From the UHGV virus genome UHGV-0225074: DNA of 64,000 nt. One strand, 5' to 3'. Under the pieces are notes generated by a model. It did not search any database and was not told the DNA's origin. It saw only the letters and a list, made by a program, of their open reading frames with translations. A program made the position numbers and the translations under genes. This document shows positions 1 through 64,000 of the stretch, one piece after another. Source of the stretch: a virus. How positions within the stretch are numbered: the first letter of the stretch is position 1; each line of letters starts with the position of its first letter.

Positions 1-52
1 AAACGCCTAAAGGCTGGCGACGTGTAGATCACTTGCGCCCCGCCGATCTGGC

Positions 53-547
53 TTGCTTTCCTTTCATGGGGATCAAAAAATGATTAGTGTACGAATGTTT
101 TATTACGATGAATTATCAGACCAGGCAAAAGCCGCCGCCCGCGCTAACGTTGTGATCCCCGAGGTGGAAGCACTGATCCGTAATGTTGGCAACGCTCGCC
201 AGGCCTGGAAGGAAAACATTCACCGGGCAATTAATGACCCTTATCACGTCCGCCGGATCTACAATGGACAAATGGCGCTTTACAAAATCCGGCACCAGGG
301 CGAGGCTTATTTGATACCCTACATCCGGCAAAACTGCACAATTTATCTGGCCGATGGATCATATGTTTACTATGATTGCAACAAAAAACGGATCGCTATT
401 GTTAACAGTGGTTATCATGGATTATTACCCGACGATCTCCAGGTGGCGGCGCGTGATGAATATGTAAGAGTAAACGATCGAGGCCCGGCATACTTTAGAA
501 AATTATATTCCGACATTGCAAAGGCGAAGAGATCCGGCCTGGCATGA
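53..547 (+). CDS. hypothetical protein (164 aa; start could be ATG at 80)
   Basis: ORF in rightward early block; no recognisable motif. Confidence 0.45.
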   Translation: MLSFHGDQKMISVRMFYYDELSDQAKAAARANVVIPEVEALIRNVGNARQAWKENIHRAINDPYHVRRIYNGQMALYKIRHQGEAYLIPYIRQNCTIYLADGSYVYYDCNKKRIAIVNSGYHGLLPDDLQVAARDEYVRVNDRGPAYFRKLYSDIAKAKRSGLA

Positions 548-567
548 TAGGCAAAATCTTTACAATT

Positions 568-596
568 CCAGGGCTTGCTTTCGGTCCTGGTTTTTG
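568..596 (+). terminator. putative rho-independent terminator
   Basis: CCAGG/CCTGG stem with long loop then TTTTT, directly after stop of 53..547. Confidence 0.3.
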
Positions 597-811
597 CTAT
601 TCTTTGTTTGAAGCGGCAACGATGGACACCGGAGGAAAGTCACCGGAGGTGCCCGCTATTCCGGTAATGAGAATTACTCTCAACAACGCCTAAAATCTTA
701 TGCAAAATAGTGAATATGGCGAGATCTCCGATAAAATGGACTAGGGTACAGCCTGGACGAAAAACCGCTTAAAACTCGTTACAGGGCGTTTAAAGGCCAT
801 ATAAAAACAAC

Positions 812-840
812 TTGACACGGGAAAACGGCTAAAAAGTAAT
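812..840 (+). promoter_or_regulatory. sigma70-like promoter (TTGACA-17-AGTAAT)
   Basis: Perfect -35 hexamer, 17-bp spacer, weak -10, in intergenic region. Confidence 0.35.
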
Positions 841-915
841 TTCACCATGAAATCAATTGCATAGCGATGCATAAAGATGCAAAAAGTGAATAATGTAAAG
901 ATACGTAAAGAGCTA

Positions 916-944
916 TTGACAGCGATCCCCGCTTATATTATTAT
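916..944 (+). promoter_or_regulatory. strong sigma70-like early promoter (TTGACA-17-TATTAT)
   Basis: Consensus -35, 17-bp spacer, near-consensus -10, about 50 nt upstream of RBS of 994 gene. Confidence 0.6.
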
Positions 945-993
945 TTATCTCGTAGGGCAAACAAACGAAAACAACTTAACGAGGTAAACGAAA

Positions 994-1353
994 ATGACTA
1001 TCATCAATCTGAATTCTACTGTTAAAGGTAAAGATTTTGGCGGCGTAGTAGATCATGATCCGATGTGGTCACTTTCAGTTTTCAAAGGCGATTTAATCGA
1101 CGTCGTTACCCTGGACGGCCCGAGCGACGATTACAAATGTGAAATTCGTCTCACTAACTGGTACACTAACAAAACTTATGCTCTTGATCGTGTGATTATC
1201 GGTAGAATTGAATCACTGACAGACGAAGAGACCGGACAAGATTTTGATTATTATATCAATAGCTCTGATCGCGCTGATCGCCTCCTGCAAAAGATTAAAG
1301 AAAAAGGCGTTATTGATTTAGCTCTTTGGGTAGACGTTACAGAAAGCAATTAA
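994..1353 (+). CDS. hypothetical early protein (119 aa)
   Basis: ORF with GAGG RBS; downstream of strong promoter. Confidence 0.55.
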   Translation: MTIINLNSTVKGKDFGGVVDHDPMWSLSVFKGDLIDVVTLDGPSDDYKCEIRLTNWYTNKTYALDRVIIGRIESLTDEETGQDFDYYINSSDRADRLLQKIKEKGVIDLALWVDVTESN

Positions 1354-1429
1354 GTTAACAGATTAAAAGGCGTTTAGATGAGCGCCTTTTGATAAGTTAT
1401 CACCAACAATCAAAAGAGGTAAAAAAACA

Positions 1430-1744
1430 ATGACCAAATTAAAATTTTTCGAAATGCTGGATCGTTGTCTCGCAAGTCATAACTCTTGGTCAAAATTGAC
1501 TGGCGACGGTGAAAAATATAACGTAGCTCAATTAAAACCTTATGTTTTTCATGAAGATCCGGCAAAACTTGCGGCATATCGGGAACAAGATCCAGATTAT
1601 GCCTGGACTTCTCATGCTTCAGGGTTTACCCTTGCTGATTGTTGGCATATTGAAGCAATGCAACATAAAACCGCCGAGGCGGCAGAAAAGCAAGCCAAGA
1701 TTTTTACCCGCTGGATCGCTGAATATAAAGAGCTTAACAAATAA
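1430..1744 (+). CDS. hypothetical early protein (104 aa)
   Basis: ORF with AGAGG RBS. Confidence 0.55.
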   Translation: MTKLKFFEMLDRCLASHNSWSKLTGDGEKYNVAQLKPYVFHEDPAKLAAYREQDPDYAWTSHASGFTLADCWHIEAMQHKTAEAAEKQAKIFTRWIAEYKELNK

Positions 1745-1792
1745 TTAAACCGGGGCGCTAGCCGCCCCGCTATCCTTTGAGGTAAAGCAATT

Positions 1793-2023
1793 ATGATTAA
1801 TATTAGTGTTGACAAGTTAGCCGAAATCATCCAGAAAGCAGGCGATGAAAAATACGGCGTAAATGATTGTTATTTCATCGGGCAGTATGAGGACGGTCGC
1901 TATTATGGCGTGTTGTCTAACAAGGTGAAAAGCCGTAGCAGTGCCGCACAATTGCGCCGCCCGGATTTTTTCGAACAAAAAGGCCTGAAAGTAATCAAAG
2001 TAATGAAACGCAAAAAAGGCTAA
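1793..2023 (+). CDS. hypothetical protein (76 aa)
   Basis: ORF with GAGG RBS; stop overlaps next start (ATGA). Confidence 0.5.
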   Translation: MINISVDKLAEIIQKAGDEKYGVNDCYFIGQYEDGRYYGVLSNKVKSRSSAAQLRRPDFFEQKGLKVIKVMKRKKG

Positions 2024-2235
2024 TGATTATGAAAACTGTAAAAGCAAAAGATTTAAAAAGCGGAATGATCATCGAATTACCGGACATCGCCCCAGGCTTT
2101 AAGCCGGGTAGCGTCCTCATCACACAAATAGAAATCGAAGCGCCTCACATTGTGGAAGTATCTTTCTATTACAAAACTCGCTATATGGCTGATCTTTATC
2201 ACCCTGAGGCGGAATTTAAATTAATCAGTGAATGA
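2023..2235 (+). CDS. hypothetical protein (70 aa)
   Basis: Translationally coupled ORF. Confidence 0.5.
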   Translation: MIMKTVKAKDLKSGMIIELPDIAPGFKPGSVLITQIEIEAPHIVEVSFYYKTRYMADLYHPEAEFKLISE

Positions 2236-2566
2236 GGTAAAAGCTATGTTTCTGTTTAATCAATTCGACACGCCAGAAAAAGCCCTTGATTATTTGTTGA
2301 CAAAAGGCGAAAACTCATATCGTGGTAGTGCTCATGTGTGGCTAGTTTATCGCCAACTTGGATCGAGCATGAAAGCAACGGGCGCACACCCTATCACGCG
2401 CCGTGATCTGGAAAACAGGATCTATAAAGTTGCATTCTGTAATGATTCCGTGTCTATAGAGTTTTTAGATTGTATCTTTATCAATCACATAACAGGCCGA
2501 TCATTTCCTGATCCAGTACGTTGCCAGGTTGTCAGATATCCATCTAATGAGGTTGTAACATGTTAA
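2228..2566 (+). CDS. hypothetical protein (112 aa)
   Basis: ORF with GAGG RBS overlapping previous stop. Confidence 0.5.
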   Translation: MNEVKAMFLFNQFDTPEKALDYLLTKGENSYRGSAHVWLVYRQLGSSMKATGAHPITRRDLENRIYKVAFCNDSVSIEFLDCIFINHITGRSFPDPVRCQVVRYPSNEVVTC

Positions 2567-2793
2567 AAATTGATGACGCGATAACATACGCCACGGATCA
2601 CGGTTGCAAAGTATCAGATGATTTTATTCGTAAGGGTACAAGACTTAAAGCATTCTATGTTATGGATGGAATAATCCAGGTTATGATCACTCAGTGCCAT
2701 AAAGGGGCGCGGCGCTATCGTGTGAACGGCGAAGAGTACAGCCGAGCGCAAGCAATAATTTCCGCTGTAAACTATCTAAAACAATATGGTTAG
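2560..2793 (+). CDS. hypothetical protein (77 aa)
   Basis: Coupled ORF, last of rightward early block. Confidence 0.5.
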   Translation: MLKIDDAITYATDHGCKVSDDFIRKGTRLKAFYVMDGIIQVMITQCHKGARRYRVNGEEYSRAQAIISAVNYLKQYG

Positions 2794-2816
2794 CCAGTCA
2801 TAAGACAACCACACAA

Positions 2817-2842
2817 AGGCCAGGTTTTTACCTGGCTTTTCT
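2817..2842 (+). terminator. rho-independent terminator
   Basis: GCCAGG/CCTGGC stem, 6-nt loop, TTTT run after stop of 2560..2793. Confidence 0.6.
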
Positions 2843-3178
2843 CTTTGCAGATCCACACCATAAACAACCCACACCACGGCCCCACCGCTATGCAAAAAAG
2901 TGCATAATTGAGATCTAACACAAGACATACCATGATGAGGGTAACCGATAACCACGCTCAAAACGCTTTATATTGCGTTTAATTGTGTGTCGGTCCTGGC
3001 TTTTCACCCCACAACCCCACCTAATTAATAACGCATGTTATTAACTGAATAAATCATGCATTTCTATGCACTGGAAGTGAATATGAGCATAAATCAATAT
3101 AATGATAACTTTTCTCATCTAACCTATTGTGTGAACTGGTTTTATTGAGCATAAAAATAAAATCTTGTCAAATAAAAA

Positions 3179-3420
3179 TCGTTCGCGTAATCGTGGGGAG
3201 TGGCGCGAGCGTAGCGAGCGACACAATAACACGGGAGTAACTCAAATGATAATCCTTATCATTTTCGTTCGCGTTATCGTGGCTCGTAGACGCTACGATT
3301 AAAAGCGAAATAGTAACATAATTTATCATTACATCCGTAATGATTAGCAAGATCATTTTATCACATCGCCACGATAACACCGATCACGCTCTGCGTGATC
3401 GCTCCCGTGTTATTGTGTCG
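3179..3420. repeat. nested repeat cluster: 19-bp perfect inverted repeat (3219-3237 / 3402-3420), direct repeats TCGTTCGCGT(A/T)ATCGTGG (3179-3196, 3265-3282), hairpin GATCACGC-tct-GCGTGATC (3382-3400)
   Basis: Read directly in sequence inside 1.7-kb gene-free region. Confidence 0.8.
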
Positions 3421-4323
3421 GTATGTGATGGTAACACATGGTTATTATATGCGATCAAATCGCATTAAATCGTGTTTAATGGTTGACAAACCATTAAAAT
3501 GATGATCGTATCTTATGAGAAAAGGCTTGTTTTTGAGCATGATTTTATCTGAAGTGTCAAGTGTTTTTGTTATCGAAAATTCCTATCAATGCCTTGCGTA
3601 GCAAGGCTTATGTGAGAATAGTTATCATTGCGGAAATGCTCAAAGTATGGCTGTGTGTTAAACACAATTCTCTCTCCTTGTCAAGCTTTTATTTATAAAT
3701 TTACAAAATATTTATATTTGCGGAATGATTCTCATTTCGAAATTGAATTCGAAATCGAAATAATAATGATTCTCATTCGTCGTCTCATTCACAAAACAAC
3801 CCTAAAACATGAATAATCACACATGAAACTATCACCACAGTAACAGTCACACCATGTAATGACCTGAAGCGGCTGGCCTATGCGTCACACTGGTAACATT
3901 GGGCATTATTAGCTTGCTATGTGTTGTTAGCTAGTGCGCATAACGTGTTTTATGTTAAATAGCGTAATTCATATAAATATAAGCTTGTCAATGACAAATC
4001 GTGCTCTAAGCTGGCAAACCATATGCTTGCTATCTGTAACATTTGATAATTATTAGTTTCGGCAAGTAACTATCATGCCTGAAGAGGCCCCGAGGGACCG
4101 GGGACCGGATCGACCTTGCCCATGATATTTTGTAAAGATCCGTAAAGATAGTTGACGCCCGGAGCTGTCCGTCTAGCACCGCAGATGGTGAGAACACAAT
4201 ATTTTTACCCAAGGGCCAAGCCATGATATTTTTCGGCAAGTGATATTTTCGGCAGGGGGTCTGTTTTGATTTCTCCACGGGGGGAAGGGGTGGTTATACG
4301 GGGAAAACAGGGGCCTGTTTACG

Positions 4324-4390
4324 CGATATGTTTATGGCATCGACACGTTACGGCAATATGTTTATGAAATTATGTTTTATCAACATATCG
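4324..4390. repeat. 9-bp inverted repeat CGATATGTT/AACATATCG enclosing direct repeats ATATGTTTATG (4326-4336, 4356-4366)
   Basis: Read directly; iteron-like arrangement in non-coding region. Confidence 0.7.
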
Positions 4391-4558
4391 GGGAGTCCCT
4401 TCAGATTGTGTGTTAACAGAATGTGCACCATTCCGAGCAGGGGTTGTGATTGTATCCTCCAGCTTCAGGAGACATGGCTCGTGTTGTGGCTTACATAAAG
4501 CATAACAGGGCTGACAGTTTACGTCAACCCTTTTTGTGTGGTAAGCCGCATAGCAGTC

Positions 4559-4678
4559 TCAACAATCGTCCTTCTTAGCCACTGGCCCAATAGATACGTA
4601 CAACATCATCCCATAAGGGATAAGGATCAGGAACGCTGTAATCAGCATCCCCAGCAATAAGAAACCCACGTCGTCCAT
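4559..4678 (-). CDS. small hydrophobic membrane protein (39 aa)
   Basis: GGAG RBS 7 nt upstream, own promoter, single TM-like segment; below ORF-track cutoff. Confidence 0.45.
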   Translation of the reverse strand: MDDVGFLLLGMLITAFLILIPYGMMLYVSIGPVAKKDDC

Positions 4679-4703
4679 AAAATTCTCCTCGTGTAATTGA
4701 TAG

Positions 4704-4736
4704 AGGAAGTATAATAGACGAGCCTGTTTACGTCAA
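4704..4736 (-). promoter_or_regulatory. sigma70-like promoter (TTGACG-17-TATACT) on minus strand
   Basis: Good -35/-10 with 17-bp spacer upstream of 39-aa ORF. Confidence 0.5.
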
Positions 4737-4761
4737 GGTAAATTGATGCGCCACTTTAGAT

Positions 4762-4788
4762 AAAAGAAAAGGAGCCTCTTCAGGCTCC
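4762..4788 (-). terminator. rho-independent terminator of leftward operon
   Basis: GGAGCCT/AGGCTCC hairpin followed on minus strand by TTTTCTTTT; overlaps stop of 4780..5283. Confidence 0.6.
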
Positions 4789-5283
4789 CTTATTGTGTGC
4801 TTGTTGTGTGGTGAAACCACCTCGAATTTTCATAACCCCAGTTCTGCTGTACGCCTCTTTTGTGATCCATTCTTCCTTACTGGTGTCGTACATATCCAAA
4901 ATCCTGACGGCCTCTCCTTCTTCTTCACGAACATAGCCTTCCCAAAGGTCCATAGCTACACTGGCAGGAGACCTGTATACATTTAAGATTGTTGTCCAAA
5001 AGCTGGGGGATGTTGTGTCCCTGTATTGTTTCAAAATGATCACTGCTTCATGCTTATGCTCTTTGAACCATGTAGCCATAATCTCTGCTAAATGAAATAC
5101 ATCTCCTCCGGTGTATTTGATACAGATATCGTGCAAATTACCTGGTAGAATAAAGACCTCGCAACCCTCTCTTTGCGCGTTCTCAGACCCCTCCGCTATC
5201 TTCTTGCAGTAGGCCTTGAGTCCGTCAATATCTTCGATCCACGGAAAGTGTTTAAGTTTTTTCAATTTTGGTGTTTTATACAT
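4780..5283 (-). CDS. hypothetical protein (167 aa)
   Basis: Last ORF of leftward block. Confidence 0.5.
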   Translation of the reverse strand: MYKTPKLKKLKHFPWIEDIDGLKAYCKKIAEGSENAQREGCEVFILPGNLHDICIKYTGGDVFHLAEIMATWFKEHKHEAVIILKQYRDTTSPSFWTTILNVYRSPASVAMDLWEGYVREEEGEAVRILDMYDTSKEEWITKEAYSRTGVMKIRGGFTTQQAHNKGA

Positions 5284-5291
5284 TCTGTCTC

Positions 5292-5576
5292 CTACAGTCT
5301 CATCCAGGTCTGGTAGTCTGCTTCTGTGTAGTGGTCATCCCTTGCAACCTTTTGTGGTGGGGCAGGGTTCTTTGCAGCAGCTTCCATAATGCCTCGTGGG
5401 TCCGGATCTTCAATCAGGCCCTTGTGTTCGTCACAGGCGTAATGTTTGTACCAGTCACGTAGTCCCCACGGCGGTTGGTATTTCGTCATAAATGTGCAGC
5501 GCCTGCGGATGCCGATGGCTTTGCAGAATTTGCAGTAGGTTATAGGTTTGCACTTCTTCAGCGGGATATGTTTCAT
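5292..5576 (-). CDS. Cys-rich hypothetical protein (94 aa)
   Basis: ORF; CxxC-type cysteines; ATGA coupling with upstream gene. Confidence 0.5.
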   Translation of the reverse strand: MKHIPLKKCKPITYCKFCKAIGIRRRCTFMTKYQPPWGLRDWYKHYACDEHKGLIEDPDPRGIMEAAAKNPAPPQKVARDDHYTEADYQTWMRL

Positions 5577-5797
5577 TAATAATAATCCTCAGGTCCACCC
5601 ATATACCAGGAGTCTGGTGCATCACCCAGATCAGCCTCTCCCCAGTCACGGCTCTTTTTGCCTTTGGTCTGTTCCTTTCCAAAAAGAGCAGTCCCGTCAA
5701 GAAGGTGGCCCATAGCTTTCTCGCCCTTTTTGACGATCCTCCCACGGGCGTTCCATTCCTCAAATGTTCTGTAGGCCATAGAAGCACTCCGGGTCAT
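5576..5797 (-). CDS. hypothetical protein (start 5797 or 5779)
   Basis: ORF; GGAG RBS before internal ATG at 5779. Confidence 0.4.
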   Translation of the reverse strand: MTRSASMAYRTFEEWNARGRIVKKGEKAMGHLLDGTALFGKEQTKGKKSRDWGEADLGDAPDSWYMGGPEDYY

Positions 5798-6182
5798 AGA
5801 TTACGATCTGGCTACGGAGGCTCTCAACCATCTCTTTGTTTGTGGCACTCTCGTAGTATTCTTCAAAAATATCTTCCAATATGTCCTCATGTTCCTCATC
5901 CATCAGGAAAAGGTAGACATTATCTTCAGACCGAAGACGGGAGATGGCATAACGAAGGTTGTGTTTACCAAAATTTGCACCCGGTTCAACAATGATGCCA
6001 CCAACCTGGTAGCCGCAGATCCTGTTCCTGAGGTCCTCGCCGTCGTGATGGAAGTGTAGACTTTTCAGCGGGGTAAGCTCAAGGCATTCTTTAATGCTTT
6101 TTGAACCCTTTTTGTAAATAACCAACAAAGGTCCCCTCCTGTTTGCAATAATCCACTCATTTAAAACATGATAATTTGTCAT
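5760..6182 (-). CDS. hypothetical protein (140 aa from internal start)
   Basis: GGGGAG RBS before ATG at 6182; longer 6320 start would overlap upstream gene by 160 nt. Confidence 0.45.
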   Translation of the reverse strand: MTNYHVLNEWIIANRRGPLLVIYKKGSKSIKECLELTPLKSLHFHHDGEDLRNRICGYQVGGIIVEPGANFGKHNLRYAISRLRSEDNVYLFLMDEEHEDILEDIFEEYYESATNKEMVESLRSQIVIYDPECFYGLQNI

Positions 6183-6399
6183 CGCAATTCTCCCCAAGAA
6201 TAAACTCGATAGCGGCATTCCATCCCAGGCAATAAGCATCTGTTCCCCGGAGGATACTCCCCTTGTCATTGATTTCGTGCTTCTTAAGCATACAGTCTGT
6301 CCAACCTTTAAGTGCCTCATCTTTTGTACCGTAAACAGAACGGTTAAGATTTTGCCACCAGAAGTGGAATACTTTTGTGTAGGTGTTGAGGGTATTCAT
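6157..6399 (-). CDS. hypothetical protein (80 aa)
   Basis: ORF in operon. Confidence 0.45.
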   Translation of the reverse strand: MNTLNTYTKVFHFWWQNLNRSVYGTKDEALKGWTDCMLKKHEINDKGSILRGTDAYCLGWNAAIEFILGENCDDKLSCFK

Positions 6400-6632
6400 T
6401 TCATAACCTTCGGGTTCTCAGTGTAAAATTTTCTGACTTCCTGCAGTTTCGCGATGAACTCATCAAGGTCATCAAGTTCGATCATGATGGTATCGTCATC
6501 ATCACCGTTTGCGTGTAATGGTTGAGTCAGAGTTATTCCGCGAAGACGAGGGTATTTTGCGCCTGTCGCACAGATGGTTATATCCCCAACCATGCCCTCT
6601 AGTGCGGGGATTGGGTCATCAGTTAGCTTCAT
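6396..6632 (-). CDS. hypothetical protein (78 aa)
   Basis: ORF, 4-nt start/stop overlap. Confidence 0.45.
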   Translation of the reverse strand: MKLTDDPIPALEGMVGDITICATGAKYPRLRGITLTQPLHANGDDDDTIMIELDDLDEFIAKLQEVRKFYTENPKVMK

Positions 6633-6865
6633 ACTGTGTACTCCACAAAAACTTCAGTTGGCCTTACCTTTTTGGTGGAATAAAACATCTCTATTACCCC
6701 TGTGTTCAGGTTTAATGCTGGAATTTTAGGGTCTGGGCGATCCATGCCCCATGAAGGACAATCCGCTCTGATAAATAAACACTTGTCGTGTAGGAACCCC
6801 TCACCAGGACGAATCTCCCACACCTCAACATCCTCTTTAATCCTTTCTTTTATCTTTACCTTCAT
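6629..6865 (-). CDS. hypothetical protein (78 aa)
   Basis: ORF, 4-nt overlap. Confidence 0.45.
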   Translation of the reverse strand: MKVKIKERIKEDVEVWEIRPGEGFLHDKCLFIRADCPSWGMDRPDPKIPALNLNTGVIEMFYSTKKVRPTEVFVEYTV

Positions 6866-7128
6866 TTCATAACTCCCGGAGTTGGTATTAATTTAGAAAC
6901 ATCCTTTCCGCAGCTATCGCAAACAAACCTTTTCCCACCAGATACGATCTTATTATCGGATTGCCCATATGGTAAACCCGTGAAGTCTACACTAAGAGTA
7001 TATCTCTCTGTGATAACAGTGCTGGCAGAGTAGCCTCCACAGTGTGGGCAGGTTTCTGTTCCCATCTTATCAATATCTTTCATTTGAGCACTCACACCAA
7101 GGAAAGACTTCTTTGAGTTTTGAAGCAA
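6862..7128 (-). CDS. zinc-ribbon protein (CPHCGG ... CDSCG), start uncertain
   Basis: Two CxxC pairs; longest start overlaps upstream gene. Confidence 0.45.
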   Translation of the reverse strand: MLQNSKKSFLGVSAQMKDIDKMGTETCPHCGGYSASTVITERYTLSVDFTGLPYGQSDNKIVSGGKRFVCDSCGKDVSKLIPTPGVMK

Positions 7129-7417
7129 TAACCCGCTCCATGTAGTCTGTGCAACGCCAGAAGTGCTTCACAATATCAGATCCCTCAAGGGAAGAGTTAT
7201 CCTCTGCGTGGTAGACGAGCGAACTCCATAGAAGACTATTCATCCATTTGTCGTACAAGCTGATTGTGAGGAGTAAATCTTTCGGGAATTTCTCCACAAC
7301 CTCGTCATCATCTGTTGCCACAAGATACCAGTTACGACCATCCTTAGATACTCGAATAACCTCCGGCTTTTGGTATTCCCCATACACACGGATGTAGCGT
7401 ACTTCGTTGAACGTCAT
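7070..7417 (-). CDS. hypothetical protein (115 aa)
   Basis: ORF. Confidence 0.45.
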   Translation of the reverse strand: MTFNEVRYIRVYGEYQKPEVIRVSKDGRNWYLVATDDDEVVEKFPKDLLLTISLYDKWMNSLLWSSLVYHAEDNSSLEGSDIVKHFWRCTDYMERVIASKLKEVFPWCECSNERY

Positions 7418-7578
7418 GCAATGATCTCCCTAAAAAGGATTAACGAAAGTGTTCCAACAAAGAACCAGTTAAATACAGCAACCACTGCTGAATACTTGTT
7501 ACCCTCCAACAAAGCCTTCTTACTGTGGGATACACCCACGAAGAAATTCAGCAACAACGCAAAAATAGTAAAAAACAT
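7414..7578 (-). CDS. small membrane protein (54 aa)
   Basis: GGTAGGAG RBS; hydrophobic; TGA overlaps next ATG; below ORF-track cutoff. Confidence 0.45.
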   Translation of the reverse strand: MFFTIFALLLNFFVGVSHSKKALLEGNKYSAVVAVFNWFFVGTLSLILFREIIA

Positions 7579-7587
7579 ATCTTTCTC

Positions 7588-7833
7588 CTACCAAATAAGA
7601 ACGTAATTGTACTTCAAGCATCTCTTCATACCATAAAGGTCGGCCTGAATACACATGATGACCAACTCACGATCGAAAGATGTCATGCCGTCTTCATGGC
7701 AACTCTTTACGTAGTTTTCGATCCAAACTTCATCTGTTAACAGCGCCTCTGTGGTAGCAATTTCTTGCTTTATCCATTCACACTCTTCAGGTGTTATTGG
7801 GGTCCCCATCCGTGCATCCGTAAAGATATTCAT
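7588..7833 (-). CDS. hypothetical protein (82 aa from ATG 7833)
   Basis: GGAGA RBS before internal ATG; ATGA coupling. Confidence 0.45.
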   Translation of the reverse strand: MNIFTDARMGTPITPEECEWIKQEIATTEALLTDEVWIENYVKSCHEDGMTSFDRELVIMCIQADLYGMKRCLKYNYVLIW

Positions 7834-8012
7834 GGTGTCATCTCCAACCAGACATTGAACATCCATGCTGAAAGAAATGCATGGGCAATCATCATGAGGC
7901 CAGGGAAAACAAACGGGTCTTCTTTTTTACGAAGCAGGAGTGTTAATCCCTGCAACCCACAGCAAACCGTGTTCAAAATGAACAAGAAAAACGTAAATAC
8001 TAAGACAAACAT
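7830..8012 (-). CDS. membrane protein (60 aa)
   Basis: GGGAG RBS; hydrophobic. Confidence 0.4.
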   Translation of the reverse strand: MFVLVFTFFLFILNTVCCGLQGLTLLLRKKEDPFVFPGLMMIAHAFLSAWMFNVWLEMTP

Positions 8013-8016
8013 ATCA

Positions 8017-8172
8017 TTACTCCCAAAGACCAAAGTGATTAAGTACCGCGATGATGAGAACAATGGCTACGACTTTCAAGATAAAAGGCAGACATCCGAG
8101 GTTCTCATAAACACCGCTTCTTTCCGCATTGAAGTGATCGCGGACGATCGCCCTCATTATCCAGAAATTCAT
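8017..8172 (-). CDS. small membrane protein (51 aa)
   Basis: GAGGAGGAG RBS; two hydrophobic segments; not in ORF track. Confidence 0.45.
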   Translation of the reverse strand: MNFWIMRAIVRDHFNAERSGVYENLGCLPFILKVVAIVLIIAVLNHFGLWE

Positions 8173-8224
8173 AGCTCCTCCTCTTGATTAGATACCCTGA
8201 GGATATATTACTATCCATGAGGTG

Positions 8225-8468
8225 TCAAGGCTCTTTTCCAAAAAGAATACGATCATGACCAACAATAGCCTTCGTCTTTTCCTTCAGAGCGAACCGCTTT
8301 GTCCAGTCAGCCATGTCCTGAATGTACCAACAAGCCTCTGCCGCTGCACGAATATTCGCTACATATTCGAGTGCGCCCTGATACCCACGAGAAACACCCT
8401 CCGCCCACCGGATACCGCCCCTTTTTGCTTCCAGATGCCCTAATGCCTTCTTAACATTTTCCATCATC
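8225..8468 (-). CDS. hypothetical protein (about 81 aa from MM start)
   Basis: GGAGG RBS before ATGATG at 8463-8468. Confidence 0.4.
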
Positions 8469-8765
8469 AACCTCCAGGAGATATTTTTGCCGACGGCGCA
8501 TACTAACATCATGGAGTTTACGACTGCCAAGGAGATTTGCAATCTTCCAAGATTTTACTTCAGAAAATTCCTTTTTTACAACACCTTGAAGATGCCCGTT
8601 TATTTTTCTACGGGTCTCCACTGCACGTTTATAACCTTTAGTCTTGAACAGACTACACCAGGTCCCTCTGGTATTTGCATCGATGCTGAAACTTCTCATC
8701 ACTAACTGGAAGATACGCTGGCGGTGGCCCGTGCATGTCTCATCGAGGACATAATAATTTTTCAC
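8451..8765 (-). CDS. hypothetical basic protein (104 aa)
   Basis: ORF. Confidence 0.45.
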   Translation of the reverse strand: MKNYYVLDETCTGHRQRIFQLVMRSFSIDANTRGTWCSLFKTKGYKRAVETRRKINGHLQGVVKKEFSEVKSWKIANLLGSRKLHDVSMRRRQKYLLEVDDGKC

Positions 8766-8859
8766 AAGAACTCCTTCACAAAAAGATCGACGGCAAAATC
8801 CAGGCCCCGGCGTAGCGGGGGTACTGGATTTGGACGGCGCGGCGCTTCGCGCCCATATG

Positions 8860-9018
8860 TTAACGCCATTCCAGCTTCACGCAACCGTAGCCTTCACCCT
8901 TGCATTTTACCATCTGCCGAAGGGCCTCGTCAAAGCTTTCTCCCTGCCAGAATACGTAATATTTATACTCACCCTCGTGGGCGTTTGTCCAGTATTGGAC
9001 AGTAAAAGTGCTTCCCAT
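8860..9018 (-). CDS. small protein (52 aa)
   Basis: AGGAG RBS; not in ORF track. Confidence 0.4.
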   Translation of the reverse strand: MGSTFTVQYWTNAHEGEYKYYVFWQGESFDEALRQMVKCKGEGYGCVKLEWR

Positions 9019-9026
9019 TTAGTCTC

Positions 9027-9203
9027 CTAATGATTTTCTAATAGCCGCCAAAAACGATCCAGGAAAAGGTTAGCCCAGAATGCGAATGCTATTCCAAACA
9101 ACAACATCCCCAAGAATTCGCGAAATTCTGTTGTCAGTACCAAGCCAGTCCCCATGATAATGGTCATGATAACACATCCCAAGGTTTTCCAGATTTCAAT
9201 CAT
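9027..9203 (-). CDS. small membrane protein (58 aa)
   Basis: Hydrophobic; ATGA overlap with upstream gene. Confidence 0.4.
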   Translation of the reverse strand: MIEIWKTLGCVIMTIIMGTGLVLTTEFREFLGMLLFGIAFAFWANLFLDRFWRLLENH

Positions 9204-9447
9204 AAAGCACCATCCCAGATCTCAAAAGATTCACTACCAAGCCGGGGGAGGTCATGCTCATGAATTGGACAACAACGAAATCCTTCCAGCAGGCACATTT
9301 TGTATAAATTGTAAACAAGATATAAACTGCCTTCCTTGGACATGAAGATGTAAATGCCCTGTAACCACTTCGGGTCTCTGAAGTAAATTCCATTACTCCG
9401 AGATTTCTTCAGAGCAGACTTTATCAAAACCAAATCATCGTAAATCA
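9200..9447 (-). CDS. hypothetical protein (82 aa from internal start)
   Basis: GAGGAT RBS before ATG 9447; avoids overlap with 9462..9710. Confidence 0.4.
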
Positions 9448-9461
9448 TATTTTTATCCTCA

Positions 9462-9710
9462 TTAAGGCTTGGAAGGAGGGGCTGGTGGTGGACCTGGTCG
9501 CACCATTTTAGCAGAGACTGCGGAGATAATCTCTTCCCGTGTTGGATAGTAAATGCACTCATCCTCTTTTTCCTGGACGTGCTCTGCAATCTTTGCCATT
9601 GCACTTTCTTTCGTCAAAGAGGAATTCCAAATGGTTAGCCACAGGAATCCAAAGAATTTTTCCTGCACCCACCAACGTCCACTTTGACATTTTAGCCTAA
9701 ATTTATTCAT
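9462..9710 (-). CDS. hypothetical protein (82 aa)
   Basis: ORF. Confidence 0.4.
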   Translation of the reverse strand: MNKFRLKCQSGRWWVQEKFFGFLWLTIWNSSLTKESAMAKIAEHVQEKEDECIYYPTREEIISAVSAKMVRPGPPPAPPSKP

Positions 9711-10086
9711 CTTTTACCCTCCGAGCACTGTCCGGCAATGGACCGCCGTTTCTCCAGATCGTACAGGCAGCATACCCAGGTAGATCAGACCTCGATAAAA
9801 GGCACGGCACGTTGGTTGGCTCTACGTACCTTTTTCCTCTCGGAGATACAAAATACATCCATTGACCTGTTTCCTTAACCCCGATGTCTGCCCAAGTCAC
9901 TGACCATTTTGATGTCGCATACAAAGACAACTGCCTGTTTCTAAACAGCTTGAAATAAAGACTTCTAAAAAACTCAATCATAAGAGATACCCTTAACATA
10001 ACGCCAAGTTTTACGGTAATAGGCCAGCCACTTGGCAAGTTCTTCTTCACTGATACCAGATTTGCACAAATACCAGCCGTTGTCAA
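9703..10086 (-). CDS. hypothetical protein (127 aa)
   Basis: ORF. Confidence 0.4.
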   Translation of the reverse strand: MTTAGICANLVSVKKNLPSGWPITVKLGVMLRVSLMIEFFRSLYFKLFRNRQLSLYATSKWSVTWADIGVKETGQWMYFVSPRGKRYVEPTNVPCLLSRSDLPGYAACTIWRNGGPLPDSARRVKDE

Positions 10087-10116
10087 CGCTCACCCGCCCA
10101 TAGATGCAGAATTTTT

Positions 10117-10320
10117 TCATGCGCCCCTCTTCATTATGAAATCGCCAACATACAAAAGCTCATCGATAGCCACTGTCATCGCTGCCCGATTTAATGAGCC
10201 TCTCTCAAACTGGTCTCTCTTTTTCTGGTTGTTGGTGACAGCTTTGACAATATACTCAAGGATTTCTCCTCTTTCTTGTAGCCTCCCCATCTCAATCAGA
10301 TCCTTCTCATATCTCCCCAT
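10117..10320 (-). CDS. hypothetical protein (67 aa)
   Basis: ORF, first gene of leftward unit. Confidence 0.4.
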   Translation of the reverse strand: MGRYEKDLIEMGRLQERGEILEYIVKAVTNNQKKRDQFERGSLNRAAMTVAIDELLYVGDFIMKRGA

Positions 10321-10412
10321 GATTTCTCCTTTGAAGTTGTTTTTGTATATACTACACTATGCCTGTACATGACGTCAAGATACTTAATTAGAAAAAAAAA
10401 ACTCAAAAAGAC

Positions 10413-10441
10413 TTGCACATAAAAATGTGGCCGTTTATAGT
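10413..10441 (+). promoter_or_regulatory. sigma70-like promoter (TTGCAC-17-TATAGT)
   Basis: Upstream of rightward island gene 10497. Confidence 0.5.
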
Positions 10442-10496
10442 GTGTCTGTCGAAACGAAACGACCTAAAAATAACTTCCATATAGGAGAAATTAAAC

Positions 10497-11384
10497 ATGG
10501 CATCTGAAATTACTAAAGCTCAAAAACAAACTTTCTCCGCAACTCATGTTCGCGGTGTCCTGGGTAAATATCCCCGCCACAAACTGTGCAAAGATCTTAT
10601 TGGTACGCAGGTAGGTGCCTTCACTGTCCGCCATTTTTACCGTCATCTGAATGGAAAGACATTGTGGTGGTGTCAGAATAACAACAATAGCAATGAGTAT
10701 ATCATTCGGTCTACTAATAGCATCCATAACTCACTCAACTATCGGCGTAAATCGGCGATTACAAAAGATTCGGCTGTATTACCACCTGAGCGAACAAATG
10801 TTGTCGGTGGGGAATGCGTAATGATCAGCCCTGACGATTCAGGTGTCATCTACGATAACAAGCTGTATCTTCCGGCGGCTTGGCTATTACGTAACGATAC
10901 CTCGGGGACCTACGCCCGTCTTTATAACCGAGTAAGTGGAAAGGCCCGTTCTAAAATGCGTCGTATGGACTCCTTTGGTTGTGTTAAGTCACATCCACAC
11001 CGGAAATACCGTATGCTTACGACGGAGGATATCAAAGAGGCTATCGACGGTATGGGTGGGGAGGAAGAAACCATTCGTCGTATCGAAGCATTAGAGAGTA
11101 AATTCCTTAACAAAGTACCAAAACAGGAAAGTAAGGTCAAGATTGAGGAGAATACGGTCCAAATCACTGTCGATCTCATGGAGGTAGCGAAGGAACGTGT
11201 GCAGAATTTCTTCGAGGGACGAGAAGCCCCAGCGGAGGTAAAACAACAAATGTATAATGACCTTGTAGAGAAGATTCTTAATGACCAACAAACAATCAAG
11301 GTAATTTCTGTAGATATCGGGTCTATCGACAGAGCATTTACAACAGAATTTCAGCTGGAAAGCTTGCTAAAACAACTAAAGTAA
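10497..11384 (+). CDS. hypothetical protein (295 aa)
   Basis: AGGAGA RBS; rightward island inside leftward block. Confidence 0.55.
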   Translation: MASEITKAQKQTFSATHVRGVLGKYPRHKLCKDLIGTQVGAFTVRHFYRHLNGKTLWWCQNNNNSNEYIIRSTNSIHNSLNYRRKSAITKDSAVLPPERTNVVGGECVMISPDDSGVIYDNKLYLPAAWLLRNDTSGTYARLYNRVSGKARSKMRRMDSFGCVKSHPHRKYRMLTTEDIKEAIDGMGGEEETIRRIEALESKFLNKVPKQESKVKIEENTVQITVDLMEVAKERVQNFFEGREAPAEVKQQMYNDLVEKILNDQQTIKVISVDIGSIDRAFTTEFQLESLLKQLK

Positions 11385-11396
11385 GATAGTATTTAA

Positions 11397-11425
11397 GGCG
11401 TACCGATGGGTACGCCTTTTATTTT
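11397..11425 (+). terminator. rho-independent terminator
   Basis: GGCGTACC-gatg-GGTACGCC hairpin plus TTTTATTTT. Confidence 0.6.
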
Positions 11426-11435
11426 GGAGAAAATA

Positions 11436-11675
11436 ATGACCGAGAAAGTTGAAGAACAATTCAAGTATAAGTTCAATGAAATCGTCCTCATCGATGGTCA
11501 ATACGAGGCAACCATTCGAGATATCTATACCAGGACTGTCCGTAAGGACGAGGATACCGTTGAGGTCTATGTGTCTTATCGTCTTCACGAGAAAGATTGG
11601 TGGTATGAGGAGATTCTCCCACACCGTGTACAAAAGTTGAATGGCGAACTTAACTTTGGAGATAAAAAATGCTGA
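11436..11675 (+). CDS. hypothetical protein (79 aa)
   Basis: GGAG RBS 6 nt before ATG 11436. Confidence 0.5.
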   Translation: MTEKVEEQFKYKFNEIVLIDGQYEATIRDIYTRTVRKDEDTVEVYVSYRLHEKDWWYEEILPHRVQKLNGELNFGDKKC

Positions 11676-11965
11676 AACTAGAAGATAGTGGTATGCCTGA
11701 TCGTAACGAGCCGGACCATAAGGTTTGTGTTGATTCCATCTGCCTGCTGTATGGGTTCTCGGAGGATAATATCCTTAACGGTAAACGTTGCCTTGTGCTG
11801 GAGAAGACCGTCCTCGGTGTAAATGGATATTATCCTCGTAACGAATCTTGGTTTCTTTGCCACGTTGATGGACTTCCATATCTACATGATATCCGAGCTG
11901 ATCACTTGATGCACCTGGATGATTCAGATCATCTCGTGATAGAAAAGCTATCCAAAGGTCAATAA
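11669..11965 (+). CDS. hypothetical protein (98 aa)
   Basis: ORF overlapping previous stop. Confidence 0.5.
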   Translation: MLKLEDSGMPDRNEPDHKVCVDSICLLYGFSEDNILNGKRCLVLEKTVLGVNGYYPRNESWFLCHVDGLPYLHDIRADHLMHLDDSDHLVIEKLSKGQ

Positions 11966-11992
11966 AAAACCCGGCGCTTGCCGGGTTTTTTC
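11963..11992. terminator. bidirectional rho-independent terminator
   Basis: CCCGGC-gctt-GCCGGG hairpin flanked by A-run and T-run between convergent genes. Confidence 0.65.
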
Positions 11993-12366
11993 TATACATC
12001 TTTCAACCATTCATTCCTTTCGGTATAGATCATACGGTTTTTCTTCTTCCTGTTGAGGGTCGCAGGTATCACTTGGATATTATCACCACAGTTAAGGCCG
12101 GACACTTTAGTTGCCCTGAGCGGAAGCATGTGGTCTGGTTCCCACTTTATTCCAGTATCTTCACAGCGAACAGAACACAGGTGATCAGCCTCATCCCTGA
12201 CAAACTCATCCCACTCACTATGGAGGGTGGCACGTTTCTCTGCTTCAATACGAGCAAGACGGATACGAAGTTGTTCTGCCTTACCTTCCGGTGTGGAACG
12301 CCGCTGACGATCAATCTCACGACGACGGGCGGCATACTGACGATAATACTCCTGACGATCTCTCAT
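11992..12366 (-). CDS. HNH endonuclease (small, 124 aa)
   Basis: EPDHMLP ... N ... N HNH motif with Cys pairs. Confidence 0.55.
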   Translation of the reverse strand: MRDRQEYYRQYAARRREIDRQRRSTPEGKAEQLRIRLARIEAEKRATLHSEWDEFVRDEADHLCSVRCEDTGIKWEPDHMLPLRATKVSGLNCGDNIQVIPATLNRKKKNRMIYTERNEWLKDV

Positions 12367-12378
12367 AAGAATCTCCTC

Positions 12379-12858
12379 TTAGTGCAAGGTCAGAAATACC
12401 GTCAACAGGCCGTAGAGAACTGCCGCCAGGAGAAACCAGCGGTTATTGGAATTTCTGAACCAGTCTTTTACTCGGTATTTTACACCTAGCGTTTTCTTGT
12501 GTTCACTGATAATCCTATCCAACGATCTATAGAGATCACGAATAGAGGCTTCGAACCCTTCATAACTATCAAAGGCCTCTTCCAGATGTTCTGGATCGAG
12601 CTTCCCCATGTCTCCAACACGAAAAGTGTAAGTTGTTGGTCTTATGGTATTTGAACCCCTAGTGACATCCAGACGACCAACTTTGATAGAAAAAAGGATG
12701 CCGTTTTTGGCATCCCTTATGACGAGAACTCGTTCTTCTGTCACAGGCTCCCTTACGAGAGCGATGCAACCTTTTGAGTTTTCTATAAAACCCTTTTCCA
12801 GCAGAGTATGCCAGTGCTCTCGAAGGATAGGGTGTTCACGTACAATCTTTTGAAACAT
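12379..12858 (-). CDS. hypothetical protein (159 aa)
   Basis: ORF with GGAGG RBS. Confidence 0.5.
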   Translation of the reverse strand: MFQKIVREHPILREHWHTLLEKGFIENSKGCIALVREPVTEERVLVIRDAKNGILFSIKVGRLDVTRGSNTIRPTTYTFRVGDMGKLDPEHLEEAFDSYEGFEASIRDLYRSLDRIISEHKKTLGVKYRVKDWFRNSNNRWFLLAAVLYGLLTVFLTLH

Positions 12859-12930
12859 ACTAACCTCCTATCTTAATGATAGATCCATTTTATCATGAAA
12901 AACAGGGTTATCATATAAGATAGGGACGAT

Positions 12931-13161
12931 TCAGCACTTAAAACTGCACTTGGGACAAGGACAAGATATTCCGTGGACGCATAAACCAGTGCCATCTTTT
13001 CTGACACCCGTGCCACCACAATTAGGACAAGCGTCGTGCATGCATTTCACAGTTCCGGTATCACCGGGAGAAGGCCAGACAACTTTCTTGATGCCTTGCT
13101 GCTCATAATAACGGTCTTGCAGGATCTTGGCCTGCTCTGCGGTCAGTGGTCCATAGCTCAT
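12931..13161 (-). CDS. DnaJ-type zinc-finger-like Cys-rich protein (76 aa)
   Basis: CPNCGGTG and CxxC repeats. Confidence 0.45.
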   Translation of the reverse strand: MSYGPLTAEQAKILQDRYYEQQGIKKVVWPSPGDTGTVKCMHDACPNCGGTGVRKDGTGLCVHGISCPCPKCSFKC

Positions 13162-13334
13162 ACTGTATACCCCTTACATTGTAGCCAAACAAAGAAATCC
13201 TCCAACCAATCTTCCTGATCTCTGGTGTCGGGCCAGTTCTCAGGCTCTTCGGAGAGATTCCTGTGCATTTTATATTCTGATTGCCATTCGGAAATCAGTT
13301 CTACCATTCTACCCATAAACTCAAGCTGTCGCAT
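13158..13334 (-). CDS. small acidic protein (about 58 aa)
   Basis: GGAG RBS; TGA overlaps next ATG; not in ORF track. Confidence 0.35.
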   Translation of the reverse strand: MRQLEFMGRMVELISEWQSEYKMHRNLSEEPENWPDTRDQEDWLEDFFVWLQCKGYTV

Positions 13335-13551
13335 TTCTTCTCCTCATAACATAGTGGATTAAGGCCCCGAAGGGCCATGCAAAACCAATGGCAAAGCAGA
13401 TTTCAGACCAGTCTCGATCTGTACGGGCTTTATAAATCTGCTTCAGGACTACGTCCTTTTCCATCTTTACTGAGTATACCACAGCAATTATCGCATATGC
13501 AACACCAAAAAGTCCTACCAGAGCTTCAATCATCCCATCTTGCTCCAGCAC
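13321..13551 (-). CDS. membrane protein (76 aa)
   Basis: Two hydrophobic segments. Confidence 0.45.
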   Translation of the reverse strand: MLEQDGMIEALVGLFGVAYAIIAVVYSVKMEKDVVLKQIYKARTDRDWSEICFAIGFAWPFGALIHYVMRRRNATA

Positions 13552-14603
13552 ATGTCCTGAGCCGTCATGAGGACCCTTGCAAACAGGTCAAGATCCGCCA
13601 TTTTAGGAAGTTGTGTCTTTTTGTACAAATCTTCCCGGATATAACGATCCTTCTCGTCAGCCCATGAGAGCAATTCGTCAAGAGTCCATTTACCTGCCCG
13701 GATGTCGAGAAGTTCCTGAGCATCAGGACGCTTCACGAGTACCTTACCCTCAGAAAGGATCTCTTCCGCCATACGCATCAGGCGTACAAGGTGCATCGCG
13801 TGTTTGGTATCATAACCAAAGTCAACTTCGAGCTGATGACGAACTTCGTTTCGGTTCTGTTTCCATGTCCAATAGTTACGATGCTTCTCTTTGGCCTGTT
13901 TGTGTTCCTCTGCCAAATATTTGACAATAAAGACAGGTTTTCTCCGCTTGTCAGAATCAGAAAGTTGCTGATAGTCAACATGGCGAATTGAACCGTCAGC
14001 ATTGAACATCCCTGAGCTACTGAAGTTTTCCATCACCCCATAGATATCGTTCCCATAAGGTACAAGGATACACATATCGTTGAGATTGTTCATTGCTTCC
14101 ATGAAGCGATCATGTTTAATTGCCCCAGCAAGGAACTCGTTCTCACTATAGTTGTGAACTAAGCGGAAGAACTCCTTTTGCGTAGGCTTTGCCTCTGGCT
14201 GAGGATTGCTGATCCACTTATCATGACCGCGAATACGCTTAAGCTGTGCCATCGCATAGCCAGAAAAGGAGAACGCTACCTTACTGGTCAGTAGCGCCGG
14301 AGCCATTGTGCGAAGATATTCATAAACTTCAGAGGTTTGCAGAATATCCTTATCATCGACAAACATCAGTTCGATAATGTTGGGGTTCATCTCTGCAAAC
14401 AATTTCATGAAGTTTGTCAGCTCATAAATCTTCCCATCTTCTTCATCTTTCAGTGTCTGCTCTTTGATGTTAAAGAACGGGGTGCGAATGAATTTAGGAG
14501 GGGCGCAGAACAGACCCCGGATATCCACATCACTAGTTGGCAGATTTGTGCCATAAGCCAAACTTCCTGAGTGGCATCGCATCACTTCGAAATTTTCCAT
14601 CAT
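13530..14603 (-). CDS. nucleotidyltransferase-fold protein with OAS/cGAS/CD-NTase-like motif
   Basis: HSGSLAYGTNLPTSDVDIRGLF matches the GS-x3-GT-x-L-x3-SD-x-D signature. Confidence 0.5.
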   Translation of the reverse strand: MMENFEVMRCHSGSLAYGTNLPTSDVDIRGLFCAPPKFIRTPFFNIKEQTLKDEEDGKIYELTNFMKLFAEMNPNIIELMFVDDKDILQTSEVYEYLRTMAPALLTSKVAFSFSGYAMAQLKRIRGHDKWISNPQPEAKPTQKEFFRLVHNYSENEFLAGAIKHDRFMEAMNNLNDMCILVPYGNDIYGVMENFSSSGMFNADGSIRHVDYQQLSDSDKRRKPVFIVKYLAEEHKQAKEKHRNYWTWKQNRNEVRHQLEVDFGYDTKHAMHLVRLMRMAEEILSEGKVLVKRPDAQELLDIRAGKWTLDELLSWADEKDRYIREDLYKKTQLPKMADLDLFARVLMTAQDMCWSKMG

Positions 14604-14609
14604 CTCTCC

Positions 14610-14984
14610 TTAGGAGGTTACCAGTTTCATCGGGCGTTTCATATCCCAAAAGTTCAGGAGGCCCTGACACAGTTGCTTTGTGGGCAGACCATCTTTATTC
14701 ATCGGGGCTTCGTCACGCAGACGGCGGATCTCTTCAAGCAGAAGGATCACCTCATCTGGATAATAACCAGTAGGCTCTTCCGCCTTGATCATACAGATAC
14801 CAGGTTTCCACTTAGAAAAAGAGTAACGACTCTCGTCTTCTTTCCGGTTAGGGTATGCATCAACCAACACCTTGGCTAGCTTACCCCGGATCTGCTTTAC
14901 AATGCCGGGTTTCAGTTCATTGTACCCGAAATAAATATAAACAGAGTCGCCAACCTTGAGAGTATCGCCACGAACATCATTCAT
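14610..14984 (-). CDS. hypothetical protein (124 aa)
   Basis: ORF. Confidence 0.45.
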   Translation of the reverse strand: MNDVRGDTLKVGDSVYIYFGYNELKPGIVKQIRGKLAKVLVDAYPNRKEDESRYSFSKWKPGICMIKAEEPTGYYPDEVILLLEEIRRLRDEAPMNKDGLPTKQLCQGLLNFWDMKRPMKLVTS

Positions 14985-14985
14985 G

Positions 14986-15477
14986 CTATTCTCCTTTCAG
15001 TCGGAAAGATTTGATCATGGTAATCAGGTCTTTCTCCACTTGGGTATAGTTGTGGATAACATTTCCCATCTCATCACGATACTGATTCGCAATTTGTGGA
15101 CCTGACAGTTGACCTGGTCGGTATACGAGATCCGCAACTTCCATGTATTGTGGATTGTACATATACTCTGGTAGTACAACAGCAACTGCCGTCATTGCCC
15201 CGTTAAGAGCATCCTTTTCCTCGCAGAACGAGGCCCACGGGTACGTAGCTGAAACAGGGATCAGCTTTTGACACAGGGATTGAAGGCTTGACTGATAACC
15301 GCCATTAAGAACAATGATAGTCTTATCTTCATCAGCCCATTCCAATACTAACTTACCTGCCTTTGTCTTGGCAGGGGTGTAGTCACGGAATACCTCAGCG
15401 ATCGCATGAGCGGACTGAATTCCGGCATGGATACCTGCAATATACTGATTTACTACGCAATACATACGTGTCTTCAT
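14986..15477 (-). CDS. PTH2-like peptidyl-tRNA hydrolase family protein (putative)
   Basis: GIHAGIQSAHA resembles the PTH2 'K..aQ.SHA' motif. Confidence 0.35.
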   Translation of the reverse strand: MKTRMYCVVNQYIAGIHAGIQSAHAIAEVFRDYTPAKTKAGKLVLEWADEDKTIIVLNGGYQSSLQSLCQKLIPVSATYPWASFCEEKDALNGAMTAVAVVLPEYMYNPQYMEVADLVYRPGQLSGPQIANQYRDEMGNVIHNYTQVEKDLITMIKSFRLKGE

Positions 15478-15692
15478 TATTTCTTTCTCCTGTACACAAC
15501 TGTACTACTATTCAGATGCTTCCCTACCCAACCACAAATGGCACATAAAATAGCTAACCACCAAAAAACACCACAGATCAGGGAAATTAAAATATCTCCG
15601 ACCCTCAGTAAATCTTGTTCACGAAGGGTGTGGTAAATTACAGCCCCTGCCATGATGATACCGAGAACAATATAAATAATGGCAAAAATCAT
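15477..15692 (-). CDS. membrane protein (71 aa)
   Basis: Two TM-like segments. Confidence 0.45.
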   Translation of the reverse strand: MIFAIIYIVLGIIMAGAVIYHTLREQDLLRVGDILISLICGVFWWLAILCAICGWVGKHLNSSTVVYRRKK

Positions 15693-16045
15693 TTCCCTTT
15701 CCTTTCCTTCACAAACTTAACCAGAAGAAACATCCCCAATCCTATGGCCGCAGTTATGGCAAGGAATATAAATGCGGGAAGAAGCATAACCCCCAGCCCT
15801 ATGATTACCGGAAGGAATAAACCGCACATAACAGCTATCAACGCTGGAATTCCATATTTATCCCATACTGTGTCGTCCTCTGCACGATAAACGAGACCAA
15901 CACACAATCCAGCCAAGACACTTAGAACGACAACCAGCAAGGCTGCGTTATTAAAGATAAATCTCCATATAGGGAGTACAACGTCATCAAGATAATTCAT
16001 TTTTCTATCCTTTTTTGAAGAACTCTGTGTATTTAAACATAGCAC
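15689..16045 (-). CDS. membrane protein (118 aa)
   Basis: Multiple hydrophobic segments. Confidence 0.45.
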   Translation of the reverse strand: MLCLNTQSSSKKDRKMNYLDDVVLPIWRFIFNNAALLVVVLSVLAGLCVGLVYRAEDDTVWDKYGIPALIAVMCGLFLPVIIGLGVMLLPAFIFLAITAAIGLGMFLLVKFVKERKGK

Positions 16046-16214
16046 CCTTGTAGCTTGGATGCAAGCGATAATTACAACCTTTTTCGATACACCAATCTGT
16101 GGCCTTGTTACGCAGGGCTACTAAACCACACCAAGCACAAACTTGCTTCCCTGCATGTTTGTCCAGAAAGAAATGATGTTTCTCGTAGGTGTACTCTTCT
16201 TTGTCCTTAGGCAT
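16005..16214 (-). CDS. zinc-finger protein (about 69 aa from ATG 16214)
   Basis: GGAGG RBS; CAWCG ... CIEKGC. Confidence 0.4.
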   Translation of the reverse strand: MPKDKEEYTYEKHHFFLDKHAGKQVCAWCGLVALRNKATDWCIEKGCNYRLHPSYKGAMFKYTEFFKKG

Positions 16215-16665
16215 TATTCTGCTCCTCCAGCCAATCCCCAAGCTCATCCCTGGTCTGTTTGAAAGACTCAAGTTCAAGCAGTTTTTCATCTTTTTCCGTG
16301 AGCCTGTCTGCCAGGTTGAAAAGTCTTGCTAACGCATGGTTGAGCAGCGTTTTCTCAAATAGGGTTGCCCAAGAAATCCCTTTAAAACTGATTGAGTGAT
16401 CAGTCCCATACTCAGTTATATCGAAGATTTCCACCTTCTCTATGCGGAAAGGAAGCTCCCCATTTTTCCACACAAGAAATTTCCTTTTCCCTTCATATGC
16501 AGTCCTAAAGTTGTTCGCCTCTTTTTCCAAGAACTTAAGGAATTCCCAAGCCGGGTAATCACATCTCGCCACAAGTCGAGCATACTCTGCCTTCGCGTCT
16601 ATAGTATTCTTTGGAGAGCGTCTTATCCACCACAGGTTAAAGTCTTCGTGACTTACAAGTTTCAT
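16207..16665 (-). CDS. hypothetical protein (152 aa)
   Basis: ORF. Confidence 0.45.
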   Translation of the reverse strand: MKLVSHEDFNLWWIRRSPKNTIDAKAEYARLVARCDYPAWEFLKFLEKEANNFRTAYEGKRKFLVWKNGELPFRIEKVEIFDITEYGTDHSISFKGISWATLFEKTLLNHALARLFNLADRLTEKDEKLLELESFKQTRDELGDWLEEQNNA

Positions 16666-17909
16666 GATCTCTCCTTAAGAACATTACGGATTGCATCGAT
16701 ACGTGCAACACGGATCGCCTCACCGATCTCCTTGCCGCTTTTGCCTTTCTCCAGCATTGCGGAAGATACCGCCTTGCTGTCCATATTTACAACCGCCTCG
16801 AAAGCATCAAGGAGAATTTTTCCTTGCGGGTATTCCTTGTCTGCGTGGGTGGCACCGCGACCACGGGCATCGCAGAAACAAGCGTCTGCTAAGGCAAACA
16901 CCTTATCCTGTGTCTTCTGACTAGCCACGTTACCTGCGGCTTCGAAAAGCTTGATCATGGAACGTGGCTTGATTCCTTTATTATTCCCACGGCCCAAAAT
17001 GCAATGCACACGAGTATGGTGCTCTGTCACGTACAGTGCAATATCCCTGAATTCGTTAGGAACTCGAATCCGACTGCACAGCGTCCGCACAGGATCAAGA
17101 CCAGCCTCTTCATGACCGTGAAGATTACCGTACTTACGGAAAGTGATCGCCTTTCCAAAGTCATGACACAGCACCGCAAATTTCACCTGAGGAGAGCAAA
17201 AGGTTTTATCGGCCTGTTGCAGACACATCAACGTATGAATGAAAGCGTCTCCCTCAGGGTGATGTTCTGGTGGTTGCTCTACTCCACGTAGGGAATCCAG
17301 TTCTGGAAGTTCGCCCATAATCGACATGTGGTAGGCGTAATTATGGAAGTTTTTGGAATTTAAGGCCTTTTCCATTTCTTTCCATTTCCGCTCAGGGCTA
17401 ATCTCCGCAAGACGGTGACGATTATTAAACATAAGTGTGTATGTTTTATGGTCAACAGACCAACTCTCACCCAACTGCGACTTAAGACGGAAAAGACGCA
17501 GAATACGCAGAGGGTCATCCATGAATGCCGACGTCGTATGACGAAGAGTCATGTTTGACAGGTCATCCATACCATTGAACGGGTCAATGATAAATCCTGT
17601 TTCCATGTCTTTAGCCATCGCATTGATCGTCAGGTCACGACGCGATAAATCCTCTTCCAGAGTTACATCCGGGCTGAAGAAGGTCTCAAAGCCAGTATGG
17701 CCTTCACCAGTTTTACGCTCAGTACGGGCCAGTGCGTATTCTTCTTTGGTTTCAGGATGAAGGTAGACAGGAAAAGCGGCGCCAACCTGGGTGAAACCTT
17801 TTTCAATCATCTCTTCGTGTGTTGCACCCACAACCACGTAATCACGGTCATGAACTGGACGACCAAGCAACCCATCACGAACAGCGCCACCTACCAGATA
17901 TACTTTCAT
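16662..17909 (-). CDS. cca: tRNA nucleotidyltransferase (class II CCA-adding enzyme) with HD domain
   Basis: N-terminal GGAVRD ... RD.D head motif and HDFGK HD motif. Confidence 0.8.
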   Translation of the reverse strand: MKVYLVGGAVRDGLLGRPVHDRDYVVVGATHEEMIEKGFTQVGAAFPVYLHPETKEEYALARTERKTGEGHTGFETFFSPDVTLEEDLSRRDLTINAMAKDMETGFIIDPFNGMDDLSNMTLRHTTSAFMDDPLRILRLFRLKSQLGESWSVDHKTYTLMFNNRHRLAEISPERKWKEMEKALNSKNFHNYAYHMSIMGELPELDSLRGVEQPPEHHPEGDAFIHTLMCLQQADKTFCSPQVKFAVLCHDFGKAITFRKYGNLHGHEEAGLDPVRTLCSRIRVPNEFRDIALYVTEHHTRVHCILGRGNNKGIKPRSMIKLFEAAGNVASQKTQDKVFALADACFCDARGRGATHADKEYPQGKILLDAFEAVVNMDSKAVSSAMLEKGKSGKEIGEAIRVARIDAIRNVLKERS

Positions 17910-17918
17910 CTTTTCTCC

Positions 17919-18185
17919 TTAGAAATTTTCTGTGTTGATGAAGTTTACACCGTTGTGCCTCAACACGTCAATCTTTAATTGACGGTGAAGTCGATCATAT
18001 TCTTTTGTAATAGTATTGCGATCCTCTTGGTGTTTACCAAACTCATCAATTGGTCTGACATATATCACCTTTCCACGATTATATGTACCGCATGATGTTT
18101 TTACATCGAAATTCTCTTGAAGGTCGCCCTCAAGAACAACGTAATACGGGTACAGATCGTATTTTAAAAATGCAGTTACTTTCAT
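17919..18185 (-). CDS. hypothetical protein (88 aa)
   Basis: ORF. Confidence 0.45.
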   Translation of the reverse strand: MKVTAFLKYDLYPYYVVLEGDLQENFDVKTSCGTYNRGKVIYVRPIDEFGKHQEDRNTITKEYDRLHRQLKIDVLRHNGVNFINTENF

Positions 18186-18189
18186 AGTC

Positions 18190-18474
18190 TCACCACATCA
18201 CGTAAGTTTTATAAATTTGGGGAAGATTGTTTTTATTCATGAAGATATCGTACTCTTCAAGACCATTTTCACCTTCAACGAAAAATGTAAACTGGACACT
18301 GTTCCAGTGTTTTCCATGCTCATTCAGAGTTATGGCTGTGCTGCTACGATCAATAGCAACTTCAAGCACAGGGAGAATTTCTTCCTCATCATGAGTTTTC
18401 AAAAACTCTTTTGCTCGTTTCTCATCATAAGGCCAACCCGCATTCGGGTTAGTAAGCTTTGCGTAAAGATTCAT
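18190..18474 (-). CDS. hypothetical protein (94 aa)
   Basis: ORF. Confidence 0.45.
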   Translation of the reverse strand: MNLYAKLTNPNAGWPYDEKRAKEFLKTHDEEEILPVLEVAIDRSSTAITLNEHGKHWNSVQFTFFVEGENGLEEYDIFMNKNNLPQIYKTYVMW

Positions 18475-18779
18475 TCAGTAATCTCCAGCTCTTCTGCGGT
18501 ATACACATCGTTACCTTCGTACACTGTACCACCAATACGCACGACGAATGTACGATCAACAACCTTACCAAAGTGTAAAGTTCTTGATCCTCCGCCCGTG
18601 GTTAAGTAGACATCCCGACTAGTGCGTGCAGTCCCGCACAACTTATCCTCGGAATAAATAGCCATCTCTGTCCCAGCAGGTATTGCTACGACTGCTGTTA
18701 CAATTTGTCCAACAGTAGAAGATGTTCCCACAACTTCACTGCACAGATCTCTAACAACGGTATAGATTTTATTAATCAT
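18471..18779 (-). CDS. hypothetical protein (102 aa)
   Basis: ORF. Confidence 0.45.
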   Translation of the reverse strand: MINKIYTVVRDLCSEVVGTSSTVGQIVTAVVAIPAGTEMAIYSEDKLCGTARTSRDVYLTTGGGSRTLHFGKVVDRTFVVRIGGTVYEGNDVYTAEELEITE

Positions 18780-19309
18780 TGTATTTCTCCTCTCATTTTA
18801 AGGACTGCTTGTTTGTGTGCGTTACTTTGTGGAACACCAGAGAAGTTGACCGCGATAAAGTAATCGAGGATCTGCTTGTCTGTTGCTTGTTCTAATGTTA
18901 ACACAGGTAAGAATGGGTTGCCAAATGCTAATTGTTCTCCACGGGTCATGTCAGACCAGTACAGGCTTTTACCATCAGGAAGTACAAACGGGATCTCGTT
19001 CGTGATGAATAGATTGATCGTTGTCAAACGTTGTTTCCCATCAACAACCTCAATCCAAGGACCATCTCGACGGTCCCAGTCATCATGCTTGGCGACTGCC
19101 ACATTTCCGAGCGGGAATCCAGACACCAATGTCTTCAGAAACTGTTGCTGTTCCTTTTTCTTCCACACATACGGGCGCTGGTAAGCAGCGTCAAAGAAAT
19201 ATGCTCCGCGCTCAAGCCAGCAGATGTGGGATTCAACACTGTGTTGACCAGGGTTCACACGGAACACCTGGAGTTCCCGAATCCGGTTACGAACGACTGG
19301 TTCACTCAT
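18776..19309 (-). CDS. ParB-like nuclease domain (DUF262-like) protein
   Basis: DGKQRLTT motif. Confidence 0.45.
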   Translation of the reverse strand: MSEPVVRNRIRELQVFRVNPGQHSVESHICWLERGAYFFDAAYQRPYVWKKKEQQQFLKTLVSGFPLGNVAVAKHDDWDRRDGPWIEVVDGKQRLTTINLFITNEIPFVLPDGKSLYWSDMTRGEQLAFGNPFLPVLTLEQATDKQILDYFIAVNFSGVPQSNAHKQAVLKMRGEIQ

Positions 19310-19680
19310 TTGCGGAATCCCGCTTCTTCTAAGGTGAGCATTACGTGTGGGGGATCACACCCATCATACCAGTTGTCAACAAAAACTTTTTTATTTTTCT
19401 TAACTGTGCTAATTCCAGCCATATTCAGTTGCGCTATAAAGCCTGAGTAGATATCGTCATTGTCGCCAAACAACACAAGACCAGCATCATAAGCTGGGAC
19501 ATCTTCATGAACATAGATGATCATATTCCCGTCATAAGATACCTTCAGCCTAGAAGGCATGGAATCCAACTTATCTTCCAGTTCCCTGTGGGCCTTATCG
19601 TTAAGCTTACCGACAGGGAATGTAAGTTCCGCTATCACACCTACCGTTACACGTTGCTCGCTCATTATTTGTTCTCCCAT
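19306..19680 (-). CDS. hypothetical protein (124 aa)
   Basis: ORF. Confidence 0.45.
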   Translation of the reverse strand: MGEQIMSEQRVTVGVIAELTFPVGKLNDKAHRELEDKLDSMPSRLKVSYDGNMIIYVHEDVPAYDAGLVLFGDNDDIYSGFIAQLNMAGISTVKKNKKVFVDNWYDGCDPPHVMLTLEEAGFRK

Positions 19681-19994
19681 TTATTCATGTAGTTAACAAG
19701 GTCTTTTACTGACCGTTTGCCATCAAGAGGGTAAACCATGTCACCCTCCATCCCGCCATGTGTCAGCATCTTTACTAAACGATTATACACGGACTCAGGA
19801 CGATTGCAACGTTTAATTTTCCATCGCTCCCCATCCGGACTGAAATATTTCTCTTCACAAGAAACATGGATCAGGTCGCCCATGTACTCTTTGAATTTGA
19901 CGGTATGCATAGGACGGTGATAAATGTAGAATTTCATAGCAATCTCCTCTAATACGAGAAGCATAATTGAAGCTGTGCAGGGAGTCAAGTACAA
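19665..19994 (-). CDS. hypothetical protein (109 aa)
   Basis: ORF. Confidence 0.45.
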   Translation of the reverse strand: MYLTPCTASIMLLVLEEIAMKFYIYHRPMHTVKFKEYMGDLIHVSCEEKYFSPDGERWKIKRCNRPESVYNRLVKMLTHGGMEGDMVYPLDGKRSVKDLVNYMNKWENK

Positions 19995-20020
19995 AAACTA
20001 AAAAACCCGCCGAAGCGGGT

Positions 20021-20299
20021 TTACCATGTAATATACAATCGTGCTCTAATGCCTTGCATAGAGGGTTCAACTTCTACGACATCAACCTCGAAACCTCCAC
20101 CACGAAGATCAGCAATAATATGAGGCAAATAATCAAGCAGGTAATCCGGCAGATCTATCACCATCCCCATCCCCAAAAGTCCCTTCTTGGCACATTGGTG
20201 AATCCCCTCCACCATGTTGTCGTACAGCTGGTTCATCTCGGGCGGGATTGCTGCGTTTGCGATTTCTGCGATCCCTCGCATCTTGCTTGCGGCACTCAT
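20021..20299 (-). CDS. hypothetical protein (92 aa)
   Basis: GGAGGG RBS; overlaps 3' tail of methyltransferase frame. Confidence 0.45.
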   Translation of the reverse strand: MSAASKMRGIAEIANAAIPPEMNQLYDNMVEGIHQCAKKGLLGMGMVIDLPDYLLDYLPHIIADLRGGGFEVDVVEVEPSMQGIRARLYITW

Positions 20300-20816
20300 C
20301 GTCTTGTCCCTCCAAAAAATAAAATGGCTTAAGATTCAGCCTATTCTTACGGTCCCAAATAAAGTAAGCGTAACCACTTCCGTCTGTTTTACCATCTTCA
20401 GTAAATGATGGTCTTTGAGACAACACCATCAGACTGGTGATAGGATTCTCTTGCCACCATTCCCATCGCTTCATGCTCTCAAGGAACCCTAACCGTAAAA
20501 GCATAATCACGACATCGGCATCGTCAAGTGCTTTTGTCACAAACTCTTGGGCCAATGAATATGGCGGGTTGGTGATGATGCAATCAACATGATTTGGATA
20601 ATAGGTATTGAGATAATCCACACCTTCACGAATTTCCCCCCAAGCTGAACCGAGAGGCATGTGATTATAGAACCTCCCAGACGCTCTACAAGGTTCCAGG
20701 TATGTCCATGAGGGGTTGATAGGGATAACATCCAAGAGGGCCTGTACGGCCCATTCAGGAGTCTCATAGACGTCATAATCCCTACGCTCCCCCTTTTTCT
20801 TCAGGGGAGCACTCAT
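20133..20816 (-). CDS. DNA methyltransferase (NPPY motif, probable N6-adenine); 3' extent uncertain
   Basis: ITNPPYS catalytic motif; Gly/Asp-rich tail overlaps next gene in another frame. Confidence 0.55.
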   Translation of the reverse strand: MSAPLKKKGERRDYDVYETPEWAVQALLDVIPINPSWTYLEPCRASGRFYNHMPLGSAWGEIREGVDYLNTYYPNHVDCIITNPPYSLAQEFVTKALDDADVVIMLLRLGFLESMKRWEWWQENPITSLMVLSQRPSFTEDGKTDGSGYAYFIWDRKNRLNLKPFYFLEGQDDECRKQDARDRRNRKRSNPARDEPAVRQHGGGDSPMCQEGTFGDGDGDRSAGLPA

Positions 20817-21742
20817 TACTCGGCATTCCCAAAGGTGTCGATGATAACTTCACCTGCGGTCAGGAGAGCTTCGATTAGTGCTTGGCGATCACGAGAGGTA
20901 ATCTCCAGTGCCTTTTCTTCTCCTTGTGCAATAGCCCCAACCTGTGACAGAATGCTTTGCAGCTCATCGATGTTGAAGATATCGAAATCAGAAGCCTTCA
21001 GGTTTCTCACATCTAACGAGAAAGTCTCACCATCGACATGTACCTTCAGGACAACACTTCGGTCAGGGTCTCCAGTAACGGTGTCCTCTTTCTGGGTATC
21101 TTTCACACCAACAGGGGTTATGATCGGATTTTTACCTGATTTCATCCTTTCGATATTTTTATCATCCAAGATCACTGCGCGGGTTCGTTTAGTGATCTCA
21201 ACTTCATCCAACCACACCTGCCCGCCACCTTTGATTGTGTTGATCTCCCCGTCGGTCAATACACCTTTGTAGAAATAATCGATTAAGCGATCGAAGTGTT
21301 GTTTATAGAACAGCACCTGGGTATAAATATTGGCCCCATCACCAAATGCCCCGCCCTGATAGTTATGGAACATAAATTCCGTCATTGGGGCCACAGTGCG
21401 CTCTTTACAAGCCAGCCATAAGATTGTCCCAGCAGAACACACCTGTCCCTCTGCATGGGTCACTACGGTTGCTTGACTCTCACGCATCGCGCTAACATAG
21501 GCCATTGCGATATCAACACGTCCACCGTAAGTGTTGATGATAACACGCACCATATCGTCTGGGTTGGCTTGGCGTATTTGTTGTAATTTATTAAAATGAT
21601 CTTCCATATAATCCAAATCATGAATATAGATCACATGCTCATGAGAGGGCATTGGATAGCAGAAAGAACCTTCCCCACCAAAACCACCGCCAAAGCCAAA
21701 GTAATTCTTTTTGTCGTTATTCTGCATCTTGTGTCTCCCCAT
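20816..21742 (-). CDS. ClpP/S14-like serine peptidase
   Basis: TYGGRVDIAMAYV ... ATVVTHAEGQVCSAGTILW resembles the ClpP active-site region. Confidence 0.5.
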   Translation of the reverse strand: MGRHKMQNNDKKNYFGFGGGFGGEGSFCYPMPSHEHVIYIHDLDYMEDHFNKLQQIRQANPDDMVRVIINTYGGRVDIAMAYVSAMRESQATVVTHAEGQVCSAGTILWLACKERTVAPMTEFMFHNYQGGAFGDGANIYTQVLFYKQHFDRLIDYFYKGVLTDGEINTIKGGGQVWLDEVEITKRTRAVILDDKNIERMKSGKNPIITPVGVKDTQKEDTVTGDPDRSVVLKVHVDGETFSLDVRNLKASDFDIFNIDELQSILSQVGAIAQGEEKALEITSRDRQALIEALLTAGEVIIDTFGNAE

Positions 21743-22211
21743 TCGCGTCTACAATCAGTTGTCGTAATGTGTATGCATTCCGTAACAACCAGTCTATATT
21801 GAACCCTGAATCATCATCCACAAGGACTTGGTCGCTGTACTTAAAGCACAGGAGTACCCTCTTGGCGCGTTCTGAGGCTACTGCCGCTTGATGCAACAGC
21901 GTAAAGTGGTTAAGCTCTTCTTTGGTCAAACTCACGTACTGAGATTTTCCATCTAGGTAAATCAAATGTTCCAACAGGTCACGACGATCCGGGAACATCC
22001 AAGAGGCATCCCGCTCGGCAGCGGAACGACTATAAATCATCCGGGTAAAGAACCCGTCATTCATTCTATAAAGTGATTCAGCCACAACCTTTAGATAGAG
22101 ATTGTAATACTTTGTCACCTCGGACTCGAAAAATTCAGGCTCGACGACTCCACAATTCTTCAGTTCCATCAGTCTCCGATGGGAAAGAATCCCATGAATA
22201 CTAACTGTCAT
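21717..22211 (-). CDS. hypothetical protein (164 aa)
   Basis: ORF. Confidence 0.45.
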   Translation of the reverse strand: MTVSIHGILSHRRLMELKNCGVVEPEFFESEVTKYYNLYLKVVAESLYRMNDGFFTRMIYSRSAAERDASWMFPDRRDLLEHLIYLDGKSQYVSLTKEELNHFTLLHQAAVASERAKRVLLCFKYSDQVLVDDDSGFNIDWLLRNAYTLRQLIVDANGETQDAE

Positions 22212-22218
22212 ACTCCTC

Positions 22219-22530
22219 CTATCGAGCTATAAGGTACTTAATACTTCCGTCTTTCTCACGGTGACCGATATCTACCACATAGTACGGTCCGAACTTGTCA
22301 ACGTTCACCTTGTCACCAACGAATAACTCTCTCTTACTTTGGTACTCAATGGATTCCAGGAAGTATCTGAATAAATCAGTATCGTCTGTGTTACAGATGT
22401 TTTTCATCCCGCCATCCTTGTAAGTAATGAAAATCACTTTGTTACCGATTTTACCAACTGACCAGCCCTGCCCATCAACTTTAACGAGACAATAAGAATT
22501 ATTAAGCTTATCGCGAAATCTGGATGCCAC
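22219..22530 (-). CDS. hypothetical protein (103 aa)
   Basis: ORF. Confidence 0.45.
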   Translation of the reverse strand: MASRFRDKLNNSYCLVKVDGQGWSVGKIGNKVIFITYKDGGMKNICNTDDTDLFRYFLESIEYQSKRELFVGDKVNVDKFGPYYVVDIGHREKDGSIKYLIAR

Positions 22531-23146
22531 GTTTTTCCTCCAAGGATCTTAAGAACCTCTCCAACAAGGCTAGTTTATCAGGTGTGTTCAGGTTAAGAAC
22601 CCGAACTCCGTACTTTCTGGCTAAATTAACTGCGGTTGCAGTACCTCCCTTAGGATTTCCGTTCCTATCTTCTTTGGCATAGTACAAACAAAATGCAGAG
22701 GGACGTGGATCGAGGATATTGGCCCCCAAGACTTGATGCACATTACGAGAATGGAGCGCAAAAGCTCCTCTTTTTCTTTTAAGAGCTTCAAAATTAGGAT
22801 GAATCTCCTCAACCAGTGCCTCACGTACAACCTTTTGGTCGGGAATAAGATAATCAAGATAATCTAAAGGATAATCCCAGAGATCCCAGAGATTATCATT
22901 GTCAGATGCAAATCCATCCCAGGGAATATAGATCTCCGCCAAATGTGTACGATACTCTTCTTGCTTCCCATTGTCAAGAGATTCGTAATATTTTTGCATT
23001 CCGACCTGGAATGCTTCATCTGCACCACCTGCTTTTCCACTTCTCAAGGTGAATCCGCACCTTGCAAGGCGGAAACCAGCATCTTCCATGATGCTGATAA
23101 CCTCAGGAGGGGTCTCCCTCGACCCCACGCCTGTATAATAAGCCAT
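22508..23146 (-). CDS. SLOG/DprA-like Rossmann-fold protein
   Basis: YTGVGSRETP and SGKAGGADEAFQVG resemble DprA/Smf-LOG motifs. Confidence 0.4.
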   Translation of the reverse strand: MAYYTGVGSRETPPEVISIMEDAGFRLARCGFTLRSGKAGGADEAFQVGMQKYYESLDNGKQEEYRTHLAEIYIPWDGFASDNDNLWDLWDYPLDYLDYLIPDQKVVREALVEEIHPNFEALKRKRGAFALHSRNVHQVLGANILDPRPSAFCLYYAKEDRNGNPKGGTATAVNLARKYGVRVLNLNTPDKLALLERFLRSLEEKRGIQISR

Positions 23147-23155
23147 AATCCTCCG

Positions 23156-23944
23156 TTACGAAGCCAGTGGAGTATAGCGTCCTTCTGCACGGTCGGCGAT
23201 TAACGCCTTGGCAATGTCACGAACCATACCACCACGGACGATGTCATCATCTGGGTTGTCGAAGTTTACAATACCCACACCCGCGATCCCGTTCCGGCTC
23301 AGGAAATCTTCCACCCACTCCAGACCGGAGATTCCGTGGATATCTTTCTGAGAGGCATCCCCCATGACCACGAGTGTACAGTTGTCAGAGATACGTGTGA
23401 TGATACTCAACATTTCCTCTGGGGTACTCTGCTGGGCTTCGTCGATCAGGAGATAGCTTCTTTCATCGAATGAACGACCACGGATGCTTTCCAATTCCTG
23501 AACTTCAATACGCCCATTCAGACCATCTTTAAGCGCATTGTAATAGGCACCGTCGCCCATACGTTTACGGATGGTGTCTAACATGTTACGAACATACGGG
23601 AAGAGTTTTTCCAACGATGTTCCCGGTTTGAAGCCGGAGGTTTTACCCGTCTGCACATAAGGGCGAGCGACAATGATCTTGTCAAGTTCATTCTTACGGA
23701 GCAGATCAGCAGCGTAAGCCGATGCCAGGTAAGTTTTACCTGTACCGAAGATACCTTTTGCGATAACAATATTGCAAGTTTGCAACTTGTGAAGGTAATC
23801 TTGCTGCTTGTCATTCAGAGGAGTCAGCGGTGGAGCGCTATTCCTTTCCTCATCGAATTTAGGGTGGTGCTTGGCTTGTCTCTCAGCACGTTGTTGCTGG
23901 CGAACGCTAAGTTTGGTTGCACGAGCCTCTTTGCTTCTTCCCAT
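23156..23944 (-). CDS. phoH: PhoH-like ATPase
   Basis: Walker A GIFGTGKTYLA and conserved PhoH core. Confidence 0.8.
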   Translation of the reverse strand: MGRSKEARATKLSVRQQQRAERQAKHHPKFDEERNSAPPLTPLNDKQQDYLHKLQTCNIVIAKGIFGTGKTYLASAYAADLLRKNELDKIIVARPYVQTGKTSGFKPGTSLEKLFPYVRNMLDTIRKRMGDGAYYNALKDGLNGRIEVQELESIRGRSFDERSYLLIDEAQQSTPEEMLSIITRISDNCTLVVMGDASQKDIHGISGLEWVEDFLSRNGIAGVGIVNFDNPDDDIVRGGMVRDIAKALIADRAEGRYTPLAS

Positions 23945-23954
23945 GTGGTTCTCC

Positions 23955-24509
23955 TTAAGAGGTTAGAACAGATTTTGCCTTTTTGTAGTATGCGGTTCTT
24001 TCTGCGAGGTGGTTAGTCCCGCCATTTACCAGCTTGGTGATTTTGGTGATATCATCAGCATCGCAAGCGGCGTTGATGTTTCTCATGTTCCAGTACCAAC
24101 CAGCGCTGTCAACTGCATATTTCGGCTGTTCAAGTAATTCAGGGTGATTGACGAGATCCAACCCTAAGGCTTTACCACAAGCTTTGTAGTTTGCAAGCCC
24201 GGTGACTTGGATCAGACCACGTCCCTTGTACTTAGCTCCGTCACCATCCTTTTCTGGTGTATTGCCAAGTCGCTTTGCAATTGGTCCGGTATCATACTTA
24301 TTAAAGTAGGCATTGTTTCCAAGCTCTCTGGTATAAAGGAACTCTGCGGACTCCACCCCGATTTGGGAGAGGAAACCGGCAATGCGGTTGACAGTATTAA
24401 TACCACCCTTCTCAAACAAATCGTTCAAAGGACCAATAAACTTGGCATTTCTGCCAGCCTTCGCTCCATTCGGAAAGATTTTGTTGAGTTGTTCCAGCGT
24501 AAGTTTCAA
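23955..24509 (-). CDS. endolysin, GH19 chitinase-like lysozyme
   Basis: GRGLIQVTG and SAGWYWNM match GH19 signatures. Confidence 0.6.
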   Translation of the reverse strand: MKLTLEQLNKIFPNGAKAGRNAKFIGPLNDLFEKGGINTVNRIAGFLSQIGVESAEFLYTRELGNNAYFNKYDTGPIAKRLGNTPEKDGDGAKYKGRGLIQVTGLANYKACGKALGLDLVNHPELLEQPKYAVDSAGWYWNMRNINAACDADDITKITKLVNGGTNHLAERTAYYKKAKSVLTS

Positions 24510-24527
24510 AAGACCTCCTTTTTCAGG

Positions 24528-24908
24528 TTAGGCCTCTCCCACCGCCTCTTCAAAAGCCGCTTCGAGCTGGGAGGCTACCCCATGAATCTTGATCGTAATC
24601 TTCTCTTGGAAGATCGCGTATCTCAGCTCTTCTTCTGTCAAAGCCTCTGCCAACTGGCAGACCAATTTATCAAACACTTTCTGTTGAACCCCTGTAGAGA
24701 GAGTTTTACGAAGGCGTTCTTTTTTCTCCTTTATTTCCTTGGCAAAATATACGTCTTTCTCTCCCTTCACCATGTTCTGGAGACTTTCAACCTGCACCTG
24801 CAATCCAGTAGCAAAATCCCCGATCAGTCGGTCCCACACCAGAGAAACAAACTCCTTTGCCAGAGAAGGTCGTAAGTCAGTGGTTACAACTTCGGCCTTT
24901 TTTGACAT
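24528..24908 (-). CDS. hypothetical protein (126 aa)
   Basis: ORF. Confidence 0.45.
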   Translation of the reverse strand: MSKKAEVVTTDLRPSLAKEFVSLVWDRLIGDFATGLQVQVESLQNMVKGEKDVYFAKEIKEKKERLRKTLSTGVQQKVFDKLVCQLAEALTEEELRYAIFQEKITIKIHGVASQLEAAFEEAVGEA

Positions 24909-25048
24909 TAGTAACCCCCGCGAGCGGCAGCGTCTGCTGCAAGTTGCTGAAGTTCTTCATCAGAAGAGCGTTTATTCTTCGGCTTTTTGCCACGCAGTTC
25001 CAGAGCCAGTTCCTTGGTATATGCCTTACGCAGTGCTTTCTTACTCAT
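24908..25048 (-). CDS. small basic protein (46 aa)
   Basis: AGGAG RBS; stop overlaps next ATG; not in ORF track. Confidence 0.35.
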   Translation of the reverse strand: MSKKALRKAYTKELALELRGKKPKNKRSSDEELQQLAADAAARGGY

Positions 25049-25127
25049 TCGAATTCTCCTCTAAATTTCCTGCCGGACAGATTTCTCGGCAGGATTACAT
25101 AAATCATACAGACAGAAGGTTGCTATG

Positions 25128-25400
25128 TCAACAGGATTTCATATGTTTTTGCACAAAAGCAATGAAGTCATCCGCGCCACCAATGTACTCCGTTGAGGAG
25201 TCCGTCTCACGGAAAATCTGCGGGACGGTGCGAGGGATAACCGGGGCGCATTGCTCCACCAGCTCTTCCTTGGTGTAATTCTTCCCGAGTGTCAGGTAGA
25301 TATACTCGATCCCATTTGCAATGGCAAACTCCTTCGCACGGACGCAGTGTGAGCAGTTATCCTTACCATAAATGGTGAAGGTTGAATTCTTCAGATTCAT
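25128..25400 (-). CDS. glutaredoxin-like redoxin (RNR electron donor)
   Basis: CSHC active site; adjacent to nrdAB. Confidence 0.65.
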   Translation of the reverse strand: MNLKNSTFTIYGKDNCSHCVRAKEFAIANGIEYIYLTLGKNYTKEELVEQCAPVIPRTVPQIFRETDSSTEYIGGADDFIAFVQKHMKSC

Positions 25401-25744
25401 TGTTTCTCCGATTCAAGAAGGAATGTGAATACTGGGATTTCTGATGTGTAGTCAACATCATACCCTTTAACTACCAAGTCCCCAACGAAACGCATGGATT
25501 CTGATATACTGCCAAAAACGGGATACGCTGCCTCAACCCTTGCAGGATGGCCTAGCGCCTGTTTAAGCTTTAATACCCAAGGGCTGGTAGCCTGTAAATA
25601 GATTTTAGCCTTAGCTACTCCGTGCAATCGACGGGAAATGGAAATTTTCATATCACTTGAGAAGCCTACCACACGCTCGCCTCCAAAAGTAACTACCAGC
25701 TTGGACGGATCGTATACTACAGATTCAAAATTGGCACTATCCAT
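25397..25744 (-). CDS. hypothetical protein (115 aa)
   Basis: ORF. Confidence 0.45.
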   Translation of the reverse strand: MDSANFESVVYDPSKLVVTFGGERVVGFSSDMKISISRRLHGVAKAKIYLQATSPWVLKLKQALGHPARVEAAYPVFGSISESMRFVGDLVVKGYDVDYTSEIPVFTFLLESEKQ

Positions 25745-25753
25745 TATTACTCC

Positions 25754-26842
25754 TTAAAAATCCCAGACTTCATCTTCAGCGTCATTGACTGTCGCATTAA
25801 GACGATAATCAGTGTTTGTTTGTTCCTGATTCGCATTCTGTTGCTTGGAAGGGTTCATCCAAACATCCATGAACGGGAGAGGATCACGTTTTGGTGCTAC
25901 GAAATCTTTTTCAATGCCGTAGTAATCGTAGATCGGAGCACAGTTCCAGTCAGTCCAATCTTTCAGCAATGGGGCGTTCAACCCGATGATCGCGCGGCCT
26001 TCACTGAAGAGATAATCGCCCCAACCATATTCATTGGTACGAACTTCATCCAGAATTGCTTTCAGCTCGTGTTTGATTGCGATAAAACTGGCCTTCCATA
26101 CCGGGTCTTTCAGAAGGATATCGATAACTCCGAAATCCATCTTGGTATGCAGCATCTCATCCAACATAATTTTCTGTACTAGCTGCCCCACCTGGACAAA
26201 CACACCCTGTTCTGCAAGAGCGAACGTACAGGCAAAGCTAGAGATGAATTCAATACCTTCCAGCCCCAACAGGGAGAACATCGCTCTCAGGATTCCTCGA
26301 CGGATTTCCTCTTTGTCAACAGAGTCCGGGTCAATACGGTATCGAGCACCGAGGATCTCTAATTCACGCATGAATTTGACAATGACGCCAGAGCGTTCAA
26401 GGACGGCCTGGTTGTTCTGAATATCTTCAATGATCTGGCGAGAATTAGGCAGACATTGACGAACAATATCAGAATACGTCAGAGCATGTAGGACTTCAAT
26501 CTCTGATTGCTTCATCATCATGGCGAACAGTTCACTATTCGTGATGAACGGTGCAAACAGACAGATGATAGACTGTGCTGCAACACTATCAGCTTCCCAT
26601 TGCCACATCAGGGTCTGCACCATGACGTCGTAAGTCGATTTGCTGCAAGTAGCAAAGTCAGTGATAGACTGGCTCAGTTCAACTTCATCTTCTGACCAGT
26701 CCTGTTCTTTCTGCTTTTTATACAGGTCAAACAGTTGCGGATACTTTTTATTAATGGAGTCATACATCCCCATCTGTTGACCAAGGAACAGTGGGTAGTC
26801 CCCGGTCTTATGTGCGGTGTTTTCTACGTTAAAAACTGCCAT
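25754..26842 (-). CDS. nrdB: ribonucleotide reductase class Ia small subunit
   Basis: Diiron ligand motifs (E...H pairs), 362 aa, downstream of nrdA. Confidence 0.85.
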   Translation of the reverse strand: MAVFNVENTAHKTGDYPLFLGQQMGMYDSINKKYPQLFDLYKKQKEQDWSEDEVELSQSITDFATCSKSTYDVMVQTLMWQWEADSVAAQSIICLFAPFITNSELFAMMMKQSEIEVLHALTYSDIVRQCLPNSRQIIEDIQNNQAVLERSGVIVKFMRELEILGARYRIDPDSVDKEEIRRGILRAMFSLLGLEGIEFISSFACTFALAEQGVFVQVGQLVQKIMLDEMLHTKMDFGVIDILLKDPVWKASFIAIKHELKAILDEVRTNEYGWGDYLFSEGRAIIGLNAPLLKDWTDWNCAPIYDYYGIEKDFVAPKRDPLPFMDVWMNPSKQQNANQEQTNTDYRLNATVNDAEDEVWDF

Positions 26843-26879
26843 TTTCTCTCCTCAAAAACGGGGCCGAAGCCCCTACAAC

Positions 26880-29192
26880 TTATAAAGAACAACTTTCGCA
26901 ATAAGGATCTTCAGCATCCCCGGCGATAAGTGGTGCAACAGCTCTTGTCTCTTCCTCAGCTTTTGCTTTAGCATGAAGTTCCTCAGTGAGGGAGTCTCCA
27001 GCCCCAACTTTGGAGTTTAGGTAATACCATGTCTTCATACCCATCTTCGTGGCGCGAATCAGATACCCAAGTTGTTGTTTCATGGAAATCTTACCATCCG
27101 GCAACTGGGTATAGTCGATGTAAAGATCCGCACTAATTGCCTGGCCTGCGAACTTCTGAATGATTGCATAGATATCAATCAAATCATTCGTATCGATATC
27201 CCAAGCCGACGTGTAATATTCCTTCAGCTCTTCATACTCGGGCACGATAAACAGCACAGAGCCTTGAGGAGATTTCTTGAAGATCACATGGTCACGTACC
27301 GGATACAGGCCATTTGTTGTGTTGGTAGCTAATGATGAACTTTCGTTCGGCATATAAGCTTCCAAGACACTGTTACGGATACCACCATTTTCGATGATTT
27401 CCTGGCGCAAAGTTTCCCAGTCCTGCTTCAGGCTCGGATTCTTCACGACACTATCAACCGCCTTATTATAGGTATCGATAGGCAACCAACCCTGCGGATA
27501 CTTAGTCTTATTCATCCACGGAGCAACACCACGCTCTTTAGCCAGTCGCAGACTTGCCTTATGCAGACTGAAGCTATGCAGTTCTGCCAGATCGTGAACC
27601 AACTGCTTGCTCTCAGGAGAACCATACGCGACTTTGTGTTTCGCGATGTAGTGTGCAAGGTTGGTCAGGCCAACACCAATCGAACGACGAGATTCGGCTG
27701 TGTACTTCATGTTCTCATACGGATAATCCATGATATCCATAACGTTGTCGATCATCAGGACGGTGTAGTAAGCAACATCCTCGTATTCTTCTTCGGAAAC
27801 ACGACCAGCAACCAGAGAGGCGATAAAGCACAATGCAACTTCACCATCATCGATGGTCGGGTTGAAAATATTGCGCATATCTGTATACCCTTTTGTTGGC
27901 AGACAGATTTCTTGACACAAGTTAGATGAGTAAATTGTCTCAAGGAATGGCGTATGACGGTTCATTTCGTCAGGCCAGTAAACATAAAGACGACCAGTTT
28001 CAGCACGTTGAGTGATCAGTTCCATTGCCAGATCACGAGCCTTCACCCAAGTCTTTGGAATCTTAGTATCTGCTGCTACACGGGCAACCTCAGCATCAAA
28101 CTCCTGCATTGTCATTCGGAACATACCCTCATGTAACTGAGGAGCATCCTTATATGACACCAACATCCAGTCCAGATTCTTAGCTACGCGATTCATGAAC
28201 GAGTGATTGACACCAATTGAATAGTCCATCGTGTTGATACGCTTTGAGGTAACCGTCATCGGATTACGCAGGCGCATCAGTTCTTCAACTTGCGGGTCTA
28301 ACGCAAGGAAAGACACCGTTGCAGAACCACCACGGGATTGTTGACGATTTTCCTTAACACCAACATCAATTCCACGGTAATACGGGAGTTTACCCATGTG
28401 TTTGATCGTATTGTCACGAACACCATCGCCGATAGAGCGGGAGGACAGGTAATAACCGATCCCTGCCTGTGCTACCGTCATAGTGTACGCCACTTCACGG
28501 GCAACACCAATACTTTTAGCTGTATCGTCTGCTTTGATAATGCAACAGGATGCATATCCAGTTTTACCAGTACGCAACCCATTCAGGTACGGCGTTGGTG
28601 CATTGATTTTAAGATCAGAGAGATACCTATACAGTCTGATGACGTCATTCTTCCTACGGGATAATGGCATATTCTTCATAACAGCCATAGCAATACCCAT
28701 GAACATCATCTGTGGGGATTCGAACAGGATATCATTGATGTTATCTTTGATACCATACTTATCCCGGAACTGTTTCAGAACCGCATACCCATAACTCAGG
28801 TCCTTACTGTGGTCAATGACTTGATCAAAGTTTAACAGCTCAGGTCCAGTATAGCCCATTTCTTCCCAGTACCCACGCATCACCATGTCCTGGTAAAACT
28901 CGGTAAGGCTTGGGATTTTCTTAAATCCGCCAAAAGCTTCCTTGTAGATTTGTCCAATCAGGACGCGCCCAGCCATCCGTGAATGGGCTTCGTCTTTACG
29001 ACTCACACAGGCGTCGATCAATGCCTGGTTAACTTCACGAGTGGTGCAGCCGTCATACAGTCGCTTATATGCATCCATTGAGATATACGACCAGTTACCA
29101 TTACCGTCATCACCAAAGATAGCGGCCTTGTTTAGACGTTCTGGTTCAAATGGAACCACACTACCATCACTCTTCACAACTGTATTGATCAA
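26880..29192 (-). CDS. nrdA: ribonucleotide reductase class Ia large subunit
   Basis: N-terminal ATP cone, 770 aa, conserved RNR core and C-terminal CxxC tail. Confidence 0.9.
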   Translation of the reverse strand: MINTVVKSDGSVVPFEPERLNKAAIFGDDGNGNWSYISMDAYKRLYDGCTTREVNQALIDACVSRKDEAHSRMAGRVLIGQIYKEAFGGFKKIPSLTEFYQDMVMRGYWEEMGYTGPELLNFDQVIDHSKDLSYGYAVLKQFRDKYGIKDNINDILFESPQMMFMGIAMAVMKNMPLSRRKNDVIRLYRYLSDLKINAPTPYLNGLRTGKTGYASCCIIKADDTAKSIGVAREVAYTMTVAQAGIGYYLSSRSIGDGVRDNTIKHMGKLPYYRGIDVGVKENRQQSRGGSATVSFLALDPQVEELMRLRNPMTVTSKRINTMDYSIGVNHSFMNRVAKNLDWMLVSYKDAPQLHEGMFRMTMQEFDAEVARVAADTKIPKTWVKARDLAMELITQRAETGRLYVYWPDEMNRHTPFLETIYSSNLCQEICLPTKGYTDMRNIFNPTIDDGEVALCFIASLVAGRVSEEEYEDVAYYTVLMIDNVMDIMDYPYENMKYTAESRRSIGVGLTNLAHYIAKHKVAYGSPESKQLVHDLAELHSFSLHKASLRLAKERGVAPWMNKTKYPQGWLPIDTYNKAVDSVVKNPSLKQDWETLRQEIIENGGIRNSVLEAYMPNESSSLATNTTNGLYPVRDHVIFKKSPQGSVLFIVPEYEELKEYYTSAWDIDTNDLIDIYAIIQKFAGQAISADLYIDYTQLPDGKISMKQQLGYLIRATKMGMKTWYYLNSKVGAGDSLTEELHAKAKAEEETRAVAPLIAGDAEDPYCESCSL

Positions 29193-29201
29193 ACTTTCCC
29201 C

Positions 29202-29432
29202 TTATTCTTCTTCAAATTGAGACAAAAACGCATCTGCCTCGTCAACATCCTGATCGTCTTTCTCGTTTTGATCTGGCGCAACGATGTTAACTATTTTACC
29301 AGAAAACTCATCATAGTAAACATCGTCGTACATTTTACTGTCATCGGTTAAATCGTTGAAGTAGAGCCACCCGGCATAATGATGCTTATCATCGAAGCCA
29401 CGGTCTTTCCATTTCGTTTTTTCTTTACTCAT
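29202..29432 (-). CDS. acidic hypothetical protein (76 aa)
   Basis: ORF. Confidence 0.45.
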   Translation of the reverse strand: MSKEKTKWKDRGFDDKHHYAGWLYFNDLTDDSKMYDDVYYDEFSGKIVNIVAPDQNEKDDQDVDEADAFLSQFEEE

Positions 29433-29938
29433 TCGTCCTCCAGGCCAAATACATCGCCCAGACGAGCTTCGTCTTCAATATCGAAAGTGATTTCAAATGT
29501 CTCTGGTCGATCCCCTCGCTTGGTATACTTGCGGGTGTTAACTTTTTCAGTTACAGGGATGTCGTAAGGAAGATCTAAAACAAATTCCATATCACTGCCT
29601 GAATAAACCCCTACATCAAGGATTTCAACACCGTTGTATATCTTCGCGTATTTATAATCAGGTCGCATTTCTCCGACAAAAATCATTGTCTTACGATACG
29701 TCGATGGCATATTGGCACATCTTACATTTTTGTTTTGGAACACAGTTACGTGTTTAGGATTCCCATCTTTATCGGTAACCTGAAAACCGAGTGCGTATAA
29801 GGCAGCGCGGAGGTCATTATCTTTCTGAACATCAAATCCTGGGACCGTTCTCAGGAAGTCAATGGTGACCGAAATATGTTGTGGTGGCTTGCGTTTCTCT
29901 TTACTCATGTAATCTCCATTCTGCCTGACAAGGGGCAA
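29429..29938 (-). CDS. hypothetical protein (169 aa)
   Basis: ORF; promoter-like TTGACA-17-TATCTT upstream. Confidence 0.45.
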   Translation of the reverse strand: MPLVRQNGDYMSKEKRKPPQHISVTIDFLRTVPGFDVQKDNDLRAALYALGFQVTDKDGNPKHVTVFQNKNVRCANMPSTYRKTMIFVGEMRPDYKYAKIYNGVEILDVGVYSGSDMEFVLDLPYDIPVTEKVNTRKYTKRGDRPETFEITFDIEDEARLGDVFGLEDE

Positions 29939-29988
29939 AATCGCCCCTAATTAATATGCTTCTAAGATACGAATTAACGATATCTTTG

Positions 29989-30987
29989 TCAACCTGAAAT
30001 TGCATTGTCAGGCACTAACTGGCGATGTTGTCGCCAACCACGCAGGTTACCGGACCAAAGTTGCCCTTGACGATCTGCGTGTGTGATACCTTCTTCCCAA
30101 GAGCTTGGGTCACGGGGAAAGTTAATATGTCCGATAGTTAAATAATCAGAGTTCTCAATTTCCCTGTATTCTGTCATGGGTGTGGCCTGATGTTCGAATG
30201 GTGAGGCATGAACCTTGTTACCACTGATCAACTTCTCGTAGATATCCAAGGCCTTTTCTTTGCTCGTATTCAGAACACGATAAGATACCTGGGCACAACA
30301 AGATGCGGAAACAGACAAAGCCTCTTCCAGAGTCAACATTACAGGCTTGTTCTCTTCGTCAAGAACACAATAGCCTTCAAATACTGCACACTCTTTGTCG
30401 TCGATATCTTCAAAGCCATAAACGTGGTCAACGTATGGTGTATGCCACTGTCCCGGTTCAAGAGGGTCTGGGATAGAGTTATCGCTAGCCTCTTTCATTG
30501 CCTTAGCCAGTTCATAGATCGTAGGATCAGCATCCGGGTCAACACGCAACCAGAAGAAGTTATTCCAGTCTGTAGCGGTGACAACTGTCTTCATTCTTTG
30601 GTATGGTTCCAGAAGGCGGTTTGCAATCTGCTTGTGATAACCCGCATCTGCAAATTCTGCTGCAAACCGGGCTGCACTAAGTCCTGCGAGTTTCCACCAC
30701 TCTTCTGCCGAGTACCCATCACCAAGCTGTGCTGAGTGCTCCCCGGCATCCTGCATTCCAGGTTGGTTCTTACCAAACTTCACAGGCATTGCAGGATTTT
30801 GCTGAACCTGCTCGATCATTTTCTTAATCGGAATAGCACGACTGCTCATTGCATTTCGACTTAACAGTCGGTGAGTCATCAGCTCACTATGGATTATTCG
30901 TGGGTATTCAAGTTCGAAGGTTATGATTCGAATGCCTGAAGGAGAAATGCTGTCAGCTACAATTTTTACGGAAATCAAATTACTCAC
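29989..30987 (-). CDS. thyX: flavin-dependent thymidylate synthase (ThyX family)
   Basis: HR-x7-S ThyX-like motif (THRLLSRNAMSS) and overall ThyX-like N-terminus. Confidence 0.65.
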   Translation of the reverse strand: MSNLISVKIVADSISPSGIRIITFELEYPRIIHSELMTHRLLSRNAMSSRAIPIKKMIEQVQQNPAMPVKFGKNQPGMQDAGEHSAQLGDGYSAEEWWKLAGLSAARFAAEFADAGYHKQIANRLLEPYQRMKTVVTATDWNNFFWLRVDPDADPTIYELAKAMKEASDNSIPDPLEPGQWHTPYVDHVYGFEDIDDKECAVFEGYCVLDEENKPVMLTLEEALSVSASCCAQVSYRVLNTSKEKALDIYEKLISGNKVHASPFEHQATPMTEYREIENSDYLTIGHINFPRDPSSWEEGITHADRQGQLWSGNLRGWRQHRQLVPDNAISG

Positions 30988-31297
30988 TCATTGCTCCTAA
31001 TTTCTCAATAATCTTGTCTTGGTTTTCAGCCATACGGGCGGCGACGGCAGTTTCAACTAACAGGTCAAGTTCAGCAAGACGGTCTTTGTATTTGATCTGG
31101 GGGGTAATAATCTCTTCCAGCTCGCGGAGAGAGAATAAGTTCAGATAGACGTCATCAAAAAGACCTTTATTAAAATCCGCATCAATCCCCATGATATCCG
31201 CAGTCAGTCCTGTACCTGGGAACATACCTTCAATAACACGATTCACACGAGCCGTTGCTTGTGTACGGATGTGTTCCGCCATTTCATCCTTTGTCAT
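30980..31297 (-). CDS. hypothetical protein (105 aa)
   Basis: ORF. Confidence 0.45.
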   Translation of the reverse strand: MTKDEMAEHIRTQATARVNRVIEGMFPGTGLTADIMGIDADFNKGLFDDVYLNLFSLRELEEIITPQIKYKDRLAELDLLVETAVAARMAENQDKIIEKLGAMSE

Positions 31298-31494
31298 TTT
31301 CCAACCCTCTTAATTTTGTAGTTAACATTTGGATCAAGGTCTGCCTTGAACACCAAGTAGCGGTTAAGCACATTCTTACACATGTCGCTTGTCGCTTTGA
31401 ATGAGTACACGAAATTATCCTTCTCATCGAATACTTCGTACCACTTACCCTGACGGACGATGAAATCACCGCCCTCGCATCTATTCCTTTTCAT
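31294..31494 (-). CDS. hypothetical protein (66 aa)
   Basis: ORF. Confidence 0.4.
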   Translation of the reverse strand: MKRNRCEGGDFIVRQGKWYEVFDEKDNFVYSFKATSDMCKNVLNRYLVFKADLDPNVNYKIKRVGK

Positions 31495-32153
31495 CAGGAG
31501 AGGTCCAGAATAAAGTCCTGAATATGACTCCAGTCGGATGTCTCAAGGTCAATCGAGACTTTCAACTCCTCAGATTGGTCATACGGAGTCCAGAACTTAA
31601 TCTTAAGTACGTCATCTCCGAACTGATTCAGGAATTCATTGCGATCATCAATAATGACGTCAAGCTTAAGACCTGCTTTGTTCTTCGTCGCATAAAAACC
31701 ATGACCAGAACCCGGCTCAAGGCTGAAGAACTCTTCTGTCTCACGTTTCAAGAAGCGTACCTTAGACGAAAAGTGTCCCTTTTTGCAGTATGATACAAAT
31801 TGGTTGAAGTGACCAGCTTCAGCAAATGCGGCCACTGCTTCAACAGCGCCAGGGCGTGGTTTCAGCCTATCGTACAAATAAGGATCTTCCCAGAACTCAT
31901 ACGGAGGTAATTGATTCACCTTCGCGGGTGGAAAATATTTAGAAAGATTATAGTAAGTCTTCCCCTGTGGGTTCGGGGGTGGCAAACTACAGTCTGCCTT
32001 AACGCCATACATCAGTTCCAACCAATGAAGCCAAGGAGTACCAGAATCTACAAACGTCAGATCGACATCAATACCGATATTCAGCGATTTACGCATCATC
32101 TTCTCCATAGCTAATTGTTCTTGCCCACTCAAGGATCTCTTCTGCACAGTCAA
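31494..32153 (-). CDS. HAD-family phosphatase / putative 5'-nucleotidase
   Basis: IGIDVDLTF fits HAD motif I DxDxT. Confidence 0.4.
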   Translation of the reverse strand: MTVQKRSLSGQEQLAMEKMMRKSLNIGIDVDLTFVDSGTPWLHWLELMYGVKADCSLPPPNPQGKTYYNLSKYFPPAKVNQLPPYEFWEDPYLYDRLKPRPGAVEAVAAFAEAGHFNQFVSYCKKGHFSSKVRFLKRETEEFFSLEPGSGHGFYATKNKAGLKLDVIIDDRNEFLNQFGDDVLKIKFWTPYDQSEELKVSIDLETSDWSHIQDFILDLS

Positions 32154-32694
32154 TCATACCACCCTCTTTGTTATCGAAGTCACGTTCATGACCCCGGATA
32201 CCATCAAGATATAACCAGTTACGACTGTCATTCCCCCAATCATAACCTTTTCGGTGGATACGTGCAAGGAAGAATTCCCCACCAGTCGAGTATGCATAAT
32301 CGGACAATTCTTTGATTTCTTCAGCAAAACCACCATCAGAGAATACAATCACCTCGTCGTTGGCATAGGTCTGTTTCAGCTTTTCCACAGCAGCTTTACC
32401 GAATGCTGACTTTCCGAACAACGGCTTGATTACCTTCTCAGAGCAATGGATCATCCATTCTCGGGGAGAAACAAAGAAGCCGTCTATCATCAGGTAAGGT
32501 GTTGGTTTCTCTTTGTAGCGGCGCGTGTATAGAGAGTCCCATAGCTCGCGAGAGATACCTGCACTTCGAACAGCGACCTCAAAAAGGAGTTCCTTCACCT
32601 CTTCGTGGTTGATGTTGGGGTTTCCTTTGCACAGATATGCGGAAATCTCATCTTTACCGCTTTGTGGCGGAGCGTTTAATACTATTATATCCAT
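32089..32694 (-). CDS. dNMP kinase-like P-loop kinase
   Basis: MDIIVLNAPPQSGKDE resembles the N-terminus of T4 dNMP kinase. Confidence 0.45.
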   Translation of the reverse strand: MDIIVLNAPPQSGKDEISAYLCKGNPNINHEEVKELLFEVAVRSAGISRELWDSLYTRRYKEKPTPYLMIDGFFVSPREWMIHCSEKVIKPLFGKSAFGKAAVEKLKQTYANDEVIVFSDGGFAEEIKELSDYAYSTGGEFFLARIHRKGYDWGNDSRNWLYLDGIRGHERDFDNKEGGMIDCAEEILEWARTISYGEDDA

Positions 32695-32885
32695 CAGGCC
32701 CCCGTATACTCGCGAAGTGCATCCACGAGATCAAGCGTTTCATCGTGCAGTCGATACCCTGTTTCATCTATAGACCCCGACAGATCCTCAAGCTTATCTG
32801 CCAAAGAGCGGATCTGTTTTTGAAGCCACTCAATGTCTTCCCATTCAGGGATGTCAATCTCTAAAGCTCTTCCACGTCTGATCAT
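32694..32885 (-). CDS. hypothetical protein (63 aa)
   Basis: ORF. Confidence 0.4.
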   Translation of the reverse strand: MIRRGRALEIDIPEWEDIEWLQKQIRSLADKLEDLSGSIDETGYRLHDETLDLVDALREYTGA

Positions 32886-32923
32886 TCTCTCTCTCTCCTT
32901 AAAAAGGGCCGAAGCCCTTAAAG

Positions 32924-33865
32924 TTAAACCAAAATATTAGACAGCAGTTGCGATCGTTTCTCTTTCGAGAGGAGGTTTGTTCTCCCACGACGCTGTTGCC
33001 CGGTGACCTTGTGACGGTAACGTTGGTACTTGCCAAGGTTGGTGTAATGGAAACCATCCTCTATCCACTCGCTCATATCAAGAACACCATCAACATAAAG
33101 ATCGAAGTTAGGCAGACGAGAATCCCACGGCATGAAGATTTCGTACAACTCTTGGTTCGATAAAACGTCGAACTTGTTATACTCTTCCATTTCATCCCAA
33201 GCCTCGGGGTTACCTTTCAAGCACTCATCCCACAGCAGGTGTCCTGGGAACTTGGTGTGCTTAGACTTCTTGTATTTCGTACACAGGCGATCGGTCAGAT
33301 ATTCCAGCTTGTTGGAGGTGAATCCAAACAGGGCTTTGGCGATAAGCATGGTATCGATAATACGGAAGGTTGATGGCTTATCCATTCCATTCAATAGGAA
33401 ACGAGCATTGACCTTCTTAATGTCGAACTTACGGACATTATGCCCAACAACAAAATCCGCTTCATCAAGCAAGTCCCACAGGTCTTGAAGAATAGATGCA
33501 TCACTTTCCTTATCGTAGTTATCACGGATATCGCGATAAATGACCTCGTCCTGGTCAGCCCATTTGGCTACGAAAGATAGCATGTACCAGTCAGAAACCA
33601 GCTGGTTCAATCCAATCCCGTTCTGCCAAAGACTCCAGAGATGTCCCTTCAGCGGCGCGGTCTCGATGTCTAAGAACAGGATTTTAGCTTTCTTATAATC
33701 AGATACTAAGGACTTTGTCAAAGGCGTAGACTCTGCGCTATGACGCTTAAGAACCAAACGGATGTATGACTCTCTCGACTCTTTTCCAAGGAATGTGCGA
33801 GCAATTTCACGGTTACTCATTCCGCTTTCATGAAGTTCTATAATCTTTTTATCTACAGGTAGCAT
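32924..33865 (-). CDS. DEDD-family 3'-5' exonuclease with N-terminal HTH
   Basis: LFLDIETAP and GHNVRKFD exonuclease motifs; N-terminal HTH-like SNREIARTF. Confidence 0.55.
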   Translation of the reverse strand: MLPVDKKIIELHESGMSNREIARTFLGKESRESYIRLVLKRHSAESTPLTKSLVSDYKKAKILFLDIETAPLKGHLWSLWQNGIGLNQLVSDWYMLSFVAKWADQDEVIYRDIRDNYDKESDASILQDLWDLLDEADFVVGHNVRKFDIKKVNARFLLNGMDKPSTFRIIDTMLIAKALFGFTSNKLEYLTDRLCTKYKKSKHTKFPGHLLWDECLKGNPEAWDEMEEYNKFDVLSNQELYEIFMPWDSRLPNFDLYVDGVLDMSEWIEDGFHYTNLGKYQRYRHKVTGQQRRGRTNLLSKEKRSQLLSNILV

Positions 33866-34068
33866 TACACCTCTCGGACGAATTCAATGATATCATTCAC
33901 AGCGAAATCTCTAAAGTCTTGTTTATCGAGGTCATAACCTCTAATAAACCATTGAGAGTTCTTGTGATACTGGGTAGACCCATACCACATGACGGGTTCT
34001 TCTACAGTACGATATCCGCACTTACCTCGCCAATTTCTGTAAAAGAATTTAAGTGGTTTCTTTGGCAT
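33865..34068 (-). CDS. hypothetical protein (67 aa)
   Basis: ORF. Confidence 0.4.
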   Translation of the reverse strand: MPKKPLKFFYRNWRGKCGYRTVEEPVMWYGSTQYHKNSQWFIRGYDLDKQDFRDFAVNDIIEFVREV

Positions 34069-34543
34069 GTTTTTCCTCCGTCTGCTTGACGAACTCTGTA
34101 AGGTATAGCAAGAGGCTGTCTTGTTTCTGAGTACCTTCGGGGATAATTATGCCAAGGTCCGCCTTAGCTCTTTCAATTATCTTCTCGTTGGTGCATCTTC
34201 TCAAAAACTTCAACATATCGTTCTTAAACCCGCCGTGAAGCGGATAGCCACTGAAGTCTTGCTCTAAGTAATCTGCCAAATTTCTAAGAGCGGTGGATAA
34301 CGACGTCTGAGTATTCTCTGAAACGTACTTCATCCAAGCCTTCAGGACATATCCCTCAAAAGTATTCACGCACTGACTAAGGACACCTCTGCATTTACCT
34401 TCGAAATGGTCATGATCCAAGCACGGCTTACGAAGTGGCTCGCCGAGTATAGGATCTAACCCTTGCTGCTCCAGAATCAATTTGTTTCTGAAAGCAGCAA
34501 TCTGCTTTGCATCTTTCACCCAAAGTTCCGGTGTTAATGGCAC
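34049..34543 (-). CDS. endonuclease VII-like Holliday junction resolvase
   Basis: CLDHDHFEGKCRGVLSQCVNTFEG matches the T4 gp49 HLDHDH ... RGLLC.LCN..EG region. Confidence 0.7.
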   Translation of the reverse strand: MPLTPELWVKDAKQIAAFRNKLILEQQGLDPILGEPLRKPCLDHDHFEGKCRGVLSQCVNTFEGYVLKAWMKYVSENTQTSLSTALRNLADYLEQDFSGYPLHGGFKNDMLKFLRRCTNEKIIERAKADLGIIIPEGTQKQDSLLLYLTEFVKQTEEKHAKETT

Positions 34544-34587
34544 AACTACTGGCTTCTTCCTTGCTTTTGGTTTGGATGCTCGACTCT

Positions 34588-35202
34588 TTATTCTTTTCCT
34601 ACGGATATATCCTCCAAGAACTTCTTCCCTATCAAATATGCATCTGCGTAGTCAGCCTTTCCGGCGGCAAGAGTCATTCCGTCAAGCCAACCTGGGAAAT
34701 CACAATCTACGGCTCTCACCATGTGCGATTTTTCCATTTTAACCTGACCTGTGGAGTATACCTTTTTCCCGGTCTTTTTGTCAACCTTTTCTTTAACAAC
34801 TGTGCGTTCTGATTCAGGCAAAAGTGCTCTGGCATAAGCCTTCACAGAGGTAGGGGCTACAGTATGGATCGCTTGATACCCCAAAATTGCTGACTGATAC
34901 AACCCGTACACAATACAGTAGAACAGACCAGCCAAATCCCGAGTGGCGCTGCCGATAGAACTAAGGCTAAGGGCTTCCATAACATATTTGTCAATCCGAT
35001 GTTCTTCAGCCAAAGTAAGGATTCTGCCAACAATGAACCTAATCTGTTCATGAACATTGTCAAAATAAATAACATCCTTGTTTTTCTTGCTCTTGCTATT
35101 GTTTGAGCCTGTTCTGATCATTTCCCGGTAAACAGGCACTCCATCATCGAATATGACAACAGCACAATGGCTAAGACTCTGATCAACCGACATCAGCTTC
35201 AT
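34588..35202 (-). CDS. RNase H-like fold (RuvC-like) nuclease, putative
   Basis: N-terminal SVDQS ... D ... E acidic pattern. Confidence 0.3.
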   Translation of the reverse strand: MKLMSVDQSLSHCAVVIFDDGVPVYREMIRTGSNNSKSKKNKDVIYFDNVHEQIRFIVGRILTLAEEHRIDKYVMEALSLSSIGSATRDLAGLFYCIVYGLYQSAILGYQAIHTVAPTSVKAYARALLPESERTVVKEKVDKKTGKKVYSTGQVKMEKSHMVRAVDCDFPGWLDGMTLAAGKADYADAYLIGKKFLEDISVGKE

Positions 35203-35503
35203 CGGTTACCTCCGAGTCATTTTGGTCCTTGAAGACAACAAGCGAGAATTCTTGAGTGTCTAGCAAAACGCTTGTTAACATCAACAGCCTCTCACCTTCT
35301 ACCAGCTCGCAATCATCCAGAAGCAATACGGTGAATGCAACATTCGGATCAGTATAGTCATCAGTGAAAATCACATAGCAATCATCACCAGACTCAACCA
35401 TGCGCCACAATCCTGTGGCGACTAAGAATTTACCCTTGACGCTGGGAACAGCCAGCGCCTCAGCATCCCTCATAACTGCCTGCATGATTAAGTTATCAAT
35501 CAT
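35183..35503 (-). CDS. acidic hypothetical protein (106 aa)
   Basis: ORF. Confidence 0.45.
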   Translation of the reverse strand: MIDNLIMQAVMRDAEALAVPSVKGKFLVATGLWRMVESGDDCYVIFTDDYTDPNVAFTVLLLDDCELVEGERLLMLTSVLLDTQEFSLVVFKDQNDSEVTDEADVG

Positions 35504-36633
35504 ATAACCCCCACACGACGTAACTCGCTTGAAAGGGTTGTCTTATCATTTGCAGAACGTTTCATGTAGACCATCTGGAAAATGATAGATGCCCACTGAC
35601 CTGCACTCATTTTCCGTTGTGTGCCGTCCCACGAAGTGAACTCAACACCGTTCGGGAACCAGGTTTTATACTGGTTAATGATCGCTTGCCACATGGATTT
35701 CTCATCCTGAAGGTGTCCGATCAGGTTGAATGCAGCCGTATCACCGAAACGTCCAGCGATATCGAAACACTGGTAAGGCTTGATGTTATCTGAGCTATCA
35801 CCGCAAAGCATCTGGTAACCGAAGAACTTACGTCCCCATCCCTTGACCTTGCTACCTTCCATCCAGATCTCACCCATAGAATCATCGATTAACATAGGGA
35901 TCGGGTGCTTCCATGTCTTCTCTTCTGAATCGCGCATAGTATCGAAGATAAGTCCAGGATTTCCTTTCTGGTCTTTATCAAATGATGCCACGATGTAGTT
36001 GAACTTCCCGGTCTTCTGGTAATTCTCCCACCCCATGTAGGCAAGAACAGACAAATAATCATCTGCTTCAACACCATTGATCACCTTGGCGTTATACTTC
36101 CGGGTAACATAATCCCTTGTTTCCTGAAGAAGGAGTGGGCGTAATGTATCCTCACGATTACCCTTGTAACGCTCTGGAGCTGGGAGCATAAGGCGGAAGT
36201 TACCCTCACCACCAAGTACACCCATCCCTGTATTGCTTTCCATCTCAAGGTGTTCAAAGATAGCATTGATCTTTGTCTTCAGGATATGAAGGCAGTTTTC
36301 TACAGGTTCCGGTTCCTGAATGTCTTTAATCGTGAAGTCATCCCTACCCCACGGTACAAACACTCGGCCTTCGGCCTTTGCCTTCGCCTCCATGTTCATG
36401 TTTTGGTCTTTGATCCATCCACCGACAACTTTCTTTGTCGATCCCCAAAACTCAGTCCTGTTTTTGAAAATCTTTGTTCTTCCAGACTCAATGTGAGTGA
36501 CCTCAATTGTACGCTTTTCAGCACCAGCAGCTGATACAAAGCATGTCTGGTCGAGATCCAAAGCTAATACGCAGTCTTTTGTGACTTTATTTTTCCAATC
36601 TTTATCATACGGATATCCCACTAGCCCTCTCAA
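35500..36633 (-). CDS. flap endonuclease / 5'-3' exonuclease (RNase H-type)
   Basis: YKGNRE and GVEADD FEN motifs. Confidence 0.75.
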   Translation of the reverse strand: MRGLVGYPYDKDWKNKVTKDCVLALDLDQTCFVSAAGAEKRTIEVTHIESGRTKIFKNRTEFWGSTKKVVGGWIKDQNMNMEAKAKAEGRVFVPWGRDDFTIKDIQEPEPVENCLHILKTKINAIFEHLEMESNTGMGVLGGEGNFRLMLPAPERYKGNREDTLRPLLLQETRDYVTRKYNAKVINGVEADDYLSVLAYMGWENYQKTGKFNYIVASFDKDQKGNPGLIFDTMRDSEEKTWKHPIPMLIDDSMGEIWMEGSKVKGWGRKFFGYQMLCGDSSDNIKPYQCFDIAGRFGDTAAFNLIGHLQDEKSMWQAIINQYKTWFPNGVEFTSWDGTQRKMSAGQWASIIFQMVYMKRSANDKTTLSSELRRVGVI

Positions 36634-37121
36634 TCTTTACTCAAATACTCGTCCAAATACCGGACATCCAATTCCCACTTTTCGCGCTTGCTTCGCTCAT
36701 GATACAAATCAAACGCTTCCTTAACATATTTCTCTGCCACAGGGCGACTAACTTCATTCACTCTCATAAAGTGACGAAGGGCAATTTCACCACGCCCACG
36801 GATCCCTGCCAAACCAATATGCTTGACTTCATGACAGGAAGGACATAGCGCGATTAAACCTATCAGAGTTATCTTACCGTCTCCGAAATTCCACTTCTCA
36901 TGGCATTCAACAGGGTGTTTTGTTCCTTTACCCCCGCAGATTTCACATCGATAATTGGCCTTCGCATAACACTTCTTTCTGACAACATCCCACTGGGCTT
37001 TGGGGAGACGAGATCGGAGATTAGTAAACCACGCGGTCTTTGGAACTAGTTCAATCTCTAATTTCAAATCACCTCCACGTTGCAGCAACAACAATATCAA
37101 TAGCTCGTTCCCAGCACTCAC
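36630..37121 (-). CDS. zinc-binding HNH-like protein (start uncertain)
   Basis: CEICGG ... HEKW ... CPSCHEVKH; overlaps NADAR 3' end. Confidence 0.4.
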   Translation of the reverse strand: MSAGNELLILLLLQRGGDLKLEIELVPKTAWFTNLRSRLPKAQWDVVRKKCYAKANYRCEICGGKGTKHPVECHEKWNFGDGKITLIGLIALCPSCHEVKHIGLAGIRGRGEIALRHFMRVNEVSRPVAEKYVKEAFDLYHERSKREKWELDVRYLDEYLSKD

Positions 37122-37575
37122 CGAGAAGATTCAAACCACGCCAGTTGGTTGGGTCATCGATACGTGTGTCATATTCGTTTAATTTAACACCCCAGATGGC
37201 ATCATAAGGGGAGGCTTCCACAAACTTACGACCAGCATCCCGATGCCCAAGCGCCGCTTCTAGAACAGACCTGTTGGCCTTCATTTTCAATACAAGGCCT
37301 GAAGTCACAATATCCATTCTATTCTCTTCCCAGACGCTGTTGTCGAAACCTTTTACCTGACGACCAAGAGCTTTGGCCTCATTAGGGTTATCAACCGTAG
37401 CGATACGGGAAGCAATTTCTTTGTCATCGAAGAGCATTGCCTTCTGGAACATCATGTAATGTTCTACAGTGAAAAACTCGTAACCACCACAACGAATAGG
37501 AATAACTTGGCGGTAGTGATTACTGAACATATCCCGGTAAGTGAAGAAAAAGACGTATTTATCAGTTACTCGCAT
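37069..37575 (-). CDS. NADAR (YbiA-like) domain protein
   Basis: YVFFFTYRDMFSNHY ... CGG ... FTVEHYMMFQKA ... SPYDAIWG; GAGG RBS before ATG 37575. Confidence 0.7.
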   Translation of the reverse strand: MRVTDKYVFFFTYRDMFSNHYRQVIPIRCGGYEFFTVEHYMMFQKAMLFDDKEIASRIATVDNPNEAKALGRQVKGFDNSVWEENRMDIVTSGLVLKMKANRSVLEAALGHRDAGRKFVEASPYDAIWGVKLNEYDTRIDDPTNWRGLNLLGECWERAIDIVVAATWR

Positions 37576-37582
37576 TATTGCC

Positions 37583-37777
37583 TCAATGAAATGTTTTCTT
37601 ACTTGGACAAGAACCAGCGCCATCTTTTGTTACAATCTCTGTTCGATGACCGTCGCTGTAAACGCAGACCTTAGAGCTGCCGTTGGTATATTCATCAACC
37701 AAATCGAGAGTGTTTACAGTTGCGAATACCGGAGAAGAGAGCAGCAATGCTGCGATAAGAATTTTTGTGCGGATCAT
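37583..37777 (-). CDS. small secreted protein with signal peptide (64 aa)
   Basis: AAGGAG RBS; MIRTKILIAALLLSSPVFA signal-like N-terminus; two Cys. Confidence 0.45.
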   Translation of the reverse strand: MIRTKILIAALLLSSPVFATVNTLDLVDEYTNGSSKVCVYSDGHRTEIVTKDGAGSCPSKKTFH

Positions 37778-37840
37778 TGTGTATCTCCTTTTGTAAGTAG
37801 AGACCCGATGATAGTCTATCACCGGGCCTTTTGTCAACTC

Positions 37841-38731
37841 TTACTTACCTGCTGGTAAGGTAACGAATGGGGTCTGAGAACCACTGGTCATGTAGACTGG
37901 GGTCACACCGTTCCACTTGTTGATCGCTTCCAGTTGCATGATTTCTGGGTTTTTTCGGAGAGAATCACCACGCAGTTGGATAGATTCTGCTTCGCCTTTT
38001 GCCAGTGCTACTTTAGCATCTGCTTCACCCTGAGCTTGCAGTCGCTTAGATTCAGCTTCACCGCGAGCTGCTTCAATTTGTTTCTGAGCTTCAGCTTTAG
38101 TCTGCTGGATTTCGTTTTCACGCAGCAGCGCTTTCTGAGTCGCTTCGATCTTAGCGTTGATGGACGCAGTTACCTGAGGAGGATAACCAAGGTCATCAGT
38201 GTAAGACAGTTTCACAATAACGATACCTACCGGGTCAAGTTTCTGCTTCAGGGTCTTGGTCACTCGGTCCAGAAGCTGAGATTTACCATCACCAGCCAGT
38301 GTACCAATGTCCATTGTACCCGCTTCCTTGATCAACGCATCAGAGATATTCTGACGAATGTTGACATCGGTAATCTCCTGGACGCCTTTACGGTAGGTCT
38401 GGAAGATCTTGGTAACCTTAGAGCGGTCAACGTAATACTCAACACCGATCTTCGCAGTAACCGTCATAGAATCTTTGGTCTGGAAGTTAAACGGTTGTTC
38501 GTAGTTGTTCAACTGGTTGAACGTCGGGAACTGATAGATCTCTTCGTTCCAGGTTAACCAATACTTACCAACGCCCACTTCTTGCTGCTGAACGCCTTTC
38601 TCATCACCATACAGGTCAACCTTAACACCCACATAACCCGCCGGAACAGTTGCACGTTCACAACCAGTCAGACCAATTGCACCCAGGGCGATCAGGCCAG
38701 CAAATACTACGCGTTTGATATTCTTAAGCAT
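37841..38731 (-). CDS. SPFH (band-7/HflK-like) domain lipoprotein
   Basis: Lipobox LTGC; SPFH-like core; Ala/Glu-rich coiled-coil tail. Confidence 0.55.
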   Translation of the reverse strand: MLKNIKRVVFAGLIALGAIGLTGCERATVPAGYVGVKVDLYGDEKGVQQQEVGVGKYWLTWNEEIYQFPTFNQLNNYEQPFNFQTKDSMTVTAKIGVEYYVDRSKVTKIFQTYRKGVQEITDVNIRQNISDALIKEAGTMDIGTLAGDGKSQLLDRVTKTLKQKLDPVGIVIVKLSYTDDLGYPPQVTASINAKIEATQKALLRENEIQQTKAEAQKQIEAARGEAESKRLQAQGEADAKVALAKGEAESIQLRGDSLRKNPEIMQLEAINKWNGVTPVYMTSGSQTPFVTLPAGK

Positions 38732-38888
38732 TAGTTTGTTTCTCCTCTTTGATTTTATACTCAGTCTTTACGTTTTCATCAACGTGGTCATCTACGATTT
38801 TTGCAACATAAGATGCCGCAGACTTACCTTTGGACTTTGCCAAGTGCTGCAACTTTTCCCAAGTTGCCGCCTTCAGATTTAGCAACAT
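38724..38888 (-). CDS. ribbon-helix-helix (CopG/Arc-like) small DNA-binding protein (54 aa)
   Basis: AGGAG RBS; RHH-like ...SKGKSAASYVAKIV; stop overlaps SPFH start. Confidence 0.45.
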   Translation of the reverse strand: MLLNLKAATWEKLQHLAKSKGKSAASYVAKIVDDHVDENVKTEYKIKEEKQTNA

Positions 38889-39088
38889 TATCGATCTCCT
38901 TCAGCGCTTGTCTTCGGAATGAAGACCTTACGCAACCAGTACCACACGACAACCGGGGCAGTGAAGACTAAGGCAAACCCGCCAATAACACTGATTGTAT
39001 CTTTGGCAGAAACCAGAGTTGGGACACCAAACCCGAATACGACGCAGATGAAGACAAATAGGCCAACACCATTAAGGTAGTATTTCAT
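38888..39088 (-). CDS. membrane protein (66 aa, 2 TM)
   Basis: Hydrophobic segments. Confidence 0.45.
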   Translation of the reverse strand: MKYYLNGVGLFVFICVVFGFGVPTLVSAKDTISVIGGFALVFTAPVVVWYWLRKVFIPKTSAEGDR

Positions 39089-39447
39089 TATTCAGTGTCC
39101 TCAGCACCATCATCGGCTTCAGTCTGTGCAACATTAGGTGTTCCACGACCAAACAGAATATCTGCCTCGGTGAAGACTTCTTTTTCGGCCTCTAATGCAG
39201 CAGTTTTCTTTTCTGCTTCGAAGCGAACATCATACTCGCGCTTCACCAGACTATTGAAGAATTTTGGAGAGATATTATGCGTTTCTTTCTCCACAGAGCG
39301 AATATCTTTGATCTGGTCTTTCAGATCAGCGATTTGACGCTGGAGATCAACCACTTCAGTTACGCTATCTTTCAGGCGTTTACGCTGAACCGGGTCAGAC
39401 GGCAGAGAGGTGATCAGTTCGATTTTGATTTTTGGCATACGTGGCAT
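39088..39447 (-). CDS. coiled-coil hypothetical protein (119 aa)
   Basis: ORF. Confidence 0.45.
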   Translation of the reverse strand: MPRMPKIKIELITSLPSDPVQRKRLKDSVTEVVDLQRQIADLKDQIKDIRSVEKETHNISPKFFNSLVKREYDVRFEAEKKTAALEAEKEVFTEADILFGRGTPNVAQTEADDGAEDTE

Positions 39448-39509
39448 ATATTGCTCCTTTGTTTGGTTTAGTGTGGTCAGTATAACCGTTCAGTTTTATT
39501 TGTCAAGCT

Positions 39510-39734
39510 TCAATTGTCAATGCCGACAATTTTTCCGCCCATTCTCTCGATCTGGTTGACATGAGATACCAGTGTGCCGAGTGTGCATTCATAAGCGTAT
39601 TTCTTTACGCCACCCCAACGACGCTTCATCGTGAAGCGGATAACATGACGGGAAGATGCCCCGCGATTAATGATGGTCATTTTAAGGCGTTTAGCCAAGG
39701 CAACAATTTCAGAATAATCAATATTTTCTTCCAC
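39510..39734 (-). CDS. hypothetical protein (74 aa)
   Basis: ORF. Confidence 0.4.
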   Translation of the reverse strand: MEENIDYSEIVALAKRLKMTIINRGASSRHVIRFTMKRRWGGVKKYAYECTLGTLVSHVNQIERMGGKIVGIDN

Positions 39735-39785
39735 TTCGTTCTCCTTTTGTCTTGATGGGTCATTATACAGACCCAGATACGATTG

Positions 39786-40463
39786 TCAAACAATAATGTT
39801 TGGTTTTTTGAAAGTCCCTGGCTTCATGATTTTACCGCCTTTGTCGAAGAATACGACACGTGGCTCTTCTTTCATATTCTCATCAACAATGGAGAAATGA
39901 ACACCTTCATAGCGTCCACCATTACGCTGTTCGATACAGGTGCATTCTGCCTCAAGGGCTTTTGCCAAGTCAAGGTCTTTATGCAAAGACTGAATTTCAC
40001 TAAGTGTTGGATATTTAGAATCATTAGATTCCAGAACGCTATGCATGTTCTTATGCAATTGCATATCAAGACCAAACAACAAAGCTGTGCTCAATTTAAG
40101 CATCCCCTCATAGTCATCATTCGCAAAAGCATCCAAAGCTTTACCAGGAGAAAACTTAAGGTCCGGATTATAAGTTAAATATTTATCTGAGGATAGCGAA
40201 TAGTTATTACTCAACCAATAAGCATACGACGCCACAACAAACAAGTCACACGCTCCATCAACAACTTCCTTACGGTCATTTTCGATTAATGCTGTAACGG
40301 TTTCTTGTAACTCCTCTCCTACAAACTCCCACTGCTTTCCCAATGGGGTAAATTCACCCTTTGCAGATGCTGCGACAGAATTCCAATCTACAACATGTTT
40401 CGCATACTTAACAAGAGAGGTTGGGCGCAGCATAGCATTCAGAGTATCATAAGCTTCTTTCAT
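39786..40463 (-). CDS. MazG-like nucleotide pyrophosphohydrolase domain protein
   Basis: EELQETVTALIEND ... EVVDGACDLFVVA resembles the MazG EExxE ... D motif. Confidence 0.4.
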   Translation of the reverse strand: MKEAYDTLNAMLRPTSLVKYAKHVVDWNSVAASAKGEFTPLGKQWEFVGEELQETVTALIENDRKEVVDGACDLFVVASYAYWLSNNYSLSSDKYLTYNPDLKFSPGKALDAFANDDYEGMLKLSTALLFGLDMQLHKNMHSVLESNDSKYPTLSEIQSLHKDLDLAKALEAECTCIEQRNGGRYEGVHFSIVDENMKEEPRVVFFDKGGKIMKPGTFKKPNIIV

Positions 40464-40471
40464 TAAATCTC

Positions 40472-40750
40472 CTAAATTGTTTTTTCAAAAACACCATCGA
40501 TGGCGTATTTAATTTTTTCCCAAGTTTCTTTATCGAAACCTACCATACCCCGCTGTTCATAACCTTGGCGAGAACGGTTGTCATAATGAGCTAACTCATT
40601 GTAAGAAAGGTTAACTGAACCTGGCAGATCAGGATCTGGACGAATTGACCATCTGTAGTTGTCGTTCATCGCAGAATCGTAGATATGCGCTTCAAAATCT
40701 ACAGTATTTTCTTTAATTTGATGCATCACCATCTCCTTGCGGTTGATCAC
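40472..40750 (-). CDS. hypothetical protein (92 aa)
   Basis: ORF. Confidence 0.45.
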   Translation of the reverse strand: MINRKEMVMHQIKENTVDFEAHIYDSAMNDNYRWSIRPDPDLPGSVNLSYNELAHYDNRSRQGYEQRGMVGFDKETWEKIKYAIDGVFEKTI

Positions 40751-41063
40751 GACTGATACCTAAAGGTAGCCATGCCCCTGTCTTGCTTTTATACAGGCAG
40801 GTTGATTTGTACCATGAATAACTGGTCTCTGTATTCGCGGCCCAGCCGTCGAACTGACAAGTCATAGTATGCCATAATGGGACAGTAAGGGCCAGCGTAA
40901 CAAGGCCCATAACAAATACCCAGATGATCAGCAGACGTTTAACCTTTCCAGCAACCCAGTCAAAGAAATCATCCAGCTTATCTTTTCGGAATCTGTAAGC
41001 GGCATAAATGCCGCCTCCTGTTACAAATGATGCGCCTAGTAGCGCCAGCCAATACCAGATCAT
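40713..41063 (-). CDS. membrane protein (116 aa)
   Basis: Three hydrophobic segments. Confidence 0.45.
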   Translation of the reverse strand: MIWYWLALLGASFVTGGGIYAAYRFRKDKLDDFFDWVAGKVKRLLIIWVFVMGLVTLALTVPLWHTMTCQFDGWAANTETSYSWYKSTCLYKSKTGAWLPLGISRDQPQGDGDASN

Positions 41064-41064
41064 T

Positions 41065-41544
41065 TTACTGTGCCTTTGTTACGATAATTTGAGTATCAGG
41101 GCGCACAGGGATTTGGGAACCATCGCCGAGAGTCAGGATAACATCCTCCCCCATCGCACCAGTATTCGTTACGGTATAAACCTTTCCGCAAAACATGATC
41201 TCATCACCCTTACGGATTGCTTTAGCTGGGTAGTTCCCAGGTTCCCGATCAGTGTCTTCCAGCGGGTCATATGTTGCATGGAAAATTTCTGATTTGCAAG
41301 GATAGAATTCTCCAGCCACCCCTTTAATTACATAATCCCCAGCAGAGGCTACAACCACCCCCTCTGGGGTTTTTATCTCTACAGTACGACCACAATCACG
41401 AGTGTGGATTTCGGAATCCTTCCACACACCAGTTTCCATCCAATTATGGATCTGCCCTGCGCTGGTTGACGACCCGTCAAACTTATGTGCTTCAACCTCT
41501 ACAGGTTTTTTACGATAAAATCCCATTAGTATACAGGCTCCCAT
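41065..41544 (-). CDS. hypothetical protein (159 aa)
   Basis: ORF. Confidence 0.45.
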   Translation of the reverse strand: MGACILMGFYRKKPVEVEAHKFDGSSTSAGQIHNWMETGVWKDSEIHTRDCGRTVEIKTPEGVVVASAGDYVIKGVAGEFYPCKSEIFHATYDPLEDTDREPGNYPAKAIRKGDEIMFCGKVYTVTNTGAMGEDVILTLGDGSQIPVRPDTQIIVTKAQ

Positions 41545-42827
41545 GTTAATGTATCTAGTTCACGAACGCTTTGGCCCACAGGGAACTGAGGAACACCATC
41601 ATCAGTTCTAGCTTGGAACGTGAAGTTAATAAACTTACCCACCAGCAGGAGCATTCGTTCCTGAGATCTCTCTGCGTGGGTTCCCTTCATTTTACAGTTG
41701 AAACGTGTACCATCTTTCTCTTCGCAGAGTAATACACCCTCACCGTTCTTATCTTCCACAGAATCAAGGACTTTAGCCTCGCCATCTTGGAACAATTTCC
41801 ATTTTAGAAGGTCTGATGAACGCTGTCCAAATTCATACAAGCCTTTGAAGTTTCGGACAATAGAACCTTCAAACCCCCTCTCCATATATTTACCGATGGA
41901 CCATTTAACCTCTCTCTCACAAGAGACAACAATACCATGAACAATGTTAATAAGAGGTACTTCAAGTTCACACTCTACAGCTTCAGCAACGGATAAGAGG
42001 TCTTGGTGACGTGTCTTATCATGATCCGTTGAATACCAAGGACTTCCTGCATTCACAGGAATGTCGAAGATATGGTACTCTAGGTCAAGGCTTGAATAGC
42101 CGCCATAACGATCAACATCTTTAACTGGTTCGATCGCGATAGAGTAAACATCGCCATCAAAATCTTTCCAGCTCTCTTCCCCGTTGTCAACAGCTTTCTG
42201 ATGACGCTTCAGGTCAGACTGGTAATCCTTTTCAATCTCTTCTTCAATCTGCTCTGGTGTACGCCACTTCTTAGCGAGAGCGACAATCTTTTGCAGACTC
42301 AGACCATGAATGTACAGCTCCCCATCGAATTTGTCAAACCCTGAATGCTCAGAAAGGGATTTAACCTGTTTAGACAACTCAGAATCAAGCGGTACAGGAT
42401 ATAGTTTGTTACCACGGCTATTGAATTGTGGGAAGCCATCTGCATCAAGAGTAACCAGAGCACGTACACCATCGAGCTTTGGCTGTACGTATGCTGGATA
42501 AATTATTGATTTATAACGTTTAATTGCATCATGTGCCAGCATTGGGGAGAAGTTCTCTTCCTGTTCAAGCTTGCTTGTATCGTCACGATATCCAAGGCGA
42601 ACCTGTTTCTCCCATTTGGAAACGGCCTCAGCCCATGCTTGCTGTTCTGCGGTGGTTTCGTTAGAACGTCCAACGTTCTTTGGTTCACAGGTGGTAACCT
42701 TTTGTTGCTTCTTGCCACCAACCTTACCAAACTCTACAACTACCTGATTACCAACAATAAAAACCTTCCAACACTGGAAAGATCCATCTTTATTCAGTGC
42801 GAAAAGTGTTGAATTAACTTGTTGCAT
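41526..42827 (-). CDS. ATP-dependent DNA ligase
   Basis: KLDGVRAL motif I (KxDG), 433 aa. Confidence 0.75.
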   Translation of the reverse strand: MQQVNSTLFALNKDGSFQCWKVFIVGNQVVVEFGKVGGKKQQKVTTCEPKNVGRSNETTAEQQAWAEAVSKWEKQVRLGYRDDTSKLEQEENFSPMLAHDAIKRYKSIIYPAYVQPKLDGVRALVTLDADGFPQFNSRGNKLYPVPLDSELSKQVKSLSEHSGFDKFDGELYIHGLSLQKIVALAKKWRTPEQIEEEIEKDYQSDLKRHQKAVDNGEESWKDFDGDVYSIAIEPVKDVDRYGGYSSLDLEYHIFDIPVNAGSPWYSTDHDKTRHQDLLSVAEAVECELEVPLINIVHGIVVSCEREVKWSIGKYMERGFEGSIVRNFKGLYEFGQRSSDLLKWKLFQDGEAKVLDSVEDKNGEGVLLCEEKDGTRFNCKMKGTHAERSQERMLLLVGKFINFTFQARTDDGVPQFPVGQSVRELDTLTWEPVY

Positions 42828-43603
42828 TATTTCTCCTTTGTCTGTAAAACAGTTTTACCTTCAAGGTGATCCTCAACCATTTTAACCAGGCCGGGATTAC
42901 TAAAGGCATCAACAGCTCCGGTACGATAAACTACAACACCCGCATCTTCGTACATCAACTGCTCGTCATATCTAACAGCAGGATTGACAACTACAACTTT
43001 AGTACCCCGCATAACCGCAGGGAACAATTCCCAGTTGAAGTTGATTACCGTGTTTGAACATCCAACAACAATTACAAGGTCTTGGCTTGTCAAGGACTCT
43101 AAGGTATCATACATAGGGCCATAGGCTGGAGCATTTTCACCAAAGAAAATTACGTTTGGTTTACACCAATCATAATCATCAGGATCAATTTGGTCGTAAC
43201 CAATATCGACAATCTCTATCTTCTGAGTGAAAGCATCTTTAACAAGGATCTCTTTCAGATAACCATGTATGTACAGAGTATCTTCTTTCGGTACACCTGC
43301 ACGTTCCAACAAATCATCGACGTTAGTCGTCATGTTGATAACTTGTCCAGGATAACGTTTGTACCATTCAGCAACACGAAGATGTGCAGCATTCGGGTGT
43401 ACCGTTGGTAACTCTGCACGACGCTTGTTATAAAACATGTGCGTTTTATGGTAGAAATTACCACGGAAGGCGTGTATGTTACAAACCTCCTCAAGGTCGT
43501 ATTCATCCCACAGGGCTTTACCAGATTCAGTATCTGTGCGGAATGTACGTACACCACTCTCCGCAGAGAAGCCAGCACCACTTATAACGATAAGACGTCT
43601 CAT
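42827..43603 (-). CDS. Sir2-family NAD-dependent deacylase/ADP-ribosyltransferase-like protein lacking Zn Cys motifs
   Basis: ISGAGFSAESGVRTFR, TTNVDDLLERAG and HG Sir2 motifs. Confidence 0.7.
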   Translation of the reverse strand: MRRLIVISGAGFSAESGVRTFRTDTESGKALWDEYDLEEVCNIHAFRGNFYHKTHMFYNKRRAELPTVHPNAAHLRVAEWYKRYPGQVINMTTNVDDLLERAGVPKEDTLYIHGYLKEILVKDAFTQKIEIVDIGYDQIDPDDYDWCKPNVIFFGENAPAYGPMYDTLESLTSQDLVIVVGCSNTVINFNWELFPAVMRGTKVVVVNPAVRYDEQLMYEDAGVVVYRTGAVDAFSNPGLVKMVEDHLEGKTVLQTKEK

Positions 43604-43824
43604 GGATTTTCCCCTATAACATTATTTATCTCATTCATAGCCTCATTATAACCATTACACCGCTCGGTAATACCTTTCATATAACGAATTTTATTAAGAA
43701 CTCGTAAATTTGAAAACTTCCAGGCTTCCCATGCAGCAGATTTTGCTTCTGGTGTTGACCAAGGATCGCTAAGAGAGTTCCACCAATTTTCGAACGATTC
43801 CCGTAGGTTATTTCCTTTATACAT
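43600..43824 (-). CDS. hypothetical protein (74 aa)
   Basis: ORF. Confidence 0.45.
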   Translation of the reverse strand: MYKGNNLRESFENWWNSLSDPWSTPEAKSAAWEAWKFSNLRVLNKIRYMKGITERCNGYNEAMNEINNVIGENP

Positions 43825-43833
43825 TATCTTTCC

Positions 43834-44241
43834 TTACTGTAATTTCAATGAGTTACGCAGACGACGCTCTTGAGCATCACGAGTTTCCTGCGGAACACTG
43901 TGAATAGAATCATTCCCGTGGCGGTTCTCGACCACTAGGCTGATAACACGATACCCATTCTCCGCAGCGAGATCAAGATAAGGTTTCAGTTCTTTTTCAC
44001 TGGTAGAAGTATTAGACAAGATGATTTTACGAAATTTCCATTCCATCATTTCCTTTACTTGATCTTGGCACCATTTATGCGCTGCCTGGATATTTTCAGG
44101 TTTCCAGTCGTAAACACCATCTTCCGTGTAGTGAAATTTATCTGCTTCACAGATAGGCCACAAACCTTCTGCTAGCATATCTGCAACTGTAGATTTACCA
44201 GCACCAGACACACCGCGCAGGATAATCAGAGTCTTTTCCAT
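43834..44241 (-). CDS. P-loop kinase (polynucleotide kinase-like domain)
   Basis: LRGVSGAGKSTVA Walker A; 135 aa, kinase domain only. Confidence 0.5.
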   Translation of the reverse strand: MEKTLIILRGVSGAGKSTVADMLAEGLWPICEADKFHYTEDGVYDWKPENIQAAHKWCQDQVKEMMEWKFRKIILSNTSTSEKELKPYLDLAAENGYRVISLVVENRHGNDSIHSVPQETRDAQERRLRNSLKLQ

Positions 44242-44250
44242 CTCTTCTCC

Positions 44251-44595
44251 TCAGTAATTGTTTCTCAAGATCGTAATACGATACTTCGAGAAGCTCTCTT
44301 TTGCAAGCATGAACTTTTGTGCAGCAGAAGGGTTAGACGTGTGGACATAGAGTTTAGCATCATGCACAGGAAGTTTCCCATACACAAGCTTCTCTTCCAA
44401 GGCTAACAGGCAGTCATAGCCCTCCATTTCTGAATCTTCACCGAGGTCATTGTCGAAATGCCACTCTGTGACATAACGATAGAACTTTGACCGATTATCA
44501 AGAAAATCCATAAATTTCTGAGAGGTCTTGAACCACAATGCATCAGGATAACCGTAGTCTTTAGGGTCTCTTAAATCGTCAAGCCAGACAATCAT
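44251..44595 (-). CDS. hypothetical protein (114 aa)
   Basis: ORF between kinase and ligase. Confidence 0.45.
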   Translation of the reverse strand: MIVWLDDLRDPKDYGYPDALWFKTSQKFMDFLDNRSKFYRYVTEWHFDNDLGEDSEMEGYDCLLALEEKLVYGKLPVHDAKLYVHTSNPSAAQKFMLAKESFSKYRITILRNNY

Positions 44596-45554
44596 TTTTG
44601 AACTCCAACGTAAAAACGACTATCGCGATCAAAGAGGTCTTCAATCGCAAAATAATCTTCAACAACCTGACGACGTTTTTGAGAGTCCATCCCAGCCCAG
44701 TCGTCTTTAGAGTAATACTCACGAATATGGTCTAGCAACTCGTAATACTCTTCGTCAATACGCTTCTTGGCATCTTTCGGGTTATCCCAGATCATATCCC
44801 ACTTGTTATCACCTCCACGCATCAGGAATTTCTTCGCCAGATAATGTGGGGACTTGATTTTCAAAAGTAGTTCGCTATTTTCGTCATCTGTCCCGATATT
44901 TCGGACAACAAAACCTTCGTGGCTAACAGCATGACTGGCTGCAACGACATCGCCAAATGCACGGACATCCCATTGAGGACGTTTTGCACCGATCACTTCA
45001 GCGATGCGATCAAGTTTGTGCTCTTCAACCATAACACCGTTTAAAGCGAGATCACGGACACCAATCAGATAAGCACCTTCTTTCTCTTCCACAATATGTG
45101 GGTCGCTGCTATCGCATATTTCGAAAATGAAAGTGTAATCTTCACGGAAAGAAATCAGATCAAAATTCATTTTTTCGAGGTACTTACGAGCCAATTCTGA
45201 AAACTCAGAATCCAATGTCCCTGTTGTTGAAACGAGCAGCTTGTCTTTGTGTATTGCCGCTGTAGCCATAAAACCATTGACCTTGCGGGAACAAACAACC
45301 GGTTTGTCAAGAGGAAGGTCAGTTCCATTCTCGAAGCGGTTGAAAATCTTAGTGAAAGGCCAGATAATCACGTTGTCTTCTGAATCAACAACCATGCCAC
45401 GGCACTCAAGCAGTCGTGGGTCAGTATGCCACAGGTTATCCCAGAACACATTGTTCTTATACTTCAGCACAGAAAGACCCGCGAACGGGCCTTCGGTGTA
45501 AGTCTTTTTGGTTACCAGTTTTTTAGCAACCAAATCGTCTACGTTGAATTTCAT
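44592..45554 (-). CDS. Rnl2-like RNA ligase
   Basis: Motif I KVNG, motif IV EGFVVR, motif V K..K (LKIKSPHYLAKK); 320 aa. Confidence 0.55.
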   Translation of the reverse strand: MKFNVDDLVAKKLVTKKTYTEGPFAGLSVLKYKNNVFWDNLWHTDPRLLECRGMVVDSEDNVIIWPFTKIFNRFENGTDLPLDKPVVCSRKVNGFMATAAIHKDKLLVSTTGTLDSEFSELARKYLEKMNFDLISFREDYTFIFEICDSSDPHIVEEKEGAYLIGVRDLALNGVMVEEHKLDRIAEVIGAKRPQWDVRAFGDVVAASHAVSHEGFVVRNIGTDDENSELLLKIKSPHYLAKKFLMRGGDNKWDMIWDNPKDAKKRIDEEYYELLDHIREYYSKDDWAGMDSQKRRQVVEDYFAIEDLFDRDSRFYVGVQK

Positions 45555-45720
45555 GTTCTCTCCTTCGTCTGAGATTTTTCAATAGTTTGAGCACTTCTTT
45601 TTGTGCTGATTTCATTTCACTGTAGTCATCATAGATGCTCAGGTCTAGTTCGTCAACATATTCTTCAAGCTCGCTAATCAAAAAGGCCACGTTATGGATA
45701 AGGTCAAGATCTTTTTTCAT
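45523..45720 (-). CDS. hypothetical protein (65 aa)
   Basis: ORF. Confidence 0.4.
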   Translation of the reverse strand: MKKDLDLIHNVAFLISELEEYVDELDLSIYDDYSEMKSAQKEVLKLLKNLRRRREHEIQRRRFGC

Positions 45721-46060
45721 AACCTTCCGCCTGATAATATGTTGTATTATAAGGAGTTTCGATACTGAAGCTTATCTGGCACATCTCCTGAGCAAGATAT
45801 TTTCCAAGTTCGACAGCCATTGATAATATCTCATGCTCCTGACGCTGGAAACGTGGATACTGCATCAACCGCACAGTCATACCATCTTCGACACCACCTG
45901 TGTAAACATAGGTGCATGGAGCAATCTGCACACAAGCACCTTGCATAACCCACTGGCGACACAAATTCTCGGCCTGAGCATAATCCCCGGCAATGTGAAT
46001 AGTAGCGAAGAAAGACTTCGCCGTGTTACGTGCTATGAAATTTCGTTCTTTGTTATGCAT
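45704..46060 (-). CDS. hypothetical protein (118 aa)
   Basis: ORF. Confidence 0.45.
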   Translation of the reverse strand: MHNKERNFIARNTAKSFFATIHIAGDYAQAENLCRQWVMQGACVQIAPCTYVYTGGVEDGMTVRLMQYPRFQRQEHEILSMAVELGKYLAQEMCQISFSIETPYNTTYYQAEGYEKRS

Positions 46061-46061
46061 C

Positions 46062-46655
46062 TTATTCTCCGTGGTCAGCAGTGTAGATTGGTTTTTTGAG
46101 GCACATCAGGACTGCCTCACGCATCGTCAGAGGACGACCATGAACATCCCAACCTACATCGAGAATACGTCCACCGGGGGCTGTATAGGAGCCGTGGCTA
46201 TGCCCGTGCAACATAACTGACCCGTGGTGTGCTTTGTTCCACGATGCGAACGGATAGTGAGACATACACACATGCACCTTCTCTTTTCCAGTGCTGAAGT
46301 TAATCTCTTTATAATCAACGACTTCATGACCGAATTCACGGAAGATACGTTTCGTATCTCGGTTGTCATGGTTACCACCAACCAGAATGATCTTTCCGTT
46401 GATCTTTTCAAGGATGTCACGAACGCGAGGCTCCATGTAACGTCCGTAAGCAATCACGAAGTCACCAAGGTGCGCTACGACATCATCTGGTTTAACGTGC
46501 TTATTCCAGATTTCAATCATTCCTGCATTCATGGCATACAGACTTTCACGGTCTTCTTTTGGGCCGTACAGTTTCTTCCGGAATTTATCACACGAGGGAA
46601 AACCCAGAATATTGGTGTGCCACCAGTGCGTGTCTGACGTTACGTGGTCGATCAT
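46062..46655 (-). CDS. calcineurin-like metallophosphoesterase
   Basis: SDTHW ... HLGDF ... GGNHD ... GHSH metallophosphatase motifs. Confidence 0.7.
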   Translation of the reverse strand: MIDHVTSDTHWWHTNILGFPSCDKFRKKLYGPKEDRESLYAMNAGMIEIWNKHVKPDDVVAHLGDFVIAYGRYMEPRVRDILEKINGKIILVGGNHDNRDTKRIFREFGHEVVDYKEINFSTGKEKVHVCMSHYPFASWNKAHHGSVMLHGHSHGSYTAPGGRILDVGWDVHGRPLTMREAVLMCLKKPIYTADHGE

Positions 46656-46891
46656 GTATCCTCCTGATATCTTTTTACAAGTTCCTCTTGAATATGAAGT
46701 GTAACATCACGAACTTCACCTTCAAGGTCGTGGAGCACAGGACGAAGAATATCACGGATCAACTGTCTCTGCGAAGGTGTTATCAGATTTGCCTTCATAG
46801 CCTCTCGGCATACTTGGAAAGTAGCCGTGATGTTTTTCTGCTTTTCTTTCAACATTTTCTTTCTTCTGTTTAGTTTCGCAAGTCTGCTCAT
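46652..46891 (-). CDS. hypothetical protein (79 aa)
   Basis: ORF. Confidence 0.45.
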   Translation of the reverse strand: MSRLAKLNRRKKMLKEKQKNITATFQVCREAMKANLITPSQRQLIRDILRPVLHDLEGEVRDVTLHIQEELVKRYQEDT

Positions 46892-47172
46892 TTTTTCTTC
46901 CTCTTCGTAGTTTTCTTATACAGACCCAGTGCAGCATTTTCCTGAGCACATGTCAATACACGTGTTAATCCGCGACGATCAACCTCCGGCATGTTAAGCT
47001 CCCACCAACCCATCCAATAGATCTGATCCTTTGTCAGTGGTTCCGCTTCAGGATCTGCCTCCTGTTCATTCAGTCTCTGTAGAGCATCTTTAATCACACC
47101 CACATCGGTTGTGAACACAAATGCAGAGGTATCAAACTTTTCCTTGACAGGTTTCCTGATATCTTTCTTCAT
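46888..47172 (-). CDS. hypothetical protein (94 aa)
   Basis: ORF. Confidence 0.45.
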   Translation of the reverse strand: MKKDIRKPVKEKFDTSAFVFTTDVGVIKDALQRLNEQEADPEAEPLTKDQIYWMGWWELNMPEVDRRGLTRVLTCAQENAALGLYKKTTKRKKK

Positions 47173-47459
47173 TTCATATCCTCAGCTGGGTAGGCGAACA
47201 GAAGCCCATCCCTTATTTTCTGGTAATGCTGCCACACAATAAGTTTCATGCACACCAAGTTAACGATATGCCTATCACCATGAATGTAAACTGAAGCATC
47301 CATCCATGTCTTTCCCCAGTCTACCCGGCTATCTAAGTACAGTTTCACACCATACTTTTTCTCCATAGACTTCATGATGTCTCTCAGAGCTAGATAAGCA
47401 TCTTTATAGATGGAGTCATCACGGGTAATGCTCTTCATATCCAAAATAATCCTCCACAA
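47169..47459 (-). CDS. hypothetical protein (96 aa)
   Basis: ORF. Confidence 0.45.
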   Translation of the reverse strand: MWRIILDMKSITRDDSIYKDAYLALRDIMKSMEKKYGVKLYLDSRVDWGKTWMDASVYIHGDRHIVNLVCMKLIVWQHYQKIRDGLLFAYPAEDMK

Positions 47460-47555
47460 TACCTCTCAGAGCCTCTGGGAGGCCCTGTATTTAATTTAAT
47501 ATGGGTTGGTAACCCAAGTGTACTACCACACCATTAAAACGCCTTAGAACACGTT

Positions 47556-47897
47556 CTAGAGCGTTACATGGATTTCACTTAGATCCACCACAACATTGTT
47601 GTTCTCGATGTGTTCCACAGTCAAGTCCTTTGCATATGTTACACACACATTACGTCGAGCTAGTCTCGACTTTACCGAAGCATAGAAGTTATCGAAGACC
47701 TTGTCAACTGGTATACCATCTGGTAATACCACGCACACATTGTGGTCTTCACCACATTCATGATACACTTCACGTATCATCATCAGCTTGGTCTTCTCTT
47801 CATCGGTCTGCTCCGGTTTCCGTCGTGGCTTACCACAGACCATTTCACCGATAATTTTTGTTTCTTTACTTGAAAACATAACAATCTCCTTTAACAT
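47556..47897 (-). CDS. hypothetical protein (113 aa), first gene of leftward block
   Basis: AGGAGA RBS; promoter immediately upstream. Confidence 0.5.
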   Translation of the reverse strand: MLKEIVMFSSKETKIIGEMVCGKPRRKPEQTDEEKTKLMMIREVYHECGEDHNVCVVLPDGIPVDKVFDNFYASVKSRLARRNVCVTYAKDLTVEHIENNNVVVDLSEIHVTL

Positions 47898-47904
47898 TCC
47901 CTAG

Positions 47905-47932
47905 ATTCTACACGTTAAAAAGTTCATGTCAA
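47905..47932 (-). promoter_or_regulatory. sigma70-like promoter (TTGACA-16-TAGAAT) for leftward block
   Basis: Consensus -35 and good -10 on minus strand. Confidence 0.55.
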
Positions 47933-47935
47933 CAC

Positions 47936-47964
47936 TTGACATCATCTTTTCTTCATACGATAAT
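47936..47964 (+). promoter_or_regulatory. sigma70-like promoter (TTGACA-17-GATAAT) for rightward NAD operon
   Basis: Consensus -35, 17-bp spacer; back-to-back with the minus-strand promoter. Confidence 0.5.
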
Positions 47965-48099
47965 CCAACTCATCGAGTCACCGACTCTATGATATAGAAT
48001 ATTTATACTCTGTAGTAAAAGATCTTGTTTTAGATCTTATGTTTTATTGTTTTTTAAAAGAGTATTGTTTTATTTATTTTATATAGTATTTATTTACGT

Positions 48100-48143
48100 G
48101 CTCAAATTGAGCATAGGCTTAGTATCAAAATGAGCACAGGCTA
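48100..48143. repeat. two 17-bp direct repeats CAAATTGAGCATAGGCT / CAAAATGAGCACAGGCT (operator-like)
   Basis: 14/17 identical, tandem with 8-bp gap, just upstream of RBS of 48156 gene. Confidence 0.6.
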
Positions 48144-48155
48144 TGGAGGAGTGAC

Positions 48156-48473
48156 ATGGGGTACATTGCAACAGGTAAGCACATCTACGGCAACTTCGAA
48201 CTGAAGCTGCTGTCGGTGACCTGTGCCTCTTCCAATGATAAGATAGTGTACCTATATATGCGGCATCAGTTCCATTACTTCAAATCGATGCGGAAGGAGT
48301 ACCACGAATCGCTGGATAGCATAGCTGATGCAGTTGGCCTATCACGGGCGACCACAACAAGGTGTGTAAGCAACCTTGAGAAATTAAAATGGTTGACAAA
48401 ACATACGACGCGTACCAAGATGGGTCACAACCAAACAATTTATGAAGTACATTCTTGGAAAGAGGAGAAATGA
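48156..48473 (+). CDS. winged-helix HTH DNA-binding protein (105 aa)
   Basis: GGAGGAG RBS; HTH-like SIADAVGLSRATTTRCVSNLEKL. Confidence 0.5.
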   Translation: MGYIATGKHIYGNFELKLLSVTCASSNDKIVYLYMRHQFHYFKSMRKEYHESLDSIADAVGLSRATTTRCVSNLEKLKWLTKHTTRTKMGHNQTIYEVHSWKEEK

Positions 48474-48474
48474 A

Positions 48475-49275
48475 ATGAGTTTAGAACTTCGTCTGAACAA
48501 ACTGGTAGTTCCTGTCGATCACTTTACGTTCAAAGGTGGTGAAGAACAGGTTAGAATCGATATGGCGCATACTCCGAAAGGTGGTATTGGTTTCGTAGAC
48601 ATCACTGCGAAAATTAAAAATTCTACTGATGTTATGGCACTTGCCATGTTGGTGGATGCATGTTCTCGCCTTGAAGGTCTCCATCATACTGCACAATTTA
48701 CTTTGCACTTGCCGTATATCCCATATGCACGTCAGGACCGCGTAATGCAACCTGGTGAAGCGTTATCCATCAAAGTTTTCGCAAATATCGTCAACTCTCT
48801 TGGGTTTGACAAGGTCATTGTCGATGATCCGCATAGCGATGTCTCCGCAGCACTGCTTAACAACGTTAAAATTCGTGGTCAGGATGCTCTTATTGCGGAA
48901 TTCCATGAAGGTCTTGCCGGAAAAGATGTTGTTATCGTTGCCCCTGACGCCGGAGCACGTAAAAAAGCTCAGAAAGTTTCCGATCGTCTCCGCCTCCCTC
49001 TGGTAGAAGCTGGAAAAGTGCGTGACCTGAAGACAAATGAAATTACCGGGACTGCTGTTTTCGGTGATGTTGAAGGCCGCGAGTGTGTTATTGTCGATGA
49101 TATCTGCGATGGTGGTCGAACATTCATTGCCCTGGCACAAGCATTGAAGGCAAAAGGTGCAAAACGTGTTATTCTTTACGTAACTCACGGTATCTTTTCC
49201 TTCGGTAAAGAAGTTATCTACGAAGGCGGCGTTGATGAAATCTACGCGTACCACGACTGGACCGAAAACTTTTAA
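48475..49275 (+). CDS. adps: ribose-phosphate pyrophosphokinase-like protein (Prs family; candidate NARP1 ADPR-PP synthetase Adps)
   Basis: AGGAG RBS before ATG 48475; PRPP-binding VIVDDICDGGRTF loop; paired with Nampt-like gene. Confidence 0.6.
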   Translation: MSLELRLNKLVVPVDHFTFKGGEEQVRIDMAHTPKGGIGFVDITAKIKNSTDVMALAMLVDACSRLEGLHHTAQFTLHLPYIPYARQDRVMQPGEALSIKVFANIVNSLGFDKVIVDDPHSDVSAALLNNVKIRGQDALIAEFHEGLAGKDVVIVAPDAGARKKAQKVSDRLRLPLVEAGKVRDLKTNEITGTAVFGDVEGRECVIVDDICDGGRTFIALAQALKAKGAKRVILYVTHGIFSFGKEVIYEGGVDEIYAYHDWTENF

Positions 49276-49335
49276 TTGACAAATGAATAAGTGGGCGTAC
49301 AATCGCCCTATTAAACAAACAAAGGAGAAACAAAA

Positions 49336-51022
49336 CATGCTTAATCAAGAAAGTCCTATCCTGTTCGCTGACTTTTACAAACCTTCACATATCTCCATGT
49401 ATGATAAACGTTCTGAAATTGTTCAGGATAACATGACCCCTCGTAATGCGAAGCACTTCATCCACTTCGCTGATAACGACCAGCGTGTCATGTTTGCTGG
49501 CCTTCAGGGATTTATTAAGTGGTTCCTTATCGACATGTTCAACAATAACTTCTTCAACCTCCCGAAAGAAGAAGCGGTTGCTGATTATCGTGAGGTTTGC
49601 GACTCCAGCATCGGCATTGGCATGGTAGAAACATGGGGCTTTGAGGCTCTTCATGATCTCGGTTATCTTCCTCTGGAAATCCGTGCTCTTCCAGAAGGGA
49701 CGCTTTCTCCGGTTCAGGTCCCAATGTTTACAATCCAGAATACGCACCCGGATTTTTACTGGTTGCCTAACTTCTTGGAAAGTGTGATCTCCGCAGAAAC
49801 TTGGAAAACTATCACAACTGCAACGACGTTCTGGCAGTATCGCAAGCTGTCTGAAAAATGGGCTGCTGAGACCTGTGATAACAACGACCATGTTGCATTC
49901 CAGAACCACTGCTTCGCATATCGCGGTGAAGCTGGTACTCACGACGCAGCACAGAGCGAATTTGGTCAACTGATCAACTCTATGGGTACAGACACTATCC
50001 CAGCGATTCTGTATGCTCGTCGTTATTACAACATGAAAGGCAAGTTCGTTGCTGGTTCTATTCCTGCATCTGAACACTCTGTTGCAACCACGAACATCGG
50101 CTTTATCGTCGGTCGCCTACAAGGTGAACACCCGGAACTAACTCTGGACGAAGCACGTTTCCTGGCTGAGGTTGAATTCCTGCGTTTCTACATCACGGAA
50201 ATTTTCCCTAAAGGTTTTGTTTCCTACGTGGCAGACAGTTATGACTTCTGGGCGATTATCACCAAAGCAGCAGCGATCCTGAAACAGGACATCATGGCAC
50301 GTGATGGTCGTGTTGTTTTCCGTCCTGACTCCGGCATTCCTGAACATATCATTGCAGGCTATCGTAGCCTCGGTGAGTTTGATGACTGGTCTGATGCGCT
50401 GCCAGCACTACAGGAAGATTCAAATTCAGAAGTTGCCAAGATTGAAGGTAAATACTACCGGATTCTTGTTGACGATGAAGATAATGCCTACTTCGACTTC
50501 CAACCTTCAGGTCTTGAAGAGCATGAAGTTAAGGGTGCAATTCAGTGTCTGTGGGAAATCTTTGGTGGTGAAGTTAACTCCAAGGGTTACAAAGTTCTGG
50601 ACAGTCATGTAGGTCTGATCTATGGTGATTCCATCACTGTTGCTCGTGCAAAAGACATCTTTGAACGTCTGAAAGATAAAGGCTTTGCATCCAGCAATAT
50701 CGTGTACGGTGTTGGTTCCTTTACCACCCAGTATACAACCCGTGATTCACTTGGTATGGCTGTGAAAGCAACTGGCGCTGTGATTGATGGTCAGCAGATC
50801 ATGGTTGTCAAAGAACCGAAGACTGACCTCGGTAAGAAATCTGCAAAAGGTTTCCTGAAGGTTGTTCGTGATGAGAATGGCGAACTGAAACTGGTTGACA
50901 ATTGTCAGCTTGAAGAGGTACAGTCTGAAGATAATGAACTGCGTCGTGTGTTCTACAACGGCAAACTGATTGTCGATGAAGATCTGACAACGATTCGTGA
51001 ACGCGCAGCCGATCAACTGTAA
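49336..51022 (+). CDS. namat: nicotinamide phosphoribosyltransferase-like protein (NadV/Nampt family; candidate NARP1 Namat)
   Basis: AAGGAG RBS before ATG 49336; ILFADFYKPSH matches the Nampt DSYK motif; about 560 aa. Confidence 0.6.
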
Positions 51023-51027
51023 TCAAT

Positions 51028-51048
51028 AAGCCCCTTCGGGGGCTTTTC
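51028..51048 (+). terminator. rho-independent terminator
   Basis: GCCCC-ttcg-GGGGC hairpin followed by TTTT. Confidence 0.75.
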
Positions 51049-51157
51049 TGATAGGTACACTATGGAAAATCCATGCAAGTGGCATGAAGTCCCGGTACAT
51101 GATTGCCTGACATGTAATAATACACCGACAAACCCGTATTATATTAAGGAGCCTAAA

Positions 51158-51373
51158 ATGTTTGGACCCGTAATGATGGAATGTAAAGTCTGTAAACAGG
51201 AGTTTGAAGCCGATCTTGAGGCTCATGGACCAGGTGTTTGCATCATTTCCTTTGGTTGTGGACATACAATGCACGCAACAAAGACCGAAACCAGCTGGGT
51301 AAACACGAAAACGGGAAATGTAGATCTCGTTGAAACCGCAAAACAGATTAAGGGGTCTGATTTCAGTGCGTAA
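51158..51373 (+). CDS. zinc-ribbon protein (71 aa from ATG 51158)
   Basis: AAGGAG RBS; CKVCK ... CGH. Confidence 0.45.
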   Translation: MFGPVMMECKVCKQEFEADLEAHGPGVCIISFGCGHTMHATKTETSWVNTKTGNVDLVETAKQIKGSDFSA

Positions 51374-51578
51374 TTTAGTCGCGAAACATGATTTTAACAG
51401 GGCATCTGTTCATGAAGACCAAAAGAAGTCTTGGGTTCCTGAGGTTGAGGAAGGTCTTGATGAATATTACGATGATGACTGTGAATGGGAGACCGATGAT
51501 GAGTTCATAGAACGTATCAGAGCACTCTCCATAGCAGAATACCGTCGTGGCGTCAACGACTCAGGTATCATGGATTGA
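51330..51578 (+). CDS. acidic hypothetical protein (start 51330 or GTG 51366)
   Basis: ORF overlapping previous gene end. Confidence 0.4.
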   Translation: MKPQNRLRGLISVRNLVAKHDFNRASVHEDQKKSWVPEVEEGLDEYYDDDCEWETDDEFIERIRALSIAEYRRGVNDSGIMD

Positions 51579-51652
51579 CAAAAAAGGTGTCCGCTGGTAA
51601 GATTGAGTTATCAAAATAACTTGACTCTTAACAACTTACACGGTAGGACACT

Positions 51653-51898
51653 ATGTTTAAACTAAAACTCGTTTACAAAACTGATAACGGAGAGTATATT
51701 GAACACGAATCGAATCATAGGGAACTGGATGAAGCCACTGATGAAGCGGATGAGATCGCTTTTTCTACAACTGGTTTTGGAATTGAAGCCTGGAAATACG
51801 TTGCCTCCTTCGGTGAAGAAGGTGGATTATACTATTTCTACCCCAATGATGAAGACCTCACAATCAAATACGCTCTCCGAATCTTCCGAACAATTTAA
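51653..51898 (+). CDS. acidic hypothetical protein (81 aa)
   Basis: ORF. Confidence 0.45.
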   Translation: MFKLKLVYKTDNGEYIEHESNHRELDEATDEADEIAFSTTGFGIEAWKYVASFGEEGGLYYFYPNDEDLTIKYALRIFRTI

Positions 51899-51961
51899 GA
51901 ATCGCAAACAACGCCGTGCTGAAGCGGCGATCAGTCGTTCAAAACGAAAAGGAGCAAAACG

Positions 51962-52081
51962 ATGAAAGATGAATTTGACGGGTTTATTGGTTACGGCGAA
52001 GGAATTCGTCAGGCTGAAGACGTAGATTTTTTCGTTGGTTTCGGAGAGGGGATTTCTTCTGATGAACGACCTGACCTCTAA
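51962..52081 (+). CDS. small repeat protein (39 aa; GYGEGI ... GFGEGI)
   Basis: AAAGGAG RBS; not in ORF track. Confidence 0.35.
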   Translation: MKDEFDGFIGYGEGIRQAEDVDFFVGFGEGISSDERPDL

Positions 52082-52256
52082 TCACTGTATCGCATTCTCG
52101 GAAAGAGACTGGCCTAGTGAAAGTCTGCGTGGTATGTATTATCATTCAGCCTGTACTAACTGCGGGAAGGAGTACATAGGTCCTAAAAGAGAAATTTTCT
52201 GTTTTATTTGCGGGAATAGTAAAAAAGACGTTGACAATGAAACAGGTAATCTATAA
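52062..52256 (+). CDS. zinc-ribbon protein (64 aa)
   Basis: CTNCG ... CFICG; in-frame internal start with GGAG upstream. Confidence 0.45.
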   Translation: MNDLTSNHCIAFSERDWPSESLRGMYYHSACTNCGKEYIGPKREIFCFICGNSKKDVDNETGNL

Positions 52257-52273
52257 TATCTACCACATCAAAC

Positions 52274-52346
52274 GTTCAGTAGCTCAGTTGGTAGAGCAGG
52301 TTCTTCATACGGACAAGGTCAGTGGTTCAATTCCGCTCTGAACGAT
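52274..52346 (+). tRNA. tRNA-Met(CAT)
   Basis: Cloverleaf by eye: CGTTCAG/CTGAACG acceptor, GCTC/GAGC D-stem, loop TTCATAC, T-loop TTCAATT. Confidence 0.6.
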
Positions 52347-52349
52347 AAG

Positions 52350-52424
52350 GCCCTCAAGCTCATTAGGTATGAGCAATCGACTCATAATCGAGAGGTAGGC
52401 AGGTTCGAATCCTCCGGGGGTCAC
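52350..52424 (+). tRNA. tRNA with CAT anticodon (Met/fMet/Ile-lysidine), CCA encoded
   Basis: Acceptor GGCCCTC/GGGGGTC with G-U pairs; loop CTCATAA; T-loop TTCGAAT. Confidence 0.55.
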
Positions 52425-52518
52425 CAATTAAAAATGTTGGCGAGGATATCTGATTGAGTTAGTATCCTCATGAACATAAACGGGACAAATTCCCAAATAA
52501 AATGCAAAGGAGAAAATT

Positions 52519-52830
52519 ATGACTAAGAAAAATACTGCTAAGAAAGTATCCGCCATCGACGCTATCAAACAGCCTTTCCAGTTTGAGTCGAAGTCTACTC
52601 AGACTCATTCTGCACCGCACGATGTGCGTCTCGGTGGTGTAGAGAAAACCGTATCAGTTTTCGATCGCCGTAAAGGCGAGTATAAATCCGAAACCCGGAT
52701 TGAAGGTGGTCAGATTATCTCTGCTTCTTACCGCATCCGCACAGGAAAGACCAAGCGTGAACGTGCTGGTAAGGTAAAGGAAACTAAGGTTGTTGAAACC
52801 GTAGCTCCGAAGAGTAAGAAGAAAAAGTAA
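52519..52830 (+). CDS. Lys-rich basic protein (103 aa)
   Basis: AAGGAG RBS; C-terminal APKSKKKK; inside tRNA array. Confidence 0.5.
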   Translation: MTKKNTAKKVSAIDAIKQPFQFESKSTQTHSAPHDVRLGGVEKTVSVFDRRKGEYKSETRIEGGQIISASYRIRTGKTKRERAGKVKETKVVETVAPKSKKKK

Positions 52831-52892
52831 TTTCTCCGGCATGGGGAATGACGATTCCGTGAAACGTCTTTAAAAACACGGGCATGTTTTCG

Positions 52893-52965
52893 GGGGTATT
52901 AACACAGCGGTTAGTGTAGCGGCCTCTTAAGCCGAAGGTCGAAGGTTCGAATCCTTCATGCCCCA
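52893..52965 (+). tRNA. tRNA-Lys(CTT), CCA encoded
   Basis: GGGGTAT/ATGCCCC acceptor, ACAC/GTGT D-stem, loop CTCTTAA, GAAGG-TTCGAAT-CCTTC T-arm. Confidence 0.6.
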
Positions 52966-53096
52966 CCAAGTTTGAAATGAGAGAGATACGGGTTCGACTC
53001 CCGTTCTTGCTGGCCCGGCTCGCGTAGTGGCACAGGGCGATAGCTTAAATGGACGAAAGTGCTCTCGTTTCAAATCTAAACCAAAAGGAGAACGAA

Positions 53097-53285
53097 ATGT
53101 TCGGATCCCTGTTACGTATGGCTGGCGATATTGTTGGTACTGCTGTTGTTGTCACGGCAACTGTTGCAGAACCTTTTGTAGATGTAGCCGCAGAAGTTCT
53201 TGACGCCGCTGATGAGATTATCGTATCACCTACCGCAGACGTCGTTGGTGAAGTTTGTGACTCCATTAAGGACATTGTACGATGA
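53097..53285 (+). CDS. small hydrophobic/acidic protein (62 aa)
   Basis: AAAGGAG RBS before ATG 53097. Confidence 0.45.
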   Translation: MFGSLLRMAGDIVGTAVVVTATVAEPFVDVAAEVLDAADEIIVSPTADVVGEVCDSIKDIVR

Positions 53286-53419
53286 GTGGCGGTGTTATCT
53301 TTATCATCATGTCAGTGATCTCTTTCCTGCTTGTTCTTTGGTATTATTGGTCATGGTTTGAAAACAACCCTACCACCGAAGAAATAATCAAAGATTCGCT
53401 TGACAAACACAATCTGTAA
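53282..53419 (+). CDS. small membrane protein (45 aa)
   Basis: ATGA coupling; single TM; not in ORF track. Confidence 0.4.
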   Translation: MSGGVIFIIMSVISFLLVLWYYWSWFENNPTTEEIIKDSLDKHNL

Positions 53420-53428
53420 GTGTAGTAT
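53400..53428 (+). promoter_or_regulatory. sigma70-like promoter (TTGACA-17-TAGTAT)
   Basis: Consensus -35 with 17-bp spacer, 30 nt upstream of 53461 gene. Confidence 0.5.
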
Positions 53429-53460
53429 TTAAAACCTAATTTAACGCAAAGGAGAACTTA

Positions 53461-54072
53461 ATGACTGATTCTAAAACTGTAATTTCCGTAACTGAACGTG
53501 CCACTAAAGCAGTAACCACTGCCGCTACTGGTCTGACTAAAGTAGTCGCTGAACTGCAATCTCTGGCAGAAGGGTCTGAAAAGATCAGTCAGGAAATTCA
53601 GTTTAAGCAGCAGGAACTGGGACAAATTGAAGTTCAGTTCAACGAAAAACTGGCAGAAGAAAAATCCAAGCTGAAGATCAAAGTTCTGGAAAATGAAGAT
53701 TCCGTTCTGAACTCTATCCTGAAAGCTCGCGGCCTTGTAGCTGTAGAACCGGGTGTTGTTGAAGACCTTCGTGCAGAGCTGGCGATCTCTCAGCAGAACA
53801 ATGCTGAAGCTGTAGAAAGCGCAGTTGCCGACGTTAAACGTAGCGCTGCAATCGAACTGAATGCGGTTAAGGCAAATCTGGAATCTGCTCACAAGGTTGC
53901 AATTGCAGAACTTACTGCGAATAGCAAGGCTAAGGATGACCGTATTGCAATGCTGACAGAACAGCTTGAAGCAGCGCGTGGTGATCTGAAGGCTGAACGC
54001 GAAACCCGTCTGGAAATCGCAAAAGCTGATGCTAACCGCCAGGGCGTTGTTGTCAACACTGGCAAAAACTAA
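53461..54072 (+). CDS. coiled-coil protein (203 aa), codon-optimised
   Basis: AAGGAG RBS; Ala/Glu/Lys-rich heptad-like sequence; E. coli-preferred codons. Confidence 0.55.
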   Translation: MTDSKTVISVTERATKAVTTAATGLTKVVAELQSLAEGSEKISQEIQFKQQELGQIEVQFNEKLAEEKSKLKIKVLENEDSVLNSILKARGLVAVEPGVVEDLRAELAISQQNNAEAVESAVADVKRSAAIELNAVKANLESAHKVAIAELTANSKAKDDRIAMLTEQLEAARGDLKAERETRLEIAKADANRQGVVVNTGKN

Positions 54073-54146
54073 TGCGTAGTGTCGACACGGATGTCGGCAA
54101 ATATTTGAAGTAACTTAAATTTTAAATTTCATGAGAGGAGAATTCT

Positions 54147-54794
54147 ATGTCTACTAAGATGTCTGTAACCCGCGCTCTGGCTACCCTGACCAAGGTTGAG
54201 GAAAAGATTCAGAAGCGTATCGAAGCGCTGAACACGATTCACATCGCGAAAGGCACTGACGCAAACCGTCAGATCCCAGGCTCTATCCAGAGCGTTGAGG
54301 ACTTCGAGAAATCTGCTCAGGCAGACTTCCAGGGTGTTCAGGATCTTCTGGCTGTTCGCGACGACCTGAAGGCGAAAGTTGTTCAGTCAAACGCTGTAAC
54401 AAAAGTTGAGATCGCTGGCGAGTCTATGACCGTAGCTCAGGCGATTGAACGTAAACGCACCATCGTTTTCAAAGAGCTTCTGCTTGGCAAACTGAAGTCT
54501 CAGTATAATCATGCTCAGGTTCGCCTGAACCGTGATACACAGGAATTCGAAGCGAAGCTTGAAGCTGCTCGTGCTCCATATGTCCAACGTGATAAAGCGC
54601 CAGACGCTGCACAGTTGGCTGTAGTAGAAGCGCCAGTTCGTAGCATGGGAACTCCTTCCATTGTCGACCCACTGGGTCTGGCAGATCGCATTCGTTCTCT
54701 GGAAGCAGAGATTGAAGACTTCAAGTCTAACGTTGACTTTGTTCTTTCCGAGTCAAATGCACGGACTGAAGTAGAGATTGAAGGATCAATCTAA
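54147..54794 (+). CDS. coiled-coil protein (215 aa), codon-optimised
   Basis: GAGAGGAG RBS; same style as 53461 gene. Confidence 0.55.
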   Translation: MSTKMSVTRALATLTKVEEKIQKRIEALNTIHIAKGTDANRQIPGSIQSVEDFEKSAQADFQGVQDLLAVRDDLKAKVVQSNAVTKVEIAGESMTVAQAIERKRTIVFKELLLGKLKSQYNHAQVRLNRDTQEFEAKLEAARAPYVQRDKAPDAAQLAVVEAPVRSMGTPSIVDPLGLADRIRSLEAEIEDFKSNVDFVLSESNARTEVEIEGSI

Positions 54795-55195
54795 AATATT
54801 TGCAGGAATTCTTGATTAACATCTTGTAATTCCTGTGAATAGCTGGTAAAGTTTTTAAATGCTGTTTTTGGTTAGCGAAGTCAGAAACATCTTGCCTCTA
54901 CCGGGGCCGGAGGTTAAACTGCTCCGAACATAATCATATAGGATGATACTTAAACGTATGTTTCCGTCAGTCCGCACAATGATGCGGTTTGATCGAAATT
55001 GTCGAATCGCGAATTCGAAAGACTTCAACATTCAGCATTCAAAGATTATCGTTCAAAGCTTAATGTTTAAACTTGAAGCTTCTAAACCGTAAAGCTAAAA
55101 TTTCTTTGATTACTTAAATCCTGGGTATAGGATCTTAGCTCACAAGATATGGCTAACTGACTCCTCCAGGCTGTTAATCGGAAACAGCATTTCTT

Positions 55196-55268
55196 GCTCG
55201 TATAGCTCAGTTGGTAGAGCAACTCCCTTGTAAGGAGAAGGTCGTGGGTTCAAGTCCTACTGCGAGCA
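55196..55268 (+). tRNA. tRNA-Thr(TGT), CCA encoded
   Basis: GCTCGTA/TGCGAGC acceptor, loop CTTGTAA, T-loop TTCAAGT. Confidence 0.65.
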
Positions 55269-55277
55269 CCAAACAAT

Positions 55278-55349
55278 TTCTCGATAGCTTACTTTGGTTA
55301 GAGCGGTCCCACGATAGGGACGGTACAGGTTCGATTCCTGTTCGAGAAG
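55278..55349 (+). tRNA. atypical tRNA-like gene, anticodon unclear (6-nt loop ACGATA on GTCCC/GGGAC stem)
   Basis: Perfect acceptor TTCTCGA/TCGAGAA, D- and T-arms present, CCA encoded, irregular anticodon arm. Confidence 0.35.
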
Positions 55350-55354
55350 CCAAT

Positions 55355-55460
55355 GCAGGGTAGGCGGTTTGTCAACCGCGAGGTCCATCCAGACCTGAAA
55401 AATATGCCAGAACTAACAGTACGGCTAAATACATAGGTGGTTAGATTCCACCGCCCTGCT
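55355..55460 (+). tRNA. atypical long (106 nt) tRNA-like gene with about 38-nt insert in the variable region
   Basis: Acceptor GCAGGGT/GCCCTGC, D-arm GCGG/CCGC, T-arm GGTGG-TTAGATT-CCACC, CCA encoded; anticodon arm irregular. Confidence 0.3.
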
Positions 55461-55645
55461 CCAAATCTATTCTGCTAGGTTCTGAAACACTTAAAATCTC
55501 CTGCATCTAGTGGGGTGTGATCTCTGTGTCGGCTTTGATATCAAGTTGATGAAAGGGATGGCGTAGGCTCTTCTTCGCAAGTAGAGGCGCTTCGGAGAGG
55601 CAACGGCGGTTGTCAGGACATCGGGACTTCACAAAATAGATTTCT

Positions 55646-55731
55646 GCGGGATTGGTGGTATTGGCAGTACACACGAGGCTTAAGACTTCGTAGGCCTCTG
55701 GGCCTTGAGGGTTCGAATCCCTCATCCCGCA
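55646..55731 (+). tRNA. tRNA-Leu(TAA), type II, CCA encoded
   Basis: GCGGGAT/ATCCCGC acceptor, loop CTTAAGA, variable-arm hairpin AGGCC/GGCCT. Confidence 0.6.
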
Positions 55732-55740
55732 CCAGTTTAA

Positions 55741-55819
55741 GAGGGCGTATCTCAACGGGCTTCTAACCCGTCGTTAATCGAGTAATTGGAGTATGCGGGT
55801 TCGAATCCTGCCGCCTTCG
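55741..55819 (+). tRNA. tRNA-Arg(TCT)-like, atypical (no clear D-arm)
   Basis: Perfect ACGGG-CTTCTAA-CCCGT anticodon arm and T-arm, CCA encoded; only 7 nt between acceptor and anticodon stem. Confidence 0.3.
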
Positions 55820-55938
55820 CCAAATTCACAGGACAGCCGGGACGGGTTTACTCCGAGCTGTGGAAGCGTCGAAAGACTATAGGACACGTCTTGACCCGAA
55901 TGTGTGGGAGCGAATTGAAATAATCGGGTCCCCCAAAA

Positions 55939-56009
55939 GCACGGTTGCTGGAGTGGCAACAGCTTTCTCTGCAAAAGAAATGTCAGGTGTTCGATTCACC
56001 TACCGTGCT
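55939..56009 (+). tRNA. tRNA-Cys(GCA), CCA encoded
   Basis: GCACGGT/ACCGTGC acceptor, TTTCT-CTGCAAA-AGAAA anticodon arm. Confidence 0.6.
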
Positions 56010-56051
56010 CCAAGTTGTTGAATATTTTTATAAAAAATGATAAAATGGCCC

Positions 56052-56080
56052 TTGACAGATAAATTTAAATCTGATAACAT
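56052..56080 (+). promoter_or_regulatory. sigma70-like promoter (TTGACA-17-TAACAT)
   Basis: Consensus -35 upstream of 56098 gene. Confidence 0.35.
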
Positions 56081-56097
56081 TAATAAGTGGGGTTATT

Positions 56098-56448
56098 ATG
56101 GCAGTAAAACAACAACTTACAAAGCGTCGTAGAGGAAAAGGTAGACCCCTTAAAGAAGAGTCTAATGCTATTCAGCTTGAGAAGAATATCCTTGACCTTA
56201 AGACCAATATGATTGCTATGATTCCTGATGCTCATAAGGTATTGAAAGATCTTATGACAAGTGCCACAACAAAGGACAATATCAGGGAAAATATTGCTCG
56301 ATTTGTAATTGAGAAAGGCGAACAAATGCTTTCTGATTACTTCGATGAAGAGAATGAAGAAGCTGAAACAACTAATGTTGATGACAATAAGTCTACTCCT
56401 ATGAGTAGGCCGTTCACAACAGATATTGTTCAGTTCAAACAAGGTTAA
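56098..56448 (+). CDS. hypothetical protein with basic N-terminus (116 aa)
   Basis: ORF inside tRNA array; KRRRGKGRP. Confidence 0.5.
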   Translation: MAVKQQLTKRRRGKGRPLKEESNAIQLEKNILDLKTNMIAMIPDAHKVLKDLMTSATTKDNIRENIARFVIEKGEQMLSDYFDEENEEAETTNVDDNKSTPMSRPFTTDIVQFKQG

Positions 56449-56450
56449 TT

Positions 56451-56531
56451 GGCTCGTTGGCAGAATGGCTATTGCAGCGGATTGTAAATCCGTGCCCTTC
56501 GGGGTTCCTGGTTCGAGTCCAGGGTGGGCCA
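56451..56531 (+). tRNA. tRNA-Tyr(GTA), type II, CCA encoded
   Basis: Loop TTGTAAA on GCGGA/TCCGT stem; variable-arm hairpin; T-loop TTCGAGT. Confidence 0.55.
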
Positions 56532-56540
56532 CCAATTAAT

Positions 56541-56613
56541 GGGAGTATAGCTCAGTCAGTAGAGCGCTCGACCGATAATCGAGAGGTCGCAGGAGCAAAG
56601 CCTGCTACTCCCA
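56541..56613 (+). tRNA. tRNA-Ile(GAT), unusual T-loop AGCAAAG
   Basis: GGGAGTA/TACTCCC acceptor, CTCGA-CCGATAA-TCGAG anticodon arm, CCA encoded. Confidence 0.5.
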
Positions 56614-56706
56614 CCACTCTCCGTCATAGTACCGCATCCTGACGTTTCGGATTGCATAATCAAGGTACTGGGAACTAGTAAGATACTATGACGGGATCGA
56701 TTTAAA

Positions 56707-56780
56707 GCGTTATTAGTGTTAGCGGTCCAGCACTCCGTCCTTCCAAGTCGGAAGCATCGGTTCGAATCCGATATAACGCT
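56707..56780 (+). tRNA. tRNA-Gly(TCC), CCA encoded
   Basis: GCGTTAT/ATAACGC acceptor, loop CTTCCAA, ATCGG-TTCGAAT-CCGAT T-arm. Confidence 0.6.
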
Positions 56781-56864
56781 CCAAATACGCCCCTAAACTG
56801 ATGAACGTCTGCGCGGCTGGAAACACCCACTCAATAGTTCAGATACCCAGGGGCAACAAACAAA

Positions 56865-56937
56865 TGCTCCTATCGGCTAAATGGACAGGCCGTCAGACTT
56901 TCAATCTGGAAATCCGAGTTCGATCCTCGGTGGGAGT
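56865..56937 (+). tRNA. tRNA-Glu(TTC), CCA encoded
   Basis: TCAGA-CTTTCAA-TCTGG anticodon arm, CCGAG-TTCGATC-CTCGG T-arm. Confidence 0.55.
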
Positions 56938-56947
56938 ACCAAATAAT

Positions 56948-57048
56948 GGGTATCTAAGGCGAATTGGAAAACGCCCGGTGAAGTGGGTGCGCACCTTGTA
57001 GCTCACTGGCATACTTGCTGAGGTTCGTTTGAGTCGGACTGATGCCCA
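56948..57048 (+). tRNA. atypical long tRNA-like element (about 100 nt)
   Basis: Acceptor GGGTATC/GATGCCC plus CCA and a good D-arm GGCG-AATTGGAAAA-CGCC; anticodon and T regions do not fold canonically. Confidence 0.25.
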
Positions 57049-57055
57049 CCAAACA

Positions 57056-57135
57056 ATGTGCGGGTAACTTAATTGCTCCGGGAGCAAGCTGGTCTCCAAA
57101 GCCAGTCGTAAGGGGTTCGACTCCTCACCTTCATG
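57056..57135 (+). tRNA. tRNA-Trp(CCA)-like, acceptor stem poorly paired
   Basis: Good D-arm TTGC/GCAA and CTGGT-CTCCAAA-GCCAG anticodon arm; T-loop TTCGACT; 3' G-CCA; 5' end uncertain. Confidence 0.3.
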
Positions 57136-57154
57136 CCAGATAATGGGGGCGACC

Positions 57155-57285
57155 GGATGTTGAAAATGACTATGATCTACCGCTGCAACGGGAAATCTTG
57201 TCGGTCATAAGTAAGCATGGCGGCAACAAAATAAGCTGAGGATTGCAGTCCGATACTTAGCCTGGCTCGGTTTCAGGCGCCCTCA
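57155..57285 (+). ncRNA. long tRNA-like or structured RNA element bracketed by acceptor-like stem GGGGGCG/CGCCCTC
   Basis: Pairing termini only; internal fold unresolved. Confidence 0.15.
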
Positions 57286-57293
57286 CCGATTGT

Positions 57294-57366
57294 AGGGAGA
57301 TGGTGTAATTGGTTAGCACACGGGTCTTTGAAATCCGTAGTTCAGGTTCAAGTCCTGATCTCCCTG
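57294..57366 (+). tRNA. tRNA-Gln(TTG), CCA encoded
   Basis: AGGGAGA/TCTCCCT acceptor, CGGGT-CTTTGAA-ATCCG anticodon arm, T-loop TTCAAGT. Confidence 0.6.
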
Positions 57367-57563
57367 CCAAGTTTGAGTGTTTTCTTTTGAGAATACTCAT
57401 GCGTGGCCTAAGCATTTATCAGATGATGTTCAACCTGTGACGTTGAGGAAGTGGGAGCGATACCCACAGGTCACCCCAATTTGCAGATACGTGATTATCT
57501 CTATCTTCCCACGTCATGTGTTCTAGTCGAGATTTTCGTTTGTACGATATCTGCCGCGAATTT

Positions 57564-57651
57564 GGTGGAATGGTCGAGAGGTTTAAGACAGCACCTTGGA
57601 AAGGTGTAGGCCCCCAAAAGGGGTCCGTAGGTTCGAATCCTACTTCCACCG
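57564..57651 (+). tRNA. tRNA-Ser(GGA), type II, CCA encoded
   Basis: GGTGGAA/TTCCACC acceptor, GCACC-TTGGAAA-GGTGT anticodon arm, long variable-arm hairpin. Confidence 0.6.
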
Positions 57652-57672
57652 CCACTTTATGGAGGGTTTATG

Positions 57673-57828
57673 CAGAAACTTTTGCGTTGCAAGAAAGTGT
57701 TTGGACGCTGTAGGCTCCACGGTAGTAACTGTGGTGTTGCAGAAGAAATTCAATCAGTCCCTATTACTCGTGCGAAAGAAAAAGCAGATCTTCGTAAAGA
57801 AATTAAAGAACAATTGGAAGATTAACCC
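57673..57828 (+). CDS. possible small Cys-rich protein (51 aa)
   Basis: GGAGGG upstream (short spacing); C..C..C..C; stop lies inside tRNA-Ser(GCT) 5' end. Confidence 0.2.
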
Positions 57829-57905
57829 TAATCAGGTAAGGGATCTCTTTGCTAAAGAGACAGTAGCTCCGAAAGGGGTGTGCGAGTTCAAGTCTTGCAT
57901 CTTCC
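57816..57905 (+). tRNA. tRNA-Ser(GCT), type II, CCA encoded
   Basis: GGAAGAT/ATCTTCC acceptor, TCTCT-TTGCTAA-AGAGA anticodon arm, variable-arm hairpin. Confidence 0.55.
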
Positions 57906-57933
57906 GCCAAAACAACAAGGAGGAACAAATCGA

Positions 57934-58380
57934 ATGGCGACGAAAACTGTTTTGAAAACAGCCGAGCATGATGAGTGCCTTGGGAGTTCAACTCTCCCTT
58001 CCTCCGCCAAATATTGCAATGGGTGCGCAACAACGTATCCAATAAGCGAGTTCTACACGATAGGTAAGTACAAAGACAAAATGAAATATAAACCTTTGTG
58101 CAAACGTTGTGAGAATAAACGCAGAAAAGAAAGGAATCTTGAGATAATCAAGGAAGTGTTTGGAGAAAATCTCTGCTGCTCATCTTGTGGATATGACAAG
58201 TGCTTTGCTGCTCTTGACTTCCATCATGTAGATGCAGAATCGAAAGACTTCAATATCGCTAAGATGCTACTTGGGACGCCAGCAAAAGAGAAGCTGGCAG
58301 CAGAATTGAAGAAGTGTATGATTCTTTGTGCGAATTGTCACAGGGAGCACCACGCAGAAGAAAGATTATCGGGTAGGTAG
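57934..58380 (+). CDS. HNH homing endonuclease embedded in tRNA array
   Basis: AGGAGG RBS; CCSSCG ... FHHVD ... CANCHREHH HNH motif; 3' end overlaps tRNA-Lys(TTT). Confidence 0.7.
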   Translation: MATKTVLKTAEHDECLGSSTLPSSAKYCNGCATTYPISEFYTIGKYKDKMKYKPLCKRCENKRRKERNLEIIKEVFGENLCCSSCGYDKCFAALDFHHVDAESKDFNIAKMLLGTPAKEKLAAELKKCMILCANCHREHHAEERLSGR

Positions 58381-58443
58381 CCGAGCGGTCAGGCATTCGC
58401 CTTTTAAGCGAAGAGACGATGGGTTCAAATCCCTCCCTTCCCA
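58371..58443 (+). tRNA. tRNA-Lys(TTT), CCA encoded (T-stem weak)
   Basis: TTCGC-CTTTTAA-GCGAA anticodon arm, T-loop TTCAAAT. Confidence 0.45.
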
Positions 58444-58506
58444 CCAAATTGAATCGGTTAAAATAATTCTTGCAAAAGGTTGTTTTCACTGGTAAAGTAT
58501 TAAAAT

Positions 58507-58588
58507 GACGAGCTGGTTCATTGGTAGAACGGCGGACTGTTAATCCGCGAGCATTAGCTCTATGTAGGTTCAATTCCTACGCTCGTCG
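58507..58588 (+). tRNA. tRNA-Asn(GTT), long variable arm, CCA encoded
   Basis: GACGAGC/GCTCGTC acceptor, GCGGA-CTGTTAA-TCCGC anticodon arm, GTAGG-TTCAATT-CCTAC T-arm. Confidence 0.6.
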
Positions 58589-58598
58589 CCAAATTTAT

Positions 58599-58671
58599 GG
58601 GGATATGGTATTAGCGGCAAACATACTGGCCTGTCACGCCGGAGTCACGGGTTCGAATCCCGTTATCCTCG
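58599..58671 (+). tRNA. tRNA-Asp(GTC), CCA encoded
   Basis: CTGGC-CTGTCAC-GCCGG anticodon arm, ACGGG-TTCGAAT-CCCGT T-arm. Confidence 0.5.
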
Positions 58672-58678
58672 CCATCTT

Positions 58679-58749
58679 GGGAAATTAGTTAAGTGATATA
58701 ATGGCCTCTGGTGCTGAGGGCGTCTCCTGTTCGACTCAGGAATTTCCCG
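58679..58749 (+). tRNA. tRNA-His(GTG)? (anticodon loop TGGTGCT irregular), CCA encoded
   Basis: GGGAAAT/ATTTCCC acceptor, GTTA/TAAT D-stem, TCCTG-TTCGACT-CAGGA T-arm. Confidence 0.4.
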
Positions 58750-58894
58750 CCAATTTGATATGTTGATGTAAATTGCCGGAAGGCACTCAAAATGAGTTCG
58801 ACGTATCAAACCAATTGTACCCTAACGGGGCATGATATTAGCTAGCCAGCGATACCAGTTGCAGTGTCTGGGATAATTAAAATTCTGCACTTAT

Positions 58895-58969
58895 CTCTCC
58901 TTAGCGCAGTCTGGTCAGCGTGGGTGCTTTGGATGCATCGGGTCCCAGGTTCGAATCCTGGAGGGGAGA
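58895..58969 (+). tRNA. tRNA-Pro(TGG), CCA encoded
   Basis: GGTGC-TTTGGAT-GCATC anticodon arm, CCAGG-TTCGAAT-CCTGG T-arm. Confidence 0.6.
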
Positions 58970-59031
58970 CCAAATAAGGTTTATCGTGGGGCGATGGAAA
59001 CTTAGTTAACCATGCGACGGTAAAAATTAAT

Positions 59032-59101
59032 GTGGGTGTCCTGACGGACAGGCAACGGTCTACGAAGCCGTTTGATGTAGGTTCGAGTCCTTCCATCCAC
59101 A
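59032..59101 (+). tRNA. tRNA-Arg(ACG), short D-loop, CCA encoded
   Basis: ACGGT-CTACGAA-GCCGT anticodon arm, T-loop TTCGAGT. Confidence 0.5.
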
Positions 59102-59108
59102 CCACCAT

Positions 59109-59181
59109 GGGGCTGTAGTTTATTTGGATAAAATCACAGGCTTGCACCTTGTAGAACTGAGTTCGATTCTCAGTGGCTCCA
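59109..59181 (+). tRNA. tRNA-Ala(TGC) with G3:U70, CCA encoded
   Basis: ACAGG-CTTGCAC-CTTGT anticodon arm, CTGAG-TTCGATT-CTCAG T-arm; G3-U70 AlaRS identity pair. Confidence 0.55.
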
Positions 59182-59350
59182 CCAAATGAAGAAGCCGGAC
59201 TCGGTGTACAACGACATGGCAAGTCTTCGGCGTTAAAGGCATCCCTGGTACAAATGTGCTTTACACGGAGCAAGGATTGATGAGTATATTGCCTATAAGT
59301 GCTTGTCATGGTATTTGTCCGAGGGTGGCATTCTCCCGAAGGATCGATTA

Positions 59351-59432
59351 GGGCAAGTGGCGAAATTGGTAGACGCACCAGATTTAGGTTCTGGCGTCCT
59401 ATGACGTGAGAGTTCGAGTCTCTCCTTGCCCA
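59351..59432 (+). tRNA. tRNA-Leu(TAG), type II, CCA encoded
   Basis: GGGCAAG/CTTGCCC acceptor, GCG-AAATTGGTAGA-CGC D-arm, CCAGA-TTTAGGT-TCTGG anticodon arm, variable-arm hairpin. Confidence 0.65.
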
Positions 59433-59441
59433 CCACACATC

Positions 59442-59524
59442 GGGTCGGTAGCTCAGTTGGTAGAGCACCTGATTGAAGATCAGGGTGTCGGTGGTTCGAA
59501 TCCACCCCGTCCCGCCAAACAATT
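59442..59524 (+). tRNA. tRNA-Phe(GAA), CCA encoded
   Basis: GCTC-AGTTGGTA-GAGC D-arm, CCTGA-TTGAAGA-TCAGG anticodon arm, GGTGG-TTCGAAT-CCACC T-arm. Confidence 0.6.
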
Positions 59525-59618
59525 CTCTGTGATGCAGGTTCAACTCCTGTCAGGACGGCAAAGCCTTCGGGTGGAGAGGTCGTGTGCGTGAAGTGGTTAA
59601 CGGCAGGGAATCCAATAT

Positions 59619-59691
59619 TGCGGGTTAGAACTCAGGGAGTTCATCGGTCTCATAAGCCGAACGAAGAGCAGTTCGAGTCTGCTACCCGCAT
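59619..59691 (+). tRNA. third tRNA with CAT anticodon (Met/fMet/Ile-lysidine), CCA encoded
   Basis: TGCGGGT/ACCCGCA acceptor, GAAC/GTTC D-stem, TCGGT-CTCATAA-GCCGA anticodon arm, AGCAG-TTCGAGT-CTGCT T-arm. Confidence 0.55.
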
Positions 59692-59737
59692 CCAAATTCT
59701 AATAACAATAAATTATTATATCTCCTCTCCTTTGCCT

Positions 59738-59768
59738 CGCCCCGCTCTTGCGGGGCTTTTCTTTTTCT
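59738..59768 (+). terminator. strong rho-independent terminator closing the tRNA array
   Basis: GCCCCGC-tctt-GCGGGGC hairpin followed by TTTTCTTTTTCT. Confidence 0.85.
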
Positions 59769-59805
59769 GGTACACTCTAAAAGTAGCTTATTAAAGGAGA
59801 CCAGA

Positions 59806-61263
59806 ATGATCCACACTTACGAGAAGAATGAGCATCTTCGAGAATACCGTTTACTGAAAAGTTTTTTCTCTGATGATATTTACCACATTTTACGCAGTCT
59901 TGATGTAATCATCGCAGGCGGCTCTATCACTGCACTTTTCACAAACCGGGAAGTTAATGACCTCGACTTGTACTTCCGTTCATGGGATGACTTGGAGATC
60001 TTCATTACTTACATGATGGACATAGACCTACGAAAAGGTGAACATGACCTGTCCCCTAAGACGATGGGATATAATGAAGAGAAACGTGTTTATCGTGATT
60101 TCTTCATTTTAGACAATGGGAAAGAGGTATGGGAATCCCGTGCGCCAAGATTCAAGGTTCTTTCTCAGAAAGTGTCTAAGCAAGAGATCGTGGAGATGGA
60201 AGATAAGTTTGCCAGTGACTGCCCTTTTGATCTGTCTGATATCTCTGAATCGACTTGGGATGGTATTGAAAAACTGCTCGAAAGTAGAAAGAAGAAAGTC
60301 TCATATGTTCGTAATATCGGCATGACAGACAAAAGCATTATGTTTTCAGATGGTTCTAATCCGGTGATGCAATGCATTGCATTCTCGGTATTTGACAACG
60401 CTGGTCAGATCTTTGATAAGTTTGACTACACCATCAACATGGGTGCCTTCTCATTTAGTGATGAAACATGGGTGTTTGACAGTCGTTTCCTTAAACATGC
60501 TGCACAGAAAGTGTTGGTTCTTAATCCAGCGACAGACTATCCGATCATCAGTATGCTCCGAGCGTCAAAGTACGAGGCCCGTGGGTATACAATCTCCCGT
60601 CGAGAAACAATGAAGTTGGGTGTTGCCGTCGCAAGTCTCAAAATGGAAAGCTGGGAAGATGCCAAAAAGCATCTTAGCGGTATGTATGGGACAAACGTTG
60701 AAGAACTCTTCGATACAAAAGAGCCGTTTTCATTTGAGGGATTATTTGATAAACTGGATAATGCAGGTGATATTGCTATCAGCACGATTGCCACTATCAC
60801 CGACAAGCGTAAAGGCCAACGGCGTTTTAATCTCGAAGCTAAAAATATCTTCAATGTTTTCCAACGCCTGCGTAAAAACACCGATCGCCTGTATTTCAAG
60901 GAATTCTGGGCTGTATCTAGTGCTGTGCATTTTTACATGATGCAGGCGCATACCGAAAAACACGTATTCGGCCTTAATAGCAATAGCATCGACAATCCAG
61001 AGATGCTAGATAAGATCAGGATTTATTTTGATCTTGATGCTGCACAAGAGAGGTACAAGCTCTTATGCAAGAATGGGGTTCAGGGGAGTTGGCACGTAGG
61101 GGAGATAGAACCTGGTGCTTGTCTGTTTAAGGTTATCGTGGAAGATCCGCTTATCCTTGAGTACGAAGGAGATGGGCGAGTGTCTTTAAACCGAGAAGAT
61201 AAGGCTCCTCGGAATAAGGTGACTATTGTTGAATTATTAGATTGTGATGGGGATATCTCATGA
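59806..61263 (+). CDS. nucleotidyltransferase-fold-like protein of unknown function (485 aa)
   Basis: AAAGGAG RBS; IIAGGSITALFTNREVNDLDLYF (GS ... DxD) resembles the Pol-beta NTase motif. Confidence 0.5.
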   Translation: MIHTYEKNEHLREYRLLKSFFSDDIYHILRSLDVIIAGGSITALFTNREVNDLDLYFRSWDDLEIFITYMMDIDLRKGEHDLSPKTMGYNEEKRVYRDFFILDNGKEVWESRAPRFKVLSQKVSKQEIVEMEDKFASDCPFDLSDISESTWDGIEKLLESRKKKVSYVRNIGMTDKSIMFSDGSNPVMQCIAFSVFDNAGQIFDKFDYTINMGAFSFSDETWVFDSRFLKHAAQKVLVLNPATDYPIISMLRASKYEARGYTISRRETMKLGVAVASLKMESWEDAKKHLSGMYGTNVEELFDTKEPFSFEGLFDKLDNAGDIAISTIATITDKRKGQRRFNLEAKNIFNVFQRLRKNTDRLYFKEFWAVSSAVHFYMMQAHTEKHVFGLNSNSIDNPEMLDKIRIYFDLDAAQERYKLLCKNGVQGSWHVGEIEPGACLFKVIVEDPLILEYEGDGRVSLNREDKAPRNKVTIVELLDCDGDIS

Positions 61264-61664
61264 TAAATTTTATCAGTGTGGTTTGGACCTTTATAAAGGG
61301 ACACACCAAACTGGTTATCATTGCTGTCCTTTCTCTGGCGCTCCTGTGGGGCGCTTTTGAAGTTAAGTGGTGGTATGATGACCAAATACAGCAGGCCTAT
61401 AGCCGTGGGGTTAATGATACGGATAACAAATGGGTTCTGCAAATGAGAAACAACAAAGATGCAAATCAAGATTTCAAAAATGGGCAGCAAGACTTCTCTG
61501 ATGAACTGAGTCGCCAGCTTGCAGAAGAGAAGGCTAAGAATGATTTACTTAGATCCCGACTCGATGAAAAACAACAGGCATATAACAAATCTGAAGCGGG
61601 TAAAAAGTTTGGGCTGGATAACGACTTTGTTGATATCTATAATGAAAGCTTGGGGGTCAAATGA
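61260..61664 (+). CDS. i-spanin (Rz-like)
   Basis: N-terminal TM helix then periplasmic coiled-coil; ATGA overlap with upstream gene. Confidence 0.55.
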   Translation: MINFISVVWTFIKGHTKLVIIAVLSLALLWGAFEVKWWYDDQIQQAYSRGVNDTDNKWVLQMRNNKDANQDFKNGQQDFSDELSRQLAEEKAKNDLLRSRLDEKQQAYNKSEAGKKFGLDNDFVDIYNESLGVK

Positions 61665-61951
61665 GAAAGTGTTTGCTTGCCATATTCCTCTCTGTAATCA
61701 TGCTTGTTGGATGCGAGTCTCCACAGAAGGTAGTTCCAGTGGTTGAGAAGTTTAATCCCTCTGAGGTGCTTTCTAAGCCGCCTGCTCACGCGATGATTCC
61801 CCCTTCTGACCCAACACCACTTCCCTATGGTGCTGATAACGCTAAAAACAGTGCTATTGTTAAGAAAAATAATCTTGAAGCAGCAGATACACGTAGCAAA
61901 TTGCTTATCCTTCAGGCATACATTCGTAACATATTTACACCTCAAAAGTGA
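61661..61951 (+). CDS. o-spanin (Rz1-like lipoprotein)
   Basis: Signal peptide with LVGC lipobox; Pro-rich; overlaps i-spanin stop. Confidence 0.55.
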   Translation: MRKCLLAIFLSVIMLVGCESPQKVVPVVEKFNPSEVLSKPPAHAMIPPSDPTPLPYGADNAKNSAIVKKNNLEAADTRSKLLILQAYIRNIFTPQK

Positions 61952-61959
61952 TTGACAAG

Positions 61960-61990
61960 GCCCTTATTTCGTGATAAGGGCTTTATTTTT
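61960..61990 (+). terminator. rho-independent terminator
   Basis: GCCCTTAT-ttcgtg-ATAAGGGC hairpin followed by TTTATTTTT. Confidence 0.7.
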
Positions 61991-62040
61991 ATGATCTTTC
62001 GTGGTAAAATCCTCCTATAGCATATAATAATGGAGGTCCT

Positions 62041-63540
62041 TTGAGTACAACTTTTGGACCCGCCAGCCCCAAGCAGAAAATGATCCTGGAAAACAAGGCG
62101 CAAATCCTGATCATTGGGGGCGCTGCGGGATCAGGTAAATCTTACCTGTTGCAACTTATGCCCTTAGCCTTAATAGATGACCCTCGATCAAACTGTATCA
62201 TGTTCCGAAGACTTACACCGCAGATTGTCGGTGCGGGCGGTTTGTATGAAACAGCTCGTGGTATCTATAGTGAATTATCGCCTGAGTGGAAGCCGCGCTT
62301 CCGAGAAAAAGACCTGAAGGCTATCTTCCCTTCGGGTGCAAAAGTTAAATGGTCGCACATGGAATATGAGAAAGACAAGCTTTCTCATCAGGGTCTTCAG
62401 TATACTTTTGTAGGGTTTGACGAAGGAACACAGTTTGAATGGACGCAGATCGAATATCTGATGTCTCGTTTACGTTCCGAATCTAAATACCCAAGCCGTA
62501 TGGTCATCTCTTGTAACCCTGATCCTGATCATAAGATTAAAGAGCTGATAGATTGGTATCTCGACGAGGATGGTTATCCTATCCCAGAACGTGATGGTGT
62601 TATCCGTTGGTTCATCCGTCGTGATGGTGATTTCATTTGGGGTGATAGCGCAGAAGAATTAATTGAACGATACTGGGATGGTGAAGATATCCACAAGAAG
62701 CCTAAGCCGCTCTCCTTCTCGTTTATTAGTGCAACAATTTTCGATAATCCGCCAATGCTGGAAAACAACCCAGATTATCTTGCATTTCTTGAAGGTCTTC
62801 CTGAAGTTGAAAAAGCACAGCTGTTGTATGGTAACTGGAAGGTTCGCCCAGAAGGTGCAAACTATTTCCAAAGGTCTTTCTTGAAAGAAGTCGCGACGCT
62901 ACCTTTAGGCTGTACTTCTGTAAGACCATATGACAAGGCGGGAACTGAACGCTCAACAGGCAACAAGTTCCCTGACTTTACTGCATCGGTCAAGGTAAGT
63001 AAAGATACCGAGGGATTCTATTATCTTTCTGGTGACTATCACCCAGATTTTGTTGATGATGGTCCTTATTCTACCGGGACGCAGGGCCGCTTCTGTAAGA
63101 AGGCTGGCGAACGTGATGCAATTATCAAAAAACAAGCAGAACATGATGGCGATGATGTAACGATTATTTTCTCAGTTGACCCAGGCCAAGCTGGTATAAG
63201 CGAATTCCTCACCAGCTCAAGAGCATTGCTCGCGGATGGTTATGTAGTTGAGAAAGACCCTACGCCAGGCAACAAGTCGAAACTTACTCGTTTTGCACCA
63301 TTTGCCCAGCTTGCACAGCAAGGCTTTGTCCGTATTGTACGTAGTAGTTTTGATGCAAAGACATATGAAGCCCTCATGAATGAACTTGAGAAATTTAATG
63401 GCGAGCGAAGCACCGTGTCCCGTAAGGACGATTGGGTTGACGCCATCTCTTCAGGTATTAACTTCCTGGAGAAAACGGAGATCATCAGACCTGTCGTAAT
63501 CCCAAGGATTGTTGCTCCGACTATGTATACACGATTATAA
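62041..63540 (+). CDS. terL: terminase large subunit
   Basis: Walker A GGAAGSGKS; about 500 aa; terminase nuclease-like C-terminal half; GGAGGT RBS before TTG/ATG start. Confidence 0.8.
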   Translation: MSTTFGPASPKQKMILENKAQILIIGGAAGSGKSYLLQLMPLALIDDPRSNCIMFRRLTPQIVGAGGLYETARGIYSELSPEWKPRFREKDLKAIFPSGAKVKWSHMEYEKDKLSHQGLQYTFVGFDEGTQFEWTQIEYLMSRLRSESKYPSRMVISCNPDPDHKIKELIDWYLDEDGYPIPERDGVIRWFIRRDGDFIWGDSAEELIERYWDGEDIHKKPKPLSFSFISATIFDNPPMLENNPDYLAFLEGLPEVEKAQLLYGNWKVRPEGANYFQRSFLKEVATLPLGCTSVRPYDKAGTERSTGNKFPDFTASVKVSKDTEGFYYLSGDYHPDFVDDGPYSTGTQGRFCKKAGERDAIIKKQAEHDGDDVTIIFSVDPGQAGISEFLTSSRALLADGYVVEKDPTPGNKSKLTRFAPFAQLAQQGFVRIVRSSFDAKTYEALMNELEKFNGERSTVSRKDDWVDAISSGINFLEKTEIIRPVVIPRIVAPTMYTRL

Positions 63541-63555
63541 TAGAGGGGATGACTC

Positions 63556-64000
63556 GTGTCAAATCGCAGAAACAGAAAAAGAAAGAATGCGGTGGCAAAA
63601 GCAGGGAATGAAAACCTTGCTGTGAGTCGTGTCCGTACTGGAGAACTTGGTAGTGGAGCATTGTCTCAGATTCGTGCTGAATCTGAGATTATGAAGGTTG
63701 AAGAACTCCGCTGGCCTATGTTCCTCGCAACAGTGGATTCCATGAAGCAAGACCATACTGTTGCCACAGCGCTGGATACGAAATATGTTTTTGTCACCAA
63801 GGCTTTCAATGATTTTAAAATTCTTTTCAACCGAGATAGTGAAGAGTCTAAAAAAGCGGCAGATTTCGTCGAGTATGCTCTGAAGAATCTTGCTAACCAA
63901 CAGACGCTTCGCGATGTAGCGAGAAGTGCTGCGACATTTAACGAGTATGGTTTCTCTGTATTCGAAAAGGTCTACAGAACAGAATCCGCGCCATCTAAGT
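63556..64000 (+). CDS. putative portal protein, 5' partial (runs off window end)
   Basis: Open frame from GTG 63556 with GGGG RBS, directly after terminase; identity inferred from position only. Confidence 0.3.
   Translation, partial: MSNRRNRKRKNAVAKAGNENLAVSRVRTGELGSGALSQIRAESEIMKVEELRWPMFLATVDSMKQDHTVATALDTKYVFVTKAFNDFKILFNRDSEESKKAADFVEYALKNLANQQTLRDVARSAATFNEYGFSVFEKVYRTESAPSK

Follow-up and report, generated by a model that had tools for sequence, protein, structure and literature searches.

The window, a stretch of 64,000 nucleotides, belongs to Klebsiella phage VLCpiM5a (Vequintavirinae). On its minus strand, an open reading frame starting with ATG and ending with TAA occupies positions 42827–43603 and encodes a Sir2-like protein of 258 amino acids, a class III-type phage sirtuin without zinc-ligand cysteines. 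The sequence-only reading had placed a Sir2-like protein at 42827–43603, and the reading frame spans exactly these positions. The same gene is deposited as UVX29994.1, where it is labelled 'NAD-dependent deacetylase' (Sir2). A chance reading frame is ruled out by the 100% identity to this annotated coding sequence and by the hundreds of homologues. The gene is thus a real one, of the CobB/SIRT5 type but devoid of zinc-binding cysteines, and apparently active. Previous work has already described the gene, the loss of its zinc site and the RNA-repair genes around it, and no new object is added here.

The sole Pfam match of the protein is SIR2 (PF02146; E = 4.4e-22, with 79.3 bits where the cut-off is 24, over profile positions 1–178 of 180). 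PHROG 2162 ('Sir2') is matched with E = 6.3e-111 by residues 1–254 on profile positions 10–276 of 277. Both values put the match far above chance, and the protein is a phage sirtuin belonging to the large phage family PHROG 2162. The best sequence match in the PDB is Escherichia coli CobB (PDB entry 1S5P; E = 9e-20). The AF2 model (pLDDT 89.1, pTM 0.87) displays the Rossmann and small domains of the sirtuin fold, and the best 50 Foldseek matches obtained with it are all sirtuins, with TM scores of 0.83–0.85 to CobB. By sequence and fold together, CobB, Af1/Af2 and SIRT5 are the closest proteins of solved structure; for SIRT5, Foldseek gives E-values of about 1e-14 to 1e-15 and a TM score of about 0.7, while the sequence match covers only the N-terminal half (residues 2–116). 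The protein is nevertheless not a CobB equivalog, since it scores far under the cut-offs of both NCBIfam CobB models, NF040867 and NF001753 (90.6 bits versus 320 and 110.5 versus 243).

A profile match to a non-sirtuin DHS-like family, which the sequence-only reading had named as grounds for rejection, did not emerge: the fold is that of CobB/Af1/SIRT5, Pfam yields PF02146 alone and PADLOC gives no match at E ≤ 0.01, so that both a SIR2 of the defence type and a different DHS-like family were rejected. As judged from sequence and modelled fold, the protein is a canonical-type sirtuin of class III. With the defence SIR2 NADases (ThsA, DSR1/2, SIR2-HerA, SPARSA) it shares the SIR2 superfamily and, presumably, NAD+ cleavage, but it is a canonical PF02146 protein without a sensor or effector domain, and its gene belongs to the phage, not to the host. 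No sensor or effector partner module was recognized among the scanned neighbours either, and Sir2 is a stand-alone 258-residue domain. The defence SIR2 domains, too, are not known to possess the Cys4 zinc site. None of ten long relatives scanned (304–528 residues) showed an RNA-repair fusion; the domains recognized in them are SIR2, in one case in tandem, WG repeats and RHS repeats.

All of the sirtuin motifs expected from the first reading are found: the NAD+-binding motif GAGFSAESGVRTFR (residues 9–22, positions 43538–43579, minus strand), NVDDL (residues 94–98, positions 43310–43324, minus strand), which supplies the Asn and Asp of (T)QN(I/V)D, and the catalytic His113-Gly114 (positions 43262–43267, minus strand), aligned with His147 of CobB and invariant. 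In an alignment of 57 homologues with a mean column identity of 55%, the invariant residues comprise G9, A10, G11, S13, S16, G17, F21 and R22 within GAGFSAESGVRTFR, together with N94, D96, H113, F153, F154, E156, G181, S183 and N207. The NAD+-binding and catalytic motifs (GAGxS, N94, D96 and His-Gly) are therefore kept with a single deviation, namely Thr93, which replaces the Gln preceding NVDDL. This position is a Thr in 41 of 57 zinc-less relatives and a Gln in 70 of 82 zinc-type relatives; the change goes along with the zinc-less state. Since the catalytic and NAD+-binding residues are so strongly conserved, it is a fair inference from the sequence that the protein is an NAD+-consuming enzyme. 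The same conservation bears on the suggestion, made in the sequence-only reading, of a decoy for SIR2-based defences. What connects a catalytically inert decoy or inhibitor with this protein is the shared domain name, to which the computed evidence adds nothing, whereas the invariance of these residues across divergent homologues points to selection for catalysis. Moreover, there is no resemblance to the defence SIR2 families, and the stand-alone enzyme domain has nothing added to it. We find this explanation hardly credible.

The substrate side of the active site is also that of a class III sirtuin. The Tyr-x-x-Arg pair (Y58-N-K-R61, positions 43421–43432, minus strand) aligns with Tyr92/Arg95 of CobB; Tyr58 and Arg61 are invariant in the 57 homologues, and FYNxRR is found in 118 of the 120 homologues listed. 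These two residues correspond to Tyr102/Arg105 of SIRT5, which recognize succinyl and malonyl groups. Five acyl-pocket positions of CobB, those engineered in the Ac2 and Ac3 variants according to the PDB titles (A76G, I131C and V162A being seen between the wild-type and Ac2 chains), align with the phage protein as follows: Ala76 with Cys41, Tyr92 with Tyr58, Ile131 with Val95, Val162 with Ile131 and Val187 with Val151. Four of the five are invariant in the 57-homologue alignment and the fifth is hydrophobic throughout the sequences shown. On the other hand, the V-x-P acyl-lysine-binding motif has lost its proline (VINF), which, together with Thr93, indicates that the pocket differs from those of characterized deacylases. 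The likeness to CobB (PDB entries 1S5P and 6RXJ) thus extends to GAGxSAESGxxTFR, the N/D pair, the catalytic His, Y-x-x-R, the V-x-x-FGE loop and the hydrophobic acyl pocket; the differences are an identity of only about 28%, the missing zinc-ligand cysteines, the change of Gln to Thr93 and of V-Y-P to V-I-N-F, and a gene that belongs to a lytic phage and lies within an RNA-repair/ligase array. SIRT5 (human and zebrafish), a desuccinylase and demalonylase, has its class III fold and a Tyr/Arg pair for acidic acyl groups in common with the phage protein, but it is a mitochondrial enzyme of eukaryotes and possesses the Cys4 zinc site.

From these features we infer, tentatively and at somewhat less than an even chance, a stand-alone, catalytically intact class III phage sirtuin working as a lysine deacylase. 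NAD+ would bind at the GAGxS/N94/D96 site and the acyl-lysine side chain would enter the hydrophobic tunnel (Cys41, Val95, Ile131, Val151 and Phe153/Phe154), at the end of which Tyr58 and Arg61 may favour short or acidic acyl groups, for example succinyl or malonyl. The acyl oxygen would then attack C1′ of the nicotinamide ribose, with departure of nicotinamide, and His113 would activate the ribose 2′-OH, the expected products being free lysine and O-acyl-ADP-ribose.

The absence of a CxxC zinc module, noted from the sequence, is confirmed: the only cysteines of the protein are at positions 41, 147 and 182. The HMMER alignment places the ribbon cysteines of CobB on Phe125, Asp145 and Cys147, with one in a CobB-only insertion, and CxxC is absent from all 120 homologues listed. 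The remnant of the ribbon, YLKEILVKDAFTQKIEIVDIGYDQIDPDDYDWC (residues 115–147, positions 43163–43261, minus strand), is predicted by AF2 to form a β-hairpin (E114–122/E129–133) with a pLDDT of 94–96 over this block. The structure prediction proposed at the outset as a check on the loss of the zinc module thus returned a model in which the Cys ligands are gone and the ribbon is ordered. The four structural-zinc cysteines have been replaced and, according to this model, the β-ribbon persists as a metal-free hairpin. Distant relatives have an 'IGY' ribbon with CxxC...CxxC, and the zinc-type and zinc-less proteins share both 'IGY' and the catalytic set. Given this sharing and the ordered cysteine-free ribbon, we do not regard the zinc loss as a sign of lost activity. 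A crude tree puts the number of losses of the zinc site at five or more, and the PHROG 2162 family provides natural cases of a sirtuin small domain that apparently folds without zinc. The sirtuins of Vibrio phages nt-1 and ValKK3, which we take to be members of the KVP40-like group, are about 41–42% identical to the query. The loss of the zinc site in phage Sir2/CobB was published in 2016 for Vibrio phages phiSt2, phiGrn1 and KVP40, whose protein has no zinc-ligand site; that study ties the protein to the phage NAMPT/NMNAT and proposes a deacetylase (Skliros et al., 2016; PMC5107563). These phages are Straboviridae, another family than that of the phage studied here. No RNA ligase or cREC is annotated beside the sirtuin of nt-1, and its two scanned neighbours have no Pfam match.

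The sequence-only reading passed over the RNA-repair neighbours of the gene, which form the most informative part of its context. Sir2 sits in a tightly packed 13-gene array with gaps of at most 9 nt, among them RNA ligase, cREC, AAA_33 kinase, Metallophos and MazG genes. The features that follow are all on the minus strand. The first gene of the inspected array, as delimited by gene spacing, encodes a calcineurin-like metallophosphoesterase (46062–46655; Pfam Metallophos, 1.8e-06). There follow a T4 Rnl1-type RNA ligase (44592–45554; RNA_lig_T4_1, 2.5e-13, and the GenBank annotation), a cREC (cyclic-phosphate processing receiver) domain protein (44251–44595; cREC_REC, 1.7e-17), a P-loop kinase (43834–44241; AAA_33, 2.6e-09; phrog_2071 and, as a weak match at 6e-08, phrog_505 'polynucleotide kinase') and a 74-residue reading frame (43600–43824; phrog_343, unknown function). 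Downstream of Sir2 lies an ATP-dependent DNA ligase (41526–42827; DNA_ligase_A_M and OB_2), and the last gene of the array encodes a MazG/PRA-PH-like nucleotide pyrophosphohydrolase (39786–40463; PRA-PH, 3.9e-05, and GenBank). An operon with the DNA ligase had been proposed, with the Sir2 start overlapping the ligase stop as ATGA. The ligase does adjoin Sir2 in the same direction, but the order is the reverse: on the coding strand Sir2 precedes the ligase, the Sir2 stop and ligase start overlapping by 1 nt (TAATG), and the ATGA overlap is that of the stop of the 74-residue reading frame with the Sir2 start. Sir2 and the DNA ligase are likewise neighbours in loci of the Vequintavirinae type and in locus L060. 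No convincing terminator was found inside the 13-gene array, where a consensus promoter/terminator scan barely exceeds the shuffled expectation.

This array corresponds to a published one. A 'distinct clade' of phage sirtuins located among RNA-repair genes has been described, the V5/Mydo type of which consists of a sirtuin, T4-like tRNA ligase, cREC, kinase, MazG and calcineurin-like phosphoesterase, and KptA-like removal of 2′-phosphates was predicted for it; the zinc site is not discussed there (Iyer, Burroughs, Anantharaman & Aravind, 2022, section 3.7.3; PMC9503650). That neighbourhood is the one in the window, without structural difference, and the region is 90.7% identical in nucleotide sequence to Proteus phage Mydo. 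The main rival to the deacylase reading, built on this analogy and rather unlikely in our view, is that of an RNA 2′-phosphotransferase acting like Tpt1/KptA (Iyer et al., 2022). Host anticodon nucleases or other metal-independent RNases would leave a 2′,3′-cyclic phosphate, which cREC (or 2H) would open to a 2′-phosphate; after phosphorylation of the 5′-OH by the kinase and closure of the nick by Rnl1, the sirtuin would move the 2′-phosphate onto NAD+, yielding nicotinamide and ADP-ribose-1′′,2′′-cyclic phosphate, to be cleared by phosphoesterases or Nudix enzymes. Like Tpt1/KptA, the sirtuin would consume NAD+ and free nicotinamide, and it shows the genomic linkage to an RNA ligase and cyclic-phosphate enzymes; the analogy is functional only, the Tpt1/KptA fold being unrelated and the sole Pfam match here being SIR2. 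Formally, Tpt1 and sirtuins follow parallel chemistries in two steps, with an O-nucleophile hitting C1′′ and the ribose 2′′-OH then hitting the acyl or phosphoryl centre, and this parallel counts in favour of the 2′-phosphotransferase, as do the many tRNA genes of this phage in the GenBank record, which fit pressure from tRNA-targeting defences. The full conservation of the narrow hydrophobic acyl-lysine tunnel and of the FGE loop argues against it: an internal RNA 2′-phosphate protrudes far less than a lysine and would presumably need an open, cationic cleft. The protein is also acidic (pI 5.1, family median 5.1), a weak objection as the RNA ligase is acidic too (5.3). Finally, a kinase, a metallophosphoesterase and Rnl1 make up a complete healing-and-sealing set, as in T4 Pnkp/Rnl1 and CthPnkp, and such a set needs no removal of a 2′-phosphate.

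Homologues of Sir2 occur in 978 of 50,697 phage records, or about 2% (374 from Escherichia and 289 from Salmonella), and carriers include T5-like, rV5-like, KVP40-like and jumbo phages. Linkage to RNA-end processing is seen in this phage and in three other lineages, with partly overlapping phyletic patterns: most T5-like loci have HAD_SAK_2 about 0.8 kb downstream of the sirtuin, jumbo phages CBB and 7t3 have 2H, Nudt16-like/cREC and PIN-PhoH genes beside it, and a 608-kb phage contig has an Rnl1-like ligase two genes upstream. These separate linkages speak for the 2′-phosphotransferase and would not be predicted from a generic protein deacylase. Homologues of the RNA ligase, however, are found in 681 records with another genus profile (Escherichia 199, Pseudomonas 175, Vibrio 83, Streptomyces 73 and Salmonella only 14). 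Comparison of the genus counts indicates that neither gene needs the other: they imply that this RNA ligase is absent from most T5-like carriers infecting Salmonella and Escherichia, and that the sirtuin is absent from most of the roughly 250 records of Pseudomonas and Streptomyces phages with the ligase. This mismatch makes it less likely that the sirtuin acts strictly downstream of that ligase. In addition, the eight neighbours of the Phapecoctavirus copy (phage ukendt) belong to DUF families or have no Pfam match, with no recognizable RNA-repair gene among them, so that this locus favours none of the readings, and the 2H neighbour in 7t3 is a match to the Acb1 family of anti-CBASS proteins (E = 1.7e-16). 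We also consider unlikely the broader proposal that the whole sirtuin clade acts on RNA ends, not proteins, as a non-orthologous replacement of Tpt1/KptA. Such enzymes would remove a 2′-phosphate or ADP-ribosylate a terminal phosphate, repairing tRNAs cut by host defence nucleases, with the zinc-less ribbon and the Q93T change as parts of a re-tooled substrate cleft. If true, no enzyme of the sirtuin fold would have been shown to act on nucleic acid before this one; phage RNA repair would gain an NAD+-dependent step tied to the phage NAD+ salvage, which would help to explain the presence of NAMPT and Prs in these phages.

An NAD+-rebuilding operon had been claimed for this phage, of which the window shows only the NMN-forming half. 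About 5 kb from Sir2, the plus strand encodes a ribose-phosphate pyrophosphokinase (Prs; 48475–49275; Pfam Pribosyltran, Pribosyl_synth and Pribosyltran_N) and a NAMPT-family nicotinamide phosphoribosyltransferase (49283–51004; Pfam NAPRTase, 9.3e-27, and GenBank). A tblastn search with the C-terminal NMNAT/Nudix fragments of CBB and 7t3 gave nothing credible for an NMN adenylyltransferase, a weak negative as the queries were fragments and the search covers 64 kb of a 142-kb genome. Nicotinamide-recycling genes lie near the sirtuin in this phage and in three or more further lineages, which counts in favour of the deacylase. Another reading is an ADP-ribosyltransferase or a regulated NAD+ glycohydrolase, whose target would be a host protein, the end of a nucleic acid or some small molecule, within a counter-defence island of NAMPT/Prs, Nudix, cREC and Acb1-like enzymes. 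Sirtuins are able to ADP-ribosylate (cited in PMC9503650), NAMPT is found 1.4–8.5 kb from the sirtuin gene in several phage lineages, the jumbo-phage homologues lie between NMNAT-Nudix/NAMPT and Acb1-like 2H/Nudt16-like-cREC genes, and a phage contig of 279 kb has DUF4326 and a nucleoside 2-deoxyribosyltransferase-like protein next to the homologue. Yet the macro domain that is the hallmark of SirTM was not recognized in 15 scanned neighbouring reading frames, and a macro partner is also absent for the phage sirtuin clade in RNA-repair neighbourhoods (PMC9503650). No PADLOC SIR2 NADase model was matched, the class III acyl pocket is conserved and a free NADase activity would work against the phage's own NAD+ salvage. 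This explanation seems to us quite improbable.

The lysine deacylase remains our preferred reading, and literature searches on the biochemistry of phage sirtuins gave only annotations, two in silico papers and defence-system papers. Enterobacterial hosts already own CobB, which leaves the gain from a second deacylase unexplained. The recurrent linkage to RNA-end-healing and ligase genes leads us to guess at targets in nucleic-acid repair or translation. Were the protein a deacylase, phages would be actively altering the lysine acylation of the host or of the phage itself in the course of infection. The nicotinamide freed in the reaction could be re-used by the phage NAMPT and Prs. In E. coli, a CobB–Prs complex has been reported that stimulates CobB and shields it from inhibition by nicotinamide (bioRxiv 10.1101/2020.12.09.417477).

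The sirtuin gene (42827..43603, minus strand; 258 residues; labelled 'NAD-dependent deacetylase / Sir2', UVX29994.1) lies in a region, 41500–45600, that is 100% identical to Klebsiella phage VLCpiM5a (ON602736.1; Vequintavirinae, Mydovirus); further phages of Mydovirus type, among them KpS8, BIS47 and Proteus phage Mydo, match it at 86–93% identity. Translation recovered all of the sirtuin motifs quoted in the sequence-only reading (GAGFSAESGVRTFR at residues 9–22, NVDDL at 94–98 and HG at 113–114), and the zinc cysteines are indeed absent: there is no CxxC, and cysteines occur only at positions 41, 147 and 182. That reading had, however, the sirtuin start overlapping the ligase stop through an ATGA, which is wrong. 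On the coding strand the sirtuin precedes the ligase, and its stop codon shares one base with the DNA ligase start (TAATG); the ATGA is the stop of a 74-residue ORF (43600..43824) that overlaps the sirtuin start. Apart from this misread junction the observation was essentially correct, and its interpretation is partly supported.

SIR2 (PF02146) is the sole Pfam match (79.3 bits against a cut-off of 24), PHROG 2162, 'Sir2 (NAD-dependent deacetylase)', is matched with E = 6e-111, and none of the PADLOC defence-system models matched the protein. The NCBIfam CobB-type models are matched far under their cut-offs (110.5 versus 243 bits and 90.6 versus 320), so the protein is related to CobB but divergent, and is no CobB equivalog. 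Among proteins of solved structure, the best sequence matches are E. coli CobB (E = 9e-20), Archaeoglobus Af1/Af2 and SIRT5. An AlphaFold2 model built with 57 homologues as input has a mean pLDDT of 89.1 and a pTM of 0.87, and a Foldseek comparison with the PDB returned only sirtuins among the 50 matches listed, with CobB at the top (target-normalised TM 0.83–0.85). We regard it as firm that the gene is real and encodes a class-III-like sirtuin of canonical type, from an established phage family, with an intact active site and a ribbon predicted to be metal-free.

Conservation was assessed over 57 aligned homologues, the most distant at about 57% identity. The NAD+-binding residues (Gly9, Ala10, Gly11, Ser13, Phe21, Arg22, Asn94, Asp96, Gly181, Ser183 and Asn207), the catalytic His113, the FGE loop (Phe153, Phe154 and Glu156) and Tyr58, Arg61 and Arg62 are all invariant. 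The acyl pocket could be mapped using the PDB matches, which comprise wild-type CobB and engineered variants whose mutations the entry titles specify (A76G, Y92A, I131C/L, V162A/G and V187Y); three of these differences can also be seen in the sequence alignments. CobB Ala76, Tyr92, Ile131 and Val187 correspond to Cys41, Tyr58, Val95 and Val151 of the phage protein, all invariant, and Val162 corresponds to Ile131, a position that is hydrophobic in the sequences shown. With these CobB pocket positions conserved, the phage family has preserved the acyl-lysine tunnel as well as the Tyr/Arg pair of class III. This pair recognises succinyl and malonyl groups in SIRT5 and CobB. Two deviations should be mentioned: Thr93 (43325–43327) takes the place of the Gln that is near-universal in the TQN(I/V)D motif of sirtuins, and the V-x-P motif reads V-I-N-F. 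Because all of the elements that shape the acyl-lysine tunnel are strictly conserved and the Tyr/Arg pair is kept, we tentatively favour ordinary sirtuin deacylation of acyl-lysine as the activity. A role as a decoy, raised by the sequence-only reading, is contradicted by the conservation of the catalytic residues, and we regard it as very improbable.

The positions of the CobB ribbon cysteines align with Phe125, Asp145 and Cys147 of the phage sirtuin. In the AlphaFold2 model the segment that replaces the zinc ribbon (residues 115–147) is an ordered hairpin (strands 114–122 and 129–133, block pLDDT 94–96). CxxC is lacking in 120 of the 120 close homologues listed, 118 of which keep FYNxRR. An exhaustive search of 1.84 billion representatives also gave zinc-less proteins as the closest relatives; below about 45% identity these are interleaved with CxxC...CxxC forms built around the same 'IGY' ribbon motif. 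Among 143 aligned relatives, 82 have at least three ribbon cysteines, 57 have at most one and four have two. When Fitch parsimony was applied to a crude neighbour-joining tree, zinc fell at the root and at least five losses were needed. Position 93 tracks the zinc state (Thr in 41 of the 57 zinc-less proteins, Gln in 70 of the 82 zinc forms). As the losses are repeated and the catalytic residues are retained in both groups, zinc loss is a recurrent and tolerated change in this lineage and not a sign of decay. Sir2/CobB proteins without the zinc ligand site have been described in the Vibrio phages phiSt2, phiGrn1 and KVP40, with homologues in T5, SPC35, GAP32, My1 and JD001 (Skliros et al., 2016; PMC5107563). 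These authors suggested salt bridges as a substitute for zinc, linked the protein to the phage NAMPT/NMNAT and proposed that host proteins such as acetyl-CoA synthetase are deacetylated.

The sirtuin is the eighth of 13 co-directional minus-strand genes, running from 46655 down to 39786 with overlaps or with gaps of at most 9 nt. The array opens with a calcineurin-like phosphoesterase (starting at 46655), two small ORFs, an Rnl1-type RNA ligase, cREC, an AAA_33 P-loop kinase that weakly matches a polynucleotide kinase, and the 74-residue ORF; the sirtuin is followed by the ATP-dependent DNA ligase, three unknown ORFs and a MazG-like pyrophosphohydrolase (ending at 39786). A 159-residue ORF just 3′ of the DNA ligase (41065–41544, minus strand) belongs to phrog_419, of unknown function; it is weakly linked to a PHROG labelled 'nucleotide pyrophosphohydrolase', and its PGDYG match stays below the threshold. 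The kinase, phosphoesterase and Rnl1-type ligase (43834–46655, minus strand) amount to a complete set for healing and sealing RNA, similar to T4 Pnkp/Rnl1 or to Clostridium Pnkp, with the cREC protein lying between the ligase and the kinase. This V5/Mydo configuration is one of the three neighbourhood types of a distinct phage sirtuin clade for which a KptA-like removal of RNA 2′-phosphates has been proposed (Iyer, Burroughs, Anantharaman & Aravind, 2022; PMC9503650, section 3.7.3); the zinc site is not discussed there. In favour of this proposal, the chemistries of Tpt1 and sirtuins are formally parallel, and the sirtuin is linked to RNA-end-processing enzymes in four lineages. Yet a narrow hydrophobic tunnel in an acidic protein would fit an internal RNA phosphate poorly, and the kinase, phosphoesterase and Rnl1 already form a full repair set, so that an RNA 2′-phosphotransferase is possible but rather unlikely.

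About 5 kb away, on the plus strand, are genes for Prs (48475–49275) and a NAMPT-family enzyme (49283–51004). NMN adenylyltransferase was not detected within the window, which is a weak test. CobB and Prs of E. coli are reported to associate in a complex that stimulates CobB and shields it from nicotinamide inhibition (bioRxiv preprint, 10.1101/2020.12.09.417477). The two genes are directly preceded by that of a small winged-helix protein (48156–48473, plus strand), weakly matching a 'wHTH-PRTase associated' family, which may serve specifically to regulate these NAD-salvage genes. Downstream, at least ten tRNA genes are clustered (approximately 52237–57504, plus strand, GenBank annotation; two Met, Thr, Leu, Cys, Tyr, Ile, Gly, Glu and Trp). 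Such a cluster is consistent with pressure exerted by host defences that target tRNA, and it bears on the RNA-repair module.

Sirtuin homologues were found by tblastn in 978 of 50,697 phage records (Escherichia 374, Salmonella 289, Klebsiella 131 and Vibrio 50), and neighbourhoods were examined at GenBank loci and at 59 loci from IMG/VR, the latter with flanks of at most 10 kb on either side. Most Vequintavirinae-type loci have the kinase, RNA ligase and phosphoesterase upstream and the DNA ligase and MazG downstream; cREC was detected in fewer, and NAMPT and Prs lie at 5–8.5 kb in most. A 146-kb contig has the sirtuin, an ORF, an ATP-dependent DNA ligase, an ORF and MazG, with Prs and NAMPT upstream. 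On a 608-kb IMG/VR phage contig, an Rnl1-like ligase (407 residues), an arginase-fold protein, a 109-residue ORF and a sirtuin homologue (38% identity) stand in a row (7582–10552). Most T5-like loci examined carry HAD_SAK_2 (a 'Swiss-army-knife' HAD phosphatase) about 0.8 kb downstream and PhoH about 4 kb upstream, and the RNA ligase, cREC, kinase and NAMPT queries were all unmatched within their flanks; most carriers are of this type, which counts against an RNA 2′-phosphotransferase. In Phapecoctaviruses there is no recognisable partner beside the gene. The RNA ligase of the window has homologues in 681 phage records with a different genus spectrum (Escherichia 199, Pseudomonas 175, Vibrio 83, Streptomyces 73 and only 14 for Salmonella), so each of the two genes is common without the other, and this largely independent distribution is a further reason for favouring deacylation.

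The jumbo phages CBB and 7t3 combine NMNAT-Nudix, NAMPT, a 2H phosphoesterase with an Acb1 family match, the sirtuin, a Nudt16-like Nudix (fused to cREC in CBB) and PIN-PhoH. The 2H gene of Salmonella phage 7t3, upstream of the sirtuin (4510–4956 of its locus, L005), matches anti-CBASS Acb1 with E = 1.7e-16; the 'RNA repair' neighbourhood there might just as well be an anti-signalling island. Neighbours of the Acb1-like, Nudix and NAD-salvage kinds would suit an ADP-ribosyltransferase or another NAD+-consuming counter-defence enzyme, which we nevertheless consider improbable. The small probability left after deacylation, RNA, counter-defence and decoy roles goes to other substrates.

The annotation, zinc loss and neighbourhood are already on record, so nothing is new about the object itself. 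No enzymology or genetics of phage sirtuins was found in the literature searched; the family is widespread and uncharacterised, which makes it a reasonable target for biochemistry. Some database labels deserve comment. The features that coincide with a 100% identical Sir2 match in Klebsiella phage vB_Kpn_K45PH128C2 (OY978796.1, 105869–106642) are labelled 'nicotinamide-nucleotide adenylyltransferase' and 'unknown function'; the former, if it belongs to the Sir2 ORF, is probably a mis-annotation. Finally, the Sir2 or RNA ligase genes of OR847503.1, MG065672.1, MG065689.1 and MG065646.1, named 'Listeria phage LM 4-11-1' (2.7 kb) and 'Campylobacter phage A141/A110a/D1' (137–146 kb), score like those of similar-sized Escherichia phages, and these host labels look doubtful.

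Follow-up and report, generated by a model that had tools for sequence, protein, structure and literature searches.

A probable two-gene NARP1 counter-defence operon, headed by a swappable winged-helix module, in a Mydovirus-type Klebsiella phage

The stretch of DNA analysed here (64,000 nucleotides of UHGV virus genome UHGV-0225074; hereafter, the window) came from a Mydovirus-type Klebsiella phage. It shared 97% nucleotide identity with KpS11, KPP-1, and Mydo, and positions 48000-51200 were likewise 97% identical. Three co-oriented open reading frames (ORFs) on the + strand occupied positions 48156-51022: HTH, Prs-like, and Nampt-like. The winged helix-turn-helix (wHTH) gene (48156-48473, + strand; 105 aa) headed the rightward unit, with a ribosome-binding site (RBS), GGAGGA, 6 nt upstream. 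It was followed by the Prs-like gene, here called Adps (48475-49275, + strand; 266 aa), and the Nampt-like gene, here called Namat (49337-51022, + strand; 561 aa), assigned as the first and second enzymes of NARP1, respectively. The longest Prs-like ORF began at 48442, while the ATG at 48475 (MSLELRL...) was the start used in all annotated relatives and in the published table; similarly, the longest Nampt-like ORF began at 49283, while the real start was the ATG at 49337 (MLNQES...), which lay behind an AAGGAG. A single nucleotide separated the wHTH stop codon from the Adps start codon, and these two genes overlapped by 4 nt in the Erwinia and Logan relatives. Adps and Namat were 61 nt apart, with no ORF between them. 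At this same junction, relatives among 4MG, Cronobacter, and Salmonella phages carried a 177-aa ORF.

An earlier note, made from the sequence alone, had described a compact rightward operon with its own promoter and terminator, in which a protein with the PRPP-binding loop VIVDDICDGGRTF neighbored a protein with a DFYK motif. The three ORFs were confirmed on the + strand, and both motifs, VIVDDICDGGRTF in the Prs-like protein and FADFYK in the Nampt-like protein, were found in the window proteins. The promoter and the terminator were both plausible and were conserved in relatives.

A sigma-70-like promoter (TTGACA-17-GATAAT; 47936-47964, + strand) matched 11 of 12 consensus positions. Its TTGACA and GATA.T elements stayed invariant amid diverging flanks when the window was compared with VIK251, KNP2, an Erwinia phage, and a metagenomic relative; this promoter is the probable start of the HTH-Adps-Namat unit. 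Back to back with this promoter was a leftward promoter-like sequence (TTGACA-16-TAGAAT; 47932-47905, - strand). Between Adps and Namat, an internal promoter-like site that was absent from the earlier note (TTGACA-16-TACAAT; 49276-49303, + strand; 11/12 match) overlapped a GC hairpin (GGGCG-TACAAT-CGCCC; 49293-49308, + strand) just upstream of the Namat RBS. The hairpin was kept in relatives with altered stems (GGGGTG/CACCCC and GGGGAGA/TCTCCCC), one pair having changed on both sides. The element at 49276-49308 may act in processing or stabilising the mRNA, or it may give Namat a second promoter.

Six nucleotides past the Namat stop codon was an intrinsic-terminator-like hairpin (AAGCCCC-UUCG-GGGGCUU followed by UUCU; 51028-51049, + strand). 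Its folding energy was -15.9 kcal/mol (z = -2.97), and none of 200 shuffled sequences folded as well. A hairpin and T-run occurred at the same position in seven relatives, with loops of TTCG, TTAG, or GAAA; in one of them the stem differed as well (ACCCGACC/GGTCGGGT). Rightward transcription probably ends mostly at this hairpin; because the T-run is short, transcription may partly continue into the small ORFs and tRNA genes that follow.

Profile searches against Prs and Nampt families, together with comparison to published Adps and Namat sequences, gave matches far beyond chance and led to catalogued members. The enzyme pair matched PHROG 619 (E = 4.5e-95) and PHROG 448 (E = 4.8e-196), and the NCBIfam models TIGR01251 (169.8 bits) and NF006629 (482 bits). 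The Prs-like protein matched Pfam Pribosyltran_N, Pribosyltran, and Pribosyl_synth (E from 1e-11 to 5e-18), and the Nampt-like protein matched Pfam NAPRTase (E = 1e-26). Among the NCBIfam Prs models, however, Adps passed only the cut-off of the broad subfamily model TIGR01251 (169.8 vs. 113 bits). It fell below the cut-off of every listed Prs model with an equivalog-level cut-off; scores were 137.4 vs. 297 for NF002320 (labelled subfamily), 125.1 vs. 296 for the equivalog NF002095, and similar for the rest. Membership among canonical Prs enzymes was therefore rejected.

The Adps protein matched two entries in Table S1 of Osterman et al. (bioRxiv 10.1101/2024.02.11.579819) at 100% identity, those of KpS8 and BIS47, which carry the flag "Namat within 10 genes: Yes." It was also 100% identical to the Adps of VIK251 and one residue different from that of Mydo. 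Identity to more distant proteins was 42% for Bas63 Adps (BLASTP), 38% for ICP1 Adps and 29% for E. coli Prs (multiple alignment), and 33% for SPbetaL1 Adps. The Adps clade was defined on a tree of Prs and Adps homologs (Fig. 3C and Table S1 of Osterman et al.), and 97% of its members have a homolog of Namat no more than ten genes away, which bacterial prs genes very rarely have. In the window, 61 nt separate the Adps stop codon from the start of Namat. Taken with the published tree, the Table S1 listing and the Namat neighbor place the window protein in the Adps clade.

The catalytic and acceptor residues and the C-terminus agreed with this placement. Lys181 aligned with the catalytic Lys185 of ICP1 and Lys162 of SPbetaL1, the PP loop from Asp208 to Phe217 (DDICDGGRTF) was the same as that of Bas63, and the acceptor residues Arg86, His120, Asp158, Asp208, Asp209, and Asp212 were kept. 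Adps was 49 aa shorter than E. coli Prs (266 vs. 315 aa); the alignment stopped short of the Prs C-terminal segment, so that the alpha11-alpha12 filament and regulatory module was missing. The residues contacting the adenine of ADP-ribose (ADPR) in ICP1 (Phe18, Arg87, and Phe92) were kept in part: the first two were conserved as Phe19 and Arg86, while Phe92 was replaced by Met91. The equivalent of ICP1 Phe92 is Met102 in Bas63 and a gap in SPbetaL1. This residue is not invariant among functional Adps proteins, and Met is tolerated there, since Bas63 NARP1 is functional in vivo.

The best PDB match of the Namat protein was SPbetaL1 Namat (9W5X/9W5W; E = 2.7e-124), compared with approximately 1e-48 for human Nampt, and every Nampt structure had an E-value more than 70 orders of magnitude worse than those of the Namat structures. 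The protein was 40% identical to Bas63 Namat over its full length, 47.5% identical to SPbetaL1 Namat, and 97% identical to VIK251 Namat (16 of 561 residues differed). VIK251 Namat stands for the Mydo entry in the tree and is labelled "Adps-associated" in Table S2 of Osterman et al. The Nampt-like core residues of the SPbetaL1 enzyme are Asp13, Tyr15, Phe189, Arg192, Asp215, a catalytic His, Arg306, and Asp308; in the window protein the catalytic residues Asp12, Tyr14, Phe193, Arg196, Asp219, His247, Arg329, and Asp331 were all conserved. Compared with the SPbetaL1 enzyme of the crystal structures, the window protein had two insertions (approximately 20 and 50 aa), at the positions where Bas63 Namat also has insertions.

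The selectivity clamp was present as well. The clamp helix (Gly460 to Asp470; GSFTTQYTTRD) contained the aromatic residues Phe462 and Tyr466, followed by Thr468, Arg469, and Asp470; motif position 5, where an aromatic residue occurs most often, was Thr. In the same place Xanthomonas Nampt has GGALLQKVDRD and PDB 9KE8 has GAQTYQRNTRD. The clamp loop was of the Lys type (Lys39-His40-Phe41), with Lys39 aligning to Arg40 of SPbetaL1 and to Lys42 of Bas63, which has the pair Lys42-Trp43. According to the published rule, this loop has Arg, Lys, or Tyr as its third residue, and stacking passes to the fourth residue when the third is Lys or Tyr. By alignment, the window loop appears to fit this rule.

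These data favor reading the locus as NARP1 in its plain two-gene form, a counter-defence operon carried by a Mydovirus-type Klebsiella phage, with the wHTH gene as a separate, swappable module (probability about 0.92). The NARP1 assignment made in the earlier note (Adps plus Namat) thus held, as the proteins were identical or 97% identical to entries in the supplementary tables of Osterman et al. and carried the specificity determinants. The classical annotation is a salvage pathway similar to NARP2, in which Prs makes PRPP, Nampt/NadV makes NMN, and a host or phage NMN adenylyltransferase finishes NAD+. In its favor, Pfam, PHROG, and NCBIfam label these families as Prs and nicotinamide/nicotinate phosphoribosyltransferase, and all deposited relatives are annotated as Prs plus a Nampt/NadV-type enzyme. 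Namat enzymes also keep PRPP-to-NMN activity in vitro when ADPR pyrophosphate (ADPR-PP) is absent. However, the Prs-like protein sits in the Adps table with Namat adjacent, scores under the cut-offs of all listed equivalog-level Prs models, and has no Prs C-terminal alpha11-alpha12 module, and its SPbetaL1 homolog gave zero PRPP synthetase activity. The Nampt-like protein carries the adenine clamp aromatics, which Nampt does not have, and the Table S2 label is "Adps-associated" rather than "Nmnat-associated." In addition, Bas63 NARP1 is functional without host PncC and NadR. Salvage of this kind is very improbable at this locus.

Comparison with known systems pointed to the plain form of NARP1. 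The genetically characterised prototype is NARP1 of Escherichia phage Bas63 (JohannRWettstein, genes 79-80; Osterman et al., bioRxiv 10.1101/2024.02.11.579819). Like the window, Bas63 has Adps followed by Namat on one strand, the PP loop DDICDGGRTF, and a Lys-type clamp loop; it differs in being a Felixounavirus rather than a Mydovirus, in having no wHTH gene before Adps, and in a longer Namat insertion. The Mydovirus entries KpS8, vB_KpnM_BIS47, Mydo, KNP2, and VIK251 (Tables S1 and S2 of Osterman et al.) have essentially the genes of the window, the only substantive difference being the region upstream in KNP2. As in the SPbetaL1 and ICP1 enzymes, the window Adps kept the catalytic Lys and acceptor residues and lost the Prs C-terminal module. 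The pathway's biochemistry was worked out with the SPbetaL1 enzymes, and structures are available for SPbetaL1 Namat (crystal structures 9W5X and 9W5W; PMC12774641) and ICP1 Adps (PMC13586617); SPbetaL1 Namat has a stacking Arg40 in its clamp loop, where the window protein has Lys-His instead. Canonical Prs (E. coli PrsA) and Nampt (human and Xanthomonas) have folds, catalytic cores, and kinds of Pfam domain in common with the window pair. The window Adps is nevertheless only 29% identical to E. coli Prs and far below the equivalog-level Prs cut-offs, and Xanthomonas Nampt has GGALLQKVDRD where the window Namat has its aromatic clamp residues.

The Adps/Namat core is also common to NARP1-AP loci (Adps, the Macro-domain phosphatase Adpp, and Namat) and to RyDEP loci. 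No Macro or RyR domain was matched in the three downstream ORFs scanned (51062-51898), which matched only DUF7230, gave a weak zinc-finger match, or gave nothing. Membership in NARP1-AP was rejected based on the 61-nt Adps-Namat spacer without an ORF, the wHTH identity of the upstream gene, and the lack of a downstream Macro match. NARP2 (a PRPP-preferring Nampt and Nmnat, with no Adps) and NARP3 (PnuC and NadR) have the purpose of the window NARP1 in common, namely restoring NAD+ under NADase immunity. Membership in NARP2 was rejected based on the adjacent Adps gene and the "Adps-associated" label in Table S2.

The wHTH protein was predicted to be a stand-alone winged-helix DNA-binding protein (AlphaFold2; pLDDT 82) with the topology H-H-H-H-beta-hairpin, and the model had no ligand-binding domain able to sense NAD+ or ADPR. 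Foldseek matched it to MarR/ArsR-type regulators and to plasmid RepA_N and DnaD-N domains. Its match to PHROG 8102, "replication initiation protein" (E = 1e-35), was restricted to the profile's N-terminal third (positions 9-113 of 337). All 18 aligned family members matched DUF6945, and the annotated PHROG matches were nearly all to O-like or DnaD-like replication-initiation families. Homologs occurred in 36 of 50,697 phage records, nearly all of them from Vequintavirinae-type phages.

Upstream of the wHTH gene, the block at 48098-48142 held two 18-nt direct repeats, TCAAATTGAGCATAGGCT (48102-48119) and TCAAAATGAGCACAGGCT (48125-48142), spaced 23 nt start to start, which are candidate wHTH sites. 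A perfect 15-bp palindrome (TGCTCAA-A-TTGAGCA; 48099-48113) lay at the first repeat, and the repeat motif was not found elsewhere in the 64-kb window. The block was kept in the Erwinia and Logan relatives although the surrounding intergenic DNA differed; it was replaced in KNP2 exactly where the HTH gene was replaced; and in contig L014, whose HTH is 54% identical, a co-diverged pair (TTTTGACACTAGGG and AAATGATACTAGGC) lay in the same place. On the basis of this co-occurrence and co-divergence, the wHTH protein most likely binds the two dyad repeats in its own leader as a dimer. From the predicted promoter to the repeats downstream is approximately 130 nt, an unusual placement for a simple repressor. 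Next to the repeats, a tract at 47993-48092 had an A+T content of 84%, higher than in any other 100 bp of the window (mean 55.6%). It may represent promoter-distal curved DNA or, should the locus be an origin, a DNA-unwinding element.

The earlier note had proposed that the 105-aa HTH protein may be a dedicated regulator, that is, one that evolved with NARP1 and controls it specifically. The close spacing of the HTH and Adps genes (1 nt in the window; a 4-nt overlap in the Erwinia and Logan relatives) fits this proposal. So does the HTH-Adps-Namat order, which was kept in the NARP1-bearing Vequintavirinae-type relatives read, a comparison that took in Mydovirus apart from KNP2, phage 4MG, the Henunavirus Erwinia phage, and further uncultured relatives. 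A match to the Pfam family "wHTH-PRTase associated" was weak and sub-threshold (20.3 bits vs. a 27-bit cut-off). The genes at this position in KNP2 also encode wHTH proteins, so that some wHTH gene would always head the operon. In KNP2, however, NARP1 follows a pair of other wHTH ORFs and a 24-nt repeat family of another kind, and the HTH and repeats of the window type are missing. Conversely, in contig L014/L016 the wHTH gene and repeats are still in place, but Adps has been lost and all that is left of Namat is a 48-aa remnant. Because wHTH and NARP1 are separable in both directions, the wHTH is probably not dedicated to NARP1. The distributions also differ, with HTH homologs in 36 of 50,697 records, nearly all Vequintavirinae-type, against NARP1 in 859 phages, and Bas63 has NARP1 without such a gene immediately upstream. 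The protein's lack of a domain to sense NAD+ or ADPR and the resemblance of its wider family to the DNA-binding domains of replication initiators also count against a dedicated role, which is unlikely. The wHTH gene belongs to the locus and not to the NARP1 pathway; it is a swappable module not supported as a dedicated regulator.

That resemblance raises another explanation: the wHTH would be an origin-binding, stand-alone O/DnaD-N-like domain, the divergent intergenic region a replication origin, the repeats iterons, the A+T tract an unwinding element, and NARP1 downstream cargo. PHROG 8102 was matched by 18 of 18 aligned family members, 14-17 of 18 matched the O-like or replication-initiation families PHROG 678, 391, 428, and 270, and nine matched a DnaD-like helicase loader family; among the PHROGs matched, just one was a transcription-regulator family. 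Structural neighbors included the plasmid RepA-DNA complex 5KBJ, the initiator domains 4PQL and 4PT7, and DnaD-N 2V79, yet MarR/ArsR repressors were found by Foldseek at similar scores. The likeness to O-like and DnaD-like initiators (PHROG 8102, 428, 391, and 678; RepA_N and DnaD-N folds) is confined to the wHTH part. The window protein has no C-terminal domain that might recruit a helicase or loader, its 105 aa covering only positions 9-113 of the 337-position profile. Several distant relatives have acidic ...PF tails like the C-terminus of SSB. The wHTH gene and repeats swap together as a cassette, like initiator/origin pairs, and the most AT-rich 100 bp of the window adjoins the repeats, but the repeats number only two. 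Cumulative GC skew turns at the locus; this is not independent evidence because the direction of transcription switches there. The perfect palindrome in the gene's own leader is instead the classic layout of an autorepressor. We know of no experimentally mapped origin in these phages. A replication origin at this locus is possible but doubtful.

Under the favored reading, a plain NARP1 operon with a separable wHTH module, a host defence with NADase activity (Thoeris, DSR1/2, SIR2-HerA, SEFIR, or similar) would split NAD+ into ADPR and nicotinamide. Adps (48475-49275) would then use ATP to pyrophosphorylate the terminal ribose of ADPR, giving ADPR-PP and AMP, and Namat (49337-51022) would exchange the pyrophosphate for nicotinamide, regenerating NAD+ directly. 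Transcription would probably run rightward from the 47936-47964 promoter through the wHTH gene abutting Adps and mostly to the hairpin at 51028-51049. The wHTH dimer, bound to the dyad repeats of its own leader, would autoregulate this rightward unit and, incidentally, NARP1. The ADPR-PP and Namat chemistry has been shown for the SPbetaL1, ICP1, and Bas63 homologs. From these homologs, which are 33-48% identical to the window proteins (Adps 33-42%, Namat 40-48%), we infer the activity of the window Adps and Namat; identity to catalogued members and the conserved specificity residues likewise point to ADPR-PP and NAD+ chemistry here.

The NARP1 of the window is an ordinary catalogued copy of a pathway for which genetics, biochemistry, and structures already exist. 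As no Macro or RyR gene lies between Adps and Namat, it is the plain form of NARP1 and, following the logic of the aRES paper, is predicted not to counter aRES systems that produce ADPR-1P.

Positions 48000-51200 of the window shared 97% nucleotide identity with Klebsiella phages KpS11, KPP-1, Iguana_ER37 and VIK251 and with Proteus phage Mydo; the source phage was of the Klebsiella Mydovirus type (Vequintavirinae). The coding strand switched at ~47.9-48.15 kb, with leftward genes on the left and rightward genes on the right, and the GC skew turned at the same place. The first gene of the rightward arm encoded a 105-aa winged-helix protein (wHTH; 48156-48473, plus strand). It was followed on the same strand by a 266-aa Prs-like Adps, whose used start (ATG 48475, MSLELRL...) lay 1 nt past the wHTH stop, and by a 561-aa Nampt-like Namat (ATG 49337, MLNQES...) with an AAGGAG ribosome-binding site ahead of its start. 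The motifs VIVDDICDGGRTF (Prs-like) and DFYK (Nampt-like) were both found, and comparison with Pfam, PHROG and NCBIfam made the family assignments unambiguous, bearing out an earlier note that had placed a Prs-family and a Nampt-family gene side by side.

The same note had read the pair as NARP1 (NAD+ reconstitution pathway 1), whose definition is due to Osterman et al. (bioRxiv 10.1101/2024.02.11.579819). In that work deletion of genes 79-80 made phage Bas63 sensitive to SIR2-HerA, ADPR-PP built up solely in encounters of wild-type phage with the defence system, purified SPbetaL1 Adps converted ADPR and ATP to ADPR-PP, and purified SPbetaL1 Namat converted ADPR-PP and nicotinamide to NAD+. 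The supplementary tables of the same study name the Mydovirus phages KpS8, vB_KpnM_BIS47, Mydo and KNP2, with the Adps table giving "Namat within 10 genes: Yes" and the Namat table "Adps-associated" for these entries. The window Adps was 100% identical to the printed KpS8/BIS47 sequence and one residue off that of Mydo, and between the window Namat and the VIK251 protein, which stands for the Mydo entry in the tree, there were 16 differences in 561 residues. These identities make the locus a catalogued NARP1, not merely a NARP1-like one, as the earlier note had it; its enzymatic activity is predicted from sequence.

Specificity features were kept in both proteins. The window Adps was 42% identical to Bas63 Adps (BLASTP); a multiple alignment gave identities of 38% with ICP1 Adps, 33% with SPbetaL1 Adps and 29% with E. 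coli Prs. Four features are described for ICP1 Adps (PMC13586617): Lys185 as the catalytic residue, a PP loop put to a new use, acceptor residues that are conserved, and a C-terminus that has lost the alpha11-alpha12 module of Prs. In the window protein K181 occupied the catalytic Lys position, the PP loop (DDICDGGRTF) was the same as in Bas63, R86, H120, D158, D208, D209 and D212 were retained, and the C-terminus ended 49 residues short of E. coli Prs. The adenine contact F92 of ICP1 was Met in the window protein; since it is Met in Bas63 also, this contact is not invariant among functional enzymes. Among NCBIfam models the window Adps cleared only the broad TIGR01251 subfamily cut-off and fell far under every listed Prs model with an equivalog-level cut-off.

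Bas63 Namat shared 40% identity with the window Namat and SPbetaL1 Namat 47.5%; the latter was also the top PDB match of the window protein (9W5X/9W5W, E 2.7e-124; human Nampt, ~1e-48). Every catalytic-core residue was kept, including the catalytic His247 and R329. The selectivity clamp defined in the Namat structure paper (PMC12774641) was represented by the motif GSFTTQYTTRD with aromatics F462 and Y466, whereas Xanthomonas Nampt has GGALLQKVDRD at this position. The clamp loop was Lys-type (K39-H40; Bas63 counterpart, K42-W43). Relative to SPbetaL1, insertions of ~20 aa past the catalytic His and ~50 aa at residues 340-395 were present, and Bas63 Namat had insertions at both positions. The second-best structural relative, PDB 9KE8, lacked the clamp aromatic residues, and a literature search found no paper describing it. 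By its record Bas63 is a Felixounavirus, whereas the window phage is of the Mydovirus type; a direct ortholog lineage with Bas63 as a member of the Vequintavirinae was thus excluded, and the 40-42% identities are comparisons between families. Every sequence-level defining feature of NARP1 that could be tested was found here apart from the one non-invariant contact residue. The assignment itself is already known, and enzyme function in this phage is a prediction.

NARP1 has already been studied genetically and biochemically, structures exist for both Adps and Namat, and bacterial homologs are on record. Known extended variants are NARP1-AP and RyDEP-containing loci, in which a Macro-domain phosphatase or a RyR-domain glycosidase, respectively, is an accessory gene; NARP2 and NARP3 are alternative pathways. 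Neither accessory gene was present in the window operon, which is the plain two-gene form. Some relatives had additional DNA between Adps and Namat: a 177-aa ORF in Escherichia phage 4MG (L012 6120-6653), with start-stop overlap with Adps and no Pfam match; a similar gap of ~590 nt in an uncultured relative (L011); ~500 bp extra in Cronobacter and Salmonella relatives; and a 52-aa ORF at the junction in an Erwinia phage. The 177-aa ORF of 4MG is a candidate for an uncharacterised NARP1 accessory gene, in a place comparable to that of Adpp (the Macro phosphatase) or RyDEP.

A promoter-like site (TTGACA-17-GATAAT, 47936-47964, plus strand) matched at 11 of 12 positions, and its hexamers were unchanged in relatives despite diverged intergenic surroundings. 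At the other end, a GC hairpin and the short T-run behind it (51028-51049, plus strand) lay 6 nt 3' of the Namat stop. The hairpin was not listed by the terminator scan and was confirmed by folding (-15.9 kcal/mol, z = -2.97) and by comparison with relatives, seven of which had a hairpin in that position; the loops varied among them, and one differed in its stem as well. Because it was kept through such changes the hairpin is a real structural element, most likely a terminator and possibly a leaky one. The promoter and terminator claimed for the operon in the earlier note thus had predicted, conserved counterparts. Between Adps and Namat there was a second promoter-like site (TTGACA-16-TACAAT, 49276-49303, plus strand), whose -10 element formed the loop of a small hairpin (GGGCG-TACAAT-CGCCC, 49293-49308, plus strand) just 5' of the Namat ribosome-binding site. 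In relatives (4MG, Erwinia, metagenomic) the stem sequence had changed but still paired; this hairpin may have a part in mRNA processing or stability. We infer the boundaries of the wHTH-Adps-Namat operon, its promoters and terminator being predictions.

That the wHTH is a dedicated NARP1 regulator, as had been proposed, was not supported: two relatives separate them, one with NARP1 without this protein and one with the protein without Adps. In Klebsiella phage KNP2 (Mydovirus) Adps and Namat were 95% identical to those of the window, and exactly the block of repeats and wHTH gene was replaced (L006 1340-2291, aligned to window 48060-48473) between flanks and NARP1 that were ~95-99% identical. 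The replacement carried ORFs of 120 and 146 aa, both faintly similar to the window wHTH, the latter with weak, near-threshold MarR_2/HTH_36 matches, and three copies of a different 24-nt dyad repeat, TATTCCTNNTCGGGAATAATTAGA. As read from the alignment, protein and putative sites were exchanged jointly, as a cassette. The Logan metagenomic contig SRR26434398 (L014/L016) had a syntenic left arm, a 54%-identical wHTH, a pair of repeats diverged along with it and, downstream, the DUF7230 and 81-aa genes; Adps was absent and Namat was a 48-aa remnant (L014 5341-5481, E 7e-4, within 5315-5661), which suggests secondary NARP1 loss. This contig was one of two more distant wHTH relatives examined; the other lay on a contig too short to tell. 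From the KNP2 swap and the contig without Adps, the wHTH and its repeats therefore behave as a self-contained locus cassette, with or without NARP1. A "wHTH-PRTase associated" Pfam match was rejected as a link to Prs, being sub-threshold (20.3 vs 27 bits) and one of many generic wHTH matches, and a literature search for a functional link between wHTH and PRTase found nothing relevant.

Among 50,697 phage records the wHTH had homologs in 36, almost every one from a Vequintavirinae-type phage. A word-indexed search of 5.8 billion proteins returned nine clusters, all close relatives; a profile search matched 191 of 1.84 billion representatives (13 below 1e-10), and an IMG/VR scan with a narrower alignment returned the same lineage only. 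In Erwinia phage pEp_SNUABM_01 and metagenomic contig L008 the wHTH again headed the rightward arm, with a 4-nt overlap with Adps. The AlphaFold2 model was a classic winged helix (pLDDT 82), with Foldseek neighbours among MarR/ArsR-type regulators, plasmid RepA_N and DnaD-N and no clear discrimination among them. Distant relatives (P0011, P0013, P0021, P0023, P0024) had C-terminal extensions with an acidic ...(I/S/E)PF tail like the SSB C-terminal peptide, a tail that the window protein lacked.

Directly 5' of the wHTH gene, a direct repeat of 18 nt occurred twice at a spacing of 23 nt, the first copy inside a perfect 15-bp palindrome, TGCTCAA-A-TTGAGCA (TGCTCAAATTGAGCA); no further copy of the motif was found in the 64-kb window. 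The block was kept in Erwinia and Logan relatives though the adjoining intergenic DNA differed. An RNA element in the leader was rejected, as by inspection the differences between phages kept direct-repeat identity and not base pairing, and Rfam gave no match except tRNAs in 47000-53000. Because protein and repeats co-vary, the repeats are candidate sites that the wHTH likely binds. As they lie in its own leader, binding would, with moderate confidence, autoregulate the rightward unit and incidentally control NARP1 in the window phage.

The wHTH might instead be a replication initiator, with the repeats as iterons and the A+T-rich tract as the unwinding element. By far most PHROG matches of the family were to families of the "replication initiation", O-like or DnaD-like kind, all 18 aligned members matched DUF6945 and 17 of them HTH_36, the repeats adjoined the most A+T-rich 100 bp of the window (84%, 47993-48092), and some distant relatives carry the SSB-like tails. 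However, the protein is a DNA-binding domain alone, the repeats number just two, and the turn in skew coincides with the change in transcription direction, which confounds it. We rate this role as less likely than not. It is not mutually exclusive with autoregulation. Within 47993-48142 the A+T-rich tract, palindrome and repeats sit at the turn of transcription and skew, beside a wHTH of O/DnaD-N-like class, a layout that by analogy resembles a replication origin.

The leftward arm beside NARP1 (41526-46655, minus strand) held several enzyme genes: an ATP-dependent DNA ligase (41526-42827), a Sir2-family protein 4.5 kb from NARP1 (42827-43603), an AAA_33 kinase-like protein (43834-44241), a T4 Rnl1-like RNA ligase (44592-45554) and a calcineurin-like phosphoesterase (46062-46655). 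A tRNA-repair set is suggested by the kinase, ligase and phosphoesterase. Sir2 was missing too in the NARP1-less Logan contig, within 10 kb of the left arm. A strict Sir2-NARP1 association was rejected, as the 976 phage records with Sir2 homologs included rV5-like and T5-like phages absent among the NARP1-table entries listed. Downstream of NARP1 were 24 tRNA genes (52273-59694, plus strand); for that at 55278-55352 ARAGORN gave a 2-nt anticodon, and VIK251 has tRNA-Ser annotated at the corresponding position. The annotation of OY978796.1 (Klebsiella phage vB_Kpn_K45PH128C2) seems out of register with its sequence, with "DNA polymerase / HNH endonuclease" under the NARP1 match and "nicotinamide-nucleotide adenylyltransferase" under the Sir2 match.

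The NARP1 assignment serves annotation above all: in all deposited relatives these genes are still named "ribose-phosphate pyrophosphokinase" and "nicotinamide phosphoribosyltransferase", although the NARP1 catalogue of 2024 contains the same proteins. Klebsiella Mydovirus phages are therapy candidates, and a plain NARP1 without the Macro phosphatase predicts resistance to SIR2/TIR-type NADase defences and sensitivity to ADPR-1P-producing aRES-type defences. Beyond re-annotation, the residual value lies in the swappable wHTH/repeat cassette, the one mildly new element, which is separable from NARP1. Being beside the most A+T-rich DNA of the window, the cassette is a candidate origin or early-gene switch; to our knowledge, regulation in the Vequintavirinae is essentially unstudied. 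The fullest reading, to which we give roughly one chance in four, is that wHTH, dyad repeats and A+T tract form a swappable initiator-origin cassette or autoregulated gate at the divergent promoter hub of Vequintavirinae-type phages, with NARP1 translationally coupled behind it. If true, expression of the NAD+-rebuilding enzymes would be tied to a replication-initiation or early-regulatory switch and would not be that of constitutive cargo, and replacements of the KNP2 type would be "allelic" specificity swaps of that switch.
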